A stretch of DNA of 64,000 nt from Deltaproteobacteria bacterium (GTDB taxonomy: Bacteria > Desulfobacterota > Deferrisomatia > Deferrisomatales > BM512): assembly GCA_030591565.1 (NCBI GenBank), contig JAUVAU010000002.1, forward strand, positions 12,856 to 76,855. The letters run 5' to 3'. Both the position numbers and the translations under genes were made by a program. A model generated the notes under the pieces. It ran no database searches. It was not told the origin of the DNA and saw only the letters and a program-made list of their open reading frames with translations. Shown here piece after piece: positions 1 through 64,000 of the stretch (its first letter is position 1; each line of letters begins with the position of its first letter).

Positions 1-1058
1 GCAGGGGTTCAATCTTCAGCCGGGGGTTCAGCCTCTCGGAGCAGGCGCTCATAACCCGTCAGCTCGCCACCCTGCTTGACGCAGGGCTGCCGCTGGTGGA
101 CGCGCTTGGCTCACTGCTGGAGCAGATAGAATCCGAGCGCCCGCGCCTCATCCTCACCCAGGTGCGAGAGAGGGTCAACGAGGGCACATCGTTCCATGAG
201 GCGCTTGGCGACCACCCCAGCGTATTTTCCGACCTCTATCGCAACATGGTCCGGGCAGGTGAGTCCAGCGGGACGCTGGCGCTCGTTCTTGAGCAGCTGG
301 CCGATCTCCTGGAGAGCTCGCTAGAGCTGCGCAGGAAGATCCAGTCGGCCATGGCCTATCCGATCCTCATGTCGGCTGTCGCCGTCATCATCCTCTCGCT
401 CCTCATGATTAAGGTCGTGCCCCAGCTCACCCAGGTCTTCGACAACATGGGCCGCGAGCTGCCCCCCTCCACCAAGGCGCTGCTGGCTTTTAGCGGCTAC
501 GCCCAGAGCTACTGGCCCTTTGCGCTGATAGCCTGCATCGGGCTGGGTTTCGCCTATATCTCCTACAACCGCACGGCGGCGGGCAGGATGAAGATAGACG
601 CGATCAAGTTGGGCATCCCCAGGGTGGGTGGGCTGGTGCGCTTGACCGCACAGGCCCGCTTTGCACGGACGCTGGGAGCGCTCCTCTCCGCAGGGGTGCC
701 GCTCCTCGACTCACTCTCCATCTGCAAGCCGGTGGTGGGCAACAGGGTCATAGAAGCGGCGATAGATGAGGTGGGCGAGGATGTCAGGGAGGGCCTCAGC
801 CTCCATGAGGCGATGAGGCTCACCGGACAGTTCCCCTCGGAGGTGCGCCAGATGGTCGCCGTGGGCGAGGATAGCGGTGCGCTCGACAAGATGCTGATGA
901 AGGTGGCCCACTCCTTTGAGGGTCGTCTTGATGGTGTGGTGGTCGCCTTGACTTCGATTCTTGAGCCACTTATGATCCTCGCCATGGGCGCAGCGGTGGG
1001 GTTTGTCGTCTTCGCAATTATGAGCCCGATTGTAGATATGTCCGGAGCCATTCAATGA
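1..1058 (+). CDS. gspF: Type II secretion inner-membrane platform protein GspF (5' end cut by window edge)
   Basis: Frame 3 is open from base 3 (..FSLSEQALITRQLATLLDAGLPLVDAL..), so the Met at 96 is internal. The sequence is a polytopic GspF/PilC-type protein. Its stop overlaps the next ORF (ATGA) and pseudopilin genes follow. Confidence 0.85.
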   Translation, partial: RGSIFSRGFSLSEQALITRQLATLLDAGLPLVDALGSLLEQIESERPRLILTQVRERVNEGTSFHEALGDHPSVFSDLYRNMVRAGESSGTLALVLEQLADLLESSLELRRKIQSAMAYPILMSAVAVIILSLLMIKVVPQLTQVFDNMGRELPPSTKALLAFSGYAQSYWPFALIACIGLGFAYISYNRTAAGRMKIDAIKLGIPRVGGLVRLTAQARFARTLGALLSAGVPLLDSLSICKPVVGNRVIEAAIDEVGEDVREGLSLHEAMRLTGQFPSEVRQMVAVGEDSGALDKMLMKVAHSFEGRLDGVVVALTSILEPLMILAMGAAVGFVVFAIMSPIVDMSGAIQ

Positions 1059-1078
1059 GAGTAAAGGCAGGTAGGGAT

Positions 1079-1510
1079 ATGATGAGAAGCAGCCGCAGTG
1101 GCATGACATTGATAGAGTTGATGGTAGTGCTTGTGATCCTCGGCCTCTTGGCCGCGCTGGTCTACCCGAAGGTGGCCGGGCAGGGGCAAAAAGCCAGGGT
1201 AGATGCGACCAAGGCCCAGATCAGGCTGCTTGAGGACGCGCTTCAGCGCTTTGAGGTGGACAATGGCTTCTATCCCACCACCGAGCAGGGGCTTAGCGCG
1301 CTGGTGGCCATGCCCGCCTCGGGCAGGGAGCTCAATAACTGGCAGGAGGGTGGTTATCTCTCCAAGTCCAGTGTGCCGAAGGACCCCTGGGGCAATGATT
1401 TTCGCTACGTGAGCCCCGGAGCCAACGGCTCCATCGACATCTCTTCCTACGGAGCCGATGGGCTACCCGGCGGAGATGGCACCTCGGCTGATATAAACAA
1501 CTGGGAGTGA
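1079..1510 (+). CDS. gspG: Type II secretion major pseudopilin GspG
   Basis: Prepilin leader MMRSSRSG|MTLIELMVVLVILGLLAAL, then the GspG-typical ..KARVDATKAQIRLLEDAL..F..DNGFYPTTEQGL..PKDPWGN.F.Y. The ORF opens at 1055; ATG 1079 gives a normal-length leader, so the start is uncertain. Confidence 0.9.
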   Translation: MMRSSRSGMTLIELMVVLVILGLLAALVYPKVAGQGQKARVDATKAQIRLLEDALQRFEVDNGFYPTTEQGLSALVAMPASGRELNNWQEGGYLSKSSVPKDPWGNDFRYVSPGANGSIDISSYGADGLPGGDGTSADINNWE

Positions 1511-1517
1511 GGATAAA

Positions 1518-2056
1518 GTGGGCAGCCATCCGATATTGAACCGCAAAAAGAGCGGGTTTACGCTGATTGAGCTGATGGTGGTCATCGCGATCATCGCCGT
1601 CGCCTATGCGATCATCGCGCCGCGCCTGCCCAAGCTGGCCTCCACCCAGCGTTCGGAGACCATCAAGAAGATTGCCTACACCTGCGAGGCGATGTTTGAG
1701 CACGCCGCCGCTAAAAAAAAAGTCTAGCCCTCATCTACGAGTTTGAAGAGCAGAAGATCTGGGCCGGTCAATTCGATGACACCACCCTCAAATATGAACC
1801 ATCGCCCGGGTTGCCCATTGACGAGCTGCTGCTCCCCGAAGGGCTGAAACTGGTGGATGTGGAGAACCCCCTTGATGGCCGAGTTTATGATGGCCGCGCG
1901 CTGACCAGGTTTGTCCCGCAGGGGTACGCGACGCCCACCTGGATTCACCTGGAAACCGAGCAGGACGAGGTGAAGTATACTCTTATCGTTCACCCTCTAA
2001 CCGGCAGGACGGAGATACGCGATGGCCGTATCGAAATGGAGCGAAAAGGGTTTTAG
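1518..2056 (+). pseudogene. gspH: GspH-like minor pseudopilin, reading frame broken at an A9 homopolymer (1713-1721)
   Basis: GTG 1518 gives MGSHPILNRKKSG|FTLIELMVVIAIIAV.., which stops at 1725-1727 right after the A9 run. The -1 frame continues KKSLALIYEFEEQKIWAGQFDD..LIVHPLTGRTEIRDGRIE to 2056, and the two parts together make a normal ~179-aa GspH. This may be a sequencing error, phase variation or programmed slippage. Confidence 0.6.
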
Positions 2057-2471
2057 TCTGCTGGAACTGATGGTGGCCCTGGGCATCTTCGCCACGGCGG
2101 TGGTCACCCTCATAACAGTTCAGACAGCTTCGGCTCGCAATATGGCTTCGGCTCGCCACAAGTTTGTCGCCGCCACCCTGGCCCGAGAGCTGCTGGCGCA
2201 GGTGGAGATAGATGGTCTGCCCTCATTCGATGAATCCGATGGCGATTTTGGCGAAGATTTTCCCGAATACACCTGGGAGGTCAAGGTCGAGCAGGCCACC
2301 ATCGACCCGGCGCTGATAGCGGCGGCCTCCGATCTCAATCCCGGCCTCAATATCGACGACAACATCCTCTTCGTCCCCGACGCGCTTAAACAAGTGAACC
2401 TCACTGTGGTGTGGCTGGAGCAGGGCCACCGCCGCAAGGCCACGGTCACCTATTTCGCGGTGGCTCAATGA
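2022..2471 (+). CDS. gspI: Type II secretion minor pseudopilin GspI
   Basis: Leader MAVSKWSEKG|FSLLELMVALGIFATAVV. The size (149 aa) and the position between gspH and gspJ fit GspI. Confidence 0.8.
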   Translation: MAVSKWSEKGFSLLELMVALGIFATAVVTLITVQTASARNMASARHKFVAATLARELLAQVEIDGLPSFDESDGDFGEDFPEYTWEVKVEQATIDPALIAAASDLNPGLNIDDNILFVPDALKQVNLTVVWLEQGHRRKATVTYFAVAQ

Positions 2472-3154
2472 AGCAGCGCGGCGGGTTCACGCTCATAGAG
2501 CTGCTGGTGGGTCTTGCCATACTGGCCCTGCTGGCGGGGATGATAAGCGGCATCTTCTCCTCTTCGGCGAGGTTCAGGAAAGCCACGGAGGAGCGCACCG
2601 CGAGGGTTCATGCGGCCTCGGTCACCCTCACCAGACTCGCCGACGAGCTGGCGATGGCCTATTACGAATCCCAGTACGCCGAGTCCAGCGGATTTTTCCT
2701 GAGCACCTCCTCGGATGAGCATTCAACCCTGGAGTTCACCGGACGCACGGTGCGGATTCCCACCATAAGGGTGGGCGGAGATACGCGGCTTCGCTATGAA
2801 CTTGAAAAAGATTCCGACAATTACGACGCCGGTTATATCCTCAAGCGCACTGAATCCAATGTGCTGGATGCGGACCTTGACGTGGAGGGCGTCAGCTACG
2901 AGATGCTGCACGAAGTGGCTAAATTCAAGGTGGAATGTTACGACGGCGGCGAGTGGACGACGAGCTGGGAGATGTTGGCCTCCACAGCGGGAGACCCCCC
3001 CGAGATGCCCCTGGCGGTGCGCGTGACCCTGGCGTTGAAAGAAAACGCGGAGGACGAAGAGGGGCGGACGGTTCTGCGGACGATGACGCCGATTTATGGA
3101 AAAGGGAGAAAGCCGAAGCAACAAGGTGCTGCTCCTGGTGGGGGTACCCCATGA
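2468..3154 (+). CDS. gspJ: Type II secretion minor pseudopilin GspJ
   Basis: MKQRGG|FTLIELLVGLAILALL. ATG 2468 overlaps the gspI stop (ATGA). The size (228 aa) and operon position fit. The longer ORF from 2411 is rejected as an N-terminal extension. Confidence 0.8.
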   Translation: MKQRGGFTLIELLVGLAILALLAGMISGIFSSSARFRKATEERTARVHAASVTLTRLADELAMAYYESQYAESSGFFLSTSSDEHSTLEFTGRTVRIPTIRVGGDTRLRYELEKDSDNYDAGYILKRTESNVLDADLDVEGVSYEMLHEVAKFKVECYDGGEWTTSWEMLASTAGDPPEMPLAVRVTLALKENAEDEEGRTVLRTMTPIYGKGRKPKQQGAAPGGGTP

Positions 3155-4074
3155 TGCGCGCCAGACGTGGTGGGGCGCTTCTGCTCGTAATTGTCATAGT
3201 GGGGCTGATGTCGGTGCTCGTCGTATCTTCATTCAGGCGTGCCCAGATGGAAGCTATTGCTGCGGAGAATACGCTCAACGCCACCCGCGCCCATGCGCTC
3301 ACCCTCTCGGGTTACGCTGCCGCAGCTGTCCTGCTGCTGGCCGATGCGGATGAGGCCACCCCGGCGGACAACAGGACCGAGTTCTGGTACGCGGGCGACG
3401 ACCCCGGCGATATTTTTCCCATCCCGGTTGGCGAACATCTCGTGACGATCCGCATCGAGGATGAATACGGCAAGTTCCCCCTTGGCGCGCTGGTCAAGGA
3501 TGATGGGAAGCAAAATGCCGACACGATAGATGCGTACGCCAGGTTCATCGAGGCGCTTGAGCTGGAAGAGGTAGATGAGGAGCAACTGGTCTGGGCGCTT
3601 GTGGACTGGATAGATGATGACTCCACCGACGACCAGTATGAGTATAATGATGATTTCGATGTGCCCAACAGGCCGTTGACCCATGTGGATGAGCTGGCGA
3701 GGATCGAGGGGTACTCCGAGCTCTCGGCGGATAACCTCAAGAAAATTACCGACCGGGTGAGCGAGCGGGACGGTAAATGGATAAACGTGAACACCGCTTC
3801 GGCTGAGGTGCTCTATTCCATGCATCCCGACTTAAGCCTTGATGACGCCTATGAACTCTATGACCTCCTGGGTGAAACGCCTGACGAAAAAGATAATGTA
3901 CTCGTCCCCCTGATGCCAAAAGCGGATAGATACATGGATGCCGTGGACAACAGCAATCTTTACAGCGTGGCGATAAGCGCCGATGTGAAAGGTGTGCAGC
4001 GCAAAGCCGACTGCATCATCGAGCGTTCAAGAAAACCCCCGACGGTGCGCCTTGTGTGGTGGTCGCAGTACTGA
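3151..4074 (+). CDS. gspK: Type II secretion minor pseudopilin GspK
   Basis: MMRARRGGALLLVIVIVGLMSVLVV.., followed by GspK-like ..DWIDDD..D...NRPL.HVDELARIEG.. and INVNTASAEVL helix-hairpin-helix-like segments. ATG 3151 overlaps the gspJ stop (ATGA). Confidence 0.85.
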   Translation: MMRARRGGALLLVIVIVGLMSVLVVSSFRRAQMEAIAAENTLNATRAHALTLSGYAAAAVLLLADADEATPADNRTEFWYAGDDPGDIFPIPVGEHLVTIRIEDEYGKFPLGALVKDDGKQNADTIDAYARFIEALELEEVDEEQLVWALVDWIDDDSTDDQYEYNDDFDVPNRPLTHVDELARIEGYSELSADNLKKITDRVSERDGKWINVNTASAEVLYSMHPDLSLDDAYELYDLLGETPDEKDNVLVPLMPKADRYMDAVDNSNLYSVAISADVKGVQRKADCIIERSRKPPTVRLVWWSQY

Positions 4075-4123
4075 TTGGTGTATTATTTCGTAGCACGATA
4101 TTGGGGGGACCGATGGAGCCGAG

Positions 4124-4345
4124 ATGTTGAACTGGAAGAATTACACCGGCAGGGAAGTGATCGTTATGGCGGGGGGGATTTCATACTCCGGCACCCTTGT
4201 GGAGATGAGCGAAAACGCCGTGGTATTGCGCTCATCGGCGGGATTCAGGGAGATTCCCATGGAAAGGGTGACCTCCCTGGAGCTTGAAGATGGTGGCGAC
4301 GGCAAGGGTGGCTTCGCCTCCCCGAGTCCGCTCGGCTTTTCATGA
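4124..4345 (+). CDS. Small hypothetical protein (73 aa) with an Sm/LSm-like pattern
   Basis: GGAG lies 7 nt upstream of the ATG. The pattern GREVIVMAGGISYSGTLVEMSENAVVLRS..REIPMERVTSLE resembles small Sm-fold proteins. I recognise no family with confidence. Confidence 0.35.
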   Translation: MLNWKNYTGREVIVMAGGISYSGTLVEMSENAVVLRSSAGFREIPMERVTSLELEDGGDGKGGFASPSPLGFS

Positions 4346-4381
4346 TTTGCGACACGATTTCACAAAAGTGAATCCAATTAT

Positions 4382-6292
4382 ATGAATCCCCCCGAAAAAA
4401 CCACCGGAGAGCTTTTCTCCACCCAGGGCCCGTTGGCTGAGTTGATAGATGGCTACGTCGAGCGCTACGATCAGCTGCTCTTCGCCGACGAGGCGCTCCG
4501 CGCCATCAAGGCGGGGCAGGTGCTATTGGCCGAGGCGGGCACCGGCACCGGCAAGACCCTGGCCTATCTGGCCGCCGCCGTCATGTGCGGTAAAAAGGTG
4601 GTCATCTCCACAGCCACCAAGACCCTTCAGGACCAGATACTTGAGCGCGACATCCCCCTGCTCAGGAAGGCGCTCTCCATCGACATCTCTGCGGTGCTGC
4701 TAAAGGGCAGGGAGAACTACCTGTGTCTGAGGCGCTTTGGGCGCTACCGCAAGCAGACGACCCTCGACATTGGCGGTTCCGCCGGTGATTCCCTCTCCCA
4801 CTGGGCGGTGACGACCGAGACGGGCGACCGGGCCGAGCTGACCGAGTTGCCGGAAGCCTTCGACGACTGGGGGCGGATAAGCGCCACTTCCGAGAGCTGT
4901 ATCGGCCAAAAATGCACCAGTTACGATAAATGCTTCCTCTTCAAGAGGCGAAAGCTGGCCCAGCGCGCCAGGATAGTCGTCGTGAATCACCATCTCTTCT
5001 TCGCCGATCTGGCCGTGCGCGCCGCCTCGGGGGGCGAGGTGCTGCCCCGGTACAGCGTGGTCATCTTCGACGAGGGGCACCACCTTGAAGCTGTCTCCAC
5101 CCAATACTTCGGCACGAGGATAAGCTCCCACCAGTTCGCCGAACTGGTGCGCGACGCGGTGGCGTTGTGGGGCGCACCCAAGCATATCCCCGAACCCTGC
5201 GCGGTTAGCATCGACGGGCTGGAACGCTCGGTCCAATCCTTCTGGGCGTCGCTGACCGCCCCCGAAGGCTCGCGGCGGTTGAAGGGTGGACTCAAAGGTG
5301 AACCGGGCAAGCGGCTCATCCATCTGGAGGGGGCCATAACCCAGTGGTTGGCAGCTATGGGTAAAGCGGCCCCGGCCCATCTGGACACCGATGGGCTGGA
5401 GAGGAGGGGACGAAGCCTTCTCGCCGATCTTGGCCTGTTCAAAGAAAAAACCGTCCCCGGCGAGGTGCGCTGGTTCGAGCGGCGGGGGCGTATCGCGCTC
5501 CTGACCTCGGTGCCGGTGGATGTAGCGGAGACTTTGTCGAAGCTCCTCTTCAAGCCCGGTTTACCAGTGATAATCACCTCCGCCACGCTACGCGTCGGCG
5601 GCGATTTCAGCTATCTGAGAAGCCGCCTTGGTGTGCCCGAGGGCGCAGGCGAGCTGGTGGCGGGGGGGTCCTTTGACTATGAGCACAATTGCATGGTCTA
5701 TGTGCCCGAGAAATTCGCAGACCCCAACTCCAACGAGTTCCCCCAAGCGGTCGCCGATGAGATAGAACGGATCGTCGGCGAGACCAGGGGCAGGGCGTTT
5801 TGCCTTTTTACCTCATACAGGGTGTTGAACGAGGCCGCCGCGCGGCTCAAGGGGCGGCTGCCCTACACGCTGCTTGTCCAGGGCGACGCTCCCAGAAACA
5901 AGCTGCTTGATGATTTCAGGAACGACACCAGCTCGGTTCTTCTTGGCGCGCAGTCCTTCTGGGAGGGGGTGGATGTGCCGGGCGAGGCGCTCTCTGCGGT
6001 TATCATCGACCGGCTGCCATTTTCCAGCCCCGGCGACCCCCTGGTGGAGGCGCGTATAGAAAAAATTACCAGCGAAGGACACTCCGCCTTCGCCAAATAC
6101 CAGCTCCCGGTGGCCGCCATGGCGCTTCGCCAGGGGTTTGGCCGTCTCATCCGCAGAACCGACGACAGGGGGATAGTCGCCATCCTGGACCGGCGCTTTC
6201 TTGAGCGCTCCTATGGTGGTTATTTTAAGAAAAGCCTTCCAAAAGCACCCATTACCAGTGATTTTTCGTCAATAAAGAGGTTTTTAAAGTGA
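4382..6292 (+). CDS. dinG: DinG/Rad3(XPD)-family ATP-dependent DNA helicase with Fe-S cluster cysteines
   Basis: Walker A AGTGTGKTLAYL, DEGHHLE box (DEAH-type), four Cys (C..LRRF, SCIGQKCTSYDKC) in the helicase domain 1 insertion, and C-terminal ..LLGAQSFWEGVDVPG..IIDRLPF motifs. Confidence 0.85.
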   Translation: MNPPEKTTGELFSTQGPLAELIDGYVERYDQLLFADEALRAIKAGQVLLAEAGTGTGKTLAYLAAAVMCGKKVVISTATKTLQDQILERDIPLLRKALSIDISAVLLKGRENYLCLRRFGRYRKQTTLDIGGSAGDSLSHWAVTTETGDRAELTELPEAFDDWGRISATSESCIGQKCTSYDKCFLFKRRKLAQRARIVVVNHHLFFADLAVRAASGGEVLPRYSVVIFDEGHHLEAVSTQYFGTRISSHQFAELVRDAVALWGAPKHIPEPCAVSIDGLERSVQSFWASLTAPEGSRRLKGGLKGEPGKRLIHLEGAITQWLAAMGKAAPAHLDTDGLERRGRSLLADLGLFKEKTVPGEVRWFERRGRIALLTSVPVDVAETLSKLLFKPGLPVIITSATLRVGGDFSYLRSRLGVPEGAGELVAGGSFDYEHNCMVYVPEKFADPNSNEFPQAVADEIERIVGETRGRAFCLFTSYRVLNEAAARLKGRLPYTLLVQGDAPRNKLLDDFRNDTSSVLLGAQSFWEGVDVPGEALSAVIIDRLPFSSPGDPLVEARIEKITSEGHSAFAKYQLPVAAMALRQGFGRLIRRTDDRGIVAILDRRFLERSYGGYFKKSLPKAPITSDFSSIKRFLK

Positions 6293-6302
6293 TTTTGACC
6301 GG

Positions 6303-6331
6303 TTGACGGTTGGAAAAAGCGTGATTATGAT
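6303..6331 (+). promoter_or_regulatory. Sigma70-like promoter upstream of hsp20-lon
   Basis: TTGACG (6303-6308), 17-nt spacer, TATGAT (6326-6331), about 58 nt upstream of the hsp20 ATG. This is a hexamer match only. Confidence 0.35.
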
Positions 6332-6388
6332 CGCTTCAGGGCCAAGGTGTTGTCATTGGCGCTGTGCTAACTCTTTTGAAAGCGAAAA

Positions 6389-6826
6389 ATGACCCGAATA
6401 CCCAAAGACCTCCTTGCACGTCTTGAGTATTTCCACGTTGAGGTGGACCAGCTCTTCCAGCGGCTTTTCGGCGCAGACCTTGGTGTCGGCCTTGAGCATG
6501 ACGAAACCATGCCGTGTCTGGACCTGCTGGAAAACGATGACGAGCTGATAGTGCGCATTGACCTTCCCGGAGTAAAGCGGGAAGCGGTGGAGCTGCACGC
6601 CGGGCCAAACTTCATCGTCATCAAGGGTGAGAAGATTCAGCCCGAACTTCAGCTTGAGTGCTTGCGTGTGGAGAGGTCCTTTGGCAAGTTCCAGCGGATG
6701 ATCCCGCTGCCCTCAACTGCCGATGCGGGGGGGGTGCGTGCCAAAATGGCCCACGGCGTGCTCGAAGCCCACATACCCAAACTAAAGGACCGCCGTAAAA
6801 GTCGTCGGCGGATTCCAATAAAGTAA
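6389..6826 (+). CDS. Hsp20/alpha-crystallin family small heat-shock protein
   Basis: Alpha-crystallin domain pattern ..DLLENDDELIVRIDLPGVKREAVELH...L.IKGEK......RVERSFGKFQRMIPLP..AD..GVRAKMAHGVLEAHIPK. Confidence 0.85.
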   Translation: MTRIPKDLLARLEYFHVEVDQLFQRLFGADLGVGLEHDETMPCLDLLENDDELIVRIDLPGVKREAVELHAGPNFIVIKGEKIQPELQLECLRVERSFGKFQRMIPLPSTADAGGVRAKMAHGVLEAHIPKLKDRRKSRRRIPIK

Positions 6827-6841
6827 AAGGGAGAAATTGTG

Positions 6842-9298
6842 ATGTCTGAAGCCAATCTTCCAGGCGGATCCGACTCTGACGAGGGCAAGACCGGACCTCT
6901 AGAGTCGCAGCCAGTGGAAATACCGGATGAGCTGCCGCTTCTGCCCGTGCGCGATGTGGTCATCTTTCCATATATGATCCTGCCGCTTTTTGTGGGTAGG
7001 GACAAGTCGGTGGAGGCGGTGGATCAGGCGCTGGCCGGAAACCGGATGATATACCTCAACACTCAGTTGGAAATGGGGACTGAGGACCCGGACGAGTCCG
7101 AGTTGCATGAAACCGGTACGGTGGCGCTCATCATGCGCATGTTGAAGCTCCCCGATGGCAGGGTTAAAATCCTGATCCAGGGGCTCAGCCGGGCCAAACG
7201 CCTTGAGCTCATCTCCGAGGAAAAATATACGAACGCCAGGATTGAGGTCTACGAGGAGGACGCCGGGGCCGAAGTGGACTTCGAGACCGAGGCGCTCATG
7301 CGCTCGGTGCGCGAGAAGCTCGAAGAGGTTATAAACCTCGGTAAGGCGATCTCCACCGACATCATGATGGTGCTGGAGAATGTTGAAGAGCCCGGCAGGC
7401 TAGCCGATATCGTCGCTGCCAATCTTACCTTGAAGATTCCCGACGCCATGGAGATTCTCGCCGAGAAAGAGCCCAAGAGCAGGCTGGGGCTGGTCCATAT
7501 GCTGCTCGACCGGGAGCTCCAGGTGATGGCGGTCCAGGAAAAGATAAAGTCAGCTGCCAAGGAAGAGATGAGCAAGAGCCAGCGCGAGTATTTTTTGCGC
7601 CAGCAGATGAAGGCGATCCAGGATGAGCTGGGCATCTCGGACGAGCATGGCGAAGAGCTGATTGAGCTGGATGAGCGTATCAACAAGGCGCGGCTCTCCA
7701 AGGAGGCCAAGGTCGAGGCGTTAAAGGAGCTAAAGCGCCTGAAAGATATGAGCCCCGCTTCCGCCGAGGCGGCAGTGATCCGCACCTATATCGAAACCCT
7801 GATCGAGCTGCCGTGGAAGAAGACCACGAGGGACAGGTTGGACCTCATTCGCGCCAAGGAGGTGCTGGACGAGGACCACTACGACCTGGAGAAGGTGAAG
7901 GACCGTATCCTCGAACACCTAGCGGTGAAGCAGCTAAAGCCCAGCGCCAAGGGGCCGATACTCTGCTTTGTCGGCCCTCCCGGAGTTGGCAAGACAAGTC
8001 TGGGCAAATCCATCGCGCGGGCGATGGGGCGCAAGTTCATTCGCATCTCGCTCGGGGGCGTGAAGGACGAGGCGGAAATAAGGGGACATCGGCGTACCTA
8101 CGTTGGAGCCATGCCCGGCAGGATAATGCATGGGTTGAAAAAAGCAGGTGTCGCCAACCCGGTGTTCATGTTGGATGAACTTGACAAGATAGGGCAGGAT
8201 TTTAGGGGCGACCCGGCGTCGGCGCTGCTCGAAGTGCTTGATCCCGCCCAGAACGATTCCTTTGAGGACCATTATATAAATGTGCCCTACGATCTGTCGC
8301 GTGTGATGTTCGTCTGCACGGCGAATATAATCGATCCCATACCCCCGGCGCTGCTCGATCGCATGGAGGTGATAAGGCTTTCCGGCTATACGCGGGAAGA
8401 GAAGCTCAAGATCGGGCGTCGCTACATCGTCCCCAGGCAGATGGGGGAACAGGGTGTCAACGAGAAGATGATAAGTTTCACCGATGAAGCGCTCGGCGTG
8501 GTGATCGATCAATACACGCGTGAGGCGGGACTCAGGAACTTCGAGCGCGAGGTGGCGAACATCTGTCGCAAGGTGGCTCGAAAAGTTGCTGAGGGTGAAA
8601 ACAAGCTCCACCGCATCGGCAAGAGAAACGTCAGCACCTATCTCGGCTCCCCAAGATTCATCAAGGAGACGGAGATCTACGGTGACGAGGCTGGTGTGGC
8701 GCTGGGGCTGGCCTGGACCCAGGCTGGAGGCGAGCTGCTCCATATCGAAGTGGCCACGGTCAAGGGGACGGGCAAGTTGAAACTCACCGGCCATCTCGGA
8801 GAGGTGATGAAGGAGTCTGCCCACGCTGCGCTCAGCTGGGTCCATTCCTCCTACGAGCAATTTGGCGGAGAGCCGGAGTTCTTCTCCAATCATGACGTCC
8901 ACATCCACGTGCCGGCGGGGGCGATCCCCAAGGATGGCCCTTCGGCTGGTATCACGATTGCCACCGCGCTGCTCTCCCTCGCCACGGGCAGGCCGGTGGA
9001 CCACTCGCTGGCGATGACCGGGGAGATTACGCTCAGGGGCAGGGTCTTGCCCATTGGCGGATTGAAAGAGAAATGCCTCGCCGCCATGAGGGCCGGGCTG
9101 AAAAAAGTGATAATGCCTGCGCGCAACTCTGCGGACGCCAAGGAGCTGCCCCCCAAGGCGCAAAAGGCGCTTGAGTTGCATTTCGTCTCCACCATGGAAG
9201 AGGTAGCCGCCTTGGCGCTCAAGCCCGCACCCAAAGGAAAATCCAAAGGAAAATCCAAGGGAAAACCCAAGGGCAGGAAAAAGGTTTCGGCAAAGTGA
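6842..9298 (+). CDS. lon: ATP-dependent Lon protease (LonA) with an unusual Lys/Gly-rich C-terminal tail
   Basis: N-terminal LON domain (LPLLPVRDVVIFPYMILPLFVGR), Walker A GPPGVGKTSLGKSIA, and protease domain with the catalytic Ser context PKDGPSAGIT. GTG 6839 or ATG 6842 could be the start. Confidence 0.95.
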   Translation: MSEANLPGGSDSDEGKTGPLESQPVEIPDELPLLPVRDVVIFPYMILPLFVGRDKSVEAVDQALAGNRMIYLNTQLEMGTEDPDESELHETGTVALIMRMLKLPDGRVKILIQGLSRAKRLELISEEKYTNARIEVYEEDAGAEVDFETEALMRSVREKLEEVINLGKAISTDIMMVLENVEEPGRLADIVAANLTLKIPDAMEILAEKEPKSRLGLVHMLLDRELQVMAVQEKIKSAAKEEMSKSQREYFLRQQMKAIQDELGISDEHGEELIELDERINKARLSKEAKVEALKELKRLKDMSPASAEAAVIRTYIETLIELPWKKTTRDRLDLIRAKEVLDEDHYDLEKVKDRILEHLAVKQLKPSAKGPILCFVGPPGVGKTSLGKSIARAMGRKFIRISLGGVKDEAEIRGHRRTYVGAMPGRIMHGLKKAGVANPVFMLDELDKIGQDFRGDPASALLEVLDPAQNDSFEDHYINVPYDLSRVMFVCTANIIDPIPPALLDRMEVIRLSGYTREEKLKIGRRYIVPRQMGEQGVNEKMISFTDEALGVVIDQYTREAGLRNFEREVANICRKVARKVAEGENKLHRIGKRNVSTYLGSPRFIKETEIYGDEAGVALGLAWTQAGGELLHIEVATVKGTGKLKLTGHLGEVMKESAHAALSWVHSSYEQFGGEPEFFSNHDVHIHVPAGAIPKDGPSAGITIATALLSLATGRPVDHSLAMTGEITLRGRVLPIGGLKEKCLAAMRAGLKKVIMPARNSADAKELPPKAQKALELHFVSTMEEVAALALKPAPKGKSKGKSKGKPKGRKKVSAK
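9231..9278 (+). repeat. 12-bp tandem repeat x4 (CCAAAGGAAAAT, degenerating) inside the lon 3' end
   Basis: ccaaaggaaaat ccaaaggaaaat ccaagggaaaac ccaagggcagga, read directly from the sequence. It encodes PKGKSKGKSKGKPKGRKK. Confidence 0.8.
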
Positions 9299-10308
9299 AG
9301 ATAGGCGAGATCGGGGAGTTCGGGCTGCTGGACAAACTCGGGCTGTACAAACGACAGTTCGCCAACGGCTGGATCGGGCCGGGAGACGACTGCGCGGTTA
9401 TTCCCTTTTGCAATTCCAATCTCTCGATTTCAACTGATCTGCTCGTGGAGGATGTTCACTTCCGGCGCTCTACTGCCAGTGCCTTGGATATCGGCTACAA
9501 AGCGTTGGCGGTCAACTTGTCCGACCTCGCCTCCATGGGAGCCCGCCCGTTAGGCTTTGTCATGGGAGCAGCCTTTCCCCGTGATCTGGAGGTCGGATGG
9601 GTCAGTGAAATGTTGGAAGGGTTGGACCAATGTGGAGAGGAGTTCGGGTGCCCGCTGGTTGGTGGGGATACTTCCAGGAGCGATAAGATCACCTTATCCA
9701 TTACTGTTTTTGGTGAGAGCGGGGGCAAGCGCGAGGGATGGAATCCTGTCATGCGCTCCGGCGCCAACCCCGGCGATGTCGTCATGCTCACCGGCTTCAC
9801 CGGGGAGAGCGGTGCGGGGCTGGCAGCCCTGGAGAAGGGGGCAAATAAAAGCGGGGACAGCACTTGCGCTACACTTCTCCTTCGCCACCTGCGACCCACT
9901 CCAAGAATTATCTTCGGTGTCGCCTTGGCCCAATCTGAACTCGCAACGAGTATGATCGATCTTTCCGATGGCATGATTTTAGACGCCACCCACATAGCCA
10001 ACAGGAGTGGAGTGGGGATCGTGTTGGACTCCGAGCGAGTTTCCCTTTCGGAAGCGTTGCGGGCGGGTTGTGAGGGGCTGGGGCTGAACCCCCTTGAGTT
10101 GGCGTTGACGGGAGGGGAAGATTACGAATTACTCTTCACCGTGCATCCCGGGGCGGTCGAACGGGTAATCGCCCTTGGCGAAAGGCACGAACTTCGGGTC
10201 ACTGCAATAGGGGAAGTAAAGAACGGCTCCGAGGTGGAAGTCACCGGAGCCGGGGCTAAATATATTAAAAATTCAAAGGGTTATGACCACTTCAAGGGGG
10301 GCGGTTAG
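9295..10308 (+). CDS. thiL: Thiamine-monophosphate kinase ThiL
   Basis: AIR-synthase-like fold motifs: GDDCAVI, STDLLVEDVHF, ALAVNLSDLASMGARP, GGDTS, DLSDG, LTGGEDYELLFT. The GTG start overlaps the lon stop. Confidence 0.9.
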   Translation: MKIGEIGEFGLLDKLGLYKRQFANGWIGPGDDCAVIPFCNSNLSISTDLLVEDVHFRRSTASALDIGYKALAVNLSDLASMGARPLGFVMGAAFPRDLEVGWVSEMLEGLDQCGEEFGCPLVGGDTSRSDKITLSITVFGESGGKREGWNPVMRSGANPGDVVMLTGFTGESGAGLAALEKGANKSGDSTCATLLLRHLRPTPRIIFGVALAQSELATSMIDLSDGMILDATHIANRSGVGIVLDSERVSLSEALRAGCEGLGLNPLELALTGGEDYELLFTVHPGAVERVIALGERHELRVTAIGEVKNGSEVEVTGAGAKYIKNSKGYDHFKGGG

Positions 10309-10313
10309 TAGCT

Positions 10314-10559
10314 CTAGCGACTGTTGAAAAACCCCGGATATCCTCCGATTGACGTTGTCAGGGGCGAAAAATGATCCTCGAAATACTTATCGGTATGCCT
10401 GCGGTCATTTTTCTTCCCTTCCTAGCCCTCGAAGGATCTTCGGGGTTTCCAGTTTATCGTCGGCTTACCTGGAGGTTTACCCGACATCGGCTAAAATCTC
10501 CGGTTAGCCTGGTTTAGCGTTACTCCCCCGCTTCGGGAGAGTTTTTCAACAAGCTCCTA
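10314..10559 (+). mobile_element. MITE-like non-autonomous repeat, copy A
   Basis: Near-identical over its first ~130 nt to 58706-58936, and to the reverse complement of 57549-57853. Terminal inverted repeats (C)TGTTGAAAAAC...GTTTTTCAACA(AGCT). It fills the thiL/meaB convergent intergenic gap and has no coding capacity. Confidence 0.7.
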
Positions 10560-11504
10560 CATGTCTACCTTCAGGTGTTCCATCAAGGTCTCCGCTGCGC
10601 TGTAGGGGTCGGTTTCCCGCTTCTTGAGGGCCTCGGTAAGCATGGCGTATTTCTTCGCCCCACCCGCCGCAGTGTTAATCTTTTCGTAGGCCATTTCCTT
10701 TACAAGCTCTTTAAAGAAGTGGAGTTCGCGCTCCTCGACACGGGTGTCGAGAATTCCCGTTGACACCAGATGGTCGCGGTGCTCAAGGAATGCGTCCACC
10801 AACTCGATGATCCCCTCGGATTTTGAGGCGATAGTCTTCAGTACCGGGGGAGTCCAGTTGGTCGCGGAGTAGTCGCGCATCTCAAGCATTACCTGTAGCT
10901 GCCGGACCACATCGTCGGAACCGACCCTGTCCGCCTTGTTGACGATGAAGATGTCACCAATTTCTAGTATCCCGGCCTTCATTGCCTGAATATCGTCGCC
11001 CATTCCGGGCAGGCTGACCACCGCCGTGGTGTGAGCCAAATCTACTATCTCCACCTCATCCTGCCCGACGCCGACCGTCTCCACCAGAACAATGTCGTAG
11101 CCCATTGCGTCCAAGACCAGGGCTGCCTGAAAGGTGGCTCTGGAAAGCCCCCCAAGGTGTCCACGGGTCGCCATCGAGCGCACAAAGACGCCTTCATCGG
11201 TGGCGTGGCGCTGCATGCGCACCCGGTCGCCGAGAATGGCCCCGCCGGAAAAGGGGCTGGAGGGGTCGATGGCGATCACGCCGACTTTTTTGCCCCGGCC
11301 CCGAAACTCGGTGATGATCCTGTCCACGAGGGTGGATTTACCCGCACCCGGAGGGCCGGTGATGCCGATCATGAACGCCTGTCCTGCGTGGGGGTAGATC
11401 TTTTTCAGACCCTCGATGCCCGCAGGGTCGCCCTCTTCCAAAAGTCTTATCAGCCGCGCGCCAGCCAGCACGCTGCCGTTCAATGCTTCCTGTGCGTAAT
11501 CCAT
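10557..11504 (-). CDS. meaB: MeaB/ArgK-type G-protein chaperone of B12-dependent acyl-CoA mutase
   Basis: P-loop GPPGAGKSTL, the ..VETVGVGQ.E switch motif and NKAD specificity motif. It lies immediately downstream of the mutase subunits. Confidence 0.9.
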   Translation of the reverse strand: MDYAQEALNGSVLAGARLIRLLEEGDPAGIEGLKKIYPHAGQAFMIGITGPPGAGKSTLVDRIITEFRGRGKKVGVIAIDPSSPFSGGAILGDRVRMQRHATDEGVFVRSMATRGHLGGLSRATFQAALVLDAMGYDIVLVETVGVGQDEVEIVDLAHTTAVVSLPGMGDDIQAMKAGILEIGDIFIVNKADRVGSDDVVRQLQVMLEMRDYSATNWTPPVLKTIASKSEGIIELVDAFLEHRDHLVSTGILDTRVEERELHFFKELVKEMAYEKINTAAGGAKKYAMLTEALKKRETDPYSAAETLMEHLKVDM

Positions 11505-11516
11505 TCCAAGCCTTTT

Positions 11517-11906
11517 CTAGCCGATAATTTCTTTGATCTTTGCAAGGATCTCGTCCAGGGGAGTTCCGGGTCGGAAGAGCGCCTTCACGCCCTTTTCCAT
11601 CAGGGGCGGTATATCATCCTCGGGGATGGTGCCGCCGCCGAAAACCGGAATCTCGCCGATTCCCTTGGCCTTCATCAACTCCACCACCTCGGTGAAAACG
11701 TAGTTGTGGGAACCGGAAAGCACCGAGATGCCCACCGCGTCCACTGCTTCCTGGAGCGCAGAGGTGACGATCTGCTCCGGCGTCTGGTGCAGCCCGGTGT
11801 AGACGACCTCGAAGCCGGACTCCTGTAAAAATTTTGCAATTACCTTTGCGCCCCGGTCGTGGCCGTCAAGGCCGGGTTTTGCAATAAGGACTCTGTACTT
11901 TTTCAT
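11517..11906 (-). CDS. icmB: Acyl-CoA mutase small subunit, cobalamin-binding domain (IcmB-like)
   Basis: B12-binding signature KPGLDGHDRGAKVIA (DxHxxG), ..GISVLSGSH.. The 129-aa size matches the separate small subunit of split mutases. Confidence 0.8.
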   Translation of the reverse strand: MKKYRVLIAKPGLDGHDRGAKVIAKFLQESGFEVVYTGLHQTPEQIVTSALQEAVDAVGISVLSGSHNYVFTEVVELMKAKGIGEIPVFGGGTIPEDDIPPLMEKGVKALFRPGTPLDEILAKIKEIIG

Positions 11907-11927
11907 GAGGTTAAATCCGTCAAAAGT

Positions 11928-13604
11928 TTAGAAGACCGCAGGGTCTTCGTAGGCTCCGTAAACAGCTACTATCGACTGGCATATCTCGCCGAGCAGCGCA
12001 TATTCGCGTACCGCCTCCAAAATCGGCTCCATGAGATTATCGCCTGAGCGGGCCGTGTCGCGGATGCGGTCAAGGCACGCATCGACCTTGGCGTTGTCGC
12101 GATTGAGTTTGGTGTCCTCTATGCGCTCAATCTGGCGGCGCTCTACTTCGTCATCCACCTTGAGGAGGGGGATGGGAGACTCTTTTTCCGCAATGTACTT
12201 ATTGACGCCTACTATGACCTCTTCGCCTGTCTCGACCGATTTTTGATACTCCATCGAAGCACGCATGATCTCGCTCTGTGGGTAGCCCGCATCCACCGCG
12301 GCAACCATTCCGCCCAGATCGTCGATCTTCTGGATATACTCAACCGCCGCCTGCTCCATCGCGTCGGTGAGCGCCTCCACATGGTAGGAACCGGCCAGGG
12401 GATCAATCGTGTTCGCTACCCCGGTCTCGTTGGCGAGTATCTGCTGGGTGCGCAGCGCGACGGTGACCGCCTCCTCGGTGGGAAGGGCCTCGGCCTCGTC
12501 AAAGGAGTTGGTGTGCAGGCTCTGGGTTCCGCCAAGGACCGCTGAGAGCGCCTCGTAGCCGGTGCGGACGATATTATTCAGCGGCTGCTGGGCGGTGAGG
12601 CTGCACCCCGCTGTCTGCGTGTGGAATCTGAGCCACATCGATTTCGGGTTCTTCGCGCCAAACCGCTCCTTCATGATCTTTGCCCACAGCCGTCTGGCCG
12701 CCCTGAACTTCGCGATTTCCTCAAAGAAGTCCATGTGCGCATCGAAGAAGAAGGAGAGATGGGGGGCAAAAGAGTCCACATCCATCCCGCGCTCAATGGC
12801 CGCCTCAACATAGGCGATGCCGTCGGCCAGGGTGAAGGCCAGCTCTTGCTGCGCGGTGGAGCCGGCCTCGCGGATGTGGTAGCCGGAGATGGAGACGGGA
12901 TGCCATTGGGGCACGTTCTTGGCGCAAAACTCCATGGTGTCCACCAGCAGCTTCACGCTCTCGCGCGGCGGCCAGATGTAGGACTTTTGTGCGAAGAATT
13001 CCTTTAAGGGATCATTCTGGATGGTGCCACCGACCTTATCCCAGCTTACCCCCTGCTTCTCGGCCACGGTCAGGTACATCGCCAGCAGCGCCGGCGCCGG
13101 GTGGTTCACCGTCATTGAGGTGGTCACCTTGTCCAGCGGGATGCCGTCGAAGAGAATCTCCATGTCGCGCAGCGAGTCGATGGCGACGCCGCACTTGCCC
13201 ACCTCGCCCCGCGCCAGTTGGTGGTCGGAGTTCACACCCTTCAGCGTGGGGAAGTGGAAGGCGACGCTGAGTCCCGTTTGTCCGTTTGCCAGCAGATATT
13301 TATAGCGCTGATTGGTCTCCTCGGCGGAACCAAAACCTGAGAACTGGCGCATCGTCCAGAAGCGGCCCCGGTACATCGTGCTCTGCACGCCACGGGTAAA
13401 GGGGTATTCACCGGGGAAGCCGAGGTTCTTTTCATAATCGAAATCGGGGAGGTCTGTGGGAGTGTAGAGCCGCTTGATATCCAGGCCGGAGAGGCTCTGG
13501 AACTCCTCTTTGCGCTCGGGCCGTTTTTTCAGCCCCGCCTCGGTTTCACTCTCCCAGGCGGCGCTTTTCTGCTTAAGTTGGTCTCTCTTCATTTTATCGC
13601 TCAT
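11928..13604 (-). CDS. icmA: Acyl-CoA mutase large (substrate-binding TIM barrel) subunit with isobutyryl-CoA-mutase-type specificity residues (IcmA-like)
   Basis: Aligns throughout with the methylmalonyl-CoA mutase catalytic domain (..FTRG...[53 protein letters not shown]..). Positions equivalent to MCM Tyr89/Arg207 are Phe88 (codon 13341-13343) and Gln206 (12987-12989). Confidence 0.8.
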
Positions 13605-13695
13605 CCGTGCGCTTTTCCCGACCCCGTTTCAATATGGGCTCAAGTATCGAAGTGTTTTAGTCTGAGTGCGAAAAATAACATAGCGTCGGTTGCCC

Positions 13696-14841
13696 TTAGC
13701 TCGCGCCGAGGACCCCACGGGAGATTACGATCCGCTGAACCTCGCTGGTGCCCTCGTAGAGGGTGACGGCCATCGCGTCGCGCATACATCTCTCAACCGG
13801 GTACTCGCTAACGTAACCGTAGCCGCCGTGAATCTGGATCGCCTCGCGGGTGACTCGCTGCACCATCTCGGTGGAGTAGAGTTTGGCCTTCGAGGCTTCC
13901 TGGGTGTAGTTGCGTCCCGCCTCCTTGGTCGCTGCGGCGCGAAGGGTGAGCAGGGTGGCAGCTTCGAGCTGGGTCGACATGTCGGCCAACTTGAACTGGA
14001 TCGCCTGAAAGCTGGAGATCGGCCTGCCAAACTGCTTGCGGTTTTTAGCGTACTCCGCCGAGGTTTCCAGCGCAGCTCTTGCCAGTCCGCAGGAGTTCGA
14101 CGCGATGCCGATCCTGCCGCCGTCGAGCGCCGAGAGCATTATGCGAAAGCCATCGCCGGGCTGACCAAGTATCGAATCGGATCCCACCCGGCAATCCTCA
14201 AGGATCAGTTCAACGGTGTCCGAGCCGCGCTGGCCCATCTTTTCTTCTTTTCTTCCCACGCGCAAGCCAGGGTTGTCGGCCTCCACGAGAAAGACGCTGA
14301 TGCCACGCTTGCCCGCTTCCTTGTCGCTCCTGGCGGCTATCAGGGTAACGCCTGCGTAGCTGCCTGAAGTGATGAATATCTTGGCGCCGTTAAGTATCCA
14401 GCCGTCACCATCTTGCTCGGCGGTGGCCTTCAGGCTGCCGGCGTCGGAGCCGGCCCCCGACTCGGTGAGCGCGAAGGCTCCGGCAACGTACTCGCCGGAT
14501 GTAAAGCGCGGGATGTGTTTTTCGATCTGCCCGGGGGTGCCGAACCTGTAGATCGTCTCACACACCATATTGGTGACCGAGGTGGTTACCGCGTGGCTCA
14601 TGCAGGCGCGGCCAATCTCCATCAACGCCAGCGAGTAGGCTACCGCGCCCATGCCGGTACCACCGGCCTCATCGGGGACGAGCATGCTCATCAGCCCCAG
14701 GTCGGCCATATGCCCAAGGGTCTCCTTGGGAAAGGTGGAGGTGCGGTCGGTCTCGGCGGCGATGGGGAGGATTTCGTTTTCCGCGAAACGCCTCACCATG
14801 TCGCGAACCATGCGCTGGTCTTCGGTAAATGCAAAATTCAT
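13696..14841 (-). CDS. Acyl-CoA dehydrogenase (short/branched-chain type)
   Basis: 381 aa, full-length ACAD pattern (..FALTE.GAGSD.. , ..GG.G.. , ..YEGTSE.Q..). It starts 15 nt downstream of the NapC/NirT-like cytochrome gene. Confidence 0.9.
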   Translation of the reverse strand: MNFAFTEDQRMVRDMVRRFAENEILPIAAETDRTSTFPKETLGHMADLGLMSMLVPDEAGGTGMGAVAYSLALMEIGRACMSHAVTTSVTNMVCETIYRFGTPGQIEKHIPRFTSGEYVAGAFALTESGAGSDAGSLKATAEQDGDGWILNGAKIFITSGSYAGVTLIAARSDKEAGKRGISVFLVEADNPGLRVGRKEEKMGQRGSDTVELILEDCRVGSDSILGQPGDGFRIMLSALDGGRIGIASNSCGLARAALETSAEYAKNRKQFGRPISSFQAIQFKLADMSTQLEAATLLTLRAAATKEAGRNYTQEASKAKLYSTEMVQRVTREAIQIHGGYGYVSEYPVERCMRDAMAVTLYEGTSEVQRIVISRGVLGAS

Positions 14842-14856
14842 CGTGGTCTGCTTTTC

Positions 14857-15471
14857 TTACAAAATCTTGCCGCTGTCGGTGAGCATCTGGTAATGACATT
14901 TCTGACAACGGTCGCGGTTACGTTCTTTCTGGTGGCACTCGCTGACAAAGCAGCTGTACATGGGCGGCCTGTTGGTCTGCTCCTCCGCCTTGTCGTGGGC
15001 GATATTGAAGTGGCAGTCCACGCAACCCAGGTTCACTTCAAGCCCCGATTGCTCGATGGGGGCTGCGAGGTGGGCCTTGTGGTTGATCTTGATAAGCTTC
15101 GACAGCTCTTTTTCAGAGCTGGCGATGTTGTTGTGACACTCGGTGCAGCGCTCTTCAGTGCGCTCGGTGGTCGCCATGTATTTTTCCGGGATGAAGGTAT
15201 CCCTGATGAAGGCGAGCACGTTGGGCGACGCCTTCAGCTCGGGATGGCCCGCGTGGCACTCGTGACAGGTCACCTGCTCGGCGGGGTGGTTCAGGCTGGA
15301 CTTCCACATATCCGTGATTACCGGGTGGCAGCTCGCGCATTGGGCCGGAGCGGTATTGATATAGCGTGCGCCCGTGATGAAGAGGACCACGCCGACCACG
15401 GCGAAGACCACTATCAGCCCCGCGATTCCTGCGCCGCTAAGACCTTTTATACGATCAATAAAAAATTGCAT
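14857..15471 (-). CDS. Membrane-anchored NapC/NirT/NrfH-type multihaem cytochrome c (5 CxxCH plus one possible CX4CH)
   Basis: N-terminal TM helix (GIAGLIVVFAVVGVVLFITG). Haem motifs CASCH, CHECH, CTECH, CVDCH, CQKCH, plus CFVSECH. Confidence 0.8.
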   Translation of the reverse strand: MQFFIDRIKGLSGAGIAGLIVVFAVVGVVLFITGARYINTAPAQCASCHPVITDMWKSSLNHPAEQVTCHECHAGHPELKASPNVLAFIRDTFIPEKYMATTERTEERCTECHNNIASSEKELSKLIKINHKAHLAAPIEQSGLEVNLGCVDCHFNIAHDKAEEQTNRPPMYSCFVSECHQKERNRDRCQKCHYQMLTDSGKIL

Positions 15472-15492
15472 CGCTTGTTTCCAGGCTCCTAA

Positions 15493-16392
15493 TTAGAGAA
15501 GCGGTATGAATTCCCCGCCAAGCACCACATTAAGGCGCATGGTCATAATGCCGATCATAACCAGCAGGGCGGCGAAGCCGTAGACCGGCACGCTCCTGAT
15601 CGGCTTTGCAGTAATCAATATGAGCGGAAAAACCTTGCCCATGAGAGTTTCCAGCACAAGAAAGAATGGTGCGAAGGCGCCAAAGAGCAACAGGCTGGCT
15701 ACCTCATGGGACTCGGCCTCGCCAAAATAGTGCACCCCGATATCCGAGAGGCTAAGGAACAGATCAAACACCAGCAGCCAGGTCAGCATCTTTCCCAGCC
15801 CTTCCAGCAGCTCAAAATTCACCTCGCCCGATTTAGTGAAGAGCTTGTCCCTTATTATCGTGACAAGAATCATCATCGCCACGCCGCTCACCAGCGCGGA
15901 GGTCAGGAAGAGGATCGGCATCATTGAAGAGCGCCACAGCGCGTGGGCCTTGGCGAAGCTCAAAATAAAGCCGGTGTAGCCGTGGACCATAAGCGCCAGC
16001 GGAATGCCTATCAGTCCGAACAGCTTGGTGCGGACCGCGTTTCCCTTGAACATGAAGTAGCCGTATATGATGCAGTTGACGGGGTAGAGGGTGAGCAGGA
16101 ACGTACCCCAGGAGATCGGGCTCGTGCCGTTGAGATAGATGAACAGGTGCCACGCCCGAAGCGGTCTGCCCGAGTGGATCAGCAGGAACATCGGGGCGAT
16201 CATAAGCAGGACAGTGGCAATCACCACGCCGATCTTGCCCAGCGGCTTGTATTTCTCGAAGCCGAATCCGTAGGCCAGGGTCGAGATAATGAAGGAGCCC
16301 GCGCTTAGCCCTGTCAGGTAGAAGTAGATGGCGATCGCGACGCCGAACGACTCTGCCTTGGGCACGGTATAGAGCAGAACAGATTCCATCAT
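15493..16392 (-). CDS. NrfD/PsrC/DsrP-family polytopic membrane subunit
   Basis: 299 aa, about 8 predicted TM segments, with the family-typical ..YFYLTGLSAGSF.. and ..SGRPLRAWH....GTSPISWG.. motifs. The start abuts the ferredoxin gene stop (0-nt gap). Confidence 0.85.
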   Translation of the reverse strand: MMESVLLYTVPKAESFGVAIAIYFYLTGLSAGSFIISTLAYGFGFEKYKPLGKIGVVIATVLLMIAPMFLLIHSGRPLRAWHLFIYLNGTSPISWGTFLLTLYPVNCIIYGYFMFKGNAVRTKLFGLIGIPLALMVHGYTGFILSFAKAHALWRSSMMPILFLTSALVSGVAMMILVTIIRDKLFTKSGEVNFELLEGLGKMLTWLLVFDLFLSLSDIGVHYFGEAESHEVASLLLFGAFAPFFLVLETLMGKVFPLILITAKPIRSVPVYGFAALLVMIGIMTMRLNVVLGGEFIPLL

Positions 16393-16989
16393 TTACAAAT
16401 GTCCTCCGTCCACGTCGACATGGCGGGCAGCCTCGTCATCGAAGCCTATGTAAAAAGTCTGGGGTTTGTTGCCCGACTCCGGTTTCATCACCACCGCCGA
16501 TTCACGCGCAAGGATTCTCGCTATCTGGCTCTTGGGGTCGGCCAGGTCGCCAAACATCATCGCGCCGGTTGGGCAGTTGGTGGCGCACACCGGCGGTCCG
16601 TGGCCTTCTCGCACGCGGGGCCAGCACCAATCGCACTTTTCAGCCACCTTGCGAGTGGGGTGGATGAATCTCACGGAGTAGGGGCAGGCCGCCATGCAGT
16701 AGCCGCAGCCGATGCAGCGGTGGGGGTCGATGTAGACGATCCCGTTGTCCATCGAATAGGTGGCCTCAACCGGGCACACCTGAGTACACGCGGGTCGCTC
16801 GCACTGGTTGCAAAAGATCGGGAAGAAGTGGTCCCTTACGTTTGGGTAAGTGCCCTTTTCCACCTGCTTGACCCAGGTGCGGTACACACCGAGCGGCACA
16901 TCGTTTTCAACCTTGCACGCCACCTGACAGGTGCGGCACCCGATGCATTTACGCAAGTCGATCAAAAAGCCGTAACGTGTTCGGCTCAT
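16393..16989 (-). CDS. Four-cluster [4Fe-4S] ferredoxin subunit (NrfC/DsrO/HmcB/PsrB type), no recognisable signal peptide
   Basis: Cys groups CIGCRTCQVAC, CNQCERPACTQVCP, CIGCGYCMAACP, CDWC...CATNCP. The N-terminus MSRTRYGFLIDLRKCIGC runs straight into the first cluster with no twin-arginine leader. Confidence 0.9.
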   Translation of the reverse strand: MSRTRYGFLIDLRKCIGCRTCQVACKVENDVPLGVYRTWVKQVEKGTYPNVRDHFFPIFCNQCERPACTQVCPVEATYSMDNGIVYIDPHRCIGCGYCMAACPYSVRFIHPTRKVAEKCDWCWPRVREGHGPPVCATNCPTGAMMFGDLADPKSQIARILARESAVVMKPESGNKPQTFYIGFDDEAARHVDVDGGHL

Positions 16990-17013
16990 ATCAGCGTTTC
17001 CTTCTTTACGGTG

Positions 17014-17991
17014 CTAGCCATCGGCGTCCTCACGACGGTAGAGCGTAGTGAACCCTATAAAGAGGGCCAAGAGACCGAGCGCTGCGCCGCCTCCCCAGAT
17101 GAGGAAGGTGTACAGAGTTGCGGTGACTGTGGAGGGCCCATCTTCAAAGCCACCCTTCAAGTGAAACTTGTCGGAGCGTTCCTGGTCGACCTTCAGCTCC
17201 GGCCTGTGGCAGTCGGGGCAGTTGTCGCCGGTAACGTTCTCTTCCGCGTGAGCGCCCTGGCCCTGGTGGCATGCCAGACAGCGCTCGGAGGCATACTGGG
17301 TTGAGGCGTCGCCCTTGCCGTGTCCGCTGATTCTCCAGCCCGCAAGCACGCCTCCGATTCCTGAGGAGCTGACCTGCTCCACGTGGCAGCGCCCACAGGT
17401 TTTGGCGATATTGTCCGGGTTGACCGATGACGCGGGGTCTTCGGCCTTCAGGACGTAATGGGCGGTGTGGCAGTCGGAGCAAAATGGTGCGTCCGGGTTG
17501 CCATGTTCCCATTCCCAGGCGTGGGAGGTGTTCATCCAGACCTCGCCGGTGCGCGCTTCATTCGGCGGTGGCTTGATGCCCTTTTCTTTCAACTTTTTCA
17601 GCGCATCGACGGGAAACAACCCCTCGGTTTTGCGAGAGGAGTGGCAGGCCCTGCAATCGGCGTTGGGGTAGCCTTCACGCGGATGGACGTTGGGGTTTGC
17701 GTTCTGGTGGCAATCGATGCACTCGATCCCTTTTTTGCCGTGGACCGATAATACGTAGCGTTTTAAATCAATGTGCAGATCCACGGTGCGTCCGAGGGCA
17801 GTGCCCGCCATCGTGCCCTCTTCGCCGTGGCAATTTTTAAGACACTTATCGTTGGTGTAGGGCTCTTCGATGTGTTCGCGCTCGATGAAGTCGGGCACCT
17901 TCTCTTTGGCTGCGTAGCTTTGCGATATCCCAACCACCAGCAGAGCGGTGAGGCTGGCCGCCATGAATGTGCATGCTTTGGCCCGGATCAT
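17014..17991 (-). CDS. Heptahaem c-type cytochrome with N-terminal signal peptide and C-terminal TM anchor
   Basis: MIRAKACTFMAASLTALLVVGISQSYA|AKEK. Seven CxxCH motifs (CLKNCH, CIDCH, CRACH, CSDCH, CGRCH, CLACH, CPDCH). C-terminal helix LYTFLIWGGGAALGLLALFIGFTTLY. ATG 17991 overlaps the upstream stop (ATGA). The ORF extension to 18096 is rejected. Confidence 0.85.
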   Translation of the reverse strand: MIRAKACTFMAASLTALLVVGISQSYAAKEKVPDFIEREHIEEPYTNDKCLKNCHGEEGTMAGTALGRTVDLHIDLKRYVLSVHGKKGIECIDCHQNANPNVHPREGYPNADCRACHSSRKTEGLFPVDALKKLKEKGIKPPPNEARTGEVWMNTSHAWEWEHGNPDAPFCSDCHTAHYVLKAEDPASSVNPDNIAKTCGRCHVEQVSSSGIGGVLAGWRISGHGKGDASTQYASERCLACHQGQGAHAEENVTGDNCPDCHRPELKVDQERSDKFHLKGGFEDGPSTVTATLYTFLIWGGGAALGLLALFIGFTTLYRREDADG

Positions 17992-19934
17992 ACCAGCGCC
18001 CTTTCGATTATCTCCGCGATGTCGAGTACCTTGAACTCCTCTTCCTTGCCTGCGGCCTTCACGCCGTCGTCCAGCATCGTCAGGCAAAAGGGGCACGCCG
18101 ACGCGATGGTGTCGGCCCCGGTGGACATCGCTTCATCAGCACGTTTGTTGTTTATGCGCTCGCCCTCCTCCTCCATCCACATCCTGCCGCCACCGGCTCC
18201 ACAGCAAAAACTGTCTTCGCCGTGGCGCTCCATCTCGGTCAGCTCAAGCCCGCCGACCGAACCGAGCAGGTTGCGGGGCTCAGCCGTTATTCCAGCGTAG
18301 CGTGACAGGTAGCACGAATCGTGCAGAGTGACGTTCTGGGGCATCTCGCGGCTGAGGCGTATGCGGTGTTTGTCAACAAGGTCCAGGAGGTAGTCGCTGT
18401 GGTGGACGACCTCGAAGTTGCCGCCGAACTGCGGATACTCCTTGGAGATCGATTTAAGGCAATGGGGGCAGGGGGCGATGATCTTGGTCACGCCCAGCGC
18501 ATTCATCGTCGCGATGTTTTCCTCGGCCAGCGTCTGGTAGAGGTACTCGTTGCCGGTCGAACGTGCGGGGTCGCCGCAGCATTTTTCCGCCTCACCGAGT
18601 ACTCCGAAGCTGATGCCGGCGTGGTCGAGGATTTTCACTAAAGAGGCTATGACCCGCTGGTAACGATCATCGAAGCTGCCCGCGCAGCCGACCCAGAGGA
18701 GCAGATCGAATTCTGGTTTTTCTTCCTTGGTGAGGATTCTGGGGTGGATGTTTCTCCGCCGCATCCAGTCGTTGCGCTCGGACCAGCCCACGCCCCAGGG
18801 GTTGAAGTTGTTCTCGATATTCTTATTGAGCGCGATCAGCTCATTGGGCATCTGGCCTTCCATCAGGACCAAGTGCCTGCGCATATCCACGATCTTGTCC
18901 ACGTGCTCGATCTGCATGGGGCAAACCTCCATGCAGTGGCGGCAAGTGGTGCAGCTCCAGATATCTTCTTCGCCCACGCCGGAGCCGCCTATCATCGGGT
19001 CGGGGTAGCTCTCTGCCTTGCCCTTGCGAATGTATGGCGCTTTTCCGGTGAGGTTGGTGCGAAGATCTTGAATTACCTTTTTGGGATTGAGCGTCTTGCC
19101 GGTGCTGTAAGCGGGGCACTTGGCCTGGCAGCGGCCACAGCGCACGCACGCCTCAAGGTCCAGCAGCTGCTTCCAGGTGAAGTTTTCAACCTCACCCACG
19201 CCGAATATCTCGGAGTTCTCAATGTCGATCTTGGTGAATGCGCCCTTGGGGCCGCGGTTGGCGAGCGCGATGTTCGCCGGGCCGAGGAGGACATGGGATA
19301 ATTTGCCGTAGGGCAAGGACGCCAGGGCGAAGAGCACGATGTAGATGTGCACGCGCCACACCACACCCAGGAGATCGGCGGCGGTGTCGGTGCTCATTAC
19401 CTTTAGCGGCAAGCCAACGACCAGGCCCACGGGAGTCAGTATGTCGGATACCGATGCCGAGGTCGCGATGCGTAGCGCCTCGGTGCCAAAGCCGGTAAGG
19501 AAGATGGCGTAGAGGACCACGTAGACCCAGCCGTCTTCAATCTTGTTGTCCAGCTCTTCGGGTTTTTCACGATAGCGGCGCAGCAACAACTTTGTCGTCG
19601 CCCAGACGCCGGCAATCGCAATTGCTTCCAGCGCCAGTGTCGTAAGGCCGGAAAATAAAGAGGGTAGACGTATGCCGAATTGGATGAGGAAGACCACCAG
19701 GAGCGGCACGGTGAAGGCAAGAAACAGCAGGTAGTGATGGGTGCCGTGGGGCTCTTCACGACGTACCCTGGCGTGACCGAAGACGGCCTTGAAGGTCTCC
19801 AAAACCCTGTCGGAAAATCCGTCGAGACGGTTGTCCGGGGTTCCCAACCAAATCAAGCGTGCTTTTCGCAACACCCCTACGGCGAAAACGGCCGCCGCGA
19901 TCAAAACCAGGGCGAAATCAAATGTATTTGCCAT
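17988..19934 (-). CDS. Fusion of NarI/DsrM-like membrane (haem-b type) domain with HdrD/DsrK-like Fe-S/CCG domain (membrane-bound Fe-S oxidoreductase)
   Basis: N-terminal ~230 aa has 5-6 TM helices and conserved His (HGTHHYLLF, WRVHIYIV, GKLSHVL). Then CVRCGRCQAKCP and CTTCRHCMEVCP, and two CCG domains (VGC..EKCCGDP..CPHC; DSC..SFCCGAGG..CPFC). Confidence 0.85.
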   Translation of the reverse strand: MANTFDFALVLIAAAVFAVGVLRKARLIWLGTPDNRLDGFSDRVLETFKAVFGHARVRREEPHGTHHYLLFLAFTVPLLVVFLIQFGIRLPSLFSGLTTLALEAIAIAGVWATTKLLLRRYREKPEELDNKIEDGWVYVVLYAIFLTGFGTEALRIATSASVSDILTPVGLVVGLPLKVMSTDTAADLLGVVWRVHIYIVLFALASLPYGKLSHVLLGPANIALANRGPKGAFTKIDIENSEIFGVGEVENFTWKQLLDLEACVRCGRCQAKCPAYSTGKTLNPKKVIQDLRTNLTGKAPYIRKGKAESYPDPMIGGSGVGEEDIWSCTTCRHCMEVCPMQIEHVDKIVDMRRHLVLMEGQMPNELIALNKNIENNFNPWGVGWSERNDWMRRRNIHPRILTKEEKPEFDLLLWVGCAGSFDDRYQRVIASLVKILDHAGISFGVLGEAEKCCGDPARSTGNEYLYQTLAEENIATMNALGVTKIIAPCPHCLKSISKEYPQFGGNFEVVHHSDYLLDLVDKHRIRLSREMPQNVTLHDSCYLSRYAGITAEPRNLLGSVGGLELTEMERHGEDSFCCGAGGGRMWMEEEGERINNKRADEAMSTGADTIASACPFCLTMLDDGVKAAGKEEEFKVLDIAEIIERALV

Positions 19935-20087
19935 ATGCCTTTTCCGGGCTTATCTGAACCTGTTGGAGCAACTGGTCGGTCTATGAAACAAAATCGGGAA
20001 ACGAAACCGGGAAACCGGATTGAACATTTAAGCACAAAACACCTTCGTGCCGAAAGGGTAAACGCCTTTAAATCGATTGCATTCAGA

Positions 20088-21233
20088 CTAGTCTTTCAGC
20101 AGGGAGCGCGCGATGACCATTTTCTGGATTTCGCTTGTCCCTTCGTAGATCTCGGTAATCTTGGCGTCGCGGTAAAAACGCTCCACCGGGTACTCGTCGA
20201 TGTAGCCGTAGCCGCCAAAAACCTGTATCGCTTCACGTGTGACCTTCATCGCCACATCCGAGGCGAAGAGCTTTGCCGTGGCCGACTGGGTGCCATAGCT
20301 CCTGACGCCCTGATCCTTCATCCACGCTGCCCGGTAGGTGAGCAATCTGGCCGCATCAATCTCGGTTGCCATATCGGCGAGCTTCCACTGGATTGCTTGG
20401 AATGCGCCGATCGGCTTGCCGAACTGAACTCGCTCCTTGGCGTATTCAACTGCCGCGTCCATGGCGCCCTGGGCGATGCCAAGGGCCTGGGCCGCGATGC
20501 CGATCCTGCCGCCATCCAGCGTTGCCAGGGCAATCTTGAACCCCTCTCCCGGTTTGCCCAAAATGTTTTCCCTGGGGATGCGGCACTCGTCGAAGACAAG
20601 CTCCGCCGTGGAGCTGGCCCTGATGCCAAGCTTGTGCTCCTCCTTGGCGACCTTGTAGCCCGGTGCGTCGGAGGGGACTATGAAGGCGGACATGCCGTGT
20701 GTTCCCGCTTCCTTGTCGGTCATGGCGATGATAACCGCCACACCGGCGGGGCCGCCGTTGGTGATGAATATTTTGGAGCCGTTAAGAACCCACTCGTCGC
20801 CGTCGAGAACCGCAGTGGTCTTCTGGTTGCCTGCGTCCGAGCCTGCCTGATTCTCGGTCAGCCCCAGACAGCCCAGCACCTTGCCGCTGCAAAGCCCGGG
20901 GAGGAATTTCTTTTTCTGCTCCTCGGTCCCGAACTTGTAGATAGGATCGCAGCAGAGGCTGGAATGGGCCGAGACCACCACGCCGGTGGAGGCGCAGACG
21001 GTCGATAGCTCCTCGACGACGATCGCGTAGCACTGGTAGTCCATGCCACCGCCGCCGTATTCATCCGGGAAGGCGGCGCCCATGAATCCGAGCTCGCCCA
21101 TCTTGTCCACCAGCTCCATCTGGAACTTGGCGTCCTTGTCCATCTGGGCCGCCAGCGGAGCGACCTCTTCTCTGGCAAACTTGCGCACGGTGTCGCGCAC
21201 CATCTTCTGAATGTCGTTCAGTTCAAAATCCAT
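20088..21233 (-). CDS. Acyl-CoA dehydrogenase (butyryl-CoA dehydrogenase-like)
   Basis: 381 aa, full-length ACAD (..LGLTE..AGSDAG.., ..GGYGY..EYPVERFYRDAKITEIYEGTSEIQ..). Confidence 0.9.
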   Translation of the reverse strand: MDFELNDIQKMVRDTVRKFAREEVAPLAAQMDKDAKFQMELVDKMGELGFMGAAFPDEYGGGGMDYQCYAIVVEELSTVCASTGVVVSAHSSLCCDPIYKFGTEEQKKKFLPGLCSGKVLGCLGLTENQAGSDAGNQKTTAVLDGDEWVLNGSKIFITNGGPAGVAVIIAMTDKEAGTHGMSAFIVPSDAPGYKVAKEEHKLGIRASSTAELVFDECRIPRENILGKPGEGFKIALATLDGGRIGIAAQALGIAQGAMDAAVEYAKERVQFGKPIGAFQAIQWKLADMATEIDAARLLTYRAAWMKDQGVRSYGTQSATAKLFASDVAMKVTREAIQVFGGYGYIDEYPVERFYRDAKITEIYEGTSEIQKMVIARSLLKD

Positions 21234-21247
21234 TGGCTACCACCTGA

Positions 21248-22114
21248 CTATTCGTAAGTGTAAAACCCGCGTCCCGATTTCTGCCCCAGATAACCTGCGT
21301 CCACCATCTTTTTAAGAAGCGGGCAGGCTCGGTATTTGGAGTCCTTGAAGCCATCGTGGAGGACTTCCATGATGTAGAGGCACACATCCAGGCCGATCAG
21401 ATCGGCCAGCGCCAGGGGGCCCATGGGATGGGCCATGCCAAGCTTCATCACGTTGTCGATCGCCTCGGGGGTGGCGACGCCTTCGTAGAGGCAGTAGACC
21501 GCTTCGTTTATCATCGGGAGCAGAATGCGGTTGGAGACGAAACCGGGAGAGTCCTCGGCCTTGACCGGGATCTTGCCCAGCTGCTCGGTGGTTTTTTTCA
21601 CCAGCTCGTAGGTCTCGGGCGAGGTCTGAAGGCCGGTGATTACCTCAACGAGCTTCATCACCGGTACCGGGTTCATAAAATGCATACCAATCACCGACTC
21701 GGGGCGCTTGGTGACGGCGGCGATCTTCGTGATGGATATCGAAGAGGTGTTGGTGGCGAGTATCGCCCCGTCTCTGATCGCCGCGTCCATCTCTTCAAAT
21801 ATCTTGGCTTTGATCTCCGGGTTCTCGGTGGCGGCCTCCACGGCCAGATCGCAGTCGGCCATATCGGCAATGGCCGTAGTGGTCGTTATTCGCGCCAGCG
21901 CCGCGTCTTTATCCTCTTCGCTCATGCGTCCCTTGGTGACCGAGCGCTCCAGATTCTTGCCGATACGCCCAAAACCATTCTGGACGAACTCTTCGGTGAT
22001 ATCTCTTAGCACCACCTCAAAGCCGGAGACGGCGAAGACTTGCGCTATCCCGTGGCCCATCTGTCCGGCGCCGATGACGCCGACTTTTTTGATTTCCATA
22101 ACTAGCTCCTCCAA
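21248..22114 (-). CDS. hbd: 3-hydroxybutyryl-CoA dehydrogenase
   Basis: Rossmann motif VGVIGAGQMGHGIAQV, ..IATNTSS.SIT.., ..GMHFMNPVP.M.LVE... , ..PGF..NR.L.P.. The start may be the internal Met at 22099. Confidence 0.9.
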   Translation of the reverse strand: MEELVMEIKKVGVIGAGQMGHGIAQVFAVSGFEVVLRDITEEFVQNGFGRIGKNLERSVTKGRMSEEDKDAALARITTTTAIADMADCDLAVEAATENPEIKAKIFEEMDAAIRDGAILATNTSSISITKIAAVTKRPESVIGMHFMNPVPVMKLVEVITGLQTSPETYELVKKTTEQLGKIPVKAEDSPGFVSNRILLPMINEAVYCLYEGVATPEAIDNVMKLGMAHPMGPLALADLIGLDVCLYIMEVLHDGFKDSKYRACPLLKKMVDAGYLGQKSGRGFYTYE

Positions 22115-22135
22115 ATTGAATGGGAAAATGTCTCT

Positions 22136-23320
22136 TTAACGCTCTACTACCATGGCGACCGCGCCGCCGCCGCCAAGGCAAAGGGTCGCGAGGCCGAGCT
22201 TTTCGCCACGTGCCTTCATGGCATATAGCAAGGTCGTCAGGATGCGGGCGCCGGAAGCCCCGACGGGGTGACCAAGGGCGATGGCTCCGCCGTTGACGTT
22301 TACACGTGACCAGTCCCAGCCCAGTTCCCTGCCGTCGGCCAGACATTGGGAGGCAAACGCCTCGTTGGCTTCGATCAGGCCGAAGTCATCGATCTTGCGG
22401 TTGCCGAGCTCCATCACCCGCCGGACTGCGTCGATGGGGGCGAAGAAGACATCCTTGGGCTCCCTGTGGGCGGAGGCGTACTCTTTTATTGAGGCGAGTA
22501 TTTCAAGGCCCTTGGCCTCGGCGATTTCCCGTGTCGTCACCACTACAGCGCTGGCGCCGTCGGTCAGCCCCGGCGCGTTACCGGCTGTGACCATGCCATC
22601 TTTTTGGAAGGCCGGGCGCAACTTTGCGAGGACCTCCACGGTGGAGTTGGGCTTGATGGCTTCATCCTCGGTCACGGTAATCGGGTCGCCCCTTCGCTGG
22701 GGGACCTGGACGGGGACGATCTCGTCTTTAAACTTGCCGGTTTCGGTGGCCTCTCCTGCTTTTCTCTGGCTGTCGGCTGCGAACCGGTCCAGCTCCTCGC
22801 GGGTCAGTCCGGCTTTCTCCGCCGTGTATTCCGCAAGGTTGCCCATGTGTACATCATTAAACGCGCACCAGAGGCCATCGTGAATGAGCGCATCTTCCGC
22901 CTGGAAGCCGCCCAGCTTGACGCCGCCCCGAAGGTTGCGCATGAGGTGGGGTGCGCTCGACATCGCCTCCATGCCGCCTGCGACTATCACCTGCGCGTCT
23001 CCTGCCTTTATCGCCTGGACGGCCAGCATGACCGCTTTCAGGCCGGAGCCGCAAACCTTGTTGATGGTGAAGGAGTTGGTGGTCGCCGGCAAACCGCCCT
23101 TGATCGCGGCCTGGCGGGCGGGGTTTTGCCCCTGACCTGCCGGGACCACATTGCCCATTATGCATTCGTCCACTTCGTCGGGTGAAATGCCAGAGCGCTT
23201 TACGGCCTCGGCCACCGCGAATCCGCCCAGATCACTTGCGCTAAAGTTGCCGAATACTCCAAGATAGCCGCCGATGGGGGTACGGCAGGCGGATACGATT
23301 ACCGGTTCGTTTCTGCTCAT
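22136..23320 (-). CDS. Acetyl-CoA C-acetyltransferase (thiolase II)
   Basis: Active-site contexts ..INKVCGSGLKAV.. (Cys nucleophile), ..NVNGGAIALGHPVGASG.. and ..LCLGGGGAVAM.. ; 394 aa. Confidence 0.92.
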   Translation of the reverse strand: MSRNEPVIVSACRTPIGGYLGVFGNFSASDLGGFAVAEAVKRSGISPDEVDECIMGNVVPAGQGQNPARQAAIKGGLPATTNSFTINKVCGSGLKAVMLAVQAIKAGDAQVIVAGGMEAMSSAPHLMRNLRGGVKLGGFQAEDALIHDGLWCAFNDVHMGNLAEYTAEKAGLTREELDRFAADSQRKAGEATETGKFKDEIVPVQVPQRRGDPITVTEDEAIKPNSTVEVLAKLRPAFQKDGMVTAGNAPGLTDGASAVVVTTREIAEAKGLEILASIKEYASAHREPKDVFFAPIDAVRRVMELGNRKIDDFGLIEANEAFASQCLADGRELGWDWSRVNVNGGAIALGHPVGASGARILTTLLYAMKARGEKLGLATLCLGGGGAVAMVVER

Positions 23321-23378
23321 GGTAACTCCTCAAATCCAAAAAGGTGTGAAATTGGCCTCCAACGAGGGCAACCAACCA

Positions 23379-23407
23379 ATTTTTCAACAACTGGCCGGTG
23401 GTGTCAA
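23379..23407 (-). promoter_or_regulatory. Candidate sigma70-type promoter of the thiolase-hbd-acd operon
   Basis: On the minus strand: TTGACA (23407-23402), 17-nt spacer, AAAAAT (23384-23379). A GAGGAG SD lies ahead of ATG 23320. The -10 match is weak. Confidence 0.3.
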
Positions 23408-23438
23408 CAAAACAATGAATATCTATTCATTGTTTTGT
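23407..23438. promoter_or_regulatory. Perfect 32-bp palindrome (15-bp arms, 2-bp centre) abutting the -35 of the beta-oxidation operon; probable operator
   Basis: ACAAAACAATGAATA-TC-TATTCATTGTTTTGT read directly; every arm position is complementary. Confidence 0.5.
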
Positions 23439-23623
23439 GTTATAGTAGTTTTAAGCCATCTGGACGCACCCGCGACAAAAATGATACAAACACCACTTGA
23501 CACCGAAATCATAGGTGTCATATTAGTTTCAGAGACTACAATTTTGGAGGAGTTCGGAACCACGCTAGTTCTTTGCCCCCCCGGAGAGCAGCACCGGGCT
23601 CCTCCTTTTATTTCAGACAAAAC

Positions 23624-23657
23624 AAAAAAACCGGCCAGGCGATGGTCGGTTTTTTTG
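23624..23657. terminator. Bidirectional rho-independent terminator-like hairpin downstream of the ankyrin gene
   Basis: AAAAAAACCGGCCAggcgaTGGTCGGTTTTTTT: an 8-bp stem with one G.T pair, an A-tract on the 5' side and a T-tract on the 3' side, 22 nt from the stop at 23679. Confidence 0.55.
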
Positions 23658-23678
23658 TTTGTTCAGGGGGCTGTGGCG

Positions 23679-24464
23679 CTACTTGAGACACCTGGTGGCG
23701 ATAAGGTCAAGCACCACGTCCAAGTCGTCTATCCCGCGCGGGTAATCGTTGAGCACCTCCCAGACGATTCTTTTCCCTTCGCCGGGCTCGATGGGTTCCC
23801 CAATGTCGCCCGAGACACTCTTGAATACCATGTCGAAGTTTGTGCCTCCGTCGGTCGAGCCGATAATCTTGATACAGGCGGAGACGGTGGCGACCAGGCT
23901 GTAGTCGATGATTACGTCCTCGCCCTCCATGTAGAGGTCCATATCTGCGATCTTGGGGGGCACGACCTTTTGGACCACTTCCAGCGGATTGGCTTTTGGT
24001 GGGTTGGTCAAGAGGTCGACCACTGCCGTGTTGCTTCCCGCGGAGCGGGCGTGGGCAATCGCGTTCTTGCCGTTGCCGTCTACGAGTTCGTTTTTGGCGC
24101 CGTTTTCCAAAAGGAGCCTCACGGCTTTGATGTCCTTGCGTTTGGCGGCGACCATCAGGGTGTTTTTGCCGTTCATGGCGGAAAAGTTCACATCCGCGCC
24201 GTTGGCGATGAGGAGTCCCGCCAGTTTAATTTGCTCAGCGCCGCCATTTTTTGTTCCTCGGCGCAGCAGGTGAAAGAGCGCGCGTCCCAACGCTTTGGAG
24301 TCAAAGGCGTTCTCGACGATCAGTTGTTTGACGCTGCCAAGGTCGCTGGCCGTGGAGTAGACCCAGAGCTGTGGGCCGGGTTTTAGTTTTATGCCGGCGA
24401 ACACTGTGGACGATATGAGAAGCGCCAAAAATACGGCGGTCATTTTTTTAAACAATTTATTCAC
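23679..24464 (-). CDS. Secreted ankyrin-repeat protein with an unassigned C-terminal beta-rich domain
   Basis: Signal peptide MNKLFKKMTAVFLALLISSTVFA|G. Ankyrin-type repeats (..LLIANGADVNFSAMNGKNTLMVAAKRKDIKAVRLLLENGAKNELVDGNGKNAIAHA..). The C-terminal ~100 aa contain ..SGDIGEPIEPGEGKRIVWEVLNDYP.. Confidence 0.8.
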   Translation of the reverse strand: MNKLFKKMTAVFLALLISSTVFAGIKLKPGPQLWVYSTASDLGSVKQLIVENAFDSKALGRALFHLLRRGTKNGGAEQIKLAGLLIANGADVNFSAMNGKNTLMVAAKRKDIKAVRLLLENGAKNELVDGNGKNAIAHARSAGSNTAVVDLLTNPPKANPLEVVQKVVPPKIADMDLYMEGEDVIIDYSLVATVSACIKIIGSTDGGTNFDMVFKSVSGDIGEPIEPGEGKRIVWEVLNDYPRGIDDLDVVLDLIATRCLK

Positions 24465-24503
24465 CTGTTTGTTCTACTGCGATGGGCGGTGAGGGCTTTT
24501 CGC

Positions 24504-24617
24504 TCAATCCATACCCATGGCTTTTTCAAGTTGCTCGATTTCGTCTTTTATAATTTTTATCTTCGCCGCACTTAGCGCTTTATTTTCCAGTTCGCGCTTG
24601 AGCGCCATGAGCCGCAT
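24504..24617 (-). CDS. Possible 37-aa coiled-coil peptide
   Basis: MRLMALKRELENKALSAAKIKIIKDEIEQLEKAMGMD, an amphipathic heptad-like sequence 57 nt downstream of cobQ. The longer ORF to 24908 overlaps cobQ and is rejected. SD is weak. Confidence 0.25.
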   Translation of the reverse strand: MRLMALKRELENKALSAAKIKIIKDEIEQLEKAMGMD

Positions 24618-24673
24618 CTCTTCGCGGTAATCGGTGCATGTGTAGCGGTGAGTGGGTGGGTTGGCTGGCACTT

Positions 24674-26173
24674 TTAGCACTCTTTTTCCAAGATGTCCAA
24701 GATTTGATCCATATCGAGACACTCTTCCATGAGGTCGGCCAATTTCGAGTACCCCTCCTCTTTGCGTTCCTTGAAGGACCGGGTCATGCCCTCGCCCTGC
24801 CTGCAGCTTTTTATGAGGGCGCTTGTGAAGTGGTCGTTGTCGAAGATGCCGTGGAGATAGGTGCCGATGACACGACCATTGAGGCTGGCGGAGCCATCGT
24901 CGCGCCACTGGCCATCGCCAAGCCGCTTGATCTTCATCAGGGGGCGCACACCCTCGCCAAGCTCGGTTCTGCCCATGTGTATCTCATAACCGGTCAGCTC
25001 TTCGCCGCCTTCATACCAATCCAGCATACCAGTATTGAGAGAACCGACAGCTTGGGCGGTGATTTTTTCCGCCTCCATTGTCGTCCGGATGTCCAGCAGT
25101 CCGAAGCCCTCTATCTCGTCGATCACACCCTCTATCCCCTCTGGGTCGCCTACGGAATGGCCGAGCATCTGATAACCGCCGCACACCCCCACTATCGTCG
25201 CACCGCTGCGGTGGTTTTGCAAAACCTCTTCAAAGAGGCCGCACTCCTTCAGGGTTTTCAGGTCGTCGATCGTGTTCTTTGAGCCGGGCAGGATTACGAT
25301 GTCGGCTTCTCCCAGTTTCTGGCCTGGGCGGATGAATTCGAGGCTGACGCCGTCAATGCCGGTCAGTGGGTCGAAATCGGTGAAGTTTGACATTCTTCGG
25401 GCCACGACGACGGCTATGCGTAAGCCCTCTTGGCCCGTGGCGTCCCTGGTGTCGAAGTGGAGGCCGTCCTCTTCCTGAATGAAGATGTCGGTGAACCAGG
25501 GGACCGTGCCCAGAAAGGGTTTGCCCGTGCGTTTGGTGATCATCTCGTAGGCGGGGTCAAGCAACGTGGCGTCGCCGCGAAACTTGTTGATGATGAAGCC
25601 CTTTATCAGCGCGGCCTCTGCCGGGTCGATCAGCTCCATGGTGCCCACGAGCGAGGCGAAGACCCCGCCCTTGTTTATATCGCCTACCAGCAAGACGGGG
25701 CATCTGGCTTCCAGCGCAAAGCCCATGTTGGCGATGTCGCCCTCGCGCAGGTTGATCTCGGCGGGGCTCCCCGCGCCTTCGCAGAGGATCACGTCATATT
25801 GAGTTTTTAGCCTCTCGAAACTGTCGAAGACGACCTCGCGGGCAATTTTTTTAAAGGCATGGTATTCCAGCGCCTTCATGTTGGAGTGGACCTTACCCTG
25901 GAGGATGACCTGTGCGCCCACGTCGGTGGTGGGTTTCAGGAGCACGGGGTTCATGTCGGTGTGGGGTGCGATATTGGCGGCCTCGGCCTGGACGACCTGG
26001 GCGCGGCCCATTTCTCCACCCTCGGCGGTGATGAAGGAGTTCAGGGCCATGTTTTGGGGCTTGAAGGGCGCGACGCGCACTCCCCTGCGGGCGAGGACCC
26101 TGCACAATCCTGCCACCAGGATGCTCTTCCCGACATCGGAGCCGGTGCCCTGTATCATGAGTGTTTTAGCCAT
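24674..26173 (-). CDS. cobQ: Cobyric acid synthase CobQ/CbiP
   Basis: N-terminal MIQGTGSDVGKS ATPase motif (CobQ/CobB/MinD type) and a C-terminal glutamine amidotransferase domain (..ILPGSKNTI.DL.., ..GVCGGYQMLG.., ..GTYLHG.F.N); 499 aa. Confidence 0.92.
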   Translation of the reverse strand: MAKTLMIQGTGSDVGKSILVAGLCRVLARRGVRVAPFKPQNMALNSFITAEGGEMGRAQVVQAEAANIAPHTDMNPVLLKPTTDVGAQVILQGKVHSNMKALEYHAFKKIAREVVFDSFERLKTQYDVILCEGAGSPAEINLREGDIANMGFALEARCPVLLVGDINKGGVFASLVGTMELIDPAEAALIKGFIINKFRGDATLLDPAYEMITKRTGKPFLGTVPWFTDIFIQEEDGLHFDTRDATGQEGLRIAVVVARRMSNFTDFDPLTGIDGVSLEFIRPGQKLGEADIVILPGSKNTIDDLKTLKECGLFEEVLQNHRSGATIVGVCGGYQMLGHSVGDPEGIEGVIDEIEGFGLLDIRTTMEAEKITAQAVGSLNTGMLDWYEGGEELTGYEIHMGRTELGEGVRPLMKIKRLGDGQWRDDGSASLNGRVIGTYLHGIFDNDHFTSALIKSCRQGEGMTRSFKERKEEGYSKLADLMEECLDMDQILDILEKEC

Positions 26174-27424
26174 CTATGCGTCCTGACTCAATTCCATCTT
26201 TCCGAATTCGCCGTCGAAGCCTGGGGTGAAGATAACTTCGCCCCTTTGCATTTTATAGATTGCCGCGGCCAACCTCTCGTCGCCCACTTCATCCGTAGGC
26301 TGTGCGGTGAGCGCGGCTATTTCGGTGCCGGCGGCATTTATAGCCCTTTTAACCAAATTTTTCACTATTTTAGTGTTTCTGCCCCTGCCCAGGCAAGTAG
26401 CCGCCAGGTCGGCGAGGGGAATAAGATGCATGTGCGGGGGCGAGAGCTTTGCAGCTTGGGCATGAGTCCTCTCCCCAAGGGATGCTATGCGGCTCATGAC
26501 CCCTTGGGTAAGGGGTTTGGCGCAAACCGGGCAGAGCGAGTGCGGCGCGGCTGCCCCCATCGCGAGGTTCACCCCGCATTTTCTGTGGCCGTCGTTAAAG
26601 TACTTTCCCTTTTGCGGAGGGAATTCGATAGTCATTTTGACCCCGCCTGGGGTTGCAAGGGTTTGCGCAAGGGATGCGAAGTTCTCTGGCCGCTCAATGA
26701 GTGTCGCTTCGCGGGCAAGCGCTCCGGGGCCGTGGGCATCGGAAAAGGAGACGATGGGGTAACGGTCCAGCGAAGGGACCATCCTGATCATCGCAGGGTC
26801 GGACGAGAGACCGGATTCGACCGCCGTCAAATACTCCGAGTAGGAGCCCAGCGCCTCCGATATGGTATCGAACCCGGAGCGTCCCCCCAGGATGCCATAC
26901 CATGGGGTCCAGATGTGGGGCGCGATGAATATTATGGATTTATCGACGCCCAGCGCTACGTCCATGAATTGCGTGCAGCTCATCTTGAGGGTGGGCCTTC
27001 CGTCCGACCCCAGCTTGCCAAACCTCTCAAGTGCGGCCGCCAGTTTTTTTGCGGTGTCGAAATCGGGAAGGAGGTGTAGAAGGTGGACTCGCTTGGTCCC
27101 CGTTTTGCTTTTCCAGACACAGCTGACCTCTCCACCCAGAACGAAAGAAACCGCGCTCCTCCGTGATGAGTCCGCTGCGGCAAGCTTGAAGAGAGAGCCG
27201 CTATCAGCCACAAGCTCCTCATTAAGGTGTTCGAGCCATTTGGGGTGGAGCGCATCCGGGGCCAGGAGGAGTCCAACCCCTTTCTCCGCCGCCGATTGCG
27301 CAAGCAGCCGTGGTGTTATCGCGGGCGAGGTAGCGATGGAGTAGGGGGAATGCAGATGCAGGTCGGCCCAGATGAGATTGGGTTCGCGCATCGCTTTACT
27401 TGCTTGTTGTGGATTCAATGTCAT
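26174..27424 (-). CDS. PHP-domain protein of the endonuclease Q (EndoQ / TIGR00375-like) type
   Basis: N-terminal ADLHLHSPYS PHP metal motif, ..PHIWTPW.. , and the family-typical GKYFNDGHRKCGV......CPVCAKPLTQGVMSRI zinc-finger segment. The stop abuts the cobQ start. Assignment is from remembered motifs, not a search. Confidence 0.6.
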   Translation of the reverse strand: MTLNPQQASKAMREPNLIWADLHLHSPYSIATSPAITPRLLAQSAAEKGVGLLLAPDALHPKWLEHLNEELVADSGSLFKLAAADSSRRSAVSFVLGGEVSCVWKSKTGTKRVHLLHLLPDFDTAKKLAAALERFGKLGSDGRPTLKMSCTQFMDVALGVDKSIIFIAPHIWTPWYGILGGRSGFDTISEALGSYSEYLTAVESGLSSDPAMIRMVPSLDRYPIVSFSDAHGPGALAREATLIERPENFASLAQTLATPGGVKMTIEFPPQKGKYFNDGHRKCGVNLAMGAAAPHSLCPVCAKPLTQGVMSRIASLGERTHAQAAKLSPPHMHLIPLADLAATCLGRGRNTKIVKNLVKRAINAAGTEIAALTAQPTDEVGDERLAAAIYKMQRGEVIFTPGFDGEFGKMELSQDA

Positions 27425-27598
27425 ATCATTGCCGCTATGAACGAGAGAGAAGATTTACAAGAGCAAGGGCGGCAAGAGCCCGAAGAGAAGCCTCGCACGC
27501 TGGCTAACAAGCTGATGCACGCGCTGCTGTGGACCGCCATCTTTTACGGTTTGTGGCTGTTGTCGGTAAAGCTGCTGGGCTGGGCGACTGGTATGGAT

Positions 27599-28981
27599 TC
27601 ACTCTGAGATGTTGAGCTTTTCAAGTCTGTAGCGAAGTGATCTGAAGCTCATGCCCAAAAGCTCGGCGGCGCGCGTTTTATTCCCCCCGGTTTTTTCCAG
27701 TGCTTTCCTTATGTAGTGAAGCTCTGTGTTGAGCAGCATGGAGTCGAGGTCAAGCCCATCATCGGAGAAGGGGTTGACCTGGGGCGAGTCGGGAGTGGCG
27801 CCATATTTGAGGTGGTCGGGCAGGCTCATGAGGCTGACCTTGTCGCCCGTCTCAAGCGCTACGGCACGCTCGATGATGTTTTCCAGTTCCCGCACGTTTC
27901 CGGGAAAACCGTACTGCTCCAGGCAGGTCATCGCGTCGGGGGTTATGCCGTTCAGGTCGCGACCGAACTCTTTCCTGTATTTTTCAAGAAAGTGATTTGC
28001 CAGCAGTATGATGTCGTCGCTTCGCTGGCTCAGTTTGGGCAGCTTCACCGCCACGACGTTGAGCCGGTAGAAGAGGTCTTCGCGAAAGCGACCGCCACGC
28101 ACCTCCTCAAAGAGGTCGCGGTTGGTGGCCGAGACGATTCGCACGTTGAATTTAAGCTCCGTGTTGCCGCCGACCCTCTTTATGGTGCCCTCTTGTAATG
28201 TCCTCAAGAGCTTTGGCTGAAGCGCCAGCGGTAGTTCTGCGACTTCATCGAGAAAGAGGGTGCCGTCCTTGGCTTCCTCGAACAATCCGGGCTTATCGCT
28301 AACCGCGCCGGTGAAGCTGCCTTTGACGTGGCCGAAAAGCTCGCTCTCTATAAGGCCTTCGGGTATGGCTGAGCAGTTGACGGGGACGAATTTTCCGACG
28401 CGGCCGCTCATCTCGTGGAGTTTTCGGGCCACAAGCTCTTTGCCGGTGCCGGAATCGCCGTAGATCAGCACCGTGACGCCGGTGTCGGAGATGCGCTGCA
28501 CCAACTGCATTACCTCCTGCATCGGTGCGCTTCGGCCCAGAATCGAGCTTTCGGCGGAAGCGGCGCTGATCCGCTTTTTCAGCTCTCTGTTCTCGCGAGC
28601 CAGGGCGGTTTTTTCCAGCGCCTTGGTGACCGTCAGGGTGATGTGCTCGTTCTTGAACGGCTTACTTATGTAGTCATAGGCCCCCAGCTTCATCGCTTCC
28701 ACTGCGGTTTCGGTCGTGCCAAATGCGGTGATGACGACTACCTGGGTGTCGGGGTCCAGGCTTTTTACCGATTCAAGGATGTCCAGACCGGAGCCGTCGG
28801 GCAGATTGAGGTCGGTCAGCACCAGGTCGATCTCGTTTTCAGCGAGAAAGGTCTTGGCCGATTTCGCATCGGGCATCGTTTCCACATCAAAGCCTTCGCG
28901 AGTCAGCATCAAGCTTAGAAACTCGCGCAAGCTTTGTTCATCGTCAACAACCAGAAGCCTGCCCATGTTATTCAACTTCAA
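27599..28981 (-). CDS. pilR: Sigma54-dependent two-component response regulator (NtrC family; PilR by context)
   Basis: Receiver domain (LLVVDDE..D..LPDGSG), AAA+ sigma54-interaction domain ([14 protein letters not shown]-like GSFTGAV, ESELFGH) and a C-terminal Fis-type HTH. It overlaps the pilS stop. Confidence 0.85.
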
Positions 28982-30554
28982 TCCTTATCCGGACAAGTGC
29001 GCCACTTGTCTCGTCGCTATGTAGTGCTTCAGCCGTGCCATTGTGATTTTGCGCGATTCGGTGGACCAAGGCAAGGCCAAGGCCTGTGCCGCCGTCTTTA
29101 TTGGTTACAAATGGCTCAAATACCTTGTCGGCGATATCCTCGCTGAAACCGGGACCGTTGTCGTGAACCTCGATCACGACTGTCTTGCCGTGTCTGGCCG
29201 CCCGGATCAGGACGCTTACATCATTGGAGGTGGCCTCGATGGAGTTTTTAAAAAGGTTTAAAAGCATCTGTTCGATCTGCTCTCTGTCGGCGTTTACTTC
29301 CATTCCCTCAGCCACCTGATTGGTGAGGGTGAAGCCGGTCGCCCCTTCGCCATGTCGGAAAAAAAACTCCAACTCATCCACCAGTTGATGGAGGTTGAAG
29401 TTCATTCGATTGGTCGCTTCAGGGCGGGCGTAATCGAGAAAGTTGGAAACAAGGCGGTTTAGCCGGTCGGTTTCGCGAAGCACGATCTCCAGAAGGACTC
29501 TCTGCTCTTTTTCCACAGCCGAGGGTGGCAGTGAACTCTTGAGCATCTGCACCGATCCCGAAAGGCTCGCCAGGGGATTTCGGATTTCATGGGCCAGCCC
29601 CGCCGCAAGTCTTCCCACTGCGGCCAGGCGGTCGGAGAGTTTCAACCTTTTCTCCAACTTGCTCACCTCGGTGAGATCGCTGAAAGCGAGGATTGTGCCC
29701 GCCCGTTGGCCTGAGTGCGCCAGCAGGGGAAATGTTGAGTAGCCAAGCACTATCTCCGAGTCTTCTACAGAGACTTCCCTCCTGCCGACGGCTTTGAGGT
29801 CGAAGAGTTTTTCAAGGTCGTCGGAGTTTTCGAAGGCCATATTGGCGCGGCCCAACAACTGCTTGGCTGAAGGGTTGAAAAACATGACCTTGCCTTGCCC
29901 ATCCAGCGCCACCAGTCCGCCCCCCATCGATTGAAGAATGGCGCCCTGAAGGTGCTCCAGGGCGAGGATTTCGTCTTGCGCCTCGTCCAGTCTTTCCCCG
30001 GTGAGCCGTATCTCTTCGGCAAACATGCCGGAGAGAAAGGCGATTGCGTAGAAGGCGACTATGTGCAGGGCGAGGTTTACGCTTACGTTGGAGCTTTGGG
30101 CCACTGCGTTAAAGGGGAAAGGGTTCAGGGGAACCAGTATCCCATTGAACTGCAACGCTGTTACCAGCCCGAACGCAAGGGTGGCGTAGGTGGCGGCAAT
30201 GAAGGCACCGGGGCGAAAGAAGATCGCCGTGCTTCCGATGATTGCAATCAGATATAAAAAAACCATCGGTGAGCGCCACCCGCCGGAAAGGTAGATGACA
30301 AGCGATATGTAAAGGATGTCCCAAAGCGGCTGAATCTTCGAAGTTATATTTGCGAGTGCGTCTTTTTTCAGCAATACGCTGCTAAGCGCAGTGAAAATGA
30401 GAGTTATGATGGTGGCGGTAAAAAACCAGAGTACGGAGGGGTGGCTGGCATTTCCCTGGCGCAGAGAGAAGAGGGCAACCAAGACCATCATGGACAGGAG
30501 GATGATCGTCCTCCCGGCCAGATAGCCTTGCATCCGTCGCTTTTGGCGGATCAT
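28968..30554 (-). CDS. pilS: Membrane sensor histidine kinase (PilS by context)
   Basis: About 6 N-terminal TM helices, a PAS-like segment, the H-box LAAGLAHEIRNPL, and the HATPase N/G boxes (..NL.KNS.EA.., DNGPGF, GTGLGL). Confidence 0.8.
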   Translation of the reverse strand: MIRQKRRMQGYLAGRTIILLSMMVLVALFSLRQGNASHPSVLWFFTATIITLIFTALSSVLLKKDALANITSKIQPLWDILYISLVIYLSGGWRSPMVFLYLIAIIGSTAIFFRPGAFIAATYATLAFGLVTALQFNGILVPLNPFPFNAVAQSSNVSVNLALHIVAFYAIAFLSGMFAEEIRLTGERLDEAQDEILALEHLQGAILQSMGGGLVALDGQGKVMFFNPSAKQLLGRANMAFENSDDLEKLFDLKAVGRREVSVEDSEIVLGYSTFPLLAHSGQRAGTILAFSDLTEVSKLEKRLKLSDRLAAVGRLAAGLAHEIRNPLASLSGSVQMLKSSLPPSAVEKEQRVLLEIVLRETDRLNRLVSNFLDYARPEATNRMNFNLHQLVDELEFFFRHGEGATGFTLTNQVAEGMEVNADREQIEQMLLNLFKNSIEATSNDVSVLIRAARHGKTVVIEVHDNGPGFSEDIADKVFEPFVTNKDGGTGLGLALVHRIAQNHNGTAEALHSDETSGALVRIRIEVE

Positions 30555-30621
30555 AAGGTACTCACTCGGTTTTCAGCCCAAGAAAAGAGTATGCAATCGA
30601 CTTTCAAAGCCCAATGTTTTG

Positions 30622-31824
30622 TTACTTGCCTATCGTTCCCGCCATGGAGAAGATGGGCAGATACATGGCGATGATCAGAGCGCCGATTGAGCCGCCCAGG
30701 CCGACCATCAACAAGGGCTCGATCGCCGAAGTCAAGGCTCCGACCGCGTCATCGACTTCATCGTCGTAGAAATCAGCAATTTTATTGAGCATTTGATCCA
30801 GTGCGCCGGTGGCTTCACCGACTGAGATCATCTGTACGACCATCGGCGGAAAGACACCGGTTTCCTCAAGGGGCTCGGCGATGGTGCGGCCCTCGGAGAT
30901 CGAGTCGCGAGTCTTCATGACCGCCTCTTCGATGACCACGTTGCCCGCTGTTTTGGCCACGACCTCAAGACCTTCAAGAATGGGAACACCCGAACTGACG
31001 AGGGTGCCCAATGTCCTCGTGAACTTGGCTACGGCGACCTTTTTGATCAAGGTGCCGAAAATTGGCATGTGTAAAAACAGTCGATCAAAGAATTTTCGGC
31101 CCTTAGCCGATCGGTAAATCGTTTTCAGGATTACCATCGCGATGAAGCCGGCGACCAGGATTACCAGCCAGAACTGTTTAACGAAATCGCTCATGGCGAT
31201 GACAATCAGGGTGGGCGTGGGCAGCTCCTCACCCGCGCCTGCGAACATCTGCTGGAAAACGGGAATGACCCAGACCAAAATTATCGAAATAACTATTACG
31301 GCGACAACACAGACCGATGCCGGGTAGACCATCGCCCCCTTGACCTTTTTCTTCAACGCCATGCTTTTTTCGATGTATGAGGCAAGGCGCTGCAGGATCG
31401 TATCGAGGATGCCGCCAACCTCGCCGGCGGCCACCAGGTTGACGAACAGTCTGTCGAAAACGGAGGGGTGCTTTGCCAGCGCATCCGCGAAGGTCGCACC
31501 GGACTCCACGTCCTCCTTGACTTTTAGCAGGATGGTCTTGAAGGTGGGGTTTGGCTGCTGGGTGCTCAAAATGTCAAGACACTGCACGAGCGGCAACCCG
31601 GCGTCGATCATCGTGGCGAACTGCCGGATGAAAACTACCAAGTCTTTGGTCGTGACTTTTTGTTTGAACCCAGGGATATTTATCTCTATCGACTTGCTGA
31701 GCTTTTCGACCTTTATGCCCTGGTTTGCCAGTTGTGCGGTCGCCGCTTCCTTGGAATCGGCTATTATGGTGCCCTTTTGAAGTGCGCCGCTTCTTACCCG
31801 GCCTTTCCATGCGAATGTGGCCAT
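30622..31824 (-). CDS. pilC: Type IV pilus assembly platform protein PilC
   Basis: 400 aa, duplicated GspF/PilC domain, ..FIRQFATMIDAGLPLVQCL.. and ..FTRTLGTLVSSGVPILEGL.. Confidence 0.9.
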   Translation of the reverse strand: MATFAWKGRVRSGALQKGTIIADSKEAATAQLANQGIKVEKLSKSIEINIPGFKQKVTTKDLVVFIRQFATMIDAGLPLVQCLDILSTQQPNPTFKTILLKVKEDVESGATFADALAKHPSVFDRLFVNLVAAGEVGGILDTILQRLASYIEKSMALKKKVKGAMVYPASVCVVAVIVISIILVWVIPVFQQMFAGAGEELPTPTLIVIAMSDFVKQFWLVILVAGFIAMVILKTIYRSAKGRKFFDRLFLHMPIFGTLIKKVAVAKFTRTLGTLVSSGVPILEGLEVVAKTAGNVVIEEAVMKTRDSISEGRTIAEPLEETGVFPPMVVQMISVGEATGALDQMLNKIADFYDDEVDDAVGALTSAIEPLLMVGLGGSIGALIIAMYLPIFSMAGTIGK

Positions 31825-31894
31825 TTTTCACATCTCCTGCGGTTTTATTTTTATTAATCGCAGCAATTATAACGGTAAATTCGTATTTCTACCA

Positions 31895-33028
31895 TTACCC
31901 ACCAGGTCTTTGCCTGTTTGGCATTGCACTTGGGGGAGTTTTACGCTGGTTCATGATGTCCACTGTGCCCTTGTTGAACATCTGGCGCAGCTCCTCCTGG
32001 TCGTGACTTCTCAACATTGCGAGCTCCATGGAGATCGCCTTGGTGTTGACCAGGTGGTATAGGTGCTGGTTCATCGTCTGCATCTGGAACTTGTCCTGGC
32101 CCATCTGCATGTGCGAGTAGATTTGGTGAATTTTGTCTTCGCGCATGAGGTTTCGTATCGCAGGGGTGGGTATCAGGATTTCGCAGCACATCGTCCGTCC
32201 CGAGCCGCTGGCTTTTGGCAGGAGCATCTGGCTTACGATGCCTTCAAGCACGAAGGAGAGCTGTGCTCTCACCTGGGATTGCTGGTGGGAGGGGAAGACG
32301 TCGATGATACGGTTCATCGTCTGGACGGCTGAGTTTGTGTGGAGGGTAGCCAGGCAAAGATGACCGGTTTCAGCCACGGTCAGTGCGGCTTCGACCGTTT
32401 CCAGGTCGCGCATCTCGCCGATTAGGACGACATCGGGGTCCTGGCGAAGGATGTAGCGCAGCGCCGTCTGGAAGCTGTCAGTGTCGGCATGAACTTCGCG
32501 CTGGTTGATGAGCGCTTTTTTATGCGGATGCAGATATTCAATCGGGTCTTCAATGGTGATGATGTGTTCATGTCGGGTATCGTTGATGCGGTCCAGTATC
32601 GAGGCCAGGGTCGTGGACTTGCCGGACCCGGTGGGGCCGGTGACGAGAACCAAACCCCTTGGGCGTTTGGATATCTCTTCCACAACCGGGGGCAGCCCCA
32701 GTTCGGTAAATGAAAGAATTTTGAAGGGAATCGTACGGAACGCTCCCGCAACGGCTCCACGCTGGACAAAGACATTGGCCCTGAACCTGGACAGGTCTTT
32801 TACGCCAAAGGAGAGGTCCAGCTCATTTTCTTCCTCGAACCGGTGCTTTTGCGCATCGGTAAGGACTGAATAGCAGAGCATCTTCGTTTCGGGGGGGGTG
32901 AGCACCGGAACGTCCAGTGGCACCAAGACCCCGTCGATTCTCACCTGGGGCGGCGTACCTGCTGTAATGTGAAGATCCGAGGCGCCTCGCTCTATCATTG
33001 TTTTGAGCAGTTGGTGAAGATTTGCCAC
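31895..33028 (-). CDS. pilT: Type IV pilus retraction ATPase PilT
   Basis: MANLHQLLKTMIERGASDLHITAG.PP..RIDG, Walker A GPTGSGKST, Asp box, Walker B ..DPDVVLIGEMRD.ET, His box LATLHTNSA. Confidence 0.92.
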   Translation of the reverse strand: MANLHQLLKTMIERGASDLHITAGTPPQVRIDGVLVPLDVPVLTPPETKMLCYSVLTDAQKHRFEEENELDLSFGVKDLSRFRANVFVQRGAVAGAFRTIPFKILSFTELGLPPVVEEISKRPRGLVLVTGPTGSGKSTTLASILDRINDTRHEHIITIEDPIEYLHPHKKALINQREVHADTDSFQTALRYILRQDPDVVLIGEMRDLETVEAALTVAETGHLCLATLHTNSAVQTMNRIIDVFPSHQQSQVRAQLSFVLEGIVSQMLLPKASGSGRTMCCEILIPTPAIRNLMREDKIHQIYSHMQMGQDKFQMQTMNQHLYHLVNTKAISMELAMLRSHDQEELRQMFNKGTVDIMNQRKTPPSAMPNRQRPGG

Positions 33029-33079
33029 GATGTTCCTCCTGTGTCCGCAGTTATATCATAAAAGCGGTCAAGGGTTGTC

Positions 33080-34774
33080 TTAATCCCTTGCAGTGGTTCT
33101 GACCACCTCGTCGATGGTAGTAATCCCTGATTCAATTTTATTGATGCCCGCCATTCTCAGGGTGTTGATTCCATCGCGAATGGCTTGCTCCTTGATCTCC
33201 ATGGACGAAGCGCCGTTTAACACCAGTTCCTTGATGCTGTCGGTGATCGGCAAGACTTCGTAAAGCGCGACACGCCCCTTGTAGCCGGTGCCGCCGCAGA
33301 TGGTGCACCCTTCGCCCACCATGCATTTCATCGTAGCCGCCCTGTCGGGATCGACGCCGATGTCCACCAGCGCCTGCATTGATACATCCGCAGGTTTTTT
33401 GCACTCGGTACAGATTTTCCTGGCCAGACGCTGGGCCACGATGAGGTTGGTCGCCGATGCCACCAGGAAGGGCTCGACGCCCATGTTGAGTAAGCGGTTG
33501 ATCGTGCTGGGCGCGTCGTTGGTGTGCAGGGTCGAGAGGACCATATGTCCCGTGAGCGCCGCCTTGATCGATATCTCGGCTGTCTCAAAGTCTCGAATCT
33601 CACCGACCATGATGATGTCGGGGTCCTGGCGCAGGAAGCTCCTCAGCGCAGCTGCGAAGTTCAGGCCGATCTCGTCGTGCATTTGCACCTGGTTGATGCC
33701 CATCAGGTTGAACTCGACCGGGTCCTCGGCGGTGGAGATATTCGTGTCCACCACGTTGAGTTCGCTCAAGGCCGAGTAGAGGGTTGTCGTCTTTCCCGAT
33801 CCGGTGGGGCCGGTGACCAGCACCATGCCGAAGGGCCGGTAAATAGCTTCCTTGAAGTCTTCGAGAGCTTTTTCCTCGAAGCCCAGCTTGGTCATGTCCA
33901 GTTGCAGGTTGGATTTGTCGAGCAGGCGCAAAACGATTTTTTCGCCAAAGAGGGTGGGGAGGACGGAGACGCGAAAATCCATATCCTTGTCACGGCTCAG
34001 TTTGAGCTTGATGCGTCCATCCTGGGGCAGGCGGCGCTCGGCTATGTCGAGCAAGGCCATGATCTTCAAGCGGCTCGTGATGGCGTTCTTCAACTTCAAC
34101 GGCGGTTTCATCTCTTCGGTCATGACGCCGTCAACGCGGTAACGTACTCGAAAAGTCTTCTCGTAGGGCTCGATGTGTATGTCGCTGGCCCCCTTCTTGA
34201 TGGCGCTGGTCAGGATCATATTGACCAGCTTGACCACCGGGGCGTCATCCACCTCTTTCTCAAGGTCCTTGAGGTCCACATCATCTTCATCTGTCACGAC
34301 CTCAAGGTCATCGAGATCAAAGTCGCTCATCGCGTCGAGCAAGGACGCCGACTGGTCGTAGTACTTGTCTACGGCGTTCTTGATGGCGCTGGAAGAGGCG
34401 AGGACCACCTCGACGTTGTAGCCGGTCAGGAACTTGATGTCGTCGATGGCGAACATGTTGGATGGATCCTCCACAGCTACAATTAGTGTGGAGCCGACTC
34501 GGTTGATCGGTATGAGGTGGTATTTCTGGACCATCTCCTCGGAGATGAGTTTGATAACGTCGGGATCGATATCGTAGCTGTCAAGGTCTACCGGCGGCAC
34601 GCCATACTGGCGAGAGAGGACCTGCATCAGGTCGTCTTCCTTTACCATGTTGAGCCTTATCAGCGCCTCGCCCAGACGCCCTCCGTTTCTCTGCTGATCC
34701 TCACGCGCCTTCTTCAGGTCGGAGGCTGTCAGCATATTTTCTCTTACAAGTAAATCCCCAAGCTTGTTCGACAT
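33080..34774 (-). CDS. pilB: Type IV pilus assembly ATPase PilB
   Basis: N-terminal MshEN/T2SSE_N-like domain (LGDLLVRENMLTASDLKKA..), Walker A GPTGSGKTTT, a tetracysteine motif (CTEC...C..CGGTG). ATG 34774 is preceded by GGAGG. The extension to 34894 is rejected. Confidence 0.92.
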   Translation of the reverse strand: MSNKLGDLLVRENMLTASDLKKAREDQQRNGGRLGEALIRLNMVKEDDLMQVLSRQYGVPPVDLDSYDIDPDVIKLISEEMVQKYHLIPINRVGSTLIVAVEDPSNMFAIDDIKFLTGYNVEVVLASSSAIKNAVDKYYDQSASLLDAMSDFDLDDLEVVTDEDDVDLKDLEKEVDDAPVVKLVNMILTSAIKKGASDIHIEPYEKTFRVRYRVDGVMTEEMKPPLKLKNAITSRLKIMALLDIAERRLPQDGRIKLKLSRDKDMDFRVSVLPTLFGEKIVLRLLDKSNLQLDMTKLGFEEKALEDFKEAIYRPFGMVLVTGPTGSGKTTTLYSALSELNVVDTNISTAEDPVEFNLMGINQVQMHDEIGLNFAAALRSFLRQDPDIIMVGEIRDFETAEISIKAALTGHMVLSTLHTNDAPSTINRLLNMGVEPFLVASATNLIVAQRLARKICTECKKPADVSMQALVDIGVDPDRAATMKCMVGEGCTICGGTGYKGRVALYEVLPITDSIKELVLNGASSMEIKEQAIRDGINTLRMAGINKIESGITTIDEVVRTTARD

Positions 34775-34836
34775 GTTCCCTCCCCTTCGGGGGTCAATTC
34801 TAATTTGAAAACTAAAAAAACCTTGTCTGAAAACTT

Positions 34837-35730
34837 CTACTGCTTGAAAAGGATCTCCTCCATCCGCGCAAGTGGAGGTTCCTTGCCTGTCCAAAGGGCA
34901 AAGGCTTTTGCCCCCTGCATGAGCAGCATCCGGGCGCCGCTGGCCGATACAAGCCCCGCTTTGCGGGCTTGCGTCTCAAGGCTCGTGTGGCCCAAACGTG
35001 AGTAGGCCATATCATACACTAAAATGGACCTCTCCAATGTATCCATCGCCCAGGGCCATTTGCCACCGGGGTCAAGGCCCAGCGGAGTGGCGCTCACCAG
35101 GAGGTCGCCGCTGCAAAGAACGCTGGGCAGCTTCCCGACATCCATGGCGGTAAGTTTAGCTGAAGGCAAGCTGGGCGACAGTTCTTCTGCCAGTTTTTGC
35201 GCCTTTTCCGTTTTCCTTGCCGCCACTATTATCTCGGTCGCGCCGCCCTGGGCCAGCCCGACGAGCGCCGCTCGCGCCGCGCCTCCCGCTCCCAGTATGG
35301 CGGCCCTGCGCCCCCTGGGGGTGAACCCCAGGTCTATCTCCAGCGCGTCCATGAAACCGGCGACATCGGTGTTGTAGCCCTTCCAGCCAGTGTCAACGGG
35401 CACAAGGGTGTTGACCGCCCCGGTAAGCCCCGCGGTCCGGTCAACCTCGGTGGCGAGGGCAAAAGCCGCTTCTTTGTGGGGGACGGTTATGTTGATTCCC
35501 CCAAAGCCCATCTTGCGTGCGCCGTTGAGAACCGGGGCCAGGTCCTCGCGTTCGACCTCAAAAGCGAGGTAGCAGGCGTCGATCCCAAGCGCCTTGAAGG
35601 CGGCCGTCTGCATGGCTGGAGAGAGGCTGTGTCCCACCGGTTTTCCCAGAAGGGCAAAGAGCTTGGTGGACGCTCCAACCTCGATCGCCTGAGGAATCAA
35701 CCCGTCACCTCCTCGGAAAGCTCCCGGCAT
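34837..35730 (-). CDS. aroE: Shikimate dehydrogenase AroE
   Basis: ..LFALLGKPVGHSLSPAMQ..AF..LG....Y.AFEV.., ..NITVPHK.., ..NTD..GF.., GAGGAARA. The exact start is uncertain because the ORF overlaps the ribF 3' end. Confidence 0.85.
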   Translation of the reverse strand: MPGAFRGGDGLIPQAIEVGASTKLFALLGKPVGHSLSPAMQTAAFKALGIDACYLAFEVEREDLAPVLNGARKMGFGGINITVPHKEAAFALATEVDRTAGLTGAVNTLVPVDTGWKGYNTDVAGFMDALEIDLGFTPRGRRAAILGAGGAARAALVGLAQGGATEIIVAARKTEKAQKLAEELSPSLPSAKLTAMDVGKLPSVLCSGDLLVSATPLGLDPGGKWPWAMDTLERSILVYDMAYSRLGHTSLETQARKAGLVSASGARMLLMQGAKAFALWTGKEPPLARMEEILFKQ

Positions 35731-36653
35731 ATCCTCTCCACGTCCGCTTCTATCTGTGCGGTGAGAGCCTCCACCGAAGCAAAGGCGATCTCTCCGCGAA
35801 TCTTGCTTACAAACCTGAGCTTGACCGTATGCCCGTAAAGCTCCCCTTCAAGACCGGGCATGTGGGCCTCGACCAGTATCTCTCCGCCACCCCGTATCTC
35901 GCCGCCGCCAAAAGTTGGGTTGTCGCCAACGTTCACGGCTGCCATACGGGGCTCGCCGCCATCTATCTGGGCCCAGGCGGAATAAACGCCGGGGGTCGGC
36001 AAACACTGCTCGCGGGCCGTTATGTTGGCGGTGGGGAAGCCCAACTCCATTCCTCTGCCCTGCCCCCTGCCAACATTGCCGTGCAGCGAGTAGGGGCGAC
36101 CCAAAATCGTCTGCGCCAATTGAAAATCGGCACTTGAAATCGCAGCGCGAACGCTGGTGGAAGATGCGCGGGTGCCCTCTATTACAACCGGATCAAGGCA
36201 GTTGACCCCATATCCGGCCCTTGCCCCGAACGCTCTGAGCATTGCCATATCGCCCTTGCGGCCCTTGCCGAAGGCGAAATCGGAGCCGACCCACAGCTGT
36301 GATGCTCCCAGGGTATCGCCCAGCAGTGTTTGGGCAAACCATTGGGGCTCAAGCCCGGCGTATTCACGGTCGAAGCGCACCCTGACCAACACATCGACGC
36401 CAAGTCCTTCCAGCAGTTCGGCCTTCTGTTCAAAGTCTGTCAGGCTGGGTGGACAGGCTGAAGGGTTTAGCAGGCTGAGAGGATGCGGGTCGAAGGTGTA
36501 GACAAGGGCTATCGCGTTCAGCTCATCCGCCTGACGACGCACACTCCCTATCAGCGCTTGATGCCCCAGGTGGACGCCATCGAAGTTGCCCACTGTGACC
36601 ACGCAGCCATCATATCGCCCAGGCTTTAGTTCGGTACCTTTTACGATCAGCAT
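35697..36653 (-). CDS. ribF: Bifunctional riboflavin kinase / FMN adenylyltransferase RibF
   Basis: ..VVTVGNFDGVHLGHQAL.. nucleotidyltransferase motif and a C-terminal riboflavin kinase domain (..GFPTANI.., ..GVY.., ..NVG.NPTF..). ATG 36653 was chosen over the longer ORF. Confidence 0.9.
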   Translation of the reverse strand: MLIVKGTELKPGRYDGCVVTVGNFDGVHLGHQALIGSVRRQADELNAIALVYTFDPHPLSLLNPSACPPSLTDFEQKAELLEGLGVDVLVRVRFDREYAGLEPQWFAQTLLGDTLGASQLWVGSDFAFGKGRKGDMAMLRAFGARAGYGVNCLDPVVIEGTRASSTSVRAAISSADFQLAQTILGRPYSLHGNVGRGQGRGMELGFPTANITAREQCLPTPGVYSAWAQIDGGEPRMAAVNVGDNPTFGGGEIRGGGEILVEAHMPGLEGELYGHTVKLRFVSKIRGEIAFASVEALTAQIEADVERICRELSEEVTG

Positions 36654-36785
36654 GTGTATATAAATCGCCCGGGCGAGATGAATACAAACCACCCAATAAT
36701 TTCAAAATCTCCAGTAACCTCGTAAAGATACAAGTGAAATGCCCTGGTGTCAAGGTGAGCCTGCGCCGGGGTGGGGCAAGCGGCG

Positions 36786-37265
36786 TCATCCCTGGCGGGC
36801 GGAGGCGGAGGAATTGAAGTGCATGGACATGCCTGCGTCCTGGAAAACCTTGTAGCGTGCGCGCGCCGCAGCGGTCGCTTGCATGTCGAGTTTGGGGACG
36901 AAATCAATAACCGTGGCAAACCCTTTCGAGAATTTAAGGACTTCGTCGGTGATTAACGGTAGCGCGATGACAAGCACGGAGGCACCGTTTGGATTTGCAA
37001 TTTTGAACCCTATTGAAACGGGGTCGGCGCCGGTGCCCTTGTCGGAGCAGATGGAGTGGGGGATAAACGACTCATCGGCGAATACCCAGAGCAGCTCGTC
37101 CAAATCCGCCGCACCGGCCCGTGAGCCGGTCAAGAGGTAGACCCGCGAACCCCCACCGTAGAGCTCGGCGACCTTTGCGCAAAGCCTGGTCTGCCAGCGC
37201 GCCACGGCTATCTCGTAGAACTCTACTTTCGTCACGTTTTCACTCATGCCTTTGATGGTAGCCAA
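36786..37265 (-). CDS. holC: DNA polymerase III chi subunit HolC
   Basis: Collinear with E. coli HolC as I remember it: FY.......R.CAKVAE.Y..G.RV.....S...A..LDELLW.F...SFIPH..., ..FATVIDFVP.., ..ARARYKVFQDAG. Confidence 0.75.
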   Translation of the reverse strand: MATIKGMSENVTKVEFYEIAVARWQTRLCAKVAELYGGGSRVYLLTGSRAGAADLDELLWVFADESFIPHSICSDKGTGADPVSIGFKIANPNGASVLVIALPLITDEVLKFSKGFATVIDFVPKLDMQATAAARARYKVFQDAGMSMHFNSSASARQG

Positions 37266-37300
37266 ACATTCAGTTCAGGTAAAGAAGGGATGCACAGCTG

Positions 37301-37347
37301 TTGACACTGTTGCGGTCAACGGGTACATTTGAGCACATGTTCAAATG
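37301..37347 (+). promoter_or_regulatory. Sigma70-like promoter (TTGACA-17-TACATT) overlapped by a 22-bp near-palindrome; probable ArsR autoregulatory operator
   Basis: TTGACA 37301-37306 and TACATT 37324-37329. The palindrome CATTTGAGCAC|ATGTTCAAATG (37326-37347) has 9 of 11 arm positions complementary. It lies directly upstream of the arsR SD GGAGG. Confidence 0.45.
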
Positions 37348-37360
37348 ATGGAGGTGAGTG

Positions 37361-37720
37361 ATGGTTGCGCCGTCTGATGTGTGCAGCGAAAAACTTTTTC
37401 GCCCCGAAGAGGTGGAGCGGGCCAGGGAAATGGTCGAGCAGACTCCGGTGGACCCACTGGCCGAGCTGTTCAAGGTGCTGGGTGACCGGACCAGGACTGG
37501 AATCCTCACCGCTATCTCTTCGGGAGAGTTGTGCGTATGCGATTTGGCTGAACTGTTTTCAGTCACCCCCGGAGCCATCTCCCATCAACTCAGGTTGCTA
37601 AAGGCCCACCGGCTGGTCAAGGCGCGTCGCGAGGGCAAGATGGTTTTCTATTCGCTTGATGACGATCACGTGGCCGGGCTGATGTCCATGGGGTCCGATC
37701 ACGTTAAAGAGGGAAGATGA
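37361..37720 (+). CDS. ArsR/SmtB-family metalloregulator
   Basis: ..LFKVLGDRTRTGILTAISSGELCVCDLAELFSVTPGAISHQLRLLKAHRLVKARREGKMVFYSL.. , a winged HTH with a CVC metal-site motif. It overlaps the permease start (ATGA). Confidence 0.85.
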   Translation: MVAPSDVCSEKLFRPEEVERAREMVEQTPVDPLAELFKVLGDRTRTGILTAISSGELCVCDLAELFSVTPGAISHQLRLLKAHRLVKARREGKMVFYSLDDDHVAGLMSMGSDHVKEGR

Positions 37721-38772
37721 TGGAAGTTGTTTCAAACATATTGAGCCACACCTGGGCGTTCTGGGTGGAGGCCTCACCCTGGCTGATATTGGGTTTTGTC
37801 GCGGCTGGTCTGGTCCACGCTTTTTTGTCCGCTGATTTTGTCGCCACCCACCTTGGGAAGGGGAAGGTCTGGCCGGTGATCAAAGCCGCCATGTTGGGCA
37901 TCCCCCTGCCGCTATGCTCCTGCGGCGTGTTGCCGGCGGCGCTTGGCCTCAACAAGAAGGGCGCCTCCAAGGGGGCGACACTCTCATTTTTGATTTCCAC
38001 CCCTGAGACCGGGGTTGACTCAATGGCGGTTACCTATGCGCTGATGGACCCGGTGATGGCTGTTTGGCGGCCCTTTGCGGCGCTGGTCTCGGCGCTTATT
38101 GCCGGTGTGTCAGAGTCCTTTCTGGGCAGCGAGTCAAATAATATCAATGACGCTGAACCCGATCGCAGCTGCGGCTGTGATGACGTTGCCGCACCCAGGG
38201 GTCCGGTGTTCAAAAGAATGGTGAAGGGAGTGGGTTTCGCCTTCGATGATCTGTTGCGGGACCTGCTGCCGTGGCTGCTGCTGGGTACCTTCATAGCGGG
38301 CACCGTCTCGGCTCTTGTACCCGAGGGGTGGTTTGAGGCGGCGCTGGGCGGGGGATTTAAGCCGATGCTCATCATGCTGGTGGTGGGGGTGCCGATGTAT
38401 ATATGCGCCACAGCCTCCACCCCGGTGGCTGCCGCGTTGATGCTGAAGGGGCTAAGCCCCGGTGCGGCCCTGGTGTTTTTGCTGGTTGGCCCCGCGACCA
38501 ATACCGCATCGATTCTTGCCCTCTGGAAGAATCTCGGTGCAGCGACCACGATACGGTATCTCATAAGCCTCTGCGTAGGTGCGCTGCTGATGGGGTATGG
38601 CCTGGAGCTCGTATATCCGATGCTGGGTATGGAACCTTCGGTTTCGGTAGGAGTGGGCCAGGAGGGAGCACCCGGTATGTCGGCGACGGTCAGCGCGGTG
38701 GTGTTGGCGGGGTTGAGCGTGCGAGCATATTTTTCAAGATTTTTCAAGCCCACACTGCCTGGGGGCGGCTGA
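37717..38772 (+). CDS. DUF318-type permease (predicted metal/metalloid efflux permease)
   Basis: 351 aa, polytopic, with ..MLGIPLPLCSCGVLPAALGL..GAS.GATLSFLISTPETGVDS.. typical of the family. It is translationally coupled to arsR. The family name is recalled, not searched. Confidence 0.7.
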   Translation: MMEVVSNILSHTWAFWVEASPWLILGFVAAGLVHAFLSADFVATHLGKGKVWPVIKAAMLGIPLPLCSCGVLPAALGLNKKGASKGATLSFLISTPETGVDSMAVTYALMDPVMAVWRPFAALVSALIAGVSESFLGSESNNINDAEPDRSCGCDDVAAPRGPVFKRMVKGVGFAFDDLLRDLLPWLLLGTFIAGTVSALVPEGWFEAALGGGFKPMLIMLVVGVPMYICATASTPVAAALMLKGLSPGAALVFLLVGPATNTASILALWKNLGAATTIRYLISLCVGALLMGYGLELVYPMLGMEPSVSVGVGQEGAPGMSATVSAVVLAGLSVRAYFSRFFKPTLPGGG

Positions 38773-38883
38773 AGCTCGTCGGGCGACCTGGATGGTCGTA
38801 AATCATCTTGCTAGACGGTGCAGAAAGCGTATCATCACCTCAGAGAGAAAAACCCATACCCGCACACAGGAGGTCTTTGAGTT

Positions 38884-39375
38884 ATGAAATCACCAATACG
38901 TATTTTGGCTCTGCTGGCCGTTATAGCCCTTTTCTGCGCTCCCGCACACGCCCTGCCCAAGCAGGGAGACATGGAGGCCGGAGGACAGCTGGCCGGTTGG
39001 ATCATGACCGATTACGACAATATGGTCGCGCTCTCAGGTTCGATGGGGATCTTCTACACCGATGAAATATATGTGGGCGCCAGGGTCGAAGTGGGTGTCT
39101 CCGATGATAGCGCAGTGGCCCTTGTAGTCGAAGGAGCTTACAACTTTCCGGTGAACGAAGTCTTCTCCCCCTACGCGGGAGCCACCCTTGGAGCGGCCTA
39201 CGTGGATGTGGACGATGACGGAGAAATTGCGCTCAAGACCAGCGCGCTTGGCGGCGTGAAATACTACCTGAACGAGTATTACTCGATCTATGCCGAGGCC
39301 CAGCTGGGCTACTTCCTGGCCGATGAGTCCACCGAGTTTCTTGGCATCGGCATTGGCGCGAAAATGAAGTTCTAA
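38884..39375 (+). CDS. Small outer-membrane beta-barrel protein
   Basis: Signal peptide MKSPIRILALLAVIALFCAPAHA|L, alternating beta-strand pattern, and a C-terminal ..GIGAKMKF ending in Phe. Confidence 0.65.
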   Translation: MKSPIRILALLAVIALFCAPAHALPKQGDMEAGGQLAGWIMTDYDNMVALSGSMGIFYTDEIYVGARVEVGVSDDSAVALVVEGAYNFPVNEVFSPYAGATLGAAYVDVDDDGEIALKTSALGGVKYYLNEYYSIYAEAQLGYFLADESTEFLGIGIGAKMKF

Positions 39376-39401
39376 CTTAATACCGTATTTCTGCTATGTA
39401 C

Positions 39402-39441
39402 AAAGCGGCCCCGCCAATTCAAGGCGAGGCCGTTTTTATTT
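39402..39441 (+). terminator. Rho-independent terminator after the OMP gene (overlaps the 3' end of the convergent kinase gene)
   Basis: CGGCCCCGCC-aattcaa-GGCGAGGCCG (10-bp stem, one mismatch) followed by TTTTTATTTT. Confidence 0.5.
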
Positions 39442-41014
39442 TCTCCAGCGCAATCAGGTAGGGGGCTTCAGCGTCGGTCATGTGGGGTATTTCAACGGCT
39501 AACGCACCGGCCTCCTCCCCGAACCTTTCCCACCTCGTGGCGGCTTGCTGAAATATCTCCCAATCGGCGTCGGAGAGCCCGACAGGGTCCGCAATGCTTC
39601 TCCCCGCGAGCCGCTTCCTGACGACCTCCACCGGTGCGGTCCTGTGGAATATCAGCACTACCACGCAGAGGCTTCGGGCCATTTCGATAAAGTCTCGCCG
39701 CAGCGCTTCCACGCCAAAGGCGGCATCGACCACCACGGGGTTGCCATCGAGGAGCTGCATTTTGGCCCTGCGCGAACACTCGGCATAGGTCTTGGCCGTA
39801 TTGGCCGGGGTGTAGATGCCTTCGCCAAAGGGCGCCCTGGCCGACTGGTCCGGCTTAATGCCCGCCAGCTCTTTTCTCACCAGATCAGAGGAGATACGGG
39901 TGACGCCCAGCTTTGCTTCAAGGTCGGAGGCGAGTTGCGATTTCCCCGTACCCGGCAGCCCGCAGGTGAGCGCAAGAAAGGGCCGCTTTAACGGCGGCAG
40001 GAGGCTTGAGAGGGCGAGAAGCCAGTGGGCGCTGGCCCAGTTGGCCGCCTCGACTCTCTTGGAGTCTTCCACCTGTTCGTCCACCGCCTTTATCCCTTCG
40101 ACCTTGGCTCGCACCGCCGCACGATAGGAGATGTAGAAGTCGAGCAGCCCCCGGCCTTCCTCATCTTTTGTGGCGGCGAAGTAGGAGTCGGTAAAAGTTT
40201 CCATCCAGTCGCGCCGCCCGTGGAAGATGAGGTCCATCGCAAGAAAGGCCATGTCGGAGACCACGTCGCTTATGCGGTAGTAGTCGCTAAACTCCACGCA
40301 GTCGAGGATGAGGAGGTCCTGGGGGGGTGCGCGGCGGGGAAAATAATAAACGTGATCCAGGTGCAGGTCGCCGTGGGTGTCTCTGGTCATGCCGGAGTTG
40401 GCGCGCTTGGCTATCAGCGGGGTCAACCGGGATAGCGCGGCCTCGGCAGCGGCTTCCAGCTTATCCAGCAATGTGGTTGTGACGGTTGTCCCCACGTGGC
40501 GGCGAGAATAGGCAATGTTGTCCCTCACGTGCTGGGCCACTGTCTCGAAGGAGCCAAAGCGCGAGTACTCCTTCGGGCTACCTGCTTCAAGATGGAGGGT
40601 CGCCAGGTGGTTGCCCAGCCTTGAAAAGGTGTCGGAAGTCAGCTGCCCCAGCTCCATTCGCGAGAGCAGGGTGGCCTCGTCGGGCAGCCGCTTCATCTTG
40701 ACCGCCCATTCGATTACAGTACCATCCACCTCGAAGCGGGGGCCTTTTTCGGTCATGACTACCGGGACCACCCCAAGGTAGACGCCGGGGGCGAAGCGGG
40801 AATTCAGGCGCACCTCTTCGTTACAGTAGTGGTGGCGTTTTTTGAGCGAGGTGAAGTCGAGAAACCCCAGATTTACGGGTTTTTTTATTTTGTATGCGAA
40901 GTTGTCTGTGAGAAATATTACAGAAATATGTGTTTGGCGTAGCTCGACGCAGGAGGTCGGCTGGGGGTACGCCTCAGGTTGTTGAAGGCGGATCAAGAGG
41001 TCGGATGATTCCAT
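39419..41014 (-). CDS. Bifunctional protein: N-terminal aminoglycoside-phosphotransferase-like kinase fold + C-terminal P-loop (AAA/kinase) domain
   Basis: N-terminus ..ETHIS-like QTHISVIFLTDNFAYKIKKPVNLGFLDFTSLKKR..C..E..LN.R.AP.VY, ..HGDLHLDHV.. catalytic loop, and C-terminal Walker A CGLPGTGKS. Confidence 0.75.
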   Translation of the reverse strand: MESSDLLIRLQQPEAYPQPTSCVELRQTHISVIFLTDNFAYKIKKPVNLGFLDFTSLKKRHHYCNEEVRLNSRFAPGVYLGVVPVVMTEKGPRFEVDGTVIEWAVKMKRLPDEATLLSRMELGQLTSDTFSRLGNHLATLHLEAGSPKEYSRFGSFETVAQHVRDNIAYSRRHVGTTVTTTLLDKLEAAAEAALSRLTPLIAKRANSGMTRDTHGDLHLDHVYYFPRRAPPQDLLILDCVEFSDYYRISDVVSDMAFLAMDLIFHGRRDWMETFTDSYFAATKDEEGRGLLDFYISYRAAVRAKVEGIKAVDEQVEDSKRVEAANWASAHWLLALSSLLPPLKRPFLALTCGLPGTGKSQLASDLEAKLGVTRISSDLVRKELAGIKPDQSARAPFGEGIYTPANTAKTYAECSRRAKMQLLDGNPVVVDAAFGVEALRRDFIEMARSLCVVVLIFHRTAPVEVVRKRLAGRSIADPVGLSDADWEIFQQAATRWERFGEEAGALAVEIPHMTDAEAPYLIALEKIKTASP

Positions 41015-41252
41015 TTAGCGGATTCTCCGGTTGCGACGCTAACCTGTATTCTATCGCGCGGGGAGCATGTCGCCCCTCTTCTTCCTCAATGTGCTGCAAT
41101 TCTTCCATCCACTCAAAATATATGGGCACCATGATGGCGAGAAAGGTCGCGATCATGAGGAAGAAGAAAGACCCCACCCAGTAGTATCCCAACTTTTCCG
41201 ATGATTCCAACTGGTTCCAGCTTCTTTTTTTAGCCATCTTTATCTCTAGCAC
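40974..41252 (-). CDS. Possible small membrane protein (92 aa)
   Basis: One clear TM helix (YYWVGSFFFLMIATFLAIMVPIYF). It sits directly after the aldolase gene and overlaps the next gene by 41 nt. No recognised family. Confidence 0.3.
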   Translation of the reverse strand: MLEIKMAKKRSWNQLESSEKLGYYWVGSFFFLMIATFLAIMVPIYFEWMEELQHIEEEEGRHAPRAIEYRLASQPENPLNGIIRPLDPPSTT

Positions 41253-41855
41253 CTACCATGTTTCGTATTTGTCGGCGTCCTTGCGGAACTCCTTGGCCGA
41301 TTTGCCCAGACCGCATACAAGGTACAGGATGCGTGACGAAAATTCCAGTGAAGAGGTCAGCATGAACGCTTCCTCAAGCATTTCACCCACGGCAAACGAG
41401 CCGTGCCCCCTGAGCATTACGACCTTGTGGTCCTTTAGCGCCGGGGCAACCACGTCGGCTACCTCGGAGGAGCCGATGGTGCGAGACGAGGTTACGACCG
41501 GCACCCGGTGCAGGAGGTAAGAACCCTCAGAGTCCGCCGGTACTATCGCGTCCTCGCACATGGAGAGCGCGGTGGCGTGGGGCGGGTGGGCGTGAACGAT
41601 GGCGAGGGCGCTGGTCGCCTGGTATATGGCGCGGTGGACGACAAGCTCGCTTGAGGCGAGCATGATGTTGGAGTCGTCTTCGTACAGCCCCGTTTCAATA
41701 AGGTCTTCGGGCTTTAGCCTGCCGATCATGGAGCCGCGCCGCGTTATCAGGATGCGGTCGCCCATGCGCACGCTCATGTTGCCTGCGTGGGAGCTTGCCA
41801 GGCCGCCAAGGTAGATGTCGCGGCCGATGTCGCGAAACATTTCATGCATCCCCAA
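41253..41855 (-). CDS. Class II aldolase/adducin-family protein (fuculose-phosphate-aldolase/MtnB-like)
   Basis: ..SHAGNMSVR....ILITRRG.., ..S.E...H..IY......AIVHAHPPHATALS.. metal-binding His pattern; 200 aa. It overlaps the AOR stop by 14 nt. Confidence 0.8.
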   Translation of the reverse strand: MGMHEMFRDIGRDIYLGGLASSHAGNMSVRMGDRILITRRGSMIGRLKPEDLIETGLYEDDSNIMLASSELVVHRAIYQATSALAIVHAHPPHATALSMCEDAIVPADSEGSYLLHRVPVVTSSRTIGSSEVADVVAPALKDHKVVMLRGHGSFAVGEMLEEAFMLTSSLEFSSRILYLVCGLGKSAKEFRKDADKYETW

Positions 41856-43647
41856 ACCCCTTCCAGTCCGGCCCGGTCAGTCCCAGCCCGTCCATCTTTT
41901 CTCGCGTTGGCACCCCTGCGGTGTCCCATCCCCTGAACCGGTAGTATTCATCCAGCATGGGTGTGAGGTCAACGGTGCGCCCCGCCGCCGGTCCTGTGTC
42001 CACCGACTGCTCCAGCAGTCTGCGGGGCAGGGTGTCGTCCTTGCGGCCAAAGCCGCGCTCGATATTTATCAGCCGCTCCAGGTTGTAAATGCGTTCGCCC
42101 ACGCCCATCAACCCCTGGGCGTCTATCTCCATCCCCGTGGCGCATCTGACAAGCCGGGCGTAGTAATCGTCCTTTAACGCAAAGGAGGTGAAGCGGCACA
42201 TCACCAGCGAATCCACCGCTGCGTTGAGGTTCTGGGAGACGATGACGAGCCCCGCCTTGCCCGAGGTGGCGAAGCGGTCAATCAGCTTGGGGGTGGCAAG
42301 AATCTCGGGCGCGATCATGTACGAGCGCAGGTGGCACCCCCCACGGTTGGAGGTGGCGTAGGAGAGCCCCTGGCCCTGAGCGCCGCGAGGGTCGTAAGCG
42401 GGAAGCTCCATCCCCTTGACTGTCATGGAGACCTCCGGGGTTCCTACCAACTCGCCAAGTTTTTTGGAGCCGTGCATTAACTGCGCACCCGGCCCCTCTC
42501 CAACCGCTATCTGCCCAAGGAGTTTCGCCAACCCCTCAAAGCCCTCTGCCAGGGGGTCGAACTCCAGCGAACCCTTCTCATACAGCTCGCGGGCGGCAGC
42601 GATGGTGGAGCCTGTGGAGACGGTGTCCAGCCCGAGATCGTTTGCCAGCCGGTTCAGCTTCGCCACGACCTTCAAGTCGTCAATCCCCAGATCGGCCCCA
42701 AAGGACCAGAGGGTCTCGAACTCAGGCCCCGCGAACCGCTCCGAGTCCACTTCGACCAGCCTGCCACAGGCAATGCGGCAACCGGGACAGCCATGGCGGC
42801 CTACTGTCAGGGTATCGCGTAGCGCCTCGCCGCTGATTTTATTCGCCCCGGCGAACCGGCCCTTGCGAAAATTCTCCACCGGCAGCACCTCGGCGGTGTT
42901 CATCACATTCATCAGTACCGGGGTGCCGAACTGGCTCAGGCCCCTTGCCGTTATCGGCTGTGCGGCTAGCAGTTTATTGCATTCAGCCGTTACGAAGCCA
43001 AACCCCTGCGCGTCAGCAGCCGTAAAGGTCTCTGCGTCGCCTCTGCCTATCACGACCGCTTTGAGCTTCTTGTTGCCGAAGAGCGCACCCAGGCCGCCCC
43101 GGCCAAAAAACCTGCCGTTGTGGCAAATATTAGCCATGAGCGAGAGGTTTTCCCCCGCTGGTCCGATGGTCATTACAGCACTGTTTTTGCCATATTCGTC
43201 ATGGAGGAATTTTCTGGAGAGTTCGTTGCCCAGCCCCCACAGTCTCTCGGCGGAAAGGAACTTCACCCCGGTGGAGTCTATTACAAGCAGCGTCGGGGAA
43301 GCGGCCTGCCCCACGATCATCAACGCGTCAAAGCCGCACTGCTTTAGCTTTTGCGCGCCGCGTCCGCCCGAGTTGGAGTCAAAAATAGTGGAGGTGAGCG
43401 GTGAGATGGAGGTGAGCGAGCTTCGCCAGGAGCTTGGTGCGCGCGAACCGGTGAGGGGTCCGGCGGCGAAGATGACCGGCATGCGCGGGTCGAAGGGGTC
43501 GCCTATATGCATCCCCGAGGCGCGCAGCAGATAGGCGCCAAGGCCCCTGCCGCCCAGATAGGCTTGAAGGGTCCGGGACTCGATGGCTTCAGTGGAAAAG
43601 GTCTTGCCGGTCAGATCGACCTTGAGGAGTTTGCCGGTCCAGCCCAC
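41842..43647 (-). CDS. aor: Aldehyde:ferredoxin oxidoreductase (tungstopterin AOR family)
   Basis: N-terminus MGWTGKLLKVDLTGK.....I......YLGGRGLGAYLL, ..GCPGCRIACGR.. [4Fe-4S] cysteines, and ..TSNRGGCHLRSY.. ; 601 aa. Confidence 0.9.
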   Translation of the reverse strand: MGWTGKLLKVDLTGKTFSTEAIESRTLQAYLGGRGLGAYLLRASGMHIGDPFDPRMPVIFAAGPLTGSRAPSSWRSSLTSISPLTSTIFDSNSGGRGAQKLKQCGFDALMIVGQAASPTLLVIDSTGVKFLSAERLWGLGNELSRKFLHDEYGKNSAVMTIGPAGENLSLMANICHNGRFFGRGGLGALFGNKKLKAVVIGRGDAETFTAADAQGFGFVTAECNKLLAAQPITARGLSQFGTPVLMNVMNTAEVLPVENFRKGRFAGANKISGEALRDTLTVGRHGCPGCRIACGRLVEVDSERFAGPEFETLWSFGADLGIDDLKVVAKLNRLANDLGLDTVSTGSTIAAARELYEKGSLEFDPLAEGFEGLAKLLGQIAVGEGPGAQLMHGSKKLGELVGTPEVSMTVKGMELPAYDPRGAQGQGLSYATSNRGGCHLRSYMIAPEILATPKLIDRFATSGKAGLVIVSQNLNAAVDSLVMCRFTSFALKDDYYARLVRCATGMEIDAQGLMGVGERIYNLERLINIERGFGRKDDTLPRRLLEQSVDTGPAAGRTVDLTPMLDEYYRFRGWDTAGVPTREKMDGLGLTGPDWKGFGDA

Positions 43648-43650
43648 CGG

Positions 43651-43905
43651 TTACTCCTTACTATTCTTATAGGCTTCAGCGCATTCGGTGGAGCAGAAAT
43701 AGTGGCCGTTTGCGCCCTTGATCGCCGTGGATTTTGGGGTGTATACCCCGCACTGGGGATCTTCAACCAGCTCGTCGCCACTCTTGGCGGTGGGCTTTTG
43801 CTTTTCCGTACCGGCCTTTTCCTCGACCGAGGGTTTGGAGGAGAACCCCTTGATCAGCCTGTAGACCAGGTAGAGGAGCGCGAGGTTGAATATCCACTTG
43901 AGCAT
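43651..43905 (-). CDS. Small membrane-anchored YHS/TRASH-like Cys-motif protein
   Basis: MLKWIFNLALLYLVYRLI (TM), then ..DPQCGVY.......ANGHYFCSTECAEAY, which matches the YHS pattern DPvCG...(n)..FCSxxC. ATG 43905 has a GAGGGA SD. The longer ORF overlapping folK is rejected. Confidence 0.6.
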   Translation of the reverse strand: MLKWIFNLALLYLVYRLIKGFSSKPSVEEKAGTEKQKPTAKSGDELVEDPQCGVYTPKSTAIKGANGHYFCSTECAEAYKNSKE

Positions 43906-43930
43906 TTGGTTTGGTCCCTCGGTGTCGGTG

Positions 43931-44452
43931 TCACTTATCTGAAATAGGGTCGAAATCAACCCGTTGCGGTCGCGGCGAAGAGATATCTTCAATGGCAGAC
44001 AACATTTCATCCACGGTCAGGTTGCTGACGGGATGACGTGCGGAGCCGCCCACCTCGGAGAGCGGTAGCAACACGAACTCACGGCTCTCCATCCTGGGGT
44101 GGGGGATTGTCGTGTGCGCGCTGTCCACCACCAGGTCGCCCCAGAGGATGATATCAAGATCCACGGTCCTGGGGCCGTCTTGCACCTCGCGAACCCTGCC
44201 CAGCTGGTGTTCGATCCCAATCAGCGCGGCCATGAGTTGGTCCGGTTCCAGCCCTGTCGTCAGCGCAATCGCGCCGTTGAAAAAATCGGGCTGCCCCTCG
44301 GGGCCGCCGACGGGCGCGGTGCGGTAGAGGCCGCTGACATCGGTCACCCTGGTCGTGGGCAGCTGGTGTATAAGGGCTACTGCCTTGGCCAGATTCTCTT
44401 CAACGTCGCCGATATTGCCGCCGATGGCGACGTATACAGCGGACGGCGTCAA
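43931..44452 (-). CDS. folK: 2-amino-4-hydroxy-6-hydroxymethyldihydropteridine diphosphokinase FolK
   Basis: ..VYVAIGGNIGD....L..A...........S.LY.T.PVG...QP.F.N....L.T........L..IE..LGR.R....GPRT.DLDI.L.. Confidence 0.9.
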   Translation of the reverse strand: MTPSAVYVAIGGNIGDVEENLAKAVALIHQLPTTRVTDVSGLYRTAPVGGPEGQPDFFNGAIALTTGLEPDQLMAALIGIEHQLGRVREVQDGPRTVDLDIILWGDLVVDSAHTTIPHPRMESREFVLLPLSEVGGSARHPVSNLTVDEMLSAIEDISSPRPQRVDFDPISDK

Positions 44453-45618
44453 ACCAGCTTCGCCGCCTTGATCCGTTCAACCGCTTCGATGAGCCGTGCT
44501 TCGGGCAGGCAGAGCGTCATGCGAATGAAGCCCTCGCCGCTGGGGCCAAAACCATTGCCGGGGGTTGCCACTATGCCGGCATCATCCAGAAGCTCCTTGG
44601 CGAAGCCGGAAGAGGTCTGCCCTTTGGGAACCCTGAACCAGACGTAGAGGGAAGCGGAGGGTGAGGTGACGGTGAAGCCTGCCTCGCGTAGCCCGTCAAC
44701 CAGCACGTCACGGCGCTTCCGGTAGAGGTCGCGTAACGCCGCCTGCTCCGACTGGTCGCCTTCGATTGCCTCAATGGCTGCGATTTGTATGGCCTCGAAG
44801 AGGCCCGAATCTATATTGGTCTTGATCTTGCCCAGCCCCGCGACCACGTCGGCGTTGCCAACGCAGAAACCCACGCGCCAGCCGGTCATGTTGTAGGTCT
44901 TGGAGAGGCTGTGGAATTCGACACCCACATCCTTTGCGCCCTCGACCTCAAGAAAGCTTACCGGCATGTCGTCGCCAAAGTAAAGCTCGGTGTAGGCGGC
45001 GTCGTGGCAGACGATTATGTTGTTCTTTTTCGCGAACGCCACCACGCGCTCAAAAAACGCCTTGTCCGCCGGTGCGGCGGTGGGGTTGTTGGGGTAGTTG
45101 AGAAACATCAGCTTGGTTTTTTCCAGCACATCGGCGGGGATCGCGTCGAAGTCCGGCAGAAAGCAGTTCTCCTCGGTGAGCGGCATATAGTAGGAGGAGC
45201 CGCCGGCGAAGAGGGTGCCGATATTGTAGACCGGGTAGCCGGGATCGGGGACCAGGTTTATGTCGCCGGGGTTGGTAAACGCCAGGCTTATATGTGCGAT
45301 GCCCTCTTTGGAGCCGATAAGGCTGACGACCTCGGTGTCCGGGTCCAGTTTCACGCCAAAGCGGCTGTCATACCAGCGGGCCACCGATTCGCGGAACACT
45401 CCCAGCCCCTGGTAGGAGGGATAGCGGTGGTATGCCGGATTCCTTGAGGCCTCATCCAACTTGTCGATGATGTAGGAGAAGGTGGGCTGGTCGGGGTCGC
45501 CTATGCCAAGATCGATTATATCCACGCCCCGGTCTTTCGCAGCGTTTTTCGCCCTGTCAATCTCTGCGAAGAGATAGGGCGGCAGCTCGGCCACCCTATC
45601 CGCTAATTTGATATCCAT
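44449..45618 (-). CDS. dapL: LL-diaminopimelate aminotransferase (DapL-type class I aminotransferase)
   Basis: MDIKLADRVAELPPYLFAEIDR.....K..GVDIIDLGIGDPD.PT, and the PLP-lysine context ..SLSKTYNMTGWR.G. It is adjacent to dapB and dapA. ATG 45618 has an AAGGGAG SD. Confidence 0.85.
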   Translation of the reverse strand: MDIKLADRVAELPPYLFAEIDRAKNAAKDRGVDIIDLGIGDPDQPTFSYIIDKLDEASRNPAYHRYPSYQGLGVFRESVARWYDSRFGVKLDPDTEVVSLIGSKEGIAHISLAFTNPGDINLVPDPGYPVYNIGTLFAGGSSYYMPLTEENCFLPDFDAIPADVLEKTKLMFLNYPNNPTAAPADKAFFERVVAFAKKNNIIVCHDAAYTELYFGDDMPVSFLEVEGAKDVGVEFHSLSKTYNMTGWRVGFCVGNADVVAGLGKIKTNIDSGLFEAIQIAAIEAIEGDQSEQAALRDLYRKRRDVLVDGLREAGFTVTSPSASLYVWFRVPKGQTSSGFAKELLDDAGIVATPGNGFGPSGEGFIRMTLCLPEARLIEAVERIKAAKLV

Positions 45619-45644
45619 TTCAACTCCCTTGCAAATCCCCAAAT

Positions 45645-46445
45645 TTAATTGAGTCCAAGTAGGTCCATCATTTCATAAACGCCCGGCTCCTGTTTGTTGA
45701 TCCAGAAGGCGGCGCGCAGCGCGCCACGGGCAAAGTTTTCACGATTTGTCGCCTTATGCGTCAGTTCGAGCCGCTCACCAAGAGCGCCGAAGATGACCGT
45801 GTGGTCGCCGACCACGTCGCCCGAGCGTATGGCGTGCATGCCAATCTCTCTCGTGGTGCGCTCGCCAACCAATCCTTCGCGGCCATGTACGAGGTCGGAG
45901 GAGATGTCGCGCCCCAGCGCGCTGGCGGCGGCCTCGGCGAGCCTCTTTGCCGAACCTGAGGGTGCGTCTTTTTTGAAGCGGTGGTGGGTCTCGACTATCT
46001 CCACGTCGAAATCATCACCTAAAAGCTTGGCGGTCTCCTCCACGAGCTTGAAGAGCACGTTCATGCCCACGCTCATGTTGGGGGCGAAAAATATCTTGCC
46101 GTCGGTGCGGGCTTGAACTTGCGCTTTTTGCTCGGGCGAAAAGCCGGTGGAGCCTATGACTATGGCGGCGCCCGCGCCAAGCGCAACGTCGATGTGGGCC
46201 AGCGAGGCTTCGGCGCTGGTAAAGTCTATCACCACGTCCGAGCCTTCAACCGCAGCGGCCAGTCCGGCCTTTATCTCTACGCCAAGGGGACCCGTCCCGG
46301 CAAATTCGCCGGCGTCGCGCCCTACGGCGGGGCTATCGGGATGCTCGGCGGCGCCCACCACCTCGATGCCTTCAGCCTCGGTCAAGAGCCCGACGATTAG
46401 CGAACCCATGCGGCCCGCCGCTCCGGTAACTGTTGCGCGGATCAT
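45645..46445 (-). CDS. dapB: 4-hydroxy-tetrahydrodipicolinate reductase DapB
   Basis: ..VTGAAGRMG.., ..VIDFT.., ..IGSTGF.., ..E.HH..K.DAPSGSA.. Confidence 0.92.
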   Translation of the reverse strand: MIRATVTGAAGRMGSLIVGLLTEAEGIEVVGAAEHPDSPAVGRDAGEFAGTGPLGVEIKAGLAAAVEGSDVVIDFTSAEASLAHIDVALGAGAAIVIGSTGFSPEQKAQVQARTDGKIFFAPNMSVGMNVLFKLVEETAKLLGDDFDVEIVETHHRFKKDAPSGSAKRLAEAAASALGRDISSDLVHGREGLVGERTTREIGMHAIRSGDVVGDHTVIFGALGERLELTHKATNRENFARGALRAAFWINKQEPGVYEMMDLLGLN

Positions 46446-47329
46446 TTCTGTTCATCCTTGATAAGGCCGTAATCATTCAGAGCCGATACCAGTATGTCGC
46501 GGTTGGCTTCATCCATCCTGCAAAGGGGAAGACGAACCTCGGGGGCGATCTGCCCGATGCGCGCCATGGCGGTCTTGATCGGGATCGGGTTGGTCTCGAT
46601 GAAGAGCGCCCTTATCAGCGGCAGCAGCTTGTAGTGAAGGCGTTTGGCCTCGGCCATGTCGCCATCTTCATATGCTTTGACCAGACCGGCCATATCCGCC
46701 GGGGCGATATTGGAGACCACGGAGATGACACCCCTGCCGCCCACACTGAGAAGGGGCAGCACGGTGGAGTCGTCGCCTGAGAGGACGCAGAAATCGTCGG
46801 GGCAGGCCGCGATGATGTCGGTCACCTGATTCAACGACGCCGTCGCCTCCTTGATCCCGACTATACCGTCAATCTCCGCCAGGCGGGCCACTGTCTGTGG
46901 GGCCAGGCTCACGCCGGTGCGGCTGGGCACATTGTAGGCGACGATGGGGATCTTGGCCTCGGTGGCGATGGCTCTGTAATGGGAGAGCATCCCCTCGATG
47001 GTGGGCTTGTTGTAGTAGGGGGTGATGACCAGCGCGGCGCTGGCCCCGGCCTGCTTGGCGAACTTGGTCAACTCCACCGCCTCGGCGGTATTGTTGGAGC
47101 CGGTGCCCGCTATTACCGGCACCTTGCCGCGAGCCTCCTCGATGGCGATCTCGATAATCTTGCGATGCTCGTCGTGACTCATCGTGGCGGACTCGCCGGT
47201 GGTGCCGCAGGGCACCAAGCCGTCGATCCCCTGCTCGATCTGGTTGGCTATGTGACTCCTGAAAGCGTTCTCATCGATTCCACCCTGGTAAAAGGGGGTG
47301 ACTAGCGCTGTCAATGCTCCGCGAAACAT
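46442..47329 (-). CDS. dapA: 4-hydroxy-tetrahydrodipicolinate synthase DapA
   Basis: ..GALTALVTPF....IDE.AF......Q...G.DGLVPCGTTGES.T.S..EH.., ..YNVPSRTG.., ..GIKEA.. (Schiff-base Lys). Confidence 0.92.
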   Translation of the reverse strand: MFRGALTALVTPFYQGGIDENAFRSHIANQIEQGIDGLVPCGTTGESATMSHDEHRKIIEIAIEEARGKVPVIAGTGSNNTAEAVELTKFAKQAGASAALVITPYYNKPTIEGMLSHYRAIATEAKIPIVAYNVPSRTGVSLAPQTVARLAEIDGIVGIKEATASLNQVTDIIAACPDDFCVLSGDDSTVLPLLSVGGRGVISVVSNIAPADMAGLVKAYEDGDMAEAKRLHYKLLPLIRALFIETNPIPIKTAMARIGQIAPEVRLPLCRMDEANRDILVSALNDYGLIKDEQK

Positions 47330-47413
47330 GGTCGTGCCTCCTGTGTAAAAACCTGAATACAGCTCGTTATTTAATGATGAAGATTGAGCCGCCGGATGAT
47401 AAGTTGGATACTA

Positions 47414-47680
47414 TCACTCGGAGGCGACAGGGCAACCGGCGCACGCTGGTTTGGAACCCGAACTTCCGCAGGCGTCTGCTGCGGGTTTAGAGGGTTTCTC
47501 CCCGGCGAAGTCGGTCTGGTACCAGCCGGAGCCCTTGAGGGCGAACGAGCTGCGGGAGATCAGCTTTTCAACCGGTCCCTTGCCGCAGTGGAGACAGGTT
47601 TCGAGCGGCGGATCGGAAAACTTGCGCTGCAGCTCGAACGCGTCGCCGCAGGATTGGCATTCATACTCATATATGGGCAT
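47414..47680 (-). CDS. FmdB-family zinc-ribbon regulatory protein
   Basis: MPIYEYECQSCGDAFE...KFSD.PL..C..CG.GPV.KLIS, the classic CxxC...CxxC N-terminus. Confidence 0.8.
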   Translation of the reverse strand: MPIYEYECQSCGDAFELQRKFSDPPLETCLHCGKGPVEKLISRSSFALKGSGWYQTDFAGEKPSKPAADACGSSGSKPACAGCPVASE

Positions 47681-47745
47681 AGCAAAACCTCTCGCTACCG
47701 TAATAGTATTTTACGAAAAATAGGATTGGGGAATATAACACCGCG

Positions 47746-48903
47746 ATGGCTTCTAGGCAACCTGACCGAAAATCTTGGTGGATGACCGGCGAAGGGGTAA
47801 CCCTCGGGGCGGGGCTGGTCAATATCGCGCTGGGAATAGTGAAGACTTTCGCGGGGTCGGCGTGGGGTAGCGTGGCGCTGATGGCCGATGGTCTGCACTC
47901 CTTCTCCGACCTGGCTACCGACGTGGTTGTGTTGGTGGGCTACCGGCTGGGAAGAATGCCCGAGGATGAGCGGCACCCTTACGGCCACGGCCGCATCGAG
48001 ACCTTCGCCACGCTGGTGATGGGGCTTGTGGTTGGCGCGGTGGGGGTGGGGCTGGCGGTGGACGCCGCCCTCACCATGAAATCGGGTGAAGTTGCCGAGA
48101 TTCCCTCTGCAATGGCGCTGTGGGCGGCGTTTGTGTCGATAATCGTCAAGGAAGGGCTCTTCCAGTGGACCGCCTTTGTGGCCCGCGACTGCGATTCGAG
48201 ATTGATCCTCTCCAACGCCTGGCACCACCGCACCGACGCCATCTCTTCGGCCGCCGTGGTTGGGGGCATCTTAGCCAGCCGCATGGGCTTTTCCTGGGGC
48301 GACCCCCTGGCCGCCGGGGTTGTGGGGCTATTCATCATAAAGGTCGGGTGGAATCTGTGCCTCCCGGCATTCGATGACCTCACCGACGCCGACCCGGGGG
48401 AGGAGCTTTTACGGGAAGTGAACAGGGTGATCGGATCGGTGGATGGCGTGAAAGGCCAGCACAAGGTAAAGGCGCGCCGCGCCGGAGCCGAGATATTCAT
48501 CGACGCCGACATTGAAGTGGGTCCTGAGCTGAGCGTAATACAGGGCCATGAGATCGCCCGGGATGTGAACCGCGCGCTCCATGCCCAGATCAAGAACGTG
48601 CGCGACACGATGATCCATGTCGAGCCGCTGGGCGCGCATGACGGCATCTACCGTAAATCGGTCAAGGACTCCACCATGGAAGCGGCTGGAAAAATAGCCC
48701 TGGAAGAGCCCGATGTTATGGGCGTGCACGCCATAAGAGCGATTCCCCTGGAGACCGGTTATCTTCTCAACCTTGATATTGAACTAGAACCGGAATTGAC
48801 GGTGAGCGAGTCACATGAGATCGCGCATCGGATTAAGGAGAGAATCAAGGCGCTTTCGGAGGTGGGGGATGTTGTTGTTCATGTGGATATTCATGGTGAA
48901 TAG
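47746..48903 (+). CDS. Cation diffusion facilitator (CDF) transporter with a duplicated C-terminal cytoplasmic domain
   Basis: TM domain with ..ADGLHSFSDL.. and ..NAWHHRTDA.. metal-site motifs. It is followed by two consecutive ZT-dimer-like segments (V.G.H.V.ARRAGAEIFIDADIEV.PELSV..GHEIA..V......VRDTMIHVEP and V.GVHAIRAIPLETGYLLNLDIELEPELTVSESHEIAHRI......VGDVVVHVDIH). Confidence 0.85.
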   Translation: MASRQPDRKSWWMTGEGVTLGAGLVNIALGIVKTFAGSAWGSVALMADGLHSFSDLATDVVVLVGYRLGRMPEDERHPYGHGRIETFATLVMGLVVGAVGVGLAVDAALTMKSGEVAEIPSAMALWAAFVSIIVKEGLFQWTAFVARDCDSRLILSNAWHHRTDAISSAAVVGGILASRMGFSWGDPLAAGVVGLFIIKVGWNLCLPAFDDLTDADPGEELLREVNRVIGSVDGVKGQHKVKARRAGAEIFIDADIEVGPELSVIQGHEIARDVNRALHAQIKNVRDTMIHVEPLGAHDGIYRKSVKDSTMEAAGKIALEEPDVMGVHAIRAIPLETGYLLNLDIELEPELTVSESHEIAHRIKERIKALSEVGDVVVHVDIHGE

Positions 48904-49065
48904 TTTCGACTTCGCTTCTCGGTCGGTCGACTTCGCCCCTCGCCCAAATCCTGCGTCATCGTCTGCTCTCGGTCGTTCGGCGTATAAAAATACTGCCTCC
49001 CTCCCTCGCTTGTCGATTCCTTGTCTTTGAACGAGTTGCTGTGTCGTTTTTTCTATATTAAAACT

Positions 49066-49100
49066 AAAAGAGGGCCTTCAACTGAAAAGCCCTCTTCAAT
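49066..49100 (-). terminator. Terminator-like hairpin downstream of the TPR gene, in a convergent intergenic region
   Basis: AAGAGGGC (49068-49075) / GCCCTCTT (49089-49096), a perfect 8-bp stem with a 13-nt loop. On the minus strand it is followed by TTTAGTTTTAAT. Confidence 0.45.
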
Positions 49101-49128
49101 GAATATTAGATAGTGAAAGGGGGGCTGT

Positions 49129-49836
49129 TTACCCCAGTCCTTTTTCCGCCAGCCGTATGTACATATTAGCCTTGGCGTCGTCGGGGTCGCGAGCCAGCAC
49201 CGCTTTCCAGTTCGTAAGCGCTTTTTCAATCTCTCCCTGTCCATACCAGGAGATGCCCAGCTGTACTTGTGCGGGGCTGTAGGCGGGGCTTTCTTCCAGG
49301 ACTTTTTCGAATTCGCCAACGGCGGCGTCGTGCTGGCCCATGTCGCGGTAGAGTACGCCCAGCCGTGTGAGCACGTCGGGGAAGGCTGCTCTCAGTTTGG
49401 TGGCGGTGTTGTATTCTTTCAGGGCGTCGTCGTAGAGACCCAGGCCATGATAAATCTCGGCCAGCTCAAAGTGCAGGTTGGCGATGCGGCCCTTGATGAA
49501 GGGGTCCACCGAGCCTTTGTCCACGCTGGCGGATTTGGACGCTTTGTCGAAGGCCTTTTCGCCCTCCGGGTATTCTCCCGTGTCGTTAAGCACGATGGAG
49601 AGGTTCAGGCTGGCTTCGGTGTAGTTGGGGTTTATTTCCAGTGCGCGCCTGAAGCCTTTTTTGGCTTTTTCGTAGTCGTTCTGGACAAAGGCGATGACGC
49701 CGACCATGTTGAAGACGTCGGCGAACTGCCCACCCTCTTTTACCAGTTGATCGAAGTTTTCCCGAGCCTCATCGTAGCGGTGTTCATTGAAAGCGGCGGT
49801 CCCCTTTTGATAGAGATCCATCAACGTCTTTTCCAT
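49129..49836 (-). CDS. Tetratricopeptide-repeat protein
   Basis: Repeated TPR pattern (..YDEARENFDQL.., ..YEKAKKGFRRALEINPNY.EA.., ..YDDALKEYN.A..L...), ATG 49836 with a GGAGG SD. Confidence 0.7.
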   Translation of the reverse strand: MEKTLMDLYQKGTAAFNEHRYDEARENFDQLVKEGGQFADVFNMVGVIAFVQNDYEKAKKGFRRALEINPNYTEASLNLSIVLNDTGEYPEGEKAFDKASKSASVDKGSVDPFIKGRIANLHFELAEIYHGLGLYDDALKEYNTATKLRAAFPDVLTRLGVLYRDMGQHDAAVGEFEKVLEESPAYSPAQVQLGISWYGQGEIEKALTNWKAVLARDPDDAKANMYIRLAEKGLG

Positions 49837-49876
49837 GTCAAGCCTCCAGTGGCGAGCGTCGCATACCCGGTTCGGG

Positions 49877-50734
49877 CTACTTCGTCTCCAGTATCTTAAC
49901 ATCTTCCAGGGCTTTTTGTGCTCTGGCTTTTTTTTCTTCGGCCAAAGAGATGCCCCTTTTCAGCGCAATCGACTTGTCTTCGAGGTCAACCCGCTCCTCG
50001 CCCTCATCCTCGCCCAGCTTTGCCATATCCCCGGCCACCGCTACGTCGTTTTCCTTGAGATCAACGATCCTCCCATCAAGGTCCTCAACCAACTCGGTGA
50101 GATTTTCCGAGAGGTCGGGTAACAGCTCGGCTGAGTTGGCGGCGGCTTCGGTGTCCGGGTAGAGAGCCAAAAGGGTCTGCAGGCGGCCAAGCGCGGATAT
50201 GGGTTCGCCCGTGCGAAGGTAGAACTTGGCTACGTACAGTTCATGCTCGGCCATCATGTTCAGCGCGTCGGCGCGCAGCTCAGTGGCCTGGGCTTTGTAA
50301 GTGGAGTTGGGAAAGAGTTCGAGCAGCCGGTCGGTGATGGAGGCGACACGTTTGGTGAACATCTGGTCGCGGTCCTCCGAGTCGACCATCTCCGAGTAAC
50401 ACAGCGCTTGGCGGAAGATGGCGTAATCCACCCTGGGATGGAAGGGGTGGAAGCTCTCGAAGTTGGAGTACGCCTTGGCCGCCGTATTGTATTTGTCGTC
50501 GGCATAGAGCGAGTCGGCTTCCAATAGCTCGGCGTCGATGGCCAGCGGCGAGAAGGGATACTCCTCTCGCAACAGGTCCAGCAGCTCCACAGCGTCCTCG
50601 TAGTCGCCATCTTCAACCGCTGCCTGAGCGTCGCGGAAGAGTTCCTCGGGCGGCGGGGCTACGGTTACATCGGTTGAGGAGCATCCTGAAAAGAGCAGCG
50701 CAAAAATGGCTGCGGTGAAAACGAAACTGCGCAT
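49877..50734 (-). CDS. bamD: Outer-membrane protein assembly factor BamD (lipoprotein) with extended acidic C-terminus
   Basis: Lipobox LLFSG|CSS, and the BamD/YfiO TPR-like pattern (..LF..A......GDY..A...L..L...YP.S.....A.L..A...Y......A.....F...HP.HP.VDYA.F....CY..). Confidence 0.8.
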   Translation of the reverse strand: MRSFVFTAAIFALLFSGCSSTDVTVAPPPEELFRDAQAAVEDGDYEDAVELLDLLREEYPFSPLAIDAELLEADSLYADDKYNTAAKAYSNFESFHPFHPRVDYAIFRQALCYSEMVDSEDRDQMFTKRVASITDRLLELFPNSTYKAQATELRADALNMMAEHELYVAKFYLRTGEPISALGRLQTLLALYPDTEAAANSAELLPDLSENLTELVEDLDGRIVDLKENDVAVAGDMAKLGEDEGEERVDLEDKSIALKRGISLAEEKKARAQKALEDVKILETK

Positions 50735-50804
50735 TTATTTCCTCGGCAAAGGGCTTGAAGAAAGCCCGTAAGTCATAACAATTGAAAAAATAGCGATAAA
50801 ATGC

Positions 50805-51848
50805 TTATACGTCAACGCCGCACAGTGCAGCAATCGATTCCGTGTAGGGGGCTTTAGCCACACCACGTTCCGTTATTATAGCCGCAATGTTGCTTGCCGG
50901 GGTAACGTCGAAGGCGGGGTTCCATACCTTCACGCCCTCTGGGGCGACGCGGTTTTGTCCGAGGCCGGTCACTTCGGAGGGGTCTCTTTCTTCGATGGGG
51001 ATGAGGTCCCCGCAGCCAAGGCTCATGTCGATGGTGGAGATGGGGGCGGCCACGTAGAAGGGAACGCCGTGGGCTTTTGCCACAATTGAGAGGGGGTAGG
51101 TGCCTATCTTGTTGGCGACGTCGCCGTTGGCGGCGATCCTGTCCGCCCCGACCACCACTGCGTCAACCTTGCCGGTCTGCATGAGCGCACCAGCCATGTT
51201 GTCGCAGATGAGCGTCACGTCTATCTTGTCGGCCATCAGCTCCCACGCGGTGAGCCTGGCCCCCTGCAAGAAGGGGCGCGTCTCGTCGGCGTAGACCTTC
51301 ACATCCTTGCCGGCCTCCACCGCGGCCCTTATCACGCCCAGCGCGGTGCCGTAGTCGGCGGTCGCCAACGCCCCGGCGTTGCAATGGGTGAGGATGGTGC
51401 AGCGCTCGGGCAGCAGCGCGGCCCCGTGGCGGCCCATCGCTTTGTTCGCTATCACATCTTCTTCGTGAATAGCGACGGCTTCAGCTTCAAGCCGGTCGGC
51501 GATTGCCTGTGGTTCCTGCCCTGCCATCGTGTCGGCTACCGCCTGCATACGCTCAATACCCCAGAAGAGGTTGACCGCCGTGGGTCGGGTAGCTGCAAAA
51601 AGCTCGCAGGCTTCAGCGAAGGCGGGTTCAAAGGGCTGGCCGCTTGCGGCGATCTCGTTGGCGGCGAGGACAAGCCCGTAGGCGGCGGTGACCCCGATGG
51701 CGGGCGCACCGCGCACTATCATATCGGTGATGGCGCGGGCGGCCTCGGCGTGGTCGGTGTACTCGATATAGGACTCTTCCAGCGGCAGCGCCGTCTGGTC
51801 GATCAGGTAAAGTTTTTTGTCGCTCCAGCGGATGGTGTCGAAGGACAT
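50805..51848 (-). CDS. mtnA: S-methyl-5-thioribose-1-phosphate isomerase MtnA
   Basis: ..I.W.D..L.LIDQT.LP.E..Y.E.......A.AI..M.VRGAPAIGV.AAYG.., ..THCNAGALAT...GTALGVIR.., ..ADETRP.LQGARLTAWEL.. Confidence 0.88.
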   Translation of the reverse strand: MSFDTIRWSDKKLYLIDQTALPLEESYIEYTDHAEAARAITDMIVRGAPAIGVTAAYGLVLAANEIAASGQPFEPAFAEACELFAATRPTAVNLFWGIERMQAVADTMAGQEPQAIADRLEAEAVAIHEEDVIANKAMGRHGAALLPERCTILTHCNAGALATADYGTALGVIRAAVEAGKDVKVYADETRPFLQGARLTAWELMADKIDVTLICDNMAGALMQTGKVDAVVVGADRIAANGDVANKIGTYPLSIVAKAHGVPFYVAAPISTIDMSLGCGDLIPIEERDPSEVTGLGQNRVAPEGVKVWNPAFDVTPASNIAAIITERGVAKAPYTESIAALCGVDV

Positions 51849-53291
51849 CTAGCTCTCCAGCTTTGCTTTAAGCAGCTGATTCACCACGCCGGGGTTGGCC
51901 TTGCCGCGGCTCTCGCGCATGATCTGGCCGACGAAGAAACCCATCAGCTTGGTCTTGCCACCCTTGTACTGTTCCACCTCATCGGGGTTGGCGGCGAGGA
52001 TTTTATCCACTATCGCCTCTATCTCGGAGGTGTCGGTGACCTGTACCAGCCCCTTCTCCTCAACCACATCCCTGGCGGACTTTCCAGTGGCCCACATGTG
52101 GTCGAACACTTCCTTGGCGATCGTGGAAGAGATCGTCCCCGCTTTGACGAGATCGAGCATCCCGGCGATATGTTCAGGGGTGATCGGCGCGTCGGCCACC
52201 GATTCCAGCCCCTCTTTGTTCATGTCGCGCATGATGGAGCCCATGATCCAGTTGGCGACCGCCTTGGGGTCGTTGTGGAGCTTGACCGTCTGCTCGAAGA
52301 AGTCGGCCATGTCGCGGCTCTGGCAGATAAGGTCGCTGTCGTCACCGGAGAGGCCGAAGTCGCTTGTGAACCTCGCACGTCTGGCCTCGGGTAGCTCGGG
52401 CAGCTCACCTTTCATTCGCTCTATCCACTCGTCGTCGATCACCAGCGGCAAGAGGTCGGGGTCGGGGAAGTAGCGATAATCGTGCGCCTCTTCCTTGGAG
52501 CGCATCCCCTTGGTCACGCCCTTGACCGAGTCGAAAAGCCGCGTCTCCTGCACCACCACACCGCCCTCCTCCAGGAGGTCGATCTGGCGCTCGCGTTCAT
52601 ATTCAATCGCCTGCTCAAGGAAGCGGAAGGAGTTGACGTTCTTGGTCTCCGAACGTGTGCCGAACTCTTTTTGCCCCACCGGCCTGACCGAGACGTTGGC
52701 GTCGATGCGCAGGCTGCCCTCGTTCATGTTGCCGTCGCAGACGCCCAGGTAGATGAGAATCTCCCGGAGCTTCTTTGCGTACTGGGAGGCTTCTTTCGCC
52801 GAGCGAATGTCGGGCTCGCTCACTATCTCGATGAGCGGCACGCAGGCGCGGTTGAGGTCCACCAGACTGTAGTTGCAGCCGGGGGTCTCGGGGTGGATCA
52901 GCTTGCCCGCGTCCTCTTCCATGTGGATGCGGGTGATGCCGATATCCTTGGGGTTGCCCTCGTCGTCCACCACGCCGATCCTGCCAAATTCCAGGATGGG
53001 CAGCTCAAACTGGCTGATCTGGTAGCCCTTGGGCAGGTCGGGGTAGAAGTAGTTCTTGCGGGCGAAGCGACTCATCCCCGCCACCTTGCACTCGGTCGCC
53101 AGTCCCACCTTTATGGCGTAGTCCACGACCTTTTTATTCAGCACCGGCAATGCGCCGGGCAGCCCCAGGCAGACGGGGCAGACCTGGGTGTTGGGGTCGC
53201 TGCCAAAGGAGGTGGAGCAGCCGCAAAAGATTTTTGTGTTGGTGTTCATCTGCGCGTGGACTTCCAGGCCCACTACCATTTCCCACTGCAT
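51849..53291 (-). CDS. gatB: Asp-tRNA(Asn)/Glu-tRNA(Gln) amidotransferase subunit B
   Basis: [23 protein letters not shown]...[20 protein letters not shown].., full-length 480 aa. Confidence 0.95.
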
Positions 53292-54755
<1,464 letters not shown>

Positions 54756-54760
54756 TTTAG

Positions 54761-55054
54761 TTATGCTCCCTCGATGATCTTCGCGACCTTGAAACAACCA
54801 TCCTCTGAATCGGGGGCGTTCTTCAATGCGCGCTCATTGGCGAAGGAGGGGCGGACTTCATCTTCCCTGAATGCGTTGACCACATCGTGGACGTGGGCCA
54901 TCGGCGCCACTCCTTCAAGGTCAAGCTCATTCAGCTTTTCTACGTAGTCCAGTATTGCGCCCATCTGGCCTGAGAACTTTTCAGCCTCCTCGGCTGTGAA
55001 TTCAAGCCGGGCCAGTCGGGCCACGTGCAGCACCTGATCGGTGGTTATCTTCAT
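54761..55054 (-). CDS. gatC: Asp-tRNA(Asn)/Glu-tRNA(Gln) amidotransferase subunit C
   Basis: [28 protein letters not shown]...IL.YVE.L.ELD..GV.P..H.. ; 97 aa, GAGGAG SD. Confidence 0.9.
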
Positions 55055-55137
55055 TACTGCTCCTCGCGGAAATGAATAGGTGTAAAAAGAGGAATCAGGA
55101 AAGGTAGCACAGCGGTGGCGGTGCTTCAAGATACCCT

Positions 55138-55938
55138 TTACGGTTTGACCGCTCTTATCGCGATTCGGCCAAGGGGTAGAAAGGTCTCGGTAACCCGGAC
55201 TTCAATACCTGTAAACCCCGCACCGGCGAGGATGGAACTCCACTCATCCGGGGACAATGCCCCTGCGATGCAGTACGCCCAGGCGTAGGCGTCGTTTCGT
55301 ACCGTCTCGTCCAAGGGCTCCAGGGAGGTTATGTCCGCCGCCAGGAAAACGCCGCCGGACTTCAATATCCTGAAGAGTTCACCGGCGAGTTCGCGCTTGT
55401 CCTCCACCAGATTCGCCGCGCCGTTCATGGTGACGCAGGAAGTTGTATCCGGTCCAAGGGGCAAGTGCGGCATTGCGGCCAGGAGTGGCAGTATTTTACC
55501 GGACACCCCCATTTCAATTGCCGAGTCGGTCAGCCGACCTATCATTGCATCGCTGGGGTCGATGGAAATAACCGACCTGCCAGCCTCGGCCAGCCAGAGG
55601 GAGTCAACCCCCGCCCCGCAGCCGCAGTCCACTATGAAGCCCTCGGGTATCCGTCCATTGTCGGCGATTTCAAGTGCAGTTGATGCGAGGCAGTCCGCCC
55701 CGACGAAGCCTTCAAGCGCACGGGCCGGGATTTTGTCCAGCATGGCTCGCGGGTAGCCCAGTTCCAGCGCCAGCGATGCGCCGGTCTTATAGCGCAACCC
55801 TCCCAGCGGAGTTGAGCCCTCGGAGCCGATCCCCTGGTAGACTGCTACGGTGACTTTTTTGAAATCTCCGTTCACTTGGGTGCGCCCGCCGTTGTATTGT
55901 TTGAGGGAGAGAATATGGACTCCACCATCTTCCCACAA
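55138..55938 (-). CDS. Class I SAM-dependent methyltransferase (ArsM-like N-terminal layout)
   Basis: Motif I ..VDCGCGAGVDSLWLAEAG..V..ID.S..M.., preceded by ..LELGYPRAMLDKIPARALEGFVG..C.. as in arsenite/thiol methyltransferase-like proteins. The start is uncertain; GTG 55875 would leave room for the divergent promoter. Confidence 0.7.
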   Translation of the reverse strand: MWEDGGVHILSLKQYNGGRTQVNGDFKKVTVAVYQGIGSEGSTPLGGLRYKTGASLALELGYPRAMLDKIPARALEGFVGADCLASTALEIADNGRIPEGFIVDCGCGAGVDSLWLAEAGRSVISIDPSDAMIGRLTDSAIEMGVSGKILPLLAAMPHLPLGPDTTSCVTMNGAANLVEDKRELAGELFRILKSGGVFLAADITSLEPLDETVRNDAYAWAYCIAGALSPDEWSSILAGAGFTGIEVRVTETFLPLGRIAIRAVKP

Positions 55939-55947
55939 AGGCAGACC

Positions 55948-56589
55948 ATGTCCAACAGCGAGCCGGAGATAAAGAAGCTCTATTCAAGCGCCGACGATCT
56001 GCACCCCCTCCACTGGAAGGCGGTGGCCGAACGTGACCCGGTGGAGGCCGCCCGTGCGGCTGGCTGTAGCTGGGACAATGATCTCTTCACGGTGGAGTTC
56101 CTGGGGCAGGGGATGACAGTGGACCCTGCCGGAAAGACTATCGGGTTCGTCGATGAGCCTGAAAGACAAGTGGGCTACCAGCGCGGACTGGTTATTCTCA
56201 GCTATCTCGCCAACGTCATGGAGTTTGACCCTTCGGGCAGGTGGGTCGCCTTCCGTGAGCTGAAAGGGGGCGAGGGGTTCTTCAGGGGGCCCCACGAGAT
56301 AAATACCAGGGAGTTGGAAAAAGTTTTCGGGAACGATCTTGAAGGGTTGAAAAAAAGTGCGCTACACTTTGGCGGAGCGGAAGCTGAGGGGGGCGACATG
56401 GCGGTTGAGTTTGATGCGTTCAAGCGTATACCGATTAAAGTATTGCTCTGGAAGGGAACCGAGGAGTTCCCCGCCTCGGCGGCGATGCTGATAGATTCCC
56501 GCGCCGGACTCCACTTGAAGCTGGATGTGCTCTGGGCGCTTTCCAATGTGGCCGTGGCTGATCTGGTGAGGTTGGGCGAGGTTGGGTGA
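55948..56589 (+). CDS. DUF3786-like protein (paralogue 1, no Fe-S domain)
   Basis: Shares a collinear pattern with the C-terminal two-thirds of 57883-58704 (..W.AFRELKGG..F.........FG......K.A..FGG.........D.A.EF.AF..IP...LLW.G.EEF.A.A..L.D......L.LD.LW.L..). The family name is from memory of the FeS+DUF3786 architecture. Confidence 0.55.
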   Translation: MSNSEPEIKKLYSSADDLHPLHWKAVAERDPVEAARAAGCSWDNDLFTVEFLGQGMTVDPAGKTIGFVDEPERQVGYQRGLVILSYLANVMEFDPSGRWVAFRELKGGEGFFRGPHEINTRELEKVFGNDLEGLKKSALHFGGAEAEGGDMAVEFDAFKRIPIKVLLWKGTEEFPASAAMLIDSRAGLHLKLDVLWALSNVAVADLVRLGEVG

Positions 56590-56603
56590 GGTATGGGCAC
56601 TGG

Positions 56604-57506
56604 CTAGTTCTTGACCAGCTCCAGCGCCGCCCAGTCGCCGTCGGTCTTTTCCCTGACCAGAGTGAACCCCAGCCCTTCAAAGATCGCCTGCGCCCCTTGC
56701 GCTTCCTGAACCAATAGGCCTGAAAGTATCAACGTGCCCCCCGGTGCGGTGACCCTCGCCAACTGCGGGGCCAGTCCCAAAATGATCTGGTAGAGGATAT
56801 TTGCGACGACCAGGGGGAAGCCTCGCTCTATATTGCGCAACTCGGTGCAGCGCGAGGTTATCCCCTTTTCCACTTTGTTTGCAGCGGCGTTCTCCAAAGT
56901 CACTTCCGCCGCGTGGGGGTCGATATCAATCGCCACCACCTTTTCCACCCCCAAGAGCCGCGCCGCCACGGTGAGTATCCCCGAGCCCGCACCCACGTCC
57001 AGCATCGCGGTCACTGGATTTCGGGCCAGCGTATCGTCGATCATCTCCAGACAGAGCCGGGTCGTCTCATGGCCCCCGGTGCCAAAGGCGCGGCCCGGAT
57101 CGATCACCAGCTCCACCATCCCTTCTTCCGGTAGAGGGGCCTCCTCCCAGGAGGGGCGTACCCAGATTCGGCTCGACGCCCTGAAGGGGTGGAAGTACTT
57201 CTTGTACCCCTCCCACCAATCCGCGGTCGCCAACTCTTCCCACTCCCAATTTATGCCACCGTGCGATTGGGCGAAACCGGCCAACAGCGGTTCGATCCGT
57301 TCTCTCTCGTCGGGGGGGAAGTAGGCGGCGAGGCCGGAATTTCCGATCTCCTCCACCCCGCCCGAGCCCCACTGGATCAGCTCGGCTGCGATGATTTCAC
57401 CCGTGGGGGCGTCATCGAAGGTTATACTTAGCCGCAGCCAAATGGCTGGTGTCTCTTCCATGGGAGTGTCCAATCGTAAAGGCGGTGTCATCCACTGGCT
57501 TGCCAT
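56604..57506 (-). CDS. prmA: Ribosomal protein L11 methyltransferase PrmA
   Basis: ..W..GYKKYFHPF........I.PSWE........V..IDPG.AFGTG.HETT.LCL..... and ..LDVGAGSGIL.VAA..LG...V.AIDIDP.A.. Confidence 0.9.
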   Translation of the reverse strand: MASQWMTPPLRLDTPMEETPAIWLRLSITFDDAPTGEIIAAELIQWGSGGVEEIGNSGLAAYFPPDERERIEPLLAGFAQSHGGINWEWEELATADWWEGYKKYFHPFRASSRIWVRPSWEEAPLPEEGMVELVIDPGRAFGTGGHETTRLCLEMIDDTLARNPVTAMLDVGAGSGILTVAARLLGVEKVVAIDIDPHAAEVTLENAAANKVEKGITSRCTELRNIERGFPLVVANILYQIILGLAPQLARVTAPGGTLILSGLLVQEAQGAQAIFEGLGFTLVREKTDGDWAALELVKN

Positions 57507-57548
57507 GCAGCAGCCTTGAGGGGTAGTTTTACATTATAGATGAAATCG

Positions 57549-57853
57549 AGGCTGTTGAAAAACTCTCCCGAAGCGGGGAGTAACGCTAAACTGAAGGTTT
57601 CAGCCGATGTCGGGCAAACTTCCAACTAAGCCGATGATAAACTGGAAACCCCGAAGGTCATTCGAGGCAAGTTTTCAAAACCGAAAACTTGGATGCGCAT
57701 TGGCGCACCTTCAGGCGAGGCCCCGAGAGGGGGCCGAGTCCAGTAGGAAGGGAAGAAAAATGACCGCAGGCATACCAAGTAAGTATTTCGAGGATCATTT
57801 TTCGCCCCTGACAACGTCAATCGGATGATATCCGGGGTTTTTCAACAAGCTAG
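57549..57853 (-). mobile_element. MITE-like non-autonomous repeat, copy B (inverted orientation, ~70-bp internal insertion, flanked by an 11-12-bp direct repeat)
   Basis: It is the reverse complement of copies A and C, with the same TIRs (GCTGTTGAAAAAC...GTTTTTCAACAAGC). (T)AGATGAAATCG occurs at 57537-57548 and again at 57851-57862, immediately outside the element. Confidence 0.7.
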
Positions 57854-57882
57854 ATGAAATCGTAATTGTTGAAAGGAACACC

Positions 57883-58704
57883 ATGCCATACAAGGTGCTG
57901 GATATTTTCAAGGACCTGCCCGGAACCAACTGTGGTGATTGCGGTCAGGGCAGCTGCTTCCCCTTCGCCACCAAAGTATATCTGGAGGGAGAGCCGATCG
58001 GCAATTGCCCCCATCTGGACCCGGACAAGGTCGCGGAGATGGAGGACAAGCTCAAAAAGGGCAACGTGGAGGGGGGCGGCAAAAAGGAGCCCTCCCAGGC
58101 CCAGGCCCTTGAGTTCCTGAAGGGCAAGATGGCCGAGGCGGATTTTGGTGAGATGGCCGCCAACTCCCGCTGCGAATATGTGGCGGGTCCCCCGGAGGCG
58201 CTGCGCCTGGATATGTTCAATCGGCAGATGGAGGTGCGCGCGGATGACGTGGTGGCGCTTGATGGCCCTGCCCCCAGCATCTGGGTGAAGGTATTCCTTT
58301 ACATATACGTGACGCGGGCCAACGGCAAGGGGCTGGAGAACCGGTGGGTCGCCTACCGTGAGTTGCCCAACACTGTCAGCAAAAGTAAGACCTTCGAGGA
58401 GTGCGGCGACCAGGTCGCAGCCCATTTCGTGGGAAATATCGAGGGGCTCACCAAGGCGGCGCGCAGGCTGGGCGGGGTGGAGGAGCAGTTTGGTTCAGCC
58501 GATCTTGTGATGAGGTTTCAGGCGCTGCCGATGGTGGTGCTGCTGATGCTCTACTGGGAGGGGAGCGATGAGTTCGAGGCCCGGGCGACCTTCCTTGTGG
58601 ACGGGGGCGTGCTGGACTATCTGGACCAGGAGGCGCTGGTTTTTCTGGCCGAGGTGTTGGTGAAGATGCTAAAGGGAGAGCGAACAGACGAGATCATCCC
58701 CTGA
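57883..58704 (+). CDS. Fe-S cluster domain (AcsC/RnfB N-terminal type) + DUF3786 protein (paralogue 2)
   Basis: N-terminus MPYKVLDIFKDLPGTNCGDCGQGSCFPFATKVYLEGEPIGNCP (the Cx2Cx4Cx16C pattern of the 'putative Fe-S cluster' domain), followed by a DUF3786-like region (..WVAYRELPN.., ..RFQALPMVVLLMLYWEGSDEFEA.A.FL.D......L..E.L..L..). Confidence 0.7.
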   Translation: MPYKVLDIFKDLPGTNCGDCGQGSCFPFATKVYLEGEPIGNCPHLDPDKVAEMEDKLKKGNVEGGGKKEPSQAQALEFLKGKMAEADFGEMAANSRCEYVAGPPEALRLDMFNRQMEVRADDVVALDGPAPSIWVKVFLYIYVTRANGKGLENRWVAYRELPNTVSKSKTFEECGDQVAAHFVGNIEGLTKAARRLGGVEEQFGSADLVMRFQALPMVVLLMLYWEGSDEFEARATFLVDGGVLDYLDQEALVFLAEVLVKMLKGERTDEIIP

Positions 58705-58705
58705 G

Positions 58706-58936
58706 AGGTTGAAAACCCCCGGATATCATCCGATTGACGTTGTCAGGGGCGAAAAATGATCCTCGAAATACCTATCAGTATGCCTGTGGTCATTTTTAGC
58801 CCCTTCCTAGTCCTCGAATGATCTTCGGGGCTTCCTGTTTATCGTCGGCTTGGCTGGAGGAGTGCACGGCATCGGCCAAAATACCCAGTTCAGCGTTACT
58901 CCCCGCTTCGGGAGAGTTTTTCGGAGAGCCTCCTAG
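58706..58936 (+). mobile_element. MITE-like non-autonomous repeat, copy C
   Basis: Starts 2 nt after the stop of 57883-58704 and is collinear with copy A. Its right end carries the hairpin CTCCC-cgcttc-GGGAG followed by AGTTTTT. Confidence 0.7.
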
Positions 58937-58991
58937 ACGTACAGCGCCGCCGTGGTCGTTACTGGTGTGAATCTTTTGTGCGCGCCGGGAG

Positions 58992-59186
58992 CTAGACGGG
59001 CAGCCCGTATTCCTTCGGCTCCGGGGGCGGCTCGTCTTTTTTCTTCTCCAGCTTTTCCTCTTCGGTGGCCGGCACCAGCCTGAGGCCGGGCGCTACCGCT
59101 TTCAGCACGCCGCCCCGCACAACCGTGTGCCGCTGCCCACCATCAAGGTTGTACAACTCTTTGCCCTCGTCGACATCGTTACCCAT
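58992..59186 (-). CDS. Orphan small protein (64 aa)
   Basis: A strong SD (AGGAG) lies 7 nt upstream of ATG 59186. The product has an acidic/Lys-Pro-rich tail. No family recognised. Confidence 0.4.
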   Translation of the reverse strand: MGNDVDEGKELYNLDGGQRHTVVRGGVLKAVAPGLRLVPATEEEKLEKKKDEPPPEPKEYGLPV

Positions 59187-59384
59187 TAAGGTCTCCTAAC
59201 CGCGTAAAGGGGACTTCGGTCGATAAATATGACCAGTTGCAATATATGCAGATTGTAGCAGCAGAAGCTGAAATTTCAAACCGTGATATTTGATCTGCGT
59301 GGCTGGTGGTCAGGAGACCCCGGAGTGAGATGCCCAGGGCAGTGAAATACAAAAACTCTTTAGAGCGCTCTTTGAGGAGGTTCT

Positions 59385-59582
59385 TCAGAACAACTTGGCT
59401 GGCAGGAGTTCTCTCAACTCTCGGCTTGCCTCTCGTAGCGCCCATACTCTGTCGGTGCCCCGAGGCGAGGCAATCAGGTCCATCGTTCCACTAAAGCGCA
59501 CCCTGCCTCCAGCTTCATCCTCGGCGTAAATCGACCTACTTCTCACTCTCAATCTTGACACGGGGCTGTTGTAATCGTCCAT
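59385..59582 (-). CDS. Orphan small protein (65 aa)
   Basis: SD GAGGGA lies upstream of ATG 59582, and the gene is preceded by an AT-rich region with 19-bp direct repeats. No family recognised. Confidence 0.4.
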   Translation of the reverse strand: MDDYNSPVSRLRVRSRSIYAEDEAGGRVRFSGTMDLIASPRGTDRVWALREASRELRELLPAKLF

Positions 59583-59859
59583 TTTTATCCCTCATGCAGG
59601 CAATAATTGGTTTTATGCGTGTTATATGAATACGTACAAAATCTTCTCTGGATACAAAATGTAGCACTTTTTTAGAAACTGGCTACAACATATAGTGCTT
59701 TTCGGATAATGGCAACCAGCTAAACCCTCTTCCCCCAGCTTAGCCCCCAATTCATGAAAGAAAAGAAAAAACAAGAAAACTTTTTTCTATTGCCTATCTT
59801 AAACGCTTGTTTTAATCTCTTGATTGAAATGACTGTTTGACATTGTGGAGAGTAGCCAA

Positions 59860-60504
59860 ATGAGCAAGACAAGTGAAGAGAGCCAGCAGGGAACCAGGAA
59901 CCAGATAATGGAGGCGGCGGGGAATCTCTTTGCAGCCAAGGGTCTGGAAAAGACCTCGACACGGGAGATTACCGACGCCGCCGGGACCAACGTGGCCTCG
60001 GTCAATTACCATTTTGGAAGTAAGGAGAACCTCTTCAAGGAGGTGGTGCGCGCCCGCGCCCGCGCCTGTCAGCAGGACCGTATGGAGGTGCTGGAGGGTT
60101 GCCGGGCAGGGGGAGAAGACTTTGCGCAGACCCTGCGTGCTTTTGTTCGCGTCCACGTGGGCATGATAACCGGAACCGATGGTAGCGGCGCCGATGTCGC
60201 AATCTTCTTTCGCGAGCTTTCCAACCCCGGCCCCGGTTTCGACATAATCCTCGAAGAGATGATACGGCCCACGCATAAGGTGCTGGTCGAACTTTTCACG
60301 GAAAATGTACCCGGCATGACCGAGGAGAAGGCGACCCTGTCGATCTTTTCGCTCATGGGCCAGATGATGCACGTGGTCAGGGGCGGGAAGATCATCCCCC
60401 GCCTGCTGGAGAGGAAGCTGGACGAAGGGTTGGTTGATAAGATCTGCGACCACATCGTCGACTATTCCCTCTGGGGAATGTGTGGAAAGGCGGCAATGAA
60501 GTAA
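59860..60504 (+). CDS. TetR/AcrR-family transcriptional regulator
   Basis: HTH ..RNQIMEAAGNLFAAKGLEKTSTREITDAAGTNVASVNYHFGSKENLF.. ATG 59860 has a GGAG SD. The stop overlaps the start of the outer-membrane efflux gene. Confidence 0.85.
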   Translation: MSKTSEESQQGTRNQIMEAAGNLFAAKGLEKTSTREITDAAGTNVASVNYHFGSKENLFKEVVRARARACQQDRMEVLEGCRAGGEDFAQTLRAFVRVHVGMITGTDGSGADVAIFFRELSNPGPGFDIILEEMIRPTHKVLVELFTENVPGMTEEKATLSIFSLMGQMMHVVRGGKIIPRLLERKLDEGLVDKICDHIVDYSLWGMCGKAAMK

Positions 60505-61934
60505 TGGCCCCAATGAAATGGATTGCGATGGTTTCCACCCTGTTGCTGTTGGCGGGCTGCTCGATTGCGCCCGAGCCCAGGGAGGCCGAGAGCGTACCGC
60601 TGCCCCAGAGCTTCTCCAACGCCACCCAGGCCGGCGGCGAGGTCGTGAGCGACGGCTGGTGGAAAAGCTGGGGCGACCCGGTTCTCGACTCCCTCGTTGA
60701 AAAAGCAGTGGAGGGCAACATAAGCCTCAAGATCGCGGCCACTCGTATAGGCGAAGCGGCCACCGTGCTGGCCAAGTCGCGGGGCGGTCGCATGCCCAGT
60801 CTGGATTTCGACGCCAGCGCCGGACGGGCGCGCACCAATAGCAGCTTGACCGGCAAAAGCATCACCAACTCATACTCCACCGGGCTGACCCTCTCCTACG
60901 TGGCTGACATCTGGGGGGCTAAATCCGAGCAGCAGCGCTCATCACAGGCGGATATGGAGGCCTACGGCGAAGATCAGCTAAGGGCTTACCAAGTGGTGGT
61001 TGGCGCTGTAGTCGCCACCTATGTGGATAGGCGCGCAATGGCCGAGCAGGCGAGGTTGTCGGTCTCCACCGCCGACACCGACCGTGAGCGCCTCTCCATA
61101 GTTGAAGAGCGTTACGCTTCGGGGCTGGTTCCCTCCCTCGACGTCTATCTGGCGCGCCAGGCGGTGGCAGAGGCGGAGAGCCGGGTACACCTCTACGGAC
61201 TCCAGGCCGATGCGGCGCTCCATGCGCTGAATGTTCTTGCAGGACAGTATCCCACCACCCCGTTGCCCAAAGCAGATGAGGTGAGCACCGTCATCCCCGT
61301 ACCCGGAGAGGTCCCGGCGGGGCTGCCCTCCACCCTGGTCGCGCGCAGGCCCGACATCAGGGCCTCGCTGAAGAGGCTGAAAGCCGCTTACTCGATGGTG
61401 GTGATCGCCGAGACCGATCTGTTGCCCCAGCTCCGGCTCACCTCGTCGGTTGGCTTTTCTTCATCCGAGCTGAACGAGCTGCTGGACATGGACCAGCTCT
61501 TCTGGAACATGCTCGCGGGGCTTACCGCGCCGATCTTTGACGGCGGCAGGCTGGATGCAGCGGCGCTTGCCGCGCACATAAAGGAAGATCGGGCGGTGCT
61601 CAACTACGGCAACACAGTGTTGACCGCATTGAAAGAAGTGGAGGACGCCCTGATGGCCGAGCGGTACCAGCGCCGCAGACTTGAAGTGCTTGAGCTGTCC
61701 GCCGAGCTGGCCCAGGCGTCGGTGAACGCTTCCGAGGAACGTTACAGACAAGGGCTGGACAACTTGTTGCCGACGCTAAGTGCGCGACTCAGCCGCTACC
61801 AGGCTCAGTCGGCGCTGATAGCCACGAGGCAGGAACTTTTAAAATCACGTACATCTTTGCACCTCGCCCTTGGCGGCGATTGGGGCCATGAGAACCAGCT
61901 AATGGAAATGGCGATGCCGGAGAATGAAAAATGA
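60504..61934 (+). CDS. RND efflux outer-membrane lipoprotein (NodT/OprM family)
   Basis: Lipobox LLLAG|CS, ..W.W..FGD..L..L...A...N..L..A..R...A.. , and two TolC-like repeat halves. Confidence 0.88.
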   Translation: MAPMKWIAMVSTLLLLAGCSIAPEPREAESVPLPQSFSNATQAGGEVVSDGWWKSWGDPVLDSLVEKAVEGNISLKIAATRIGEAATVLAKSRGGRMPSLDFDASAGRARTNSSLTGKSITNSYSTGLTLSYVADIWGAKSEQQRSSQADMEAYGEDQLRAYQVVVGAVVATYVDRRAMAEQARLSVSTADTDRERLSIVEERYASGLVPSLDVYLARQAVAEAESRVHLYGLQADAALHALNVLAGQYPTTPLPKADEVSTVIPVPGEVPAGLPSTLVARRPDIRASLKRLKAAYSMVVIAETDLLPQLRLTSSVGFSSSELNELLDMDQLFWNMLAGLTAPIFDGGRLDAAALAAHIKEDRAVLNYGNTVLTALKEVEDALMAERYQRRRLEVLELSAELAQASVNASEERYRQGLDNLLPTLSARLSRYQAQSALIATRQELLKSRTSLHLALGGDWGHENQLMEMAMPENEK

Positions 61935-63133
61935 ACGGTAAAACACCGATGAGATGGAAGATATTCCAACTGGTAATGATGCTTGTGATCGTCGCGGTTG
62001 GTGCGTTCGTCACGAGATCGCTGATAATGAGCAAGGAGGCCCCGAAAAAACGCCCACCGGTGGTGATAGCCCCCCTCGTGACCACTATCGAGGTGAGCCC
62101 CGCGGACCTCAACGTCATCGTCAGCGCCTATGGAACCGCGCGGCCCAGCAGGCGGGTTGAGATCATTCCCCAGGTGCCGGGTGTCGTGGTCGGTCTCTCC
62201 CCCAAGCTGGTGGCGGGCGGCTTCGTGGATGAGGGCGAGCTGCTCATCTCGCTGGAGCCTCGCGACTACGAGCTTGCGGTGGAAAAAGCGCAGGCCGAGG
62301 TCGCCAAGACCGAATACGAGCTGGCGCGGGCAGGGGAAGAGGCGCGCCTCGCCAAGCGTGAGTGGGAGATCATGAACGCCGCCAAGAATGCAAAGGTTCC
62401 CGACGACGAGAGCCTCATATTCCACGGCCCCCAGCTGAAACTGGCAAAGGCGTCGGTTTCGGCTGCCGAGGCGCGGCTCAGCGAAGCGCGACTCGCCCTC
62501 TCCCGCACCAAAATAATCGCACCCTTTAATGCCCGCGTTGACACTGAGTCGGTCGAAATAGGTCAGTATCTCAACACCGGCAGGGGTGTGGTGACATTGC
62601 TCTCCACCGATGAGGTGGAGGTGGTCTTCCCTGTGCCGGACGACGAGATGGGGTGGCTTGGCAGCTTCGCGCTCGGTAGGGGCTCGGACACGGCAGGGCT
62701 CGGGGTTGATGTCTATATAAGCTACGCCGGGCGCGAAGAGTTGCGCAGGGGAAGGGTGGTGCGTACAGAGGCGACCGTTGACGTCAAGAGCCGCATGATC
62801 AACGTGATTGCAGTCGTCAAGGACCCCTACGCCGCCGGTAAGGCCCCCATCGTCTCGGGGACCTTCGTTCGCGGAGAGATCAAGGGGCGCAAGATAGAGG
62901 GCGTCTACGCCATTCCCCGCAATATTCTCGCCGGGGGCAGCACCGTGTGGGTGGTCGTGGATGGGAAGCTTGAGAAAAGGGAGCTGAACGTCGCGCGGTT
63001 GACTTCCAGGACCGCCTATGTGTCCGAGGGACTCTCTGCGGGCGACAAGGTCGTGGTCTCCCGGCTGGACGTCGGCGTCGAGGGCATGAAGGTCCGCCTG
63101 AAGATGGCGAGCGAAGCGGGGGCTGGAAAATGA
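61931..63133 (+). CDS. RND efflux periplasmic adaptor (membrane fusion protein, HlyD/AcrA family)
   Basis: N-terminal TM helix, lipoyl/hairpin pattern (..G.V....V..G..V..G..L..L.P.DY......A.A....., ..L..T.I.APF.G.V..), ATGA overlaps on both sides. Confidence 0.88.
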   Translation: MNGKTPMRWKIFQLVMMLVIVAVGAFVTRSLIMSKEAPKKRPPVVIAPLVTTIEVSPADLNVIVSAYGTARPSRRVEIIPQVPGVVVGLSPKLVAGGFVDEGELLISLEPRDYELAVEKAQAEVAKTEYELARAGEEARLAKREWEIMNAAKNAKVPDDESLIFHGPQLKLAKASVSAAEARLSEARLALSRTKIIAPFNARVDTESVEIGQYLNTGRGVVTLLSTDEVEVVFPVPDDEMGWLGSFALGRGSDTAGLGVDVYISYAGREELRRGRVVRTEATVDVKSRMINVIAVVKDPYAAGKAPIVSGTFVRGEIKGRKIEGVYAIPRNILAGGSTVWVVVDGKLEKRELNVARLTSRTAYVSEGLSAGDKVVVSRLDVGVEGMKVRLKMASEAGAGK

Positions 63134-64000
63134 ACGGAAGCGACAACAACAAAGGCGTAATTGCTTGGTTTGCCAGAAACCACGTGGCGGCGAACCTGAT
63201 GATGTTGACGATAATCGTCTTTGGCGTCATCAGCCTTATCAATGTAAAGCAGGAGGTCTTCCCCGAGGTGGACCTCGACCAGATACAGGTGAGCGTAGTC
63301 TATCTGGGGGCCAGCCCCGAAGAGGTGGAAGAGGCGATATGCACCAAGATTGAGGAGCAGGTGGCCTCGATCGAGGGGGTTGACACCATAACCTCCAGGG
63401 CCTCGGAGGGAGTCGGCTCGGTCATCGTCGAGCTGGAGAAGGGCAGCGATACCCAGCAGGCGTTGGACGATATAAAGGCGGAAGTGGACCGCATCACCAC
63501 CTTCCCCGAAGAGGCGGAGGAGCCCCAGGTCTCCGAGCGAACCAACCGCAGGCAGGTGATCAACCTCGTCGTCTACGGCGATGTGGACGAGCGCACGCTA
63601 AAGGTGCTGGCCGAGCGGGCACGCAATGATCTCACCGCGTTGCCCAATATCTCCCAGGCGGAGCTGTCGGGGACACGCGATTACCAGATCTCCATCGAAG
63701 TGAGCGAGGGGACGCTGCGCCGCTATGGCATCACCTTCGATCAAGTGGTCGGTGCGGTCAGGAGTTCAAGCCTCGACCTTCCCGGCGGCTCGATCAAAAA
63801 CGAGACCGGCGAGATTCTCATAAGGACCAAGGGGCAGCGCTACACTGGCGATGAGCTGGAGAGAATTATCGTGATCACCCGCCCCGACGGCACCACGATA
63901 GAGCTTGGCGACATAGCCAGGGTCGTCGATGGCTTTGACGAGGACGCCACGATAATCACACGTTTTGATGGCAAGCCTGCGGCGATGGTGCAGGTGTTCA
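63130..64000 (+). CDS. RND efflux permease (AcrB/HAE1-like), 3' end beyond window
   Basis: The frame is open from ATG 63130 to the window end: MNGSDNNKGVIAWFARNHVAANLMMLTIIVFGVISL....QEVFPEV.LD.I.V.V.Y.GASPEEVE..I...IE....., the typical N-terminus of RND pumps. It is not in the ORF track because no stop lies in the window. Confidence 0.9.
   Translation, partial: MNGSDNNKGVIAWFARNHVAANLMMLTIIVFGVISLINVKQEVFPEVDLDQIQVSVVYLGASPEEVEEAICTKIEEQVASIEGVDTITSRASEGVGSVIVELEKGSDTQQALDDIKAEVDRITTFPEEAEEPQVSERTNRRQVINLVVYGDVDERTLKVLAERARNDLTALPNISQAELSGTRDYQISIEVSEGTLRRYGITFDQVVGAVRSSSLDLPGGSIKNETGEILIRTKGQRYTGDELERIIVITRPDGTTIELGDIARVVDGFDEDATIITRFDGKPAAMVQVF

What the first reader, a model, noticed from the sequence alone, without database searches (positions are those of the whole stretch)
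14857..19934. DsrMKJOP/Hmc-type transmembrane redox module embedded in a butyryl/isobutyryl-CoA oxidation operon (no etfAB in view)
Five consecutive minus-strand genes are packed with a 4-nt overlap and 24-, 0- and 21-nt gaps. (1) 17988-19934 is a single 648-aa protein fusing a His-rich 5-6-TM NarI/DsrM-like domain to an HdrD/DsrK-like domain (two Cx2Cx2Cx3CP clusters and two CCG domains). (2) 17014-17991 is a Sec-exported heptahaem cytochrome c with a C-terminal TM anchor. (3) 16393-16989 is a four-cluster ferredoxin. (4) 15493-16392 is an NrfD/DsrP-type membrane subunit. (5) 14857-15471 is a membrane-anchored NapC/NirT-like cytochrome with 5-6 haems. The order M-K-J-O-P is the canonical dsrMKJOP order, and the parts list matches the Hmc/Tmc/Nhc/Qrc/Cbc families. 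Here, however, the module is flanked by acyl-CoA dehydrogenases (one starts 15 nt downstream, one ends 153 nt upstream), hbd, thiolase and an isobutyryl-CoA-mutase set. No sulfite reductase, hydrogenase, formate dehydrogenase or etfAB is in the window. MK-type fusion proteins are known next to etfAB/acd genes in syntrophic fatty-acid oxidisers as proposed ETF:menaquinone oxidoreductases. Coupling one translationally to a 12-13-haem periplasmic module is not something I can match to a described complex. One hypothesis is a dedicated route carrying electrons from acyl-CoA dehydrogenation across the membrane to periplasmic cytochromes, for extracellular or syntrophic electron disposal. An alternative is a redox loop for reverse electron transport at the energetically difficult butyryl-CoA/crotonyl-CoA step.
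Basis: partly seen in the sequence, partly recalled or inferred. Interest (0 to 1): 0.78.

Follow-up and report, generated by a model that had tools for sequence, protein, structure and literature searches.

The report
ETF oxidase wired to periplasmic cytochromes
Inside a butyrate/isobutyrate-oxidation operon sits a five-gene membrane module in which the known enzyme that collects fatty-acid electrons (EMO/EtfD) is joined to two multihaem cytochromes and an iron-sulfur/NrfD quinone unit, a conserved combination I could not find described and a likely new route for those electrons across the membrane.

Summary
The 648-aa "MK fusion" is a member of the EMO/EtfD family (ETF:menaquinone oxidoreductase; PDB 9OJN, E 1.8e-111). 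It is followed by a Sec-exported, C-terminally anchored heptahaem cytochrome, a PsrB-like four-cluster protein with no signal peptide, an 8-TM NrfD protein and an NrfH-like hexahaem cytochrome.

The same module is conserved in the Deferrisoma lineage and related MAGs. There it lies in a 17-gene operon: regulator-thl-hbd-crt-acd-etfBA-EMO-cyt-FeS-NrfD-Mo-like-cyt-acd-icmAB-meaB. The window is a reduced variant that lacks the regulator, crt, etfBA and the Tat-exported molybdopterin-like subunit. It is still under purifying selection (dN/dS 0.12-0.23).

Cytochrome-linked EMOs form two pure clades: 21 of 21 loci inside them have the cytochrome, 0 of 107 outside. They keep the three haem-b histidines. 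They lack the proposed quinone-protonating His of Syntrophus EMO, have a shortened periplasmic loop, and carry a signature Asp.

My best reading is an architecture like DsrMKJOP run in reverse: ETF to EMO haems b, to periplasmic haems c, to FeS/NrfD and the menaquinone or cytochrome pool. I found no published description. I rate it a new variant of a known kind.

The parts
17988..19934 (-). EMO/EtfD-type subunit (648 aa). It has an N-terminal NarI/HdrE-like 5-TM haem-b domain with ligand His at H67, H196 and H214. Two cubane [4Fe-4S] motifs follow (C263-C273P, C328-C338P), then two complete CCG/non-cubane motifs (C417...CC452/453...C489xxC492; C541...CC577/578...C614xxC617). D6 is the signature Asp of cytochrome-linked EMOs.
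   Evidence: PDB 9OJN EtfD E=1.8e-111. His ligands and SaEMO-numbered comparison.
17014..17991 (-). Periplasmic heptahaem cytochrome c (325 aa). It has a Sec signal peptide (MIRAKAC...SYA/AK), one CX3CH and 6 CxxCH motifs, 7 further invariant His, and a C-terminal TM anchor (about residues 296-314). Its start codon overlaps the EMO stop by 4 nt.
   Evidence: It always lies directly downstream of this EMO type.
16393..16989 (-). Four-[4Fe-4S] PsrB/NrfC/DsrO-like protein (198 aa, 16 Cys), with no signal peptide.
   Evidence: PDB PsrB 2VPW_B E=1.5e-53 over the full length. N-termini are the same in all relatives.
15493..16392 (-). NrfD/PsrC-type cofactor-free quinone-interacting membrane subunit (299 aa, 8 predicted TM). 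The positive-inside count puts the N and C termini in the periplasm.
   Evidence: Pfam NrfD 145 bits.
14857..15471 (-). NrfH/NapC-like membrane-anchored cytochrome c (204 aa). It has one N-terminal TM helix, 5 CxxCH and one CX4CH (CFVSECH), all invariant in relatives, so six haems.
   Evidence: PDB NrfH 2J7A_C E=1.2e-5. Alignment.
19935..20087 (-). 153-nt intergenic gap between acd and EMO. In the full operon of relatives this position holds etfB and etfA. It contains one weak terminator-like hairpin, not above chance.
   Evidence: The same etf-less junction occurs in L002 and L162.
15472..15492 (-). 21-nt junction between NrfD and the NrfH-like cytochrome. In relatives a gene of 720-760 aa for a Tat-exported molybdopterin-like subunit sits here.
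   Evidence: The same Mo-less junction occurs in L164 and L165.
20088..23320 (-). Upstream beta-oxidation genes: acetyl-CoA acetyltransferase (22136-23320), 3-hydroxyacyl-CoA dehydrogenase (21248-22114) and acyl-CoA dehydrogenase (20088-21233).
10557..14841 (-). Downstream genes: a second acyl-CoA dehydrogenase (13696-14841), an acyl-CoA mutase large subunit with the isobutyryl-CoA-mutase signature residues (11928-13604), the B12-binding small subunit (11517-11906) and the MeaB GTPase (10557-11504).

Best explanation
The five genes encode one membrane-spanning electron-transfer complex built around an EMO/EtfD-type subunit.

Shown:
- The 648-aa protein is an EMO homologue with every cofactor ligand intact.
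- Its close relatives sit directly after etfBA and acyl-CoA dehydrogenase genes.
- This EMO subtype is always followed by a membrane-anchored periplasmic multihaem cytochrome, often with overlapping stop and start codons.
- In this lineage it is also followed by a PsrB-like FeS protein, an NrfD quinone subunit and an NrfH-like cytochrome.

Inferred mechanism:
1. Reduced ETF, made by the two flanking acyl-CoA dehydrogenases, docks on the cytoplasmic CCG (non-cubane cluster) domain. In this genome ETF must be encoded outside the window.
2. Electrons pass through four FeS clusters to the proximal and distal haems b.
3. In Syntrophus EMO the distal haem reduces quinone. This subtype lacks the proposed quinone-protonating His, has a shortened TM II-III loop and has lost the periplasmic N-terminal extension, so I infer that electrons instead go to the heptahaem cytochrome docked on the periplasmic face.
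4. From there they go to the FeS protein and the NrfD quinone site, reducing menaquinone with protons taken from the periplasm. That would be DsrMKJOP run backwards: it spends proton-motive force on the uphill ETF-to-menaquinone step.
5. Alternatively or additionally, electrons go through the NrfH-like hexahaem cytochrome into the periplasmic cytochrome pool that feeds terminal acceptors.

The window carries a reduced version of the operon. How its signal-less FeS subunit reaches the periplasm without the Tat-bearing molybdopterin-like partner is unresolved. That partner may be encoded elsewhere, as ETF and crotonase must be.
For: - EMO identity: PDB 9OJN E=1.8e-111; Pfam CCG x2 and Fer4; three conserved haem His in all 21 cytochrome-linked EMOs.
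- ETF link: etfB-etfA lie immediately upstream in L004, L005, L006, L008, L010, L163 and L166, and in most stand-alone EMO loci.
- Specific partnership with the cytochrome: 21 of 21 loci in two pure clades against 0 of 107 outside. 4-nt or 1-nt overlaps occur in the window, L162, L166, L076, L083 and L019. The cytochrome accompanies EMO even where NrfCD is absent (L083-85, L089, L009). Orthologues of the cytochrome were found only in this context.
- Altered periplasmic face of EMO: H or D at the SaEMO H109 column in 0 of 21 against 58 of 107. The A101 column is deleted in 17 of 21 against 1 of 107. The TM II-IV stretch is 85-87 aa against a median of 94. The N-terminal REIFWN-type motif occurs in 0 of 21 against 36 of 107. 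Asp at window position 6 occurs in 17 of 21 against 0 of 107.
- Precedent: in the DsrMKJOP cryo-EM structure, DsrM contacts DsrJ on its periplasmic face. DsrM lacks quinol-oxidation features, the active quinol site is in DsrP, and electrons run P-O-J-M-K.
- Energetics: the uphill ETF-to-(methyl)menaquinone step and the pmf-driven reverse loop are described for SaEMO.
- The reduced module is maintained: dN/dS is 0.12-0.23 for EMO, cytochrome, NrfD and the NrfH-like protein against relatives that share the same deletions, and all haem and FeS ligands are intact.
Against: - No protein-protein contact has been tested; AlphaFold-Multimer was not available.
- The quinone-site residues E22 and H109 come from a docking model in a preprint, and my mapping rests on a MAFFT alignment with a metagenomic SaEMO-numbered proxy (L086).
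- The clade-specific Asp6 lies only 2-3 residues from the E22 column. It could serve as a proton donor, so a quinone site at EMO is not excluded.
- The FeS subunit has no signal peptide, and the window has no Tat-bearing partner. A periplasmic location of the FeS protein in this organism is therefore unproven.
- ETF genes are absent from the window.
- A weak terminator-like hairpin lies between acd and EMO.
- In L001 and L007 the six-gene module occurs without beta-oxidation genes, so the module is not obligatorily tied to this pathway.
- The direction of electron flow is inferred from thermodynamics only.
Confidence: 0.55

Rival explanations
1. Quinone-bypassing export. ETF electrons cross the membrane through EMO haems b into the heptahaem cytochrome and leave directly through periplasmic cytochromes to Fe(III), sulfur or a syntrophic partner. 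The NrfCD and NrfH-like units act only as a side-gate to the menaquinone pool.
For: EMO plus cytochrome occurs alone, without NrfCD, in L083-85, L089 and L009. The proposed quinone-site His is absent. The cultured relatives belong to the genus Deferrisoma, which from my own knowledge are Fe(III)/S0 reducers. There are 13 c-type haems in two membrane-anchored cytochromes.
Against: In the Deferrisoma clade two quinone-interacting subunit types (NrfD and NrfH-like) are strictly conserved in the module, which argues that quinone chemistry is part of the function. No outer-membrane conduit genes are in the window.
Confidence: 0.25
2. Two independent enzymes that are merely co-transcribed. EMO alone reduces menaquinone as in Syntrophus or Mycobacterium. 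The cytochrome/FeS/NrfD/NrfH-like genes encode a separate Qrc/ACIII-like quinol:cytochrome c oxidoreductase that re-oxidises the quinol.
For: Stand-alone EMOs are the rule (107 of 128 assessable loci). The FeS, NrfD and Mo-like trio resembles PsrABC and Qrc. Asp6 might replace E22 as a proton donor.
Against: The cytochrome tracks EMO, not NrfCD. Stop and start codons overlap. Cytochrome-linked EMOs are distinct clades with a remodelled periplasmic face.
Confidence: 0.15
3. The window copy is a decaying remnant. Having lost etfBA, crt, the regulator and the Tat-exported subunit, the module no longer functions.
For: Five genes of the ancestral 17-gene operon are missing, with no remnants. The FeS subunit has no route to the periplasm encoded in the window.
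Against: dN/dS is 0.12-0.23 against relatives sharing each deletion. All ORFs are intact with all cofactor ligands. The same junctions occur in other assemblies.
Confidence: 0.05

Closest known systems
EMO / EtfD (ETF:(methyl)menaquinone oxidoreductase; Syntrophus aciditrophicus SYN_02638, M. smegmatis EtfD PDB 9OJN)
   Same: Single polypeptide with a NarI/HdrE-like haem-b membrane domain, two cubane clusters and two CCG/non-cubane motifs. The three haem-ligand His are conserved. It sits with acd genes, and with etfBA in relatives.
   Different: Described EMOs act alone and reduce quinone themselves. Here the gene is translationally coupled to a periplasmic heptahaem cytochrome plus FeS, NrfD and NrfH-like subunits. 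The SaEMO H109 and E22 equivalents and the periplasmic N-terminal extension are missing, the TM II-III loop is shorter, and a signature Asp is present. There is no etfAB in the window.
DsrMKJOP (sulfate/sulfite respiration complex)
   Same: Same gene order and architecture: haem-b membrane protein, CCG iron-sulfur protein, periplasmic cytochrome c, four-cluster FeS protein, NrfD-type protein. The structure shows M contacting J and an active quinol site in P.
   Different: M and K are fused, and they are EMO-type rather than Dsr-type (DsrK model 66 bits against a cut-off of 400). The cytochrome has 7 bis-His haems, not the 3 of DsrJ with one His/Cys haem. DsrO and DsrP models score below their cut-offs. 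No dsrAB or dsrC is present. The substrate is presumably ETF and the flow presumably reversed. An extra NrfH-like cytochrome is present.
QrcABCD / alternative complex III / PsrABC (NrfD-anchored periplasmic modules)
   Same: In relatives, a multihaem cytochrome, a Tat-exported molybdopterin-like subunit, a signal-less four-cluster protein and an NrfD subunit. The FeS protein is most similar to PsrB, and the Mo-like subunit to PsrA/PhsA and QrcB about equally.
   Different: All equivalog models score far below their cut-offs. The window lacks the molybdopterin-like subunit altogether. The module is joined to an EMO and to beta-oxidation genes.
HmcABCDEF / TmcABCD
   Same: They combine periplasmic multihaem cytochromes, an NrfC/NrfD pair (Hmc), a cytochrome b and a cytoplasmic CCG protein into one transmembrane conduit.
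   Different: HmcB, HmcC, HmcF and TmcB models score far below their cut-offs. There is no 16-haem HmcA. The cytoplasmic partner differs.

Membership tests
EMO / EtfD | Full-length sequence similarity to a structurally characterised member | tested here: met
   9OJN_A E=1.8e-111; two stretches cover residues 36-645
EMO / EtfD | NarI-like membrane domain with the three conserved haem-ligand His (SaEMO H87, H233, H251) | tested here: met
   Window H67, H196 and H214 align to them, with the same 18-residue H-H spacing. Pfam Nitrate_red_gam is only 21.4 bits against a cut-off of 22.9.
EMO / EtfD | Two cubane Cx2Cx2Cx3CP motifs and two CCG (non-cubane cluster) motifs | tested here: met
   (CCG 132.9 bits, two stretches)
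EMO / EtfD | Genomic association with etfAB | tested here: not met
   No etfAB in the 64 kb. It is met in close relatives L004, L010, L163 and L166.
EMO / EtfD | Quinone site at the distal haem (SaEMO E22 and H109 as proposed proton donors) | tested here: not met
   Window has N/T and G at these columns. H or D at the H109 column occurs in 0 of 21 cytochrome-linked EMOs. The test is alignment-based, and Asp6 lies nearby.
EMO / EtfD | ETF-dependent quinone reductase activity | not testable with these tools
   Needs biochemistry
DsrMKJOP | Subunits reach the NCBIfam equivalog cut-offs (DsrK, DsrO, DsrP) | tested here: not met
   DsrK 66 against 400, DsrO 174 against 200, DsrP 73 against 350
DsrMKJOP | Trihaem DsrJ with a His/Cys-ligated haem; dsrAB and dsrC in the genome | tested here: not met
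   The cytochrome has 7 haem motifs and 7 invariant distal His. The Pfam survey of the ORFs of 180 aa or more flanking the module found no sulfite-reductase domain; no DsrAB or DsrC model was run, so this is an annotation survey and not a targeted search.
DsrMKJOP | Gene order and architecture M-K-J-O-P | tested here: met
   (architecture only)
Hmc / Tmc | HmcB, HmcC, HmcF or TmcB equivalog scores | tested here: not met
   85 against 420, 26 against 550, 57 against 750, 81 against 735
QrcABCD | QrcB-like molybdopterin-family subunit with Tat signal, plus QrcC and QrcD | tested here: not met
   No such gene in the window. QrcC 116 against 400 and QrcD 43 against 570. The relatives' subunit scores 126-145 against 440.
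PsrABC-type | PsrB-like four-cluster subunit without its own signal peptide, on an 8-TM PsrC/NrfD anchor | tested here: met
   2VPW_B E=1.5e-53; NrfD 145 bits with 8 TM
PsrABC-type | Catalytic Tat-exported molybdopterin subunit | tested here: not met
   Absent from the window. The relatives have one with the FS0 Cys motif but no invariant Cys or Ser in the Mo-ligand region, as read by eye.
NrfH / NapC / CymA quinol dehydrogenases | N-terminal TM helix plus a tetrahaem domain; equivalog score | tested here: inconclusive
   TM helix and similarity to NrfH (2J7A_C E=1.2e-5; Pfam 31 bits against a cut-off of 24). But TIGR03153 scores 31 against 134, and the protein has six haem motifs.

The most novel reading that the evidence does not exclude
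A subfamily of EMO/EtfD has given up its own quinone site and become an ETF:cytochrome c transmembrane oxidoreductase. Its distal haem b hands electrons to a dedicated periplasmic heptahaem cytochrome. Beta-oxidation would then be wired directly into the periplasmic cytochrome network of metal- and sulfur-respiring bacteria. A Qrc/Dsr-like FeS-NrfD unit would act as a pmf-coupled gate to the menaquinone pool.
Probability: 0.3. Interest if true: 0.8.

Novelty: new variant of a known kind. Interest (0 to 1): 0.66.

Why it matters
How electrons from acyl-CoA dehydrogenation (about -10 mV) enter anaerobic respiratory chains based on low-potential menaquinone is a long-standing energetic problem. 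For syntrophs it was answered only recently, by the stand-alone EMO and its twin-haem reverse redox loop.

This locus suggests that metal- and sulfur-respiring Desulfobacterota (the Deferrisoma lineage and others) use a different hardware solution. An EMO is joined to periplasmic cytochromes and an NrfD quinone module, which amounts to the DsrMKJOP architecture with ETF in place of DsrC.

Cultured carriers exist (Deferrisoma camini and D. palaeochoriense), and structures of both parent systems appeared in 2026. The hypothesis is therefore directly testable by purification, cryo-EM and growth-substrate proteomics. It would also extend the known modularity of HdrDE-like and NrfD-like respiratory building blocks.

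Tried and rejected
1. Membership in Dsr, Hmc, Tmc, Qrc or Ttr: rejected, because all NCBIfam equivalogs score below their cut-offs.
It was useful for the stand-alone versus cytochrome-linked comparison but added no close-clade loci.
3. Exact-sequence look-ups of P0001 and P0006 found nothing on record, so the rest of the source contig could not be read.
4. AlphaFold2 model of the heptahaem cytochrome: mean pLDDT 69.9. Foldseek against the PDB gave no match with E below 0.6 (best was MtrA, not significant), so nothing was learned about its fold.
5. PDB sequence search with the NrfD protein: no hit at E ≤ 0.01.
6. Monophyly of all cytochrome-linked EMOs: not supported in a midpoint-rooted NJ tree. 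They form two separate pure clades of 14 and 7; the best single bipartition contains only 14 of the 21.
7. CxxCH motifs inside EMO of L083: these lie within FeS motifs and are not haem c sites.
8. Promoter and terminator scan: counts are no higher than in shuffled sequence. There is one weak hairpin between acd and EMO.
9. Rfam and tRNA scans of the window: nothing, and in particular no cobalamin riboswitch near the mutase or cobQ genes.
10. Ten literature searches found no description of EMO with cytochrome/NrfCD partners. The library misses most subscription-journal papers, so absence is not proof.

Full report
OBSERVATION. They are 17988-19934 (648 aa), 17014-17991 (325 aa from the ATG that gives a signal peptide), 16393-16989 (198 aa), 15493-16392 (299 aa) and 14857-15471 (204 aa). 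The spacing is a 4-nt overlap, then gaps of 24, 0 and 21 nt. Translations and profile searches confirm each assignment.
- The 648-aa protein has a hydrophobic, His-bearing N-terminal domain (weak NarI match: 21.4 bits against a cut-off of 22.9). It also has two Cx2Cx2Cx3CP motifs and two CCG domains (132.9 bits).
- The 198-aa protein is a 16-Cys Fer4_11 protein.
- The 299-aa protein is an NrfD protein (145 bits).
- The 204-aa protein is weakly NapC/NrfH-like.
The flanks are as stated: thiolase, hbd and acd upstream; acd, a split acyl-CoA mutase and MeaB downstream. The mutase carries RQF...FAQKSYI, that is Phe and Gln where methylmalonyl-CoA mutases have Tyr and Arg. From my own knowledge of the family, this is the isobutyryl-CoA mutase signature.

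REFINEMENTS OF THE OBSERVATION.
(i) The heptahaem protein has six CxxCH motifs and one CX3CH. In an alignment of 22 orthologues all seven motifs are invariant, and so are exactly seven further His residues. Seven bis-His haems is therefore well supported. It has a Sec-type signal peptide and a C-terminal TM helix.
(ii) The last cytochrome has five CxxCH motifs plus an invariant CX4CH, making six haems, behind one N-terminal TM helix. Its only PDB relative by sequence is NrfH (E 1.2e-5).
(iii) The FeS protein starts 14 residues before its first cluster motif, and the ORF cannot be extended upstream. It has no signal peptide. In this it resembles its best structural relative, PsrB (2VPW_B, E 1.5e-53), which from established knowledge of Psr and Dms-type enzymes is exported by hitch-hiking on a Tat-signal partner.
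(iv) The NrfD protein has eight predicted helices. Its Lys/Arg distribution (12 in odd loops, 5 in even loops) puts both termini in the periplasm.

WHAT THE FUSION IS. Against the PDB the 648-aa protein matches M. smegmatis EtfD (9OJN) at E 1.8e-111 over residues 36-645. EtfD/EMO is the ETF:(methyl)menaquinone oxidoreductase. Two 2026 structure papers describe it as a five-TM NarI/HdrE-like haem-b domain fused to HdrC-like and HdrB-like (non-cubane cluster) domains, with ETF docking on the cytoplasmic side. Its His ligands (SaEMO H87, H233, H251) correspond to H67, H196 and H214 of the window protein. Dsr, Hmc and Tmc equivalog models score far below their cut-offs. The 'MK fusion' is therefore an EMO, not a DsrMK.

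RELATIVES AND CONTEXT. The protein search shows two tiers. About 40 sequences are 57-67% identical, and thousands are at or below 47%. The close tier includes Deferrisoma camini (WP_169709634.1), D. palaeochoriense, and Deferrisomatales or 'Deltaproteobacteria' MAGs, some from hydrothermal vents. Every close-tier locus long enough to judge has the cytochrome, FeS and NrfD genes after EMO.

Six loci (L004, L010, L163, L166, L006, L168) show one conserved operon, in whole or in the part their contigs reach. In order it contains an HTH-cupin regulator, thl, hbd, crt, acd, etfB, etfA, EMO, the heptahaem cytochrome, FeS, NrfD, a 720-760-aa molybdopterin-family protein with a twin-arginine signal, the NrfH-like cytochrome, acd, icmA, icmB and meaB. 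The molybdopterin-family protein is equally distant from PsrA/PhsA and QrcB, and is below all cut-offs. It keeps the FS0 cysteines. By my reading of the alignment it has no invariant Cys or Ser where a Mo ligand would be. It may therefore be a QrcB/ActB-like scaffold; this is inference. In L001 and L007 the same six-gene module stands without beta-oxidation genes.

THE WINDOW IS A REDUCED VARIANT. Compared with that operon, the window lacks the regulator, crt, etfB, etfA and the molybdopterin-like gene. tblastn finds no remnant anywhere in the 64 kb. The deletions are clean. They are shared by other assemblies.
- The acd-EMO junction, with a gap of about 160 nt, recurs in L002 and L162. These two are nearly identical to each other, and their EMO is 66-67% identical to the window's.
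- The junction of NrfD with the NrfH-like cytochrome recurs in L164 (12-nt gap) and in L165, where it was read only from a frame translation.
Against these relatives dN/dS is 0.12-0.23 for EMO, the cytochrome, NrfD and the NrfH-like protein. dS is 1.2-1.8, near saturation, so these are rough values. The reduced module is therefore maintained by selection and is not an assembly artefact. ETF and crotonase are indispensable to the pathway, so they must be encoded elsewhere. The Tat-bearing partner of the FeS protein may be as well. Otherwise the location of the FeS protein in this organism is unexplained.

A DISTINCT, CYTOCHROME-LINKED EMO SUBTYPE. I examined 169 fetched loci. In 128 the downstream region could be judged. 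Of these, 21 have a multihaem ORF (four or more CxxCH; signal peptide and C-terminal anchor where examined) directly after EMO. In a neighbour-joining tree they form two pure clades of 14 and 7. None of the 107 other loci has such a gene. The partner set varies:
- cytochrome only (L083-85, L089, L009);
- cytochrome, a tetrahaem NrfH-like protein, a Tat-NrfC and NrfD (L019);
- the Deferrisoma-type set (also L076).
The constant element is thus EMO plus the cytochrome, often with overlapping stop and start codons (window, L162, L166, L076, L083, L019).

I used L086 as a proxy for SaEMO numbering, because its H87, H233, H251, E22, H109, A101 and E187 all fall at the published positions. Mapped onto it, all 21 cytochrome-linked EMOs keep the three haem His. 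The other positions differ:

| Feature | Cytochrome-linked | Others |
|---|---|---|
| H or D at the H109 column | 0 of 21 | 58 of 107 |
| E or H at the E22 column | 0 of 21 | 38 of 107 |
| A101 column deleted | 17 of 21 | 1 of 107 |
| Length of the TM II-IV stretch | 85-87 aa | median 94 aa |
| Periplasmic N-terminal 'REIFWN'-type motif | 0 of 21 | 36 of 107 |
| Asp at window position 6 (periplasmic end of TM I) | 17 of 21 | 0 of 107 |

In SaEMO, E22 and H109 are the proposed proton donors to methylmenaquinone, and the TM II-III region covers the distal twin haem. The periplasmic face of this subtype is thus remodelled exactly where SaEMO handles quinone. One caveat is that those roles come from a docking model. 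The other is that Asp6 lies only 2-3 residues from the E22 column and might substitute for it.

MECHANISM. The closest architectural precedent is DsrMKJOP. Its 2026 cryo-EM structure shows DsrM touching the cytochrome DsrJ on the periplasmic side, and DsrO contributing a haem ligand. DsrM lacks quinol-oxidation features, and the active quinol site is in DsrP. Electrons run P to O to J to M to K, with protons released to the periplasm.

Here the K-like domain belongs to an ETF acceptor. The step from ETF to menaquinone is uphill: butyryl-CoA/crotonyl-CoA is about -10 mV and methylmenaquinone is -156 mV. The simplest reading is therefore the same wire run backwards:
1. ETF donates to the FeS clusters of EMO.
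2. Electrons pass to haems b.
3. They pass to the heptahaem cytochrome.
4. They pass to the four-cluster protein.
5. They reach the NrfD quinone site, where protons are taken up from the periplasm.
This would spend proton-motive force just as the stand-alone Syntrophus enzyme is proposed to do with its twin haem. The NrfH-like hexahaem cytochrome would link the complex to the quinol pool or to the periplasmic cytochrome pool.

What is shown: the identities of the parts, their conservation and co-location, the etfBA adjacency in relatives, and the remodelled EMO face. What is inferred: physical contact between the subunits, the order of carriers, the direction of flow, and the pmf coupling.

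RIVALS.
(a) Electrons leave through cytochromes without passing the quinone pool. The cytochrome-only variants favour this. The strict conservation of two quinone-type subunits in this clade argues against it being the whole story.
(b) EMO and the cytochrome/NrfCD unit are separate enzymes. The clade-specific pairing, the overlapping codons and the altered EMO face argue against this.
(c) The window copy is a relic. The dN/dS values and the intact ligands argue against this.

COMPARISON AND NOVELTY. The locus is a member of the EMO/EtfD family by sequence and cofactor motifs. It fails the membership tests for Dsr, Hmc, Tmc and Qrc. It resembles Psr/Qrc in its FeS-NrfD core. Ten full-text searches retrieved papers, and I read the two EMO structure papers, the enoyl-CoA respiration paper, the NrfD review and the Desulfuromonadia cytochrome survey. 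None yielded a description of an EMO joined to cytochromes or NrfCD. The library is incomplete, so prior description elsewhere cannot be excluded. I rate it a new variant of a known kind: known building blocks (EMO, NrfCD, NrfH) in an undescribed and conserved combination, with a recognisable sequence signature.

VERDICT. Interest is 0.66. The finding is specific, conserved, present in cultured organisms, and speaks to a current question in anaerobic bioenergetics. The mechanism remains inferred, and the window itself shows only a trimmed version whose FeS topology is unresolved.

Noticed in passing
window 27599-34894 (minus strand): A type IV pilus gene set lies next to the operon. In order it is pilB-like (33080-34894), pilT-like (31895-33028), pilC-like (30622-31824), a PilS-type kinase (28968-30554) and a sigma-54 PilR-type regulator (27599-28981). 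From memory this is the order seen in Geobacter. No pilin ORF follows pilR; instead there is a 416-aa protein with no Pfam hit at E ≤ 1e-5 (26174-27424).
   Followed up: partly
window 23679-24464 (minus strand): A secreted ankyrin-repeat protein sits directly upstream of the thiolase gene. Relatives carry an HTH-cupin regulator at this position (L163 3384-3968, L166 1108-1686). The regulator is absent from the window.
   Followed up: partly
window 11928-13604: The large mutase subunit has Phe and Gln (RQFSGFG, FAQKSYI) at the two substrate-specificity positions. This fits isobutyryl-CoA mutase and not methylmalonyl-CoA mutase. NCBIfam only places it in the general acyl-CoA mutase subfamily.
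   Followed up: partly
L001 10001-17215 and L007: The six-gene module (EMO, cytochrome, FeS, NrfD, Mo-like, cytochrome) also occurs without any beta-oxidation or etf genes. It lies between a TetR regulator and an ADP-forming acetyl-CoA synthetase-like gene. The module is therefore portable between contexts.
   Followed up: no
L092 (metagenome), upstream of EMO at about 9842: A distant stand-alone-type EMO has molybdopterin, NrfC and NrfD homologues upstream, but no cytochrome downstream. This may be another way of pairing EMO with an NrfD module.
   Followed up: no
L019 12838-15284: In a distant cytochrome-linked locus, the NrfC homologue carries its own twin-arginine signal (RRDFLKTGG) and a tetrahaem NrfH-like gene precedes it. 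No molybdopterin subunit is present. Export of the FeS protein is thus solved differently in different lineages.
   Followed up: partly
L030 and L033 (Desulfosporosinus), about 4500-8000 and 16700-20800: Repeated pairs of a long NrfC-like ORF and a shorter EMO-like (CCG) ORF flank the full-length EMO gene.
   Followed up: no
window 41842-43647 (minus strand): A tungsten-type aldehyde:ferredoxin oxidoreductase (AFOR_N and AFOR_C, 437 bits) lies next to a class II aldolase gene. It is unrelated to the module.
   Followed up: no
window 24674-26173: A cobyric acid synthase (CobQ-type) gene lies a few kb upstream of the B12-dependent mutase operon. No cobalamin riboswitch was detected anywhere in the window by Rfam.
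   Followed up: partly
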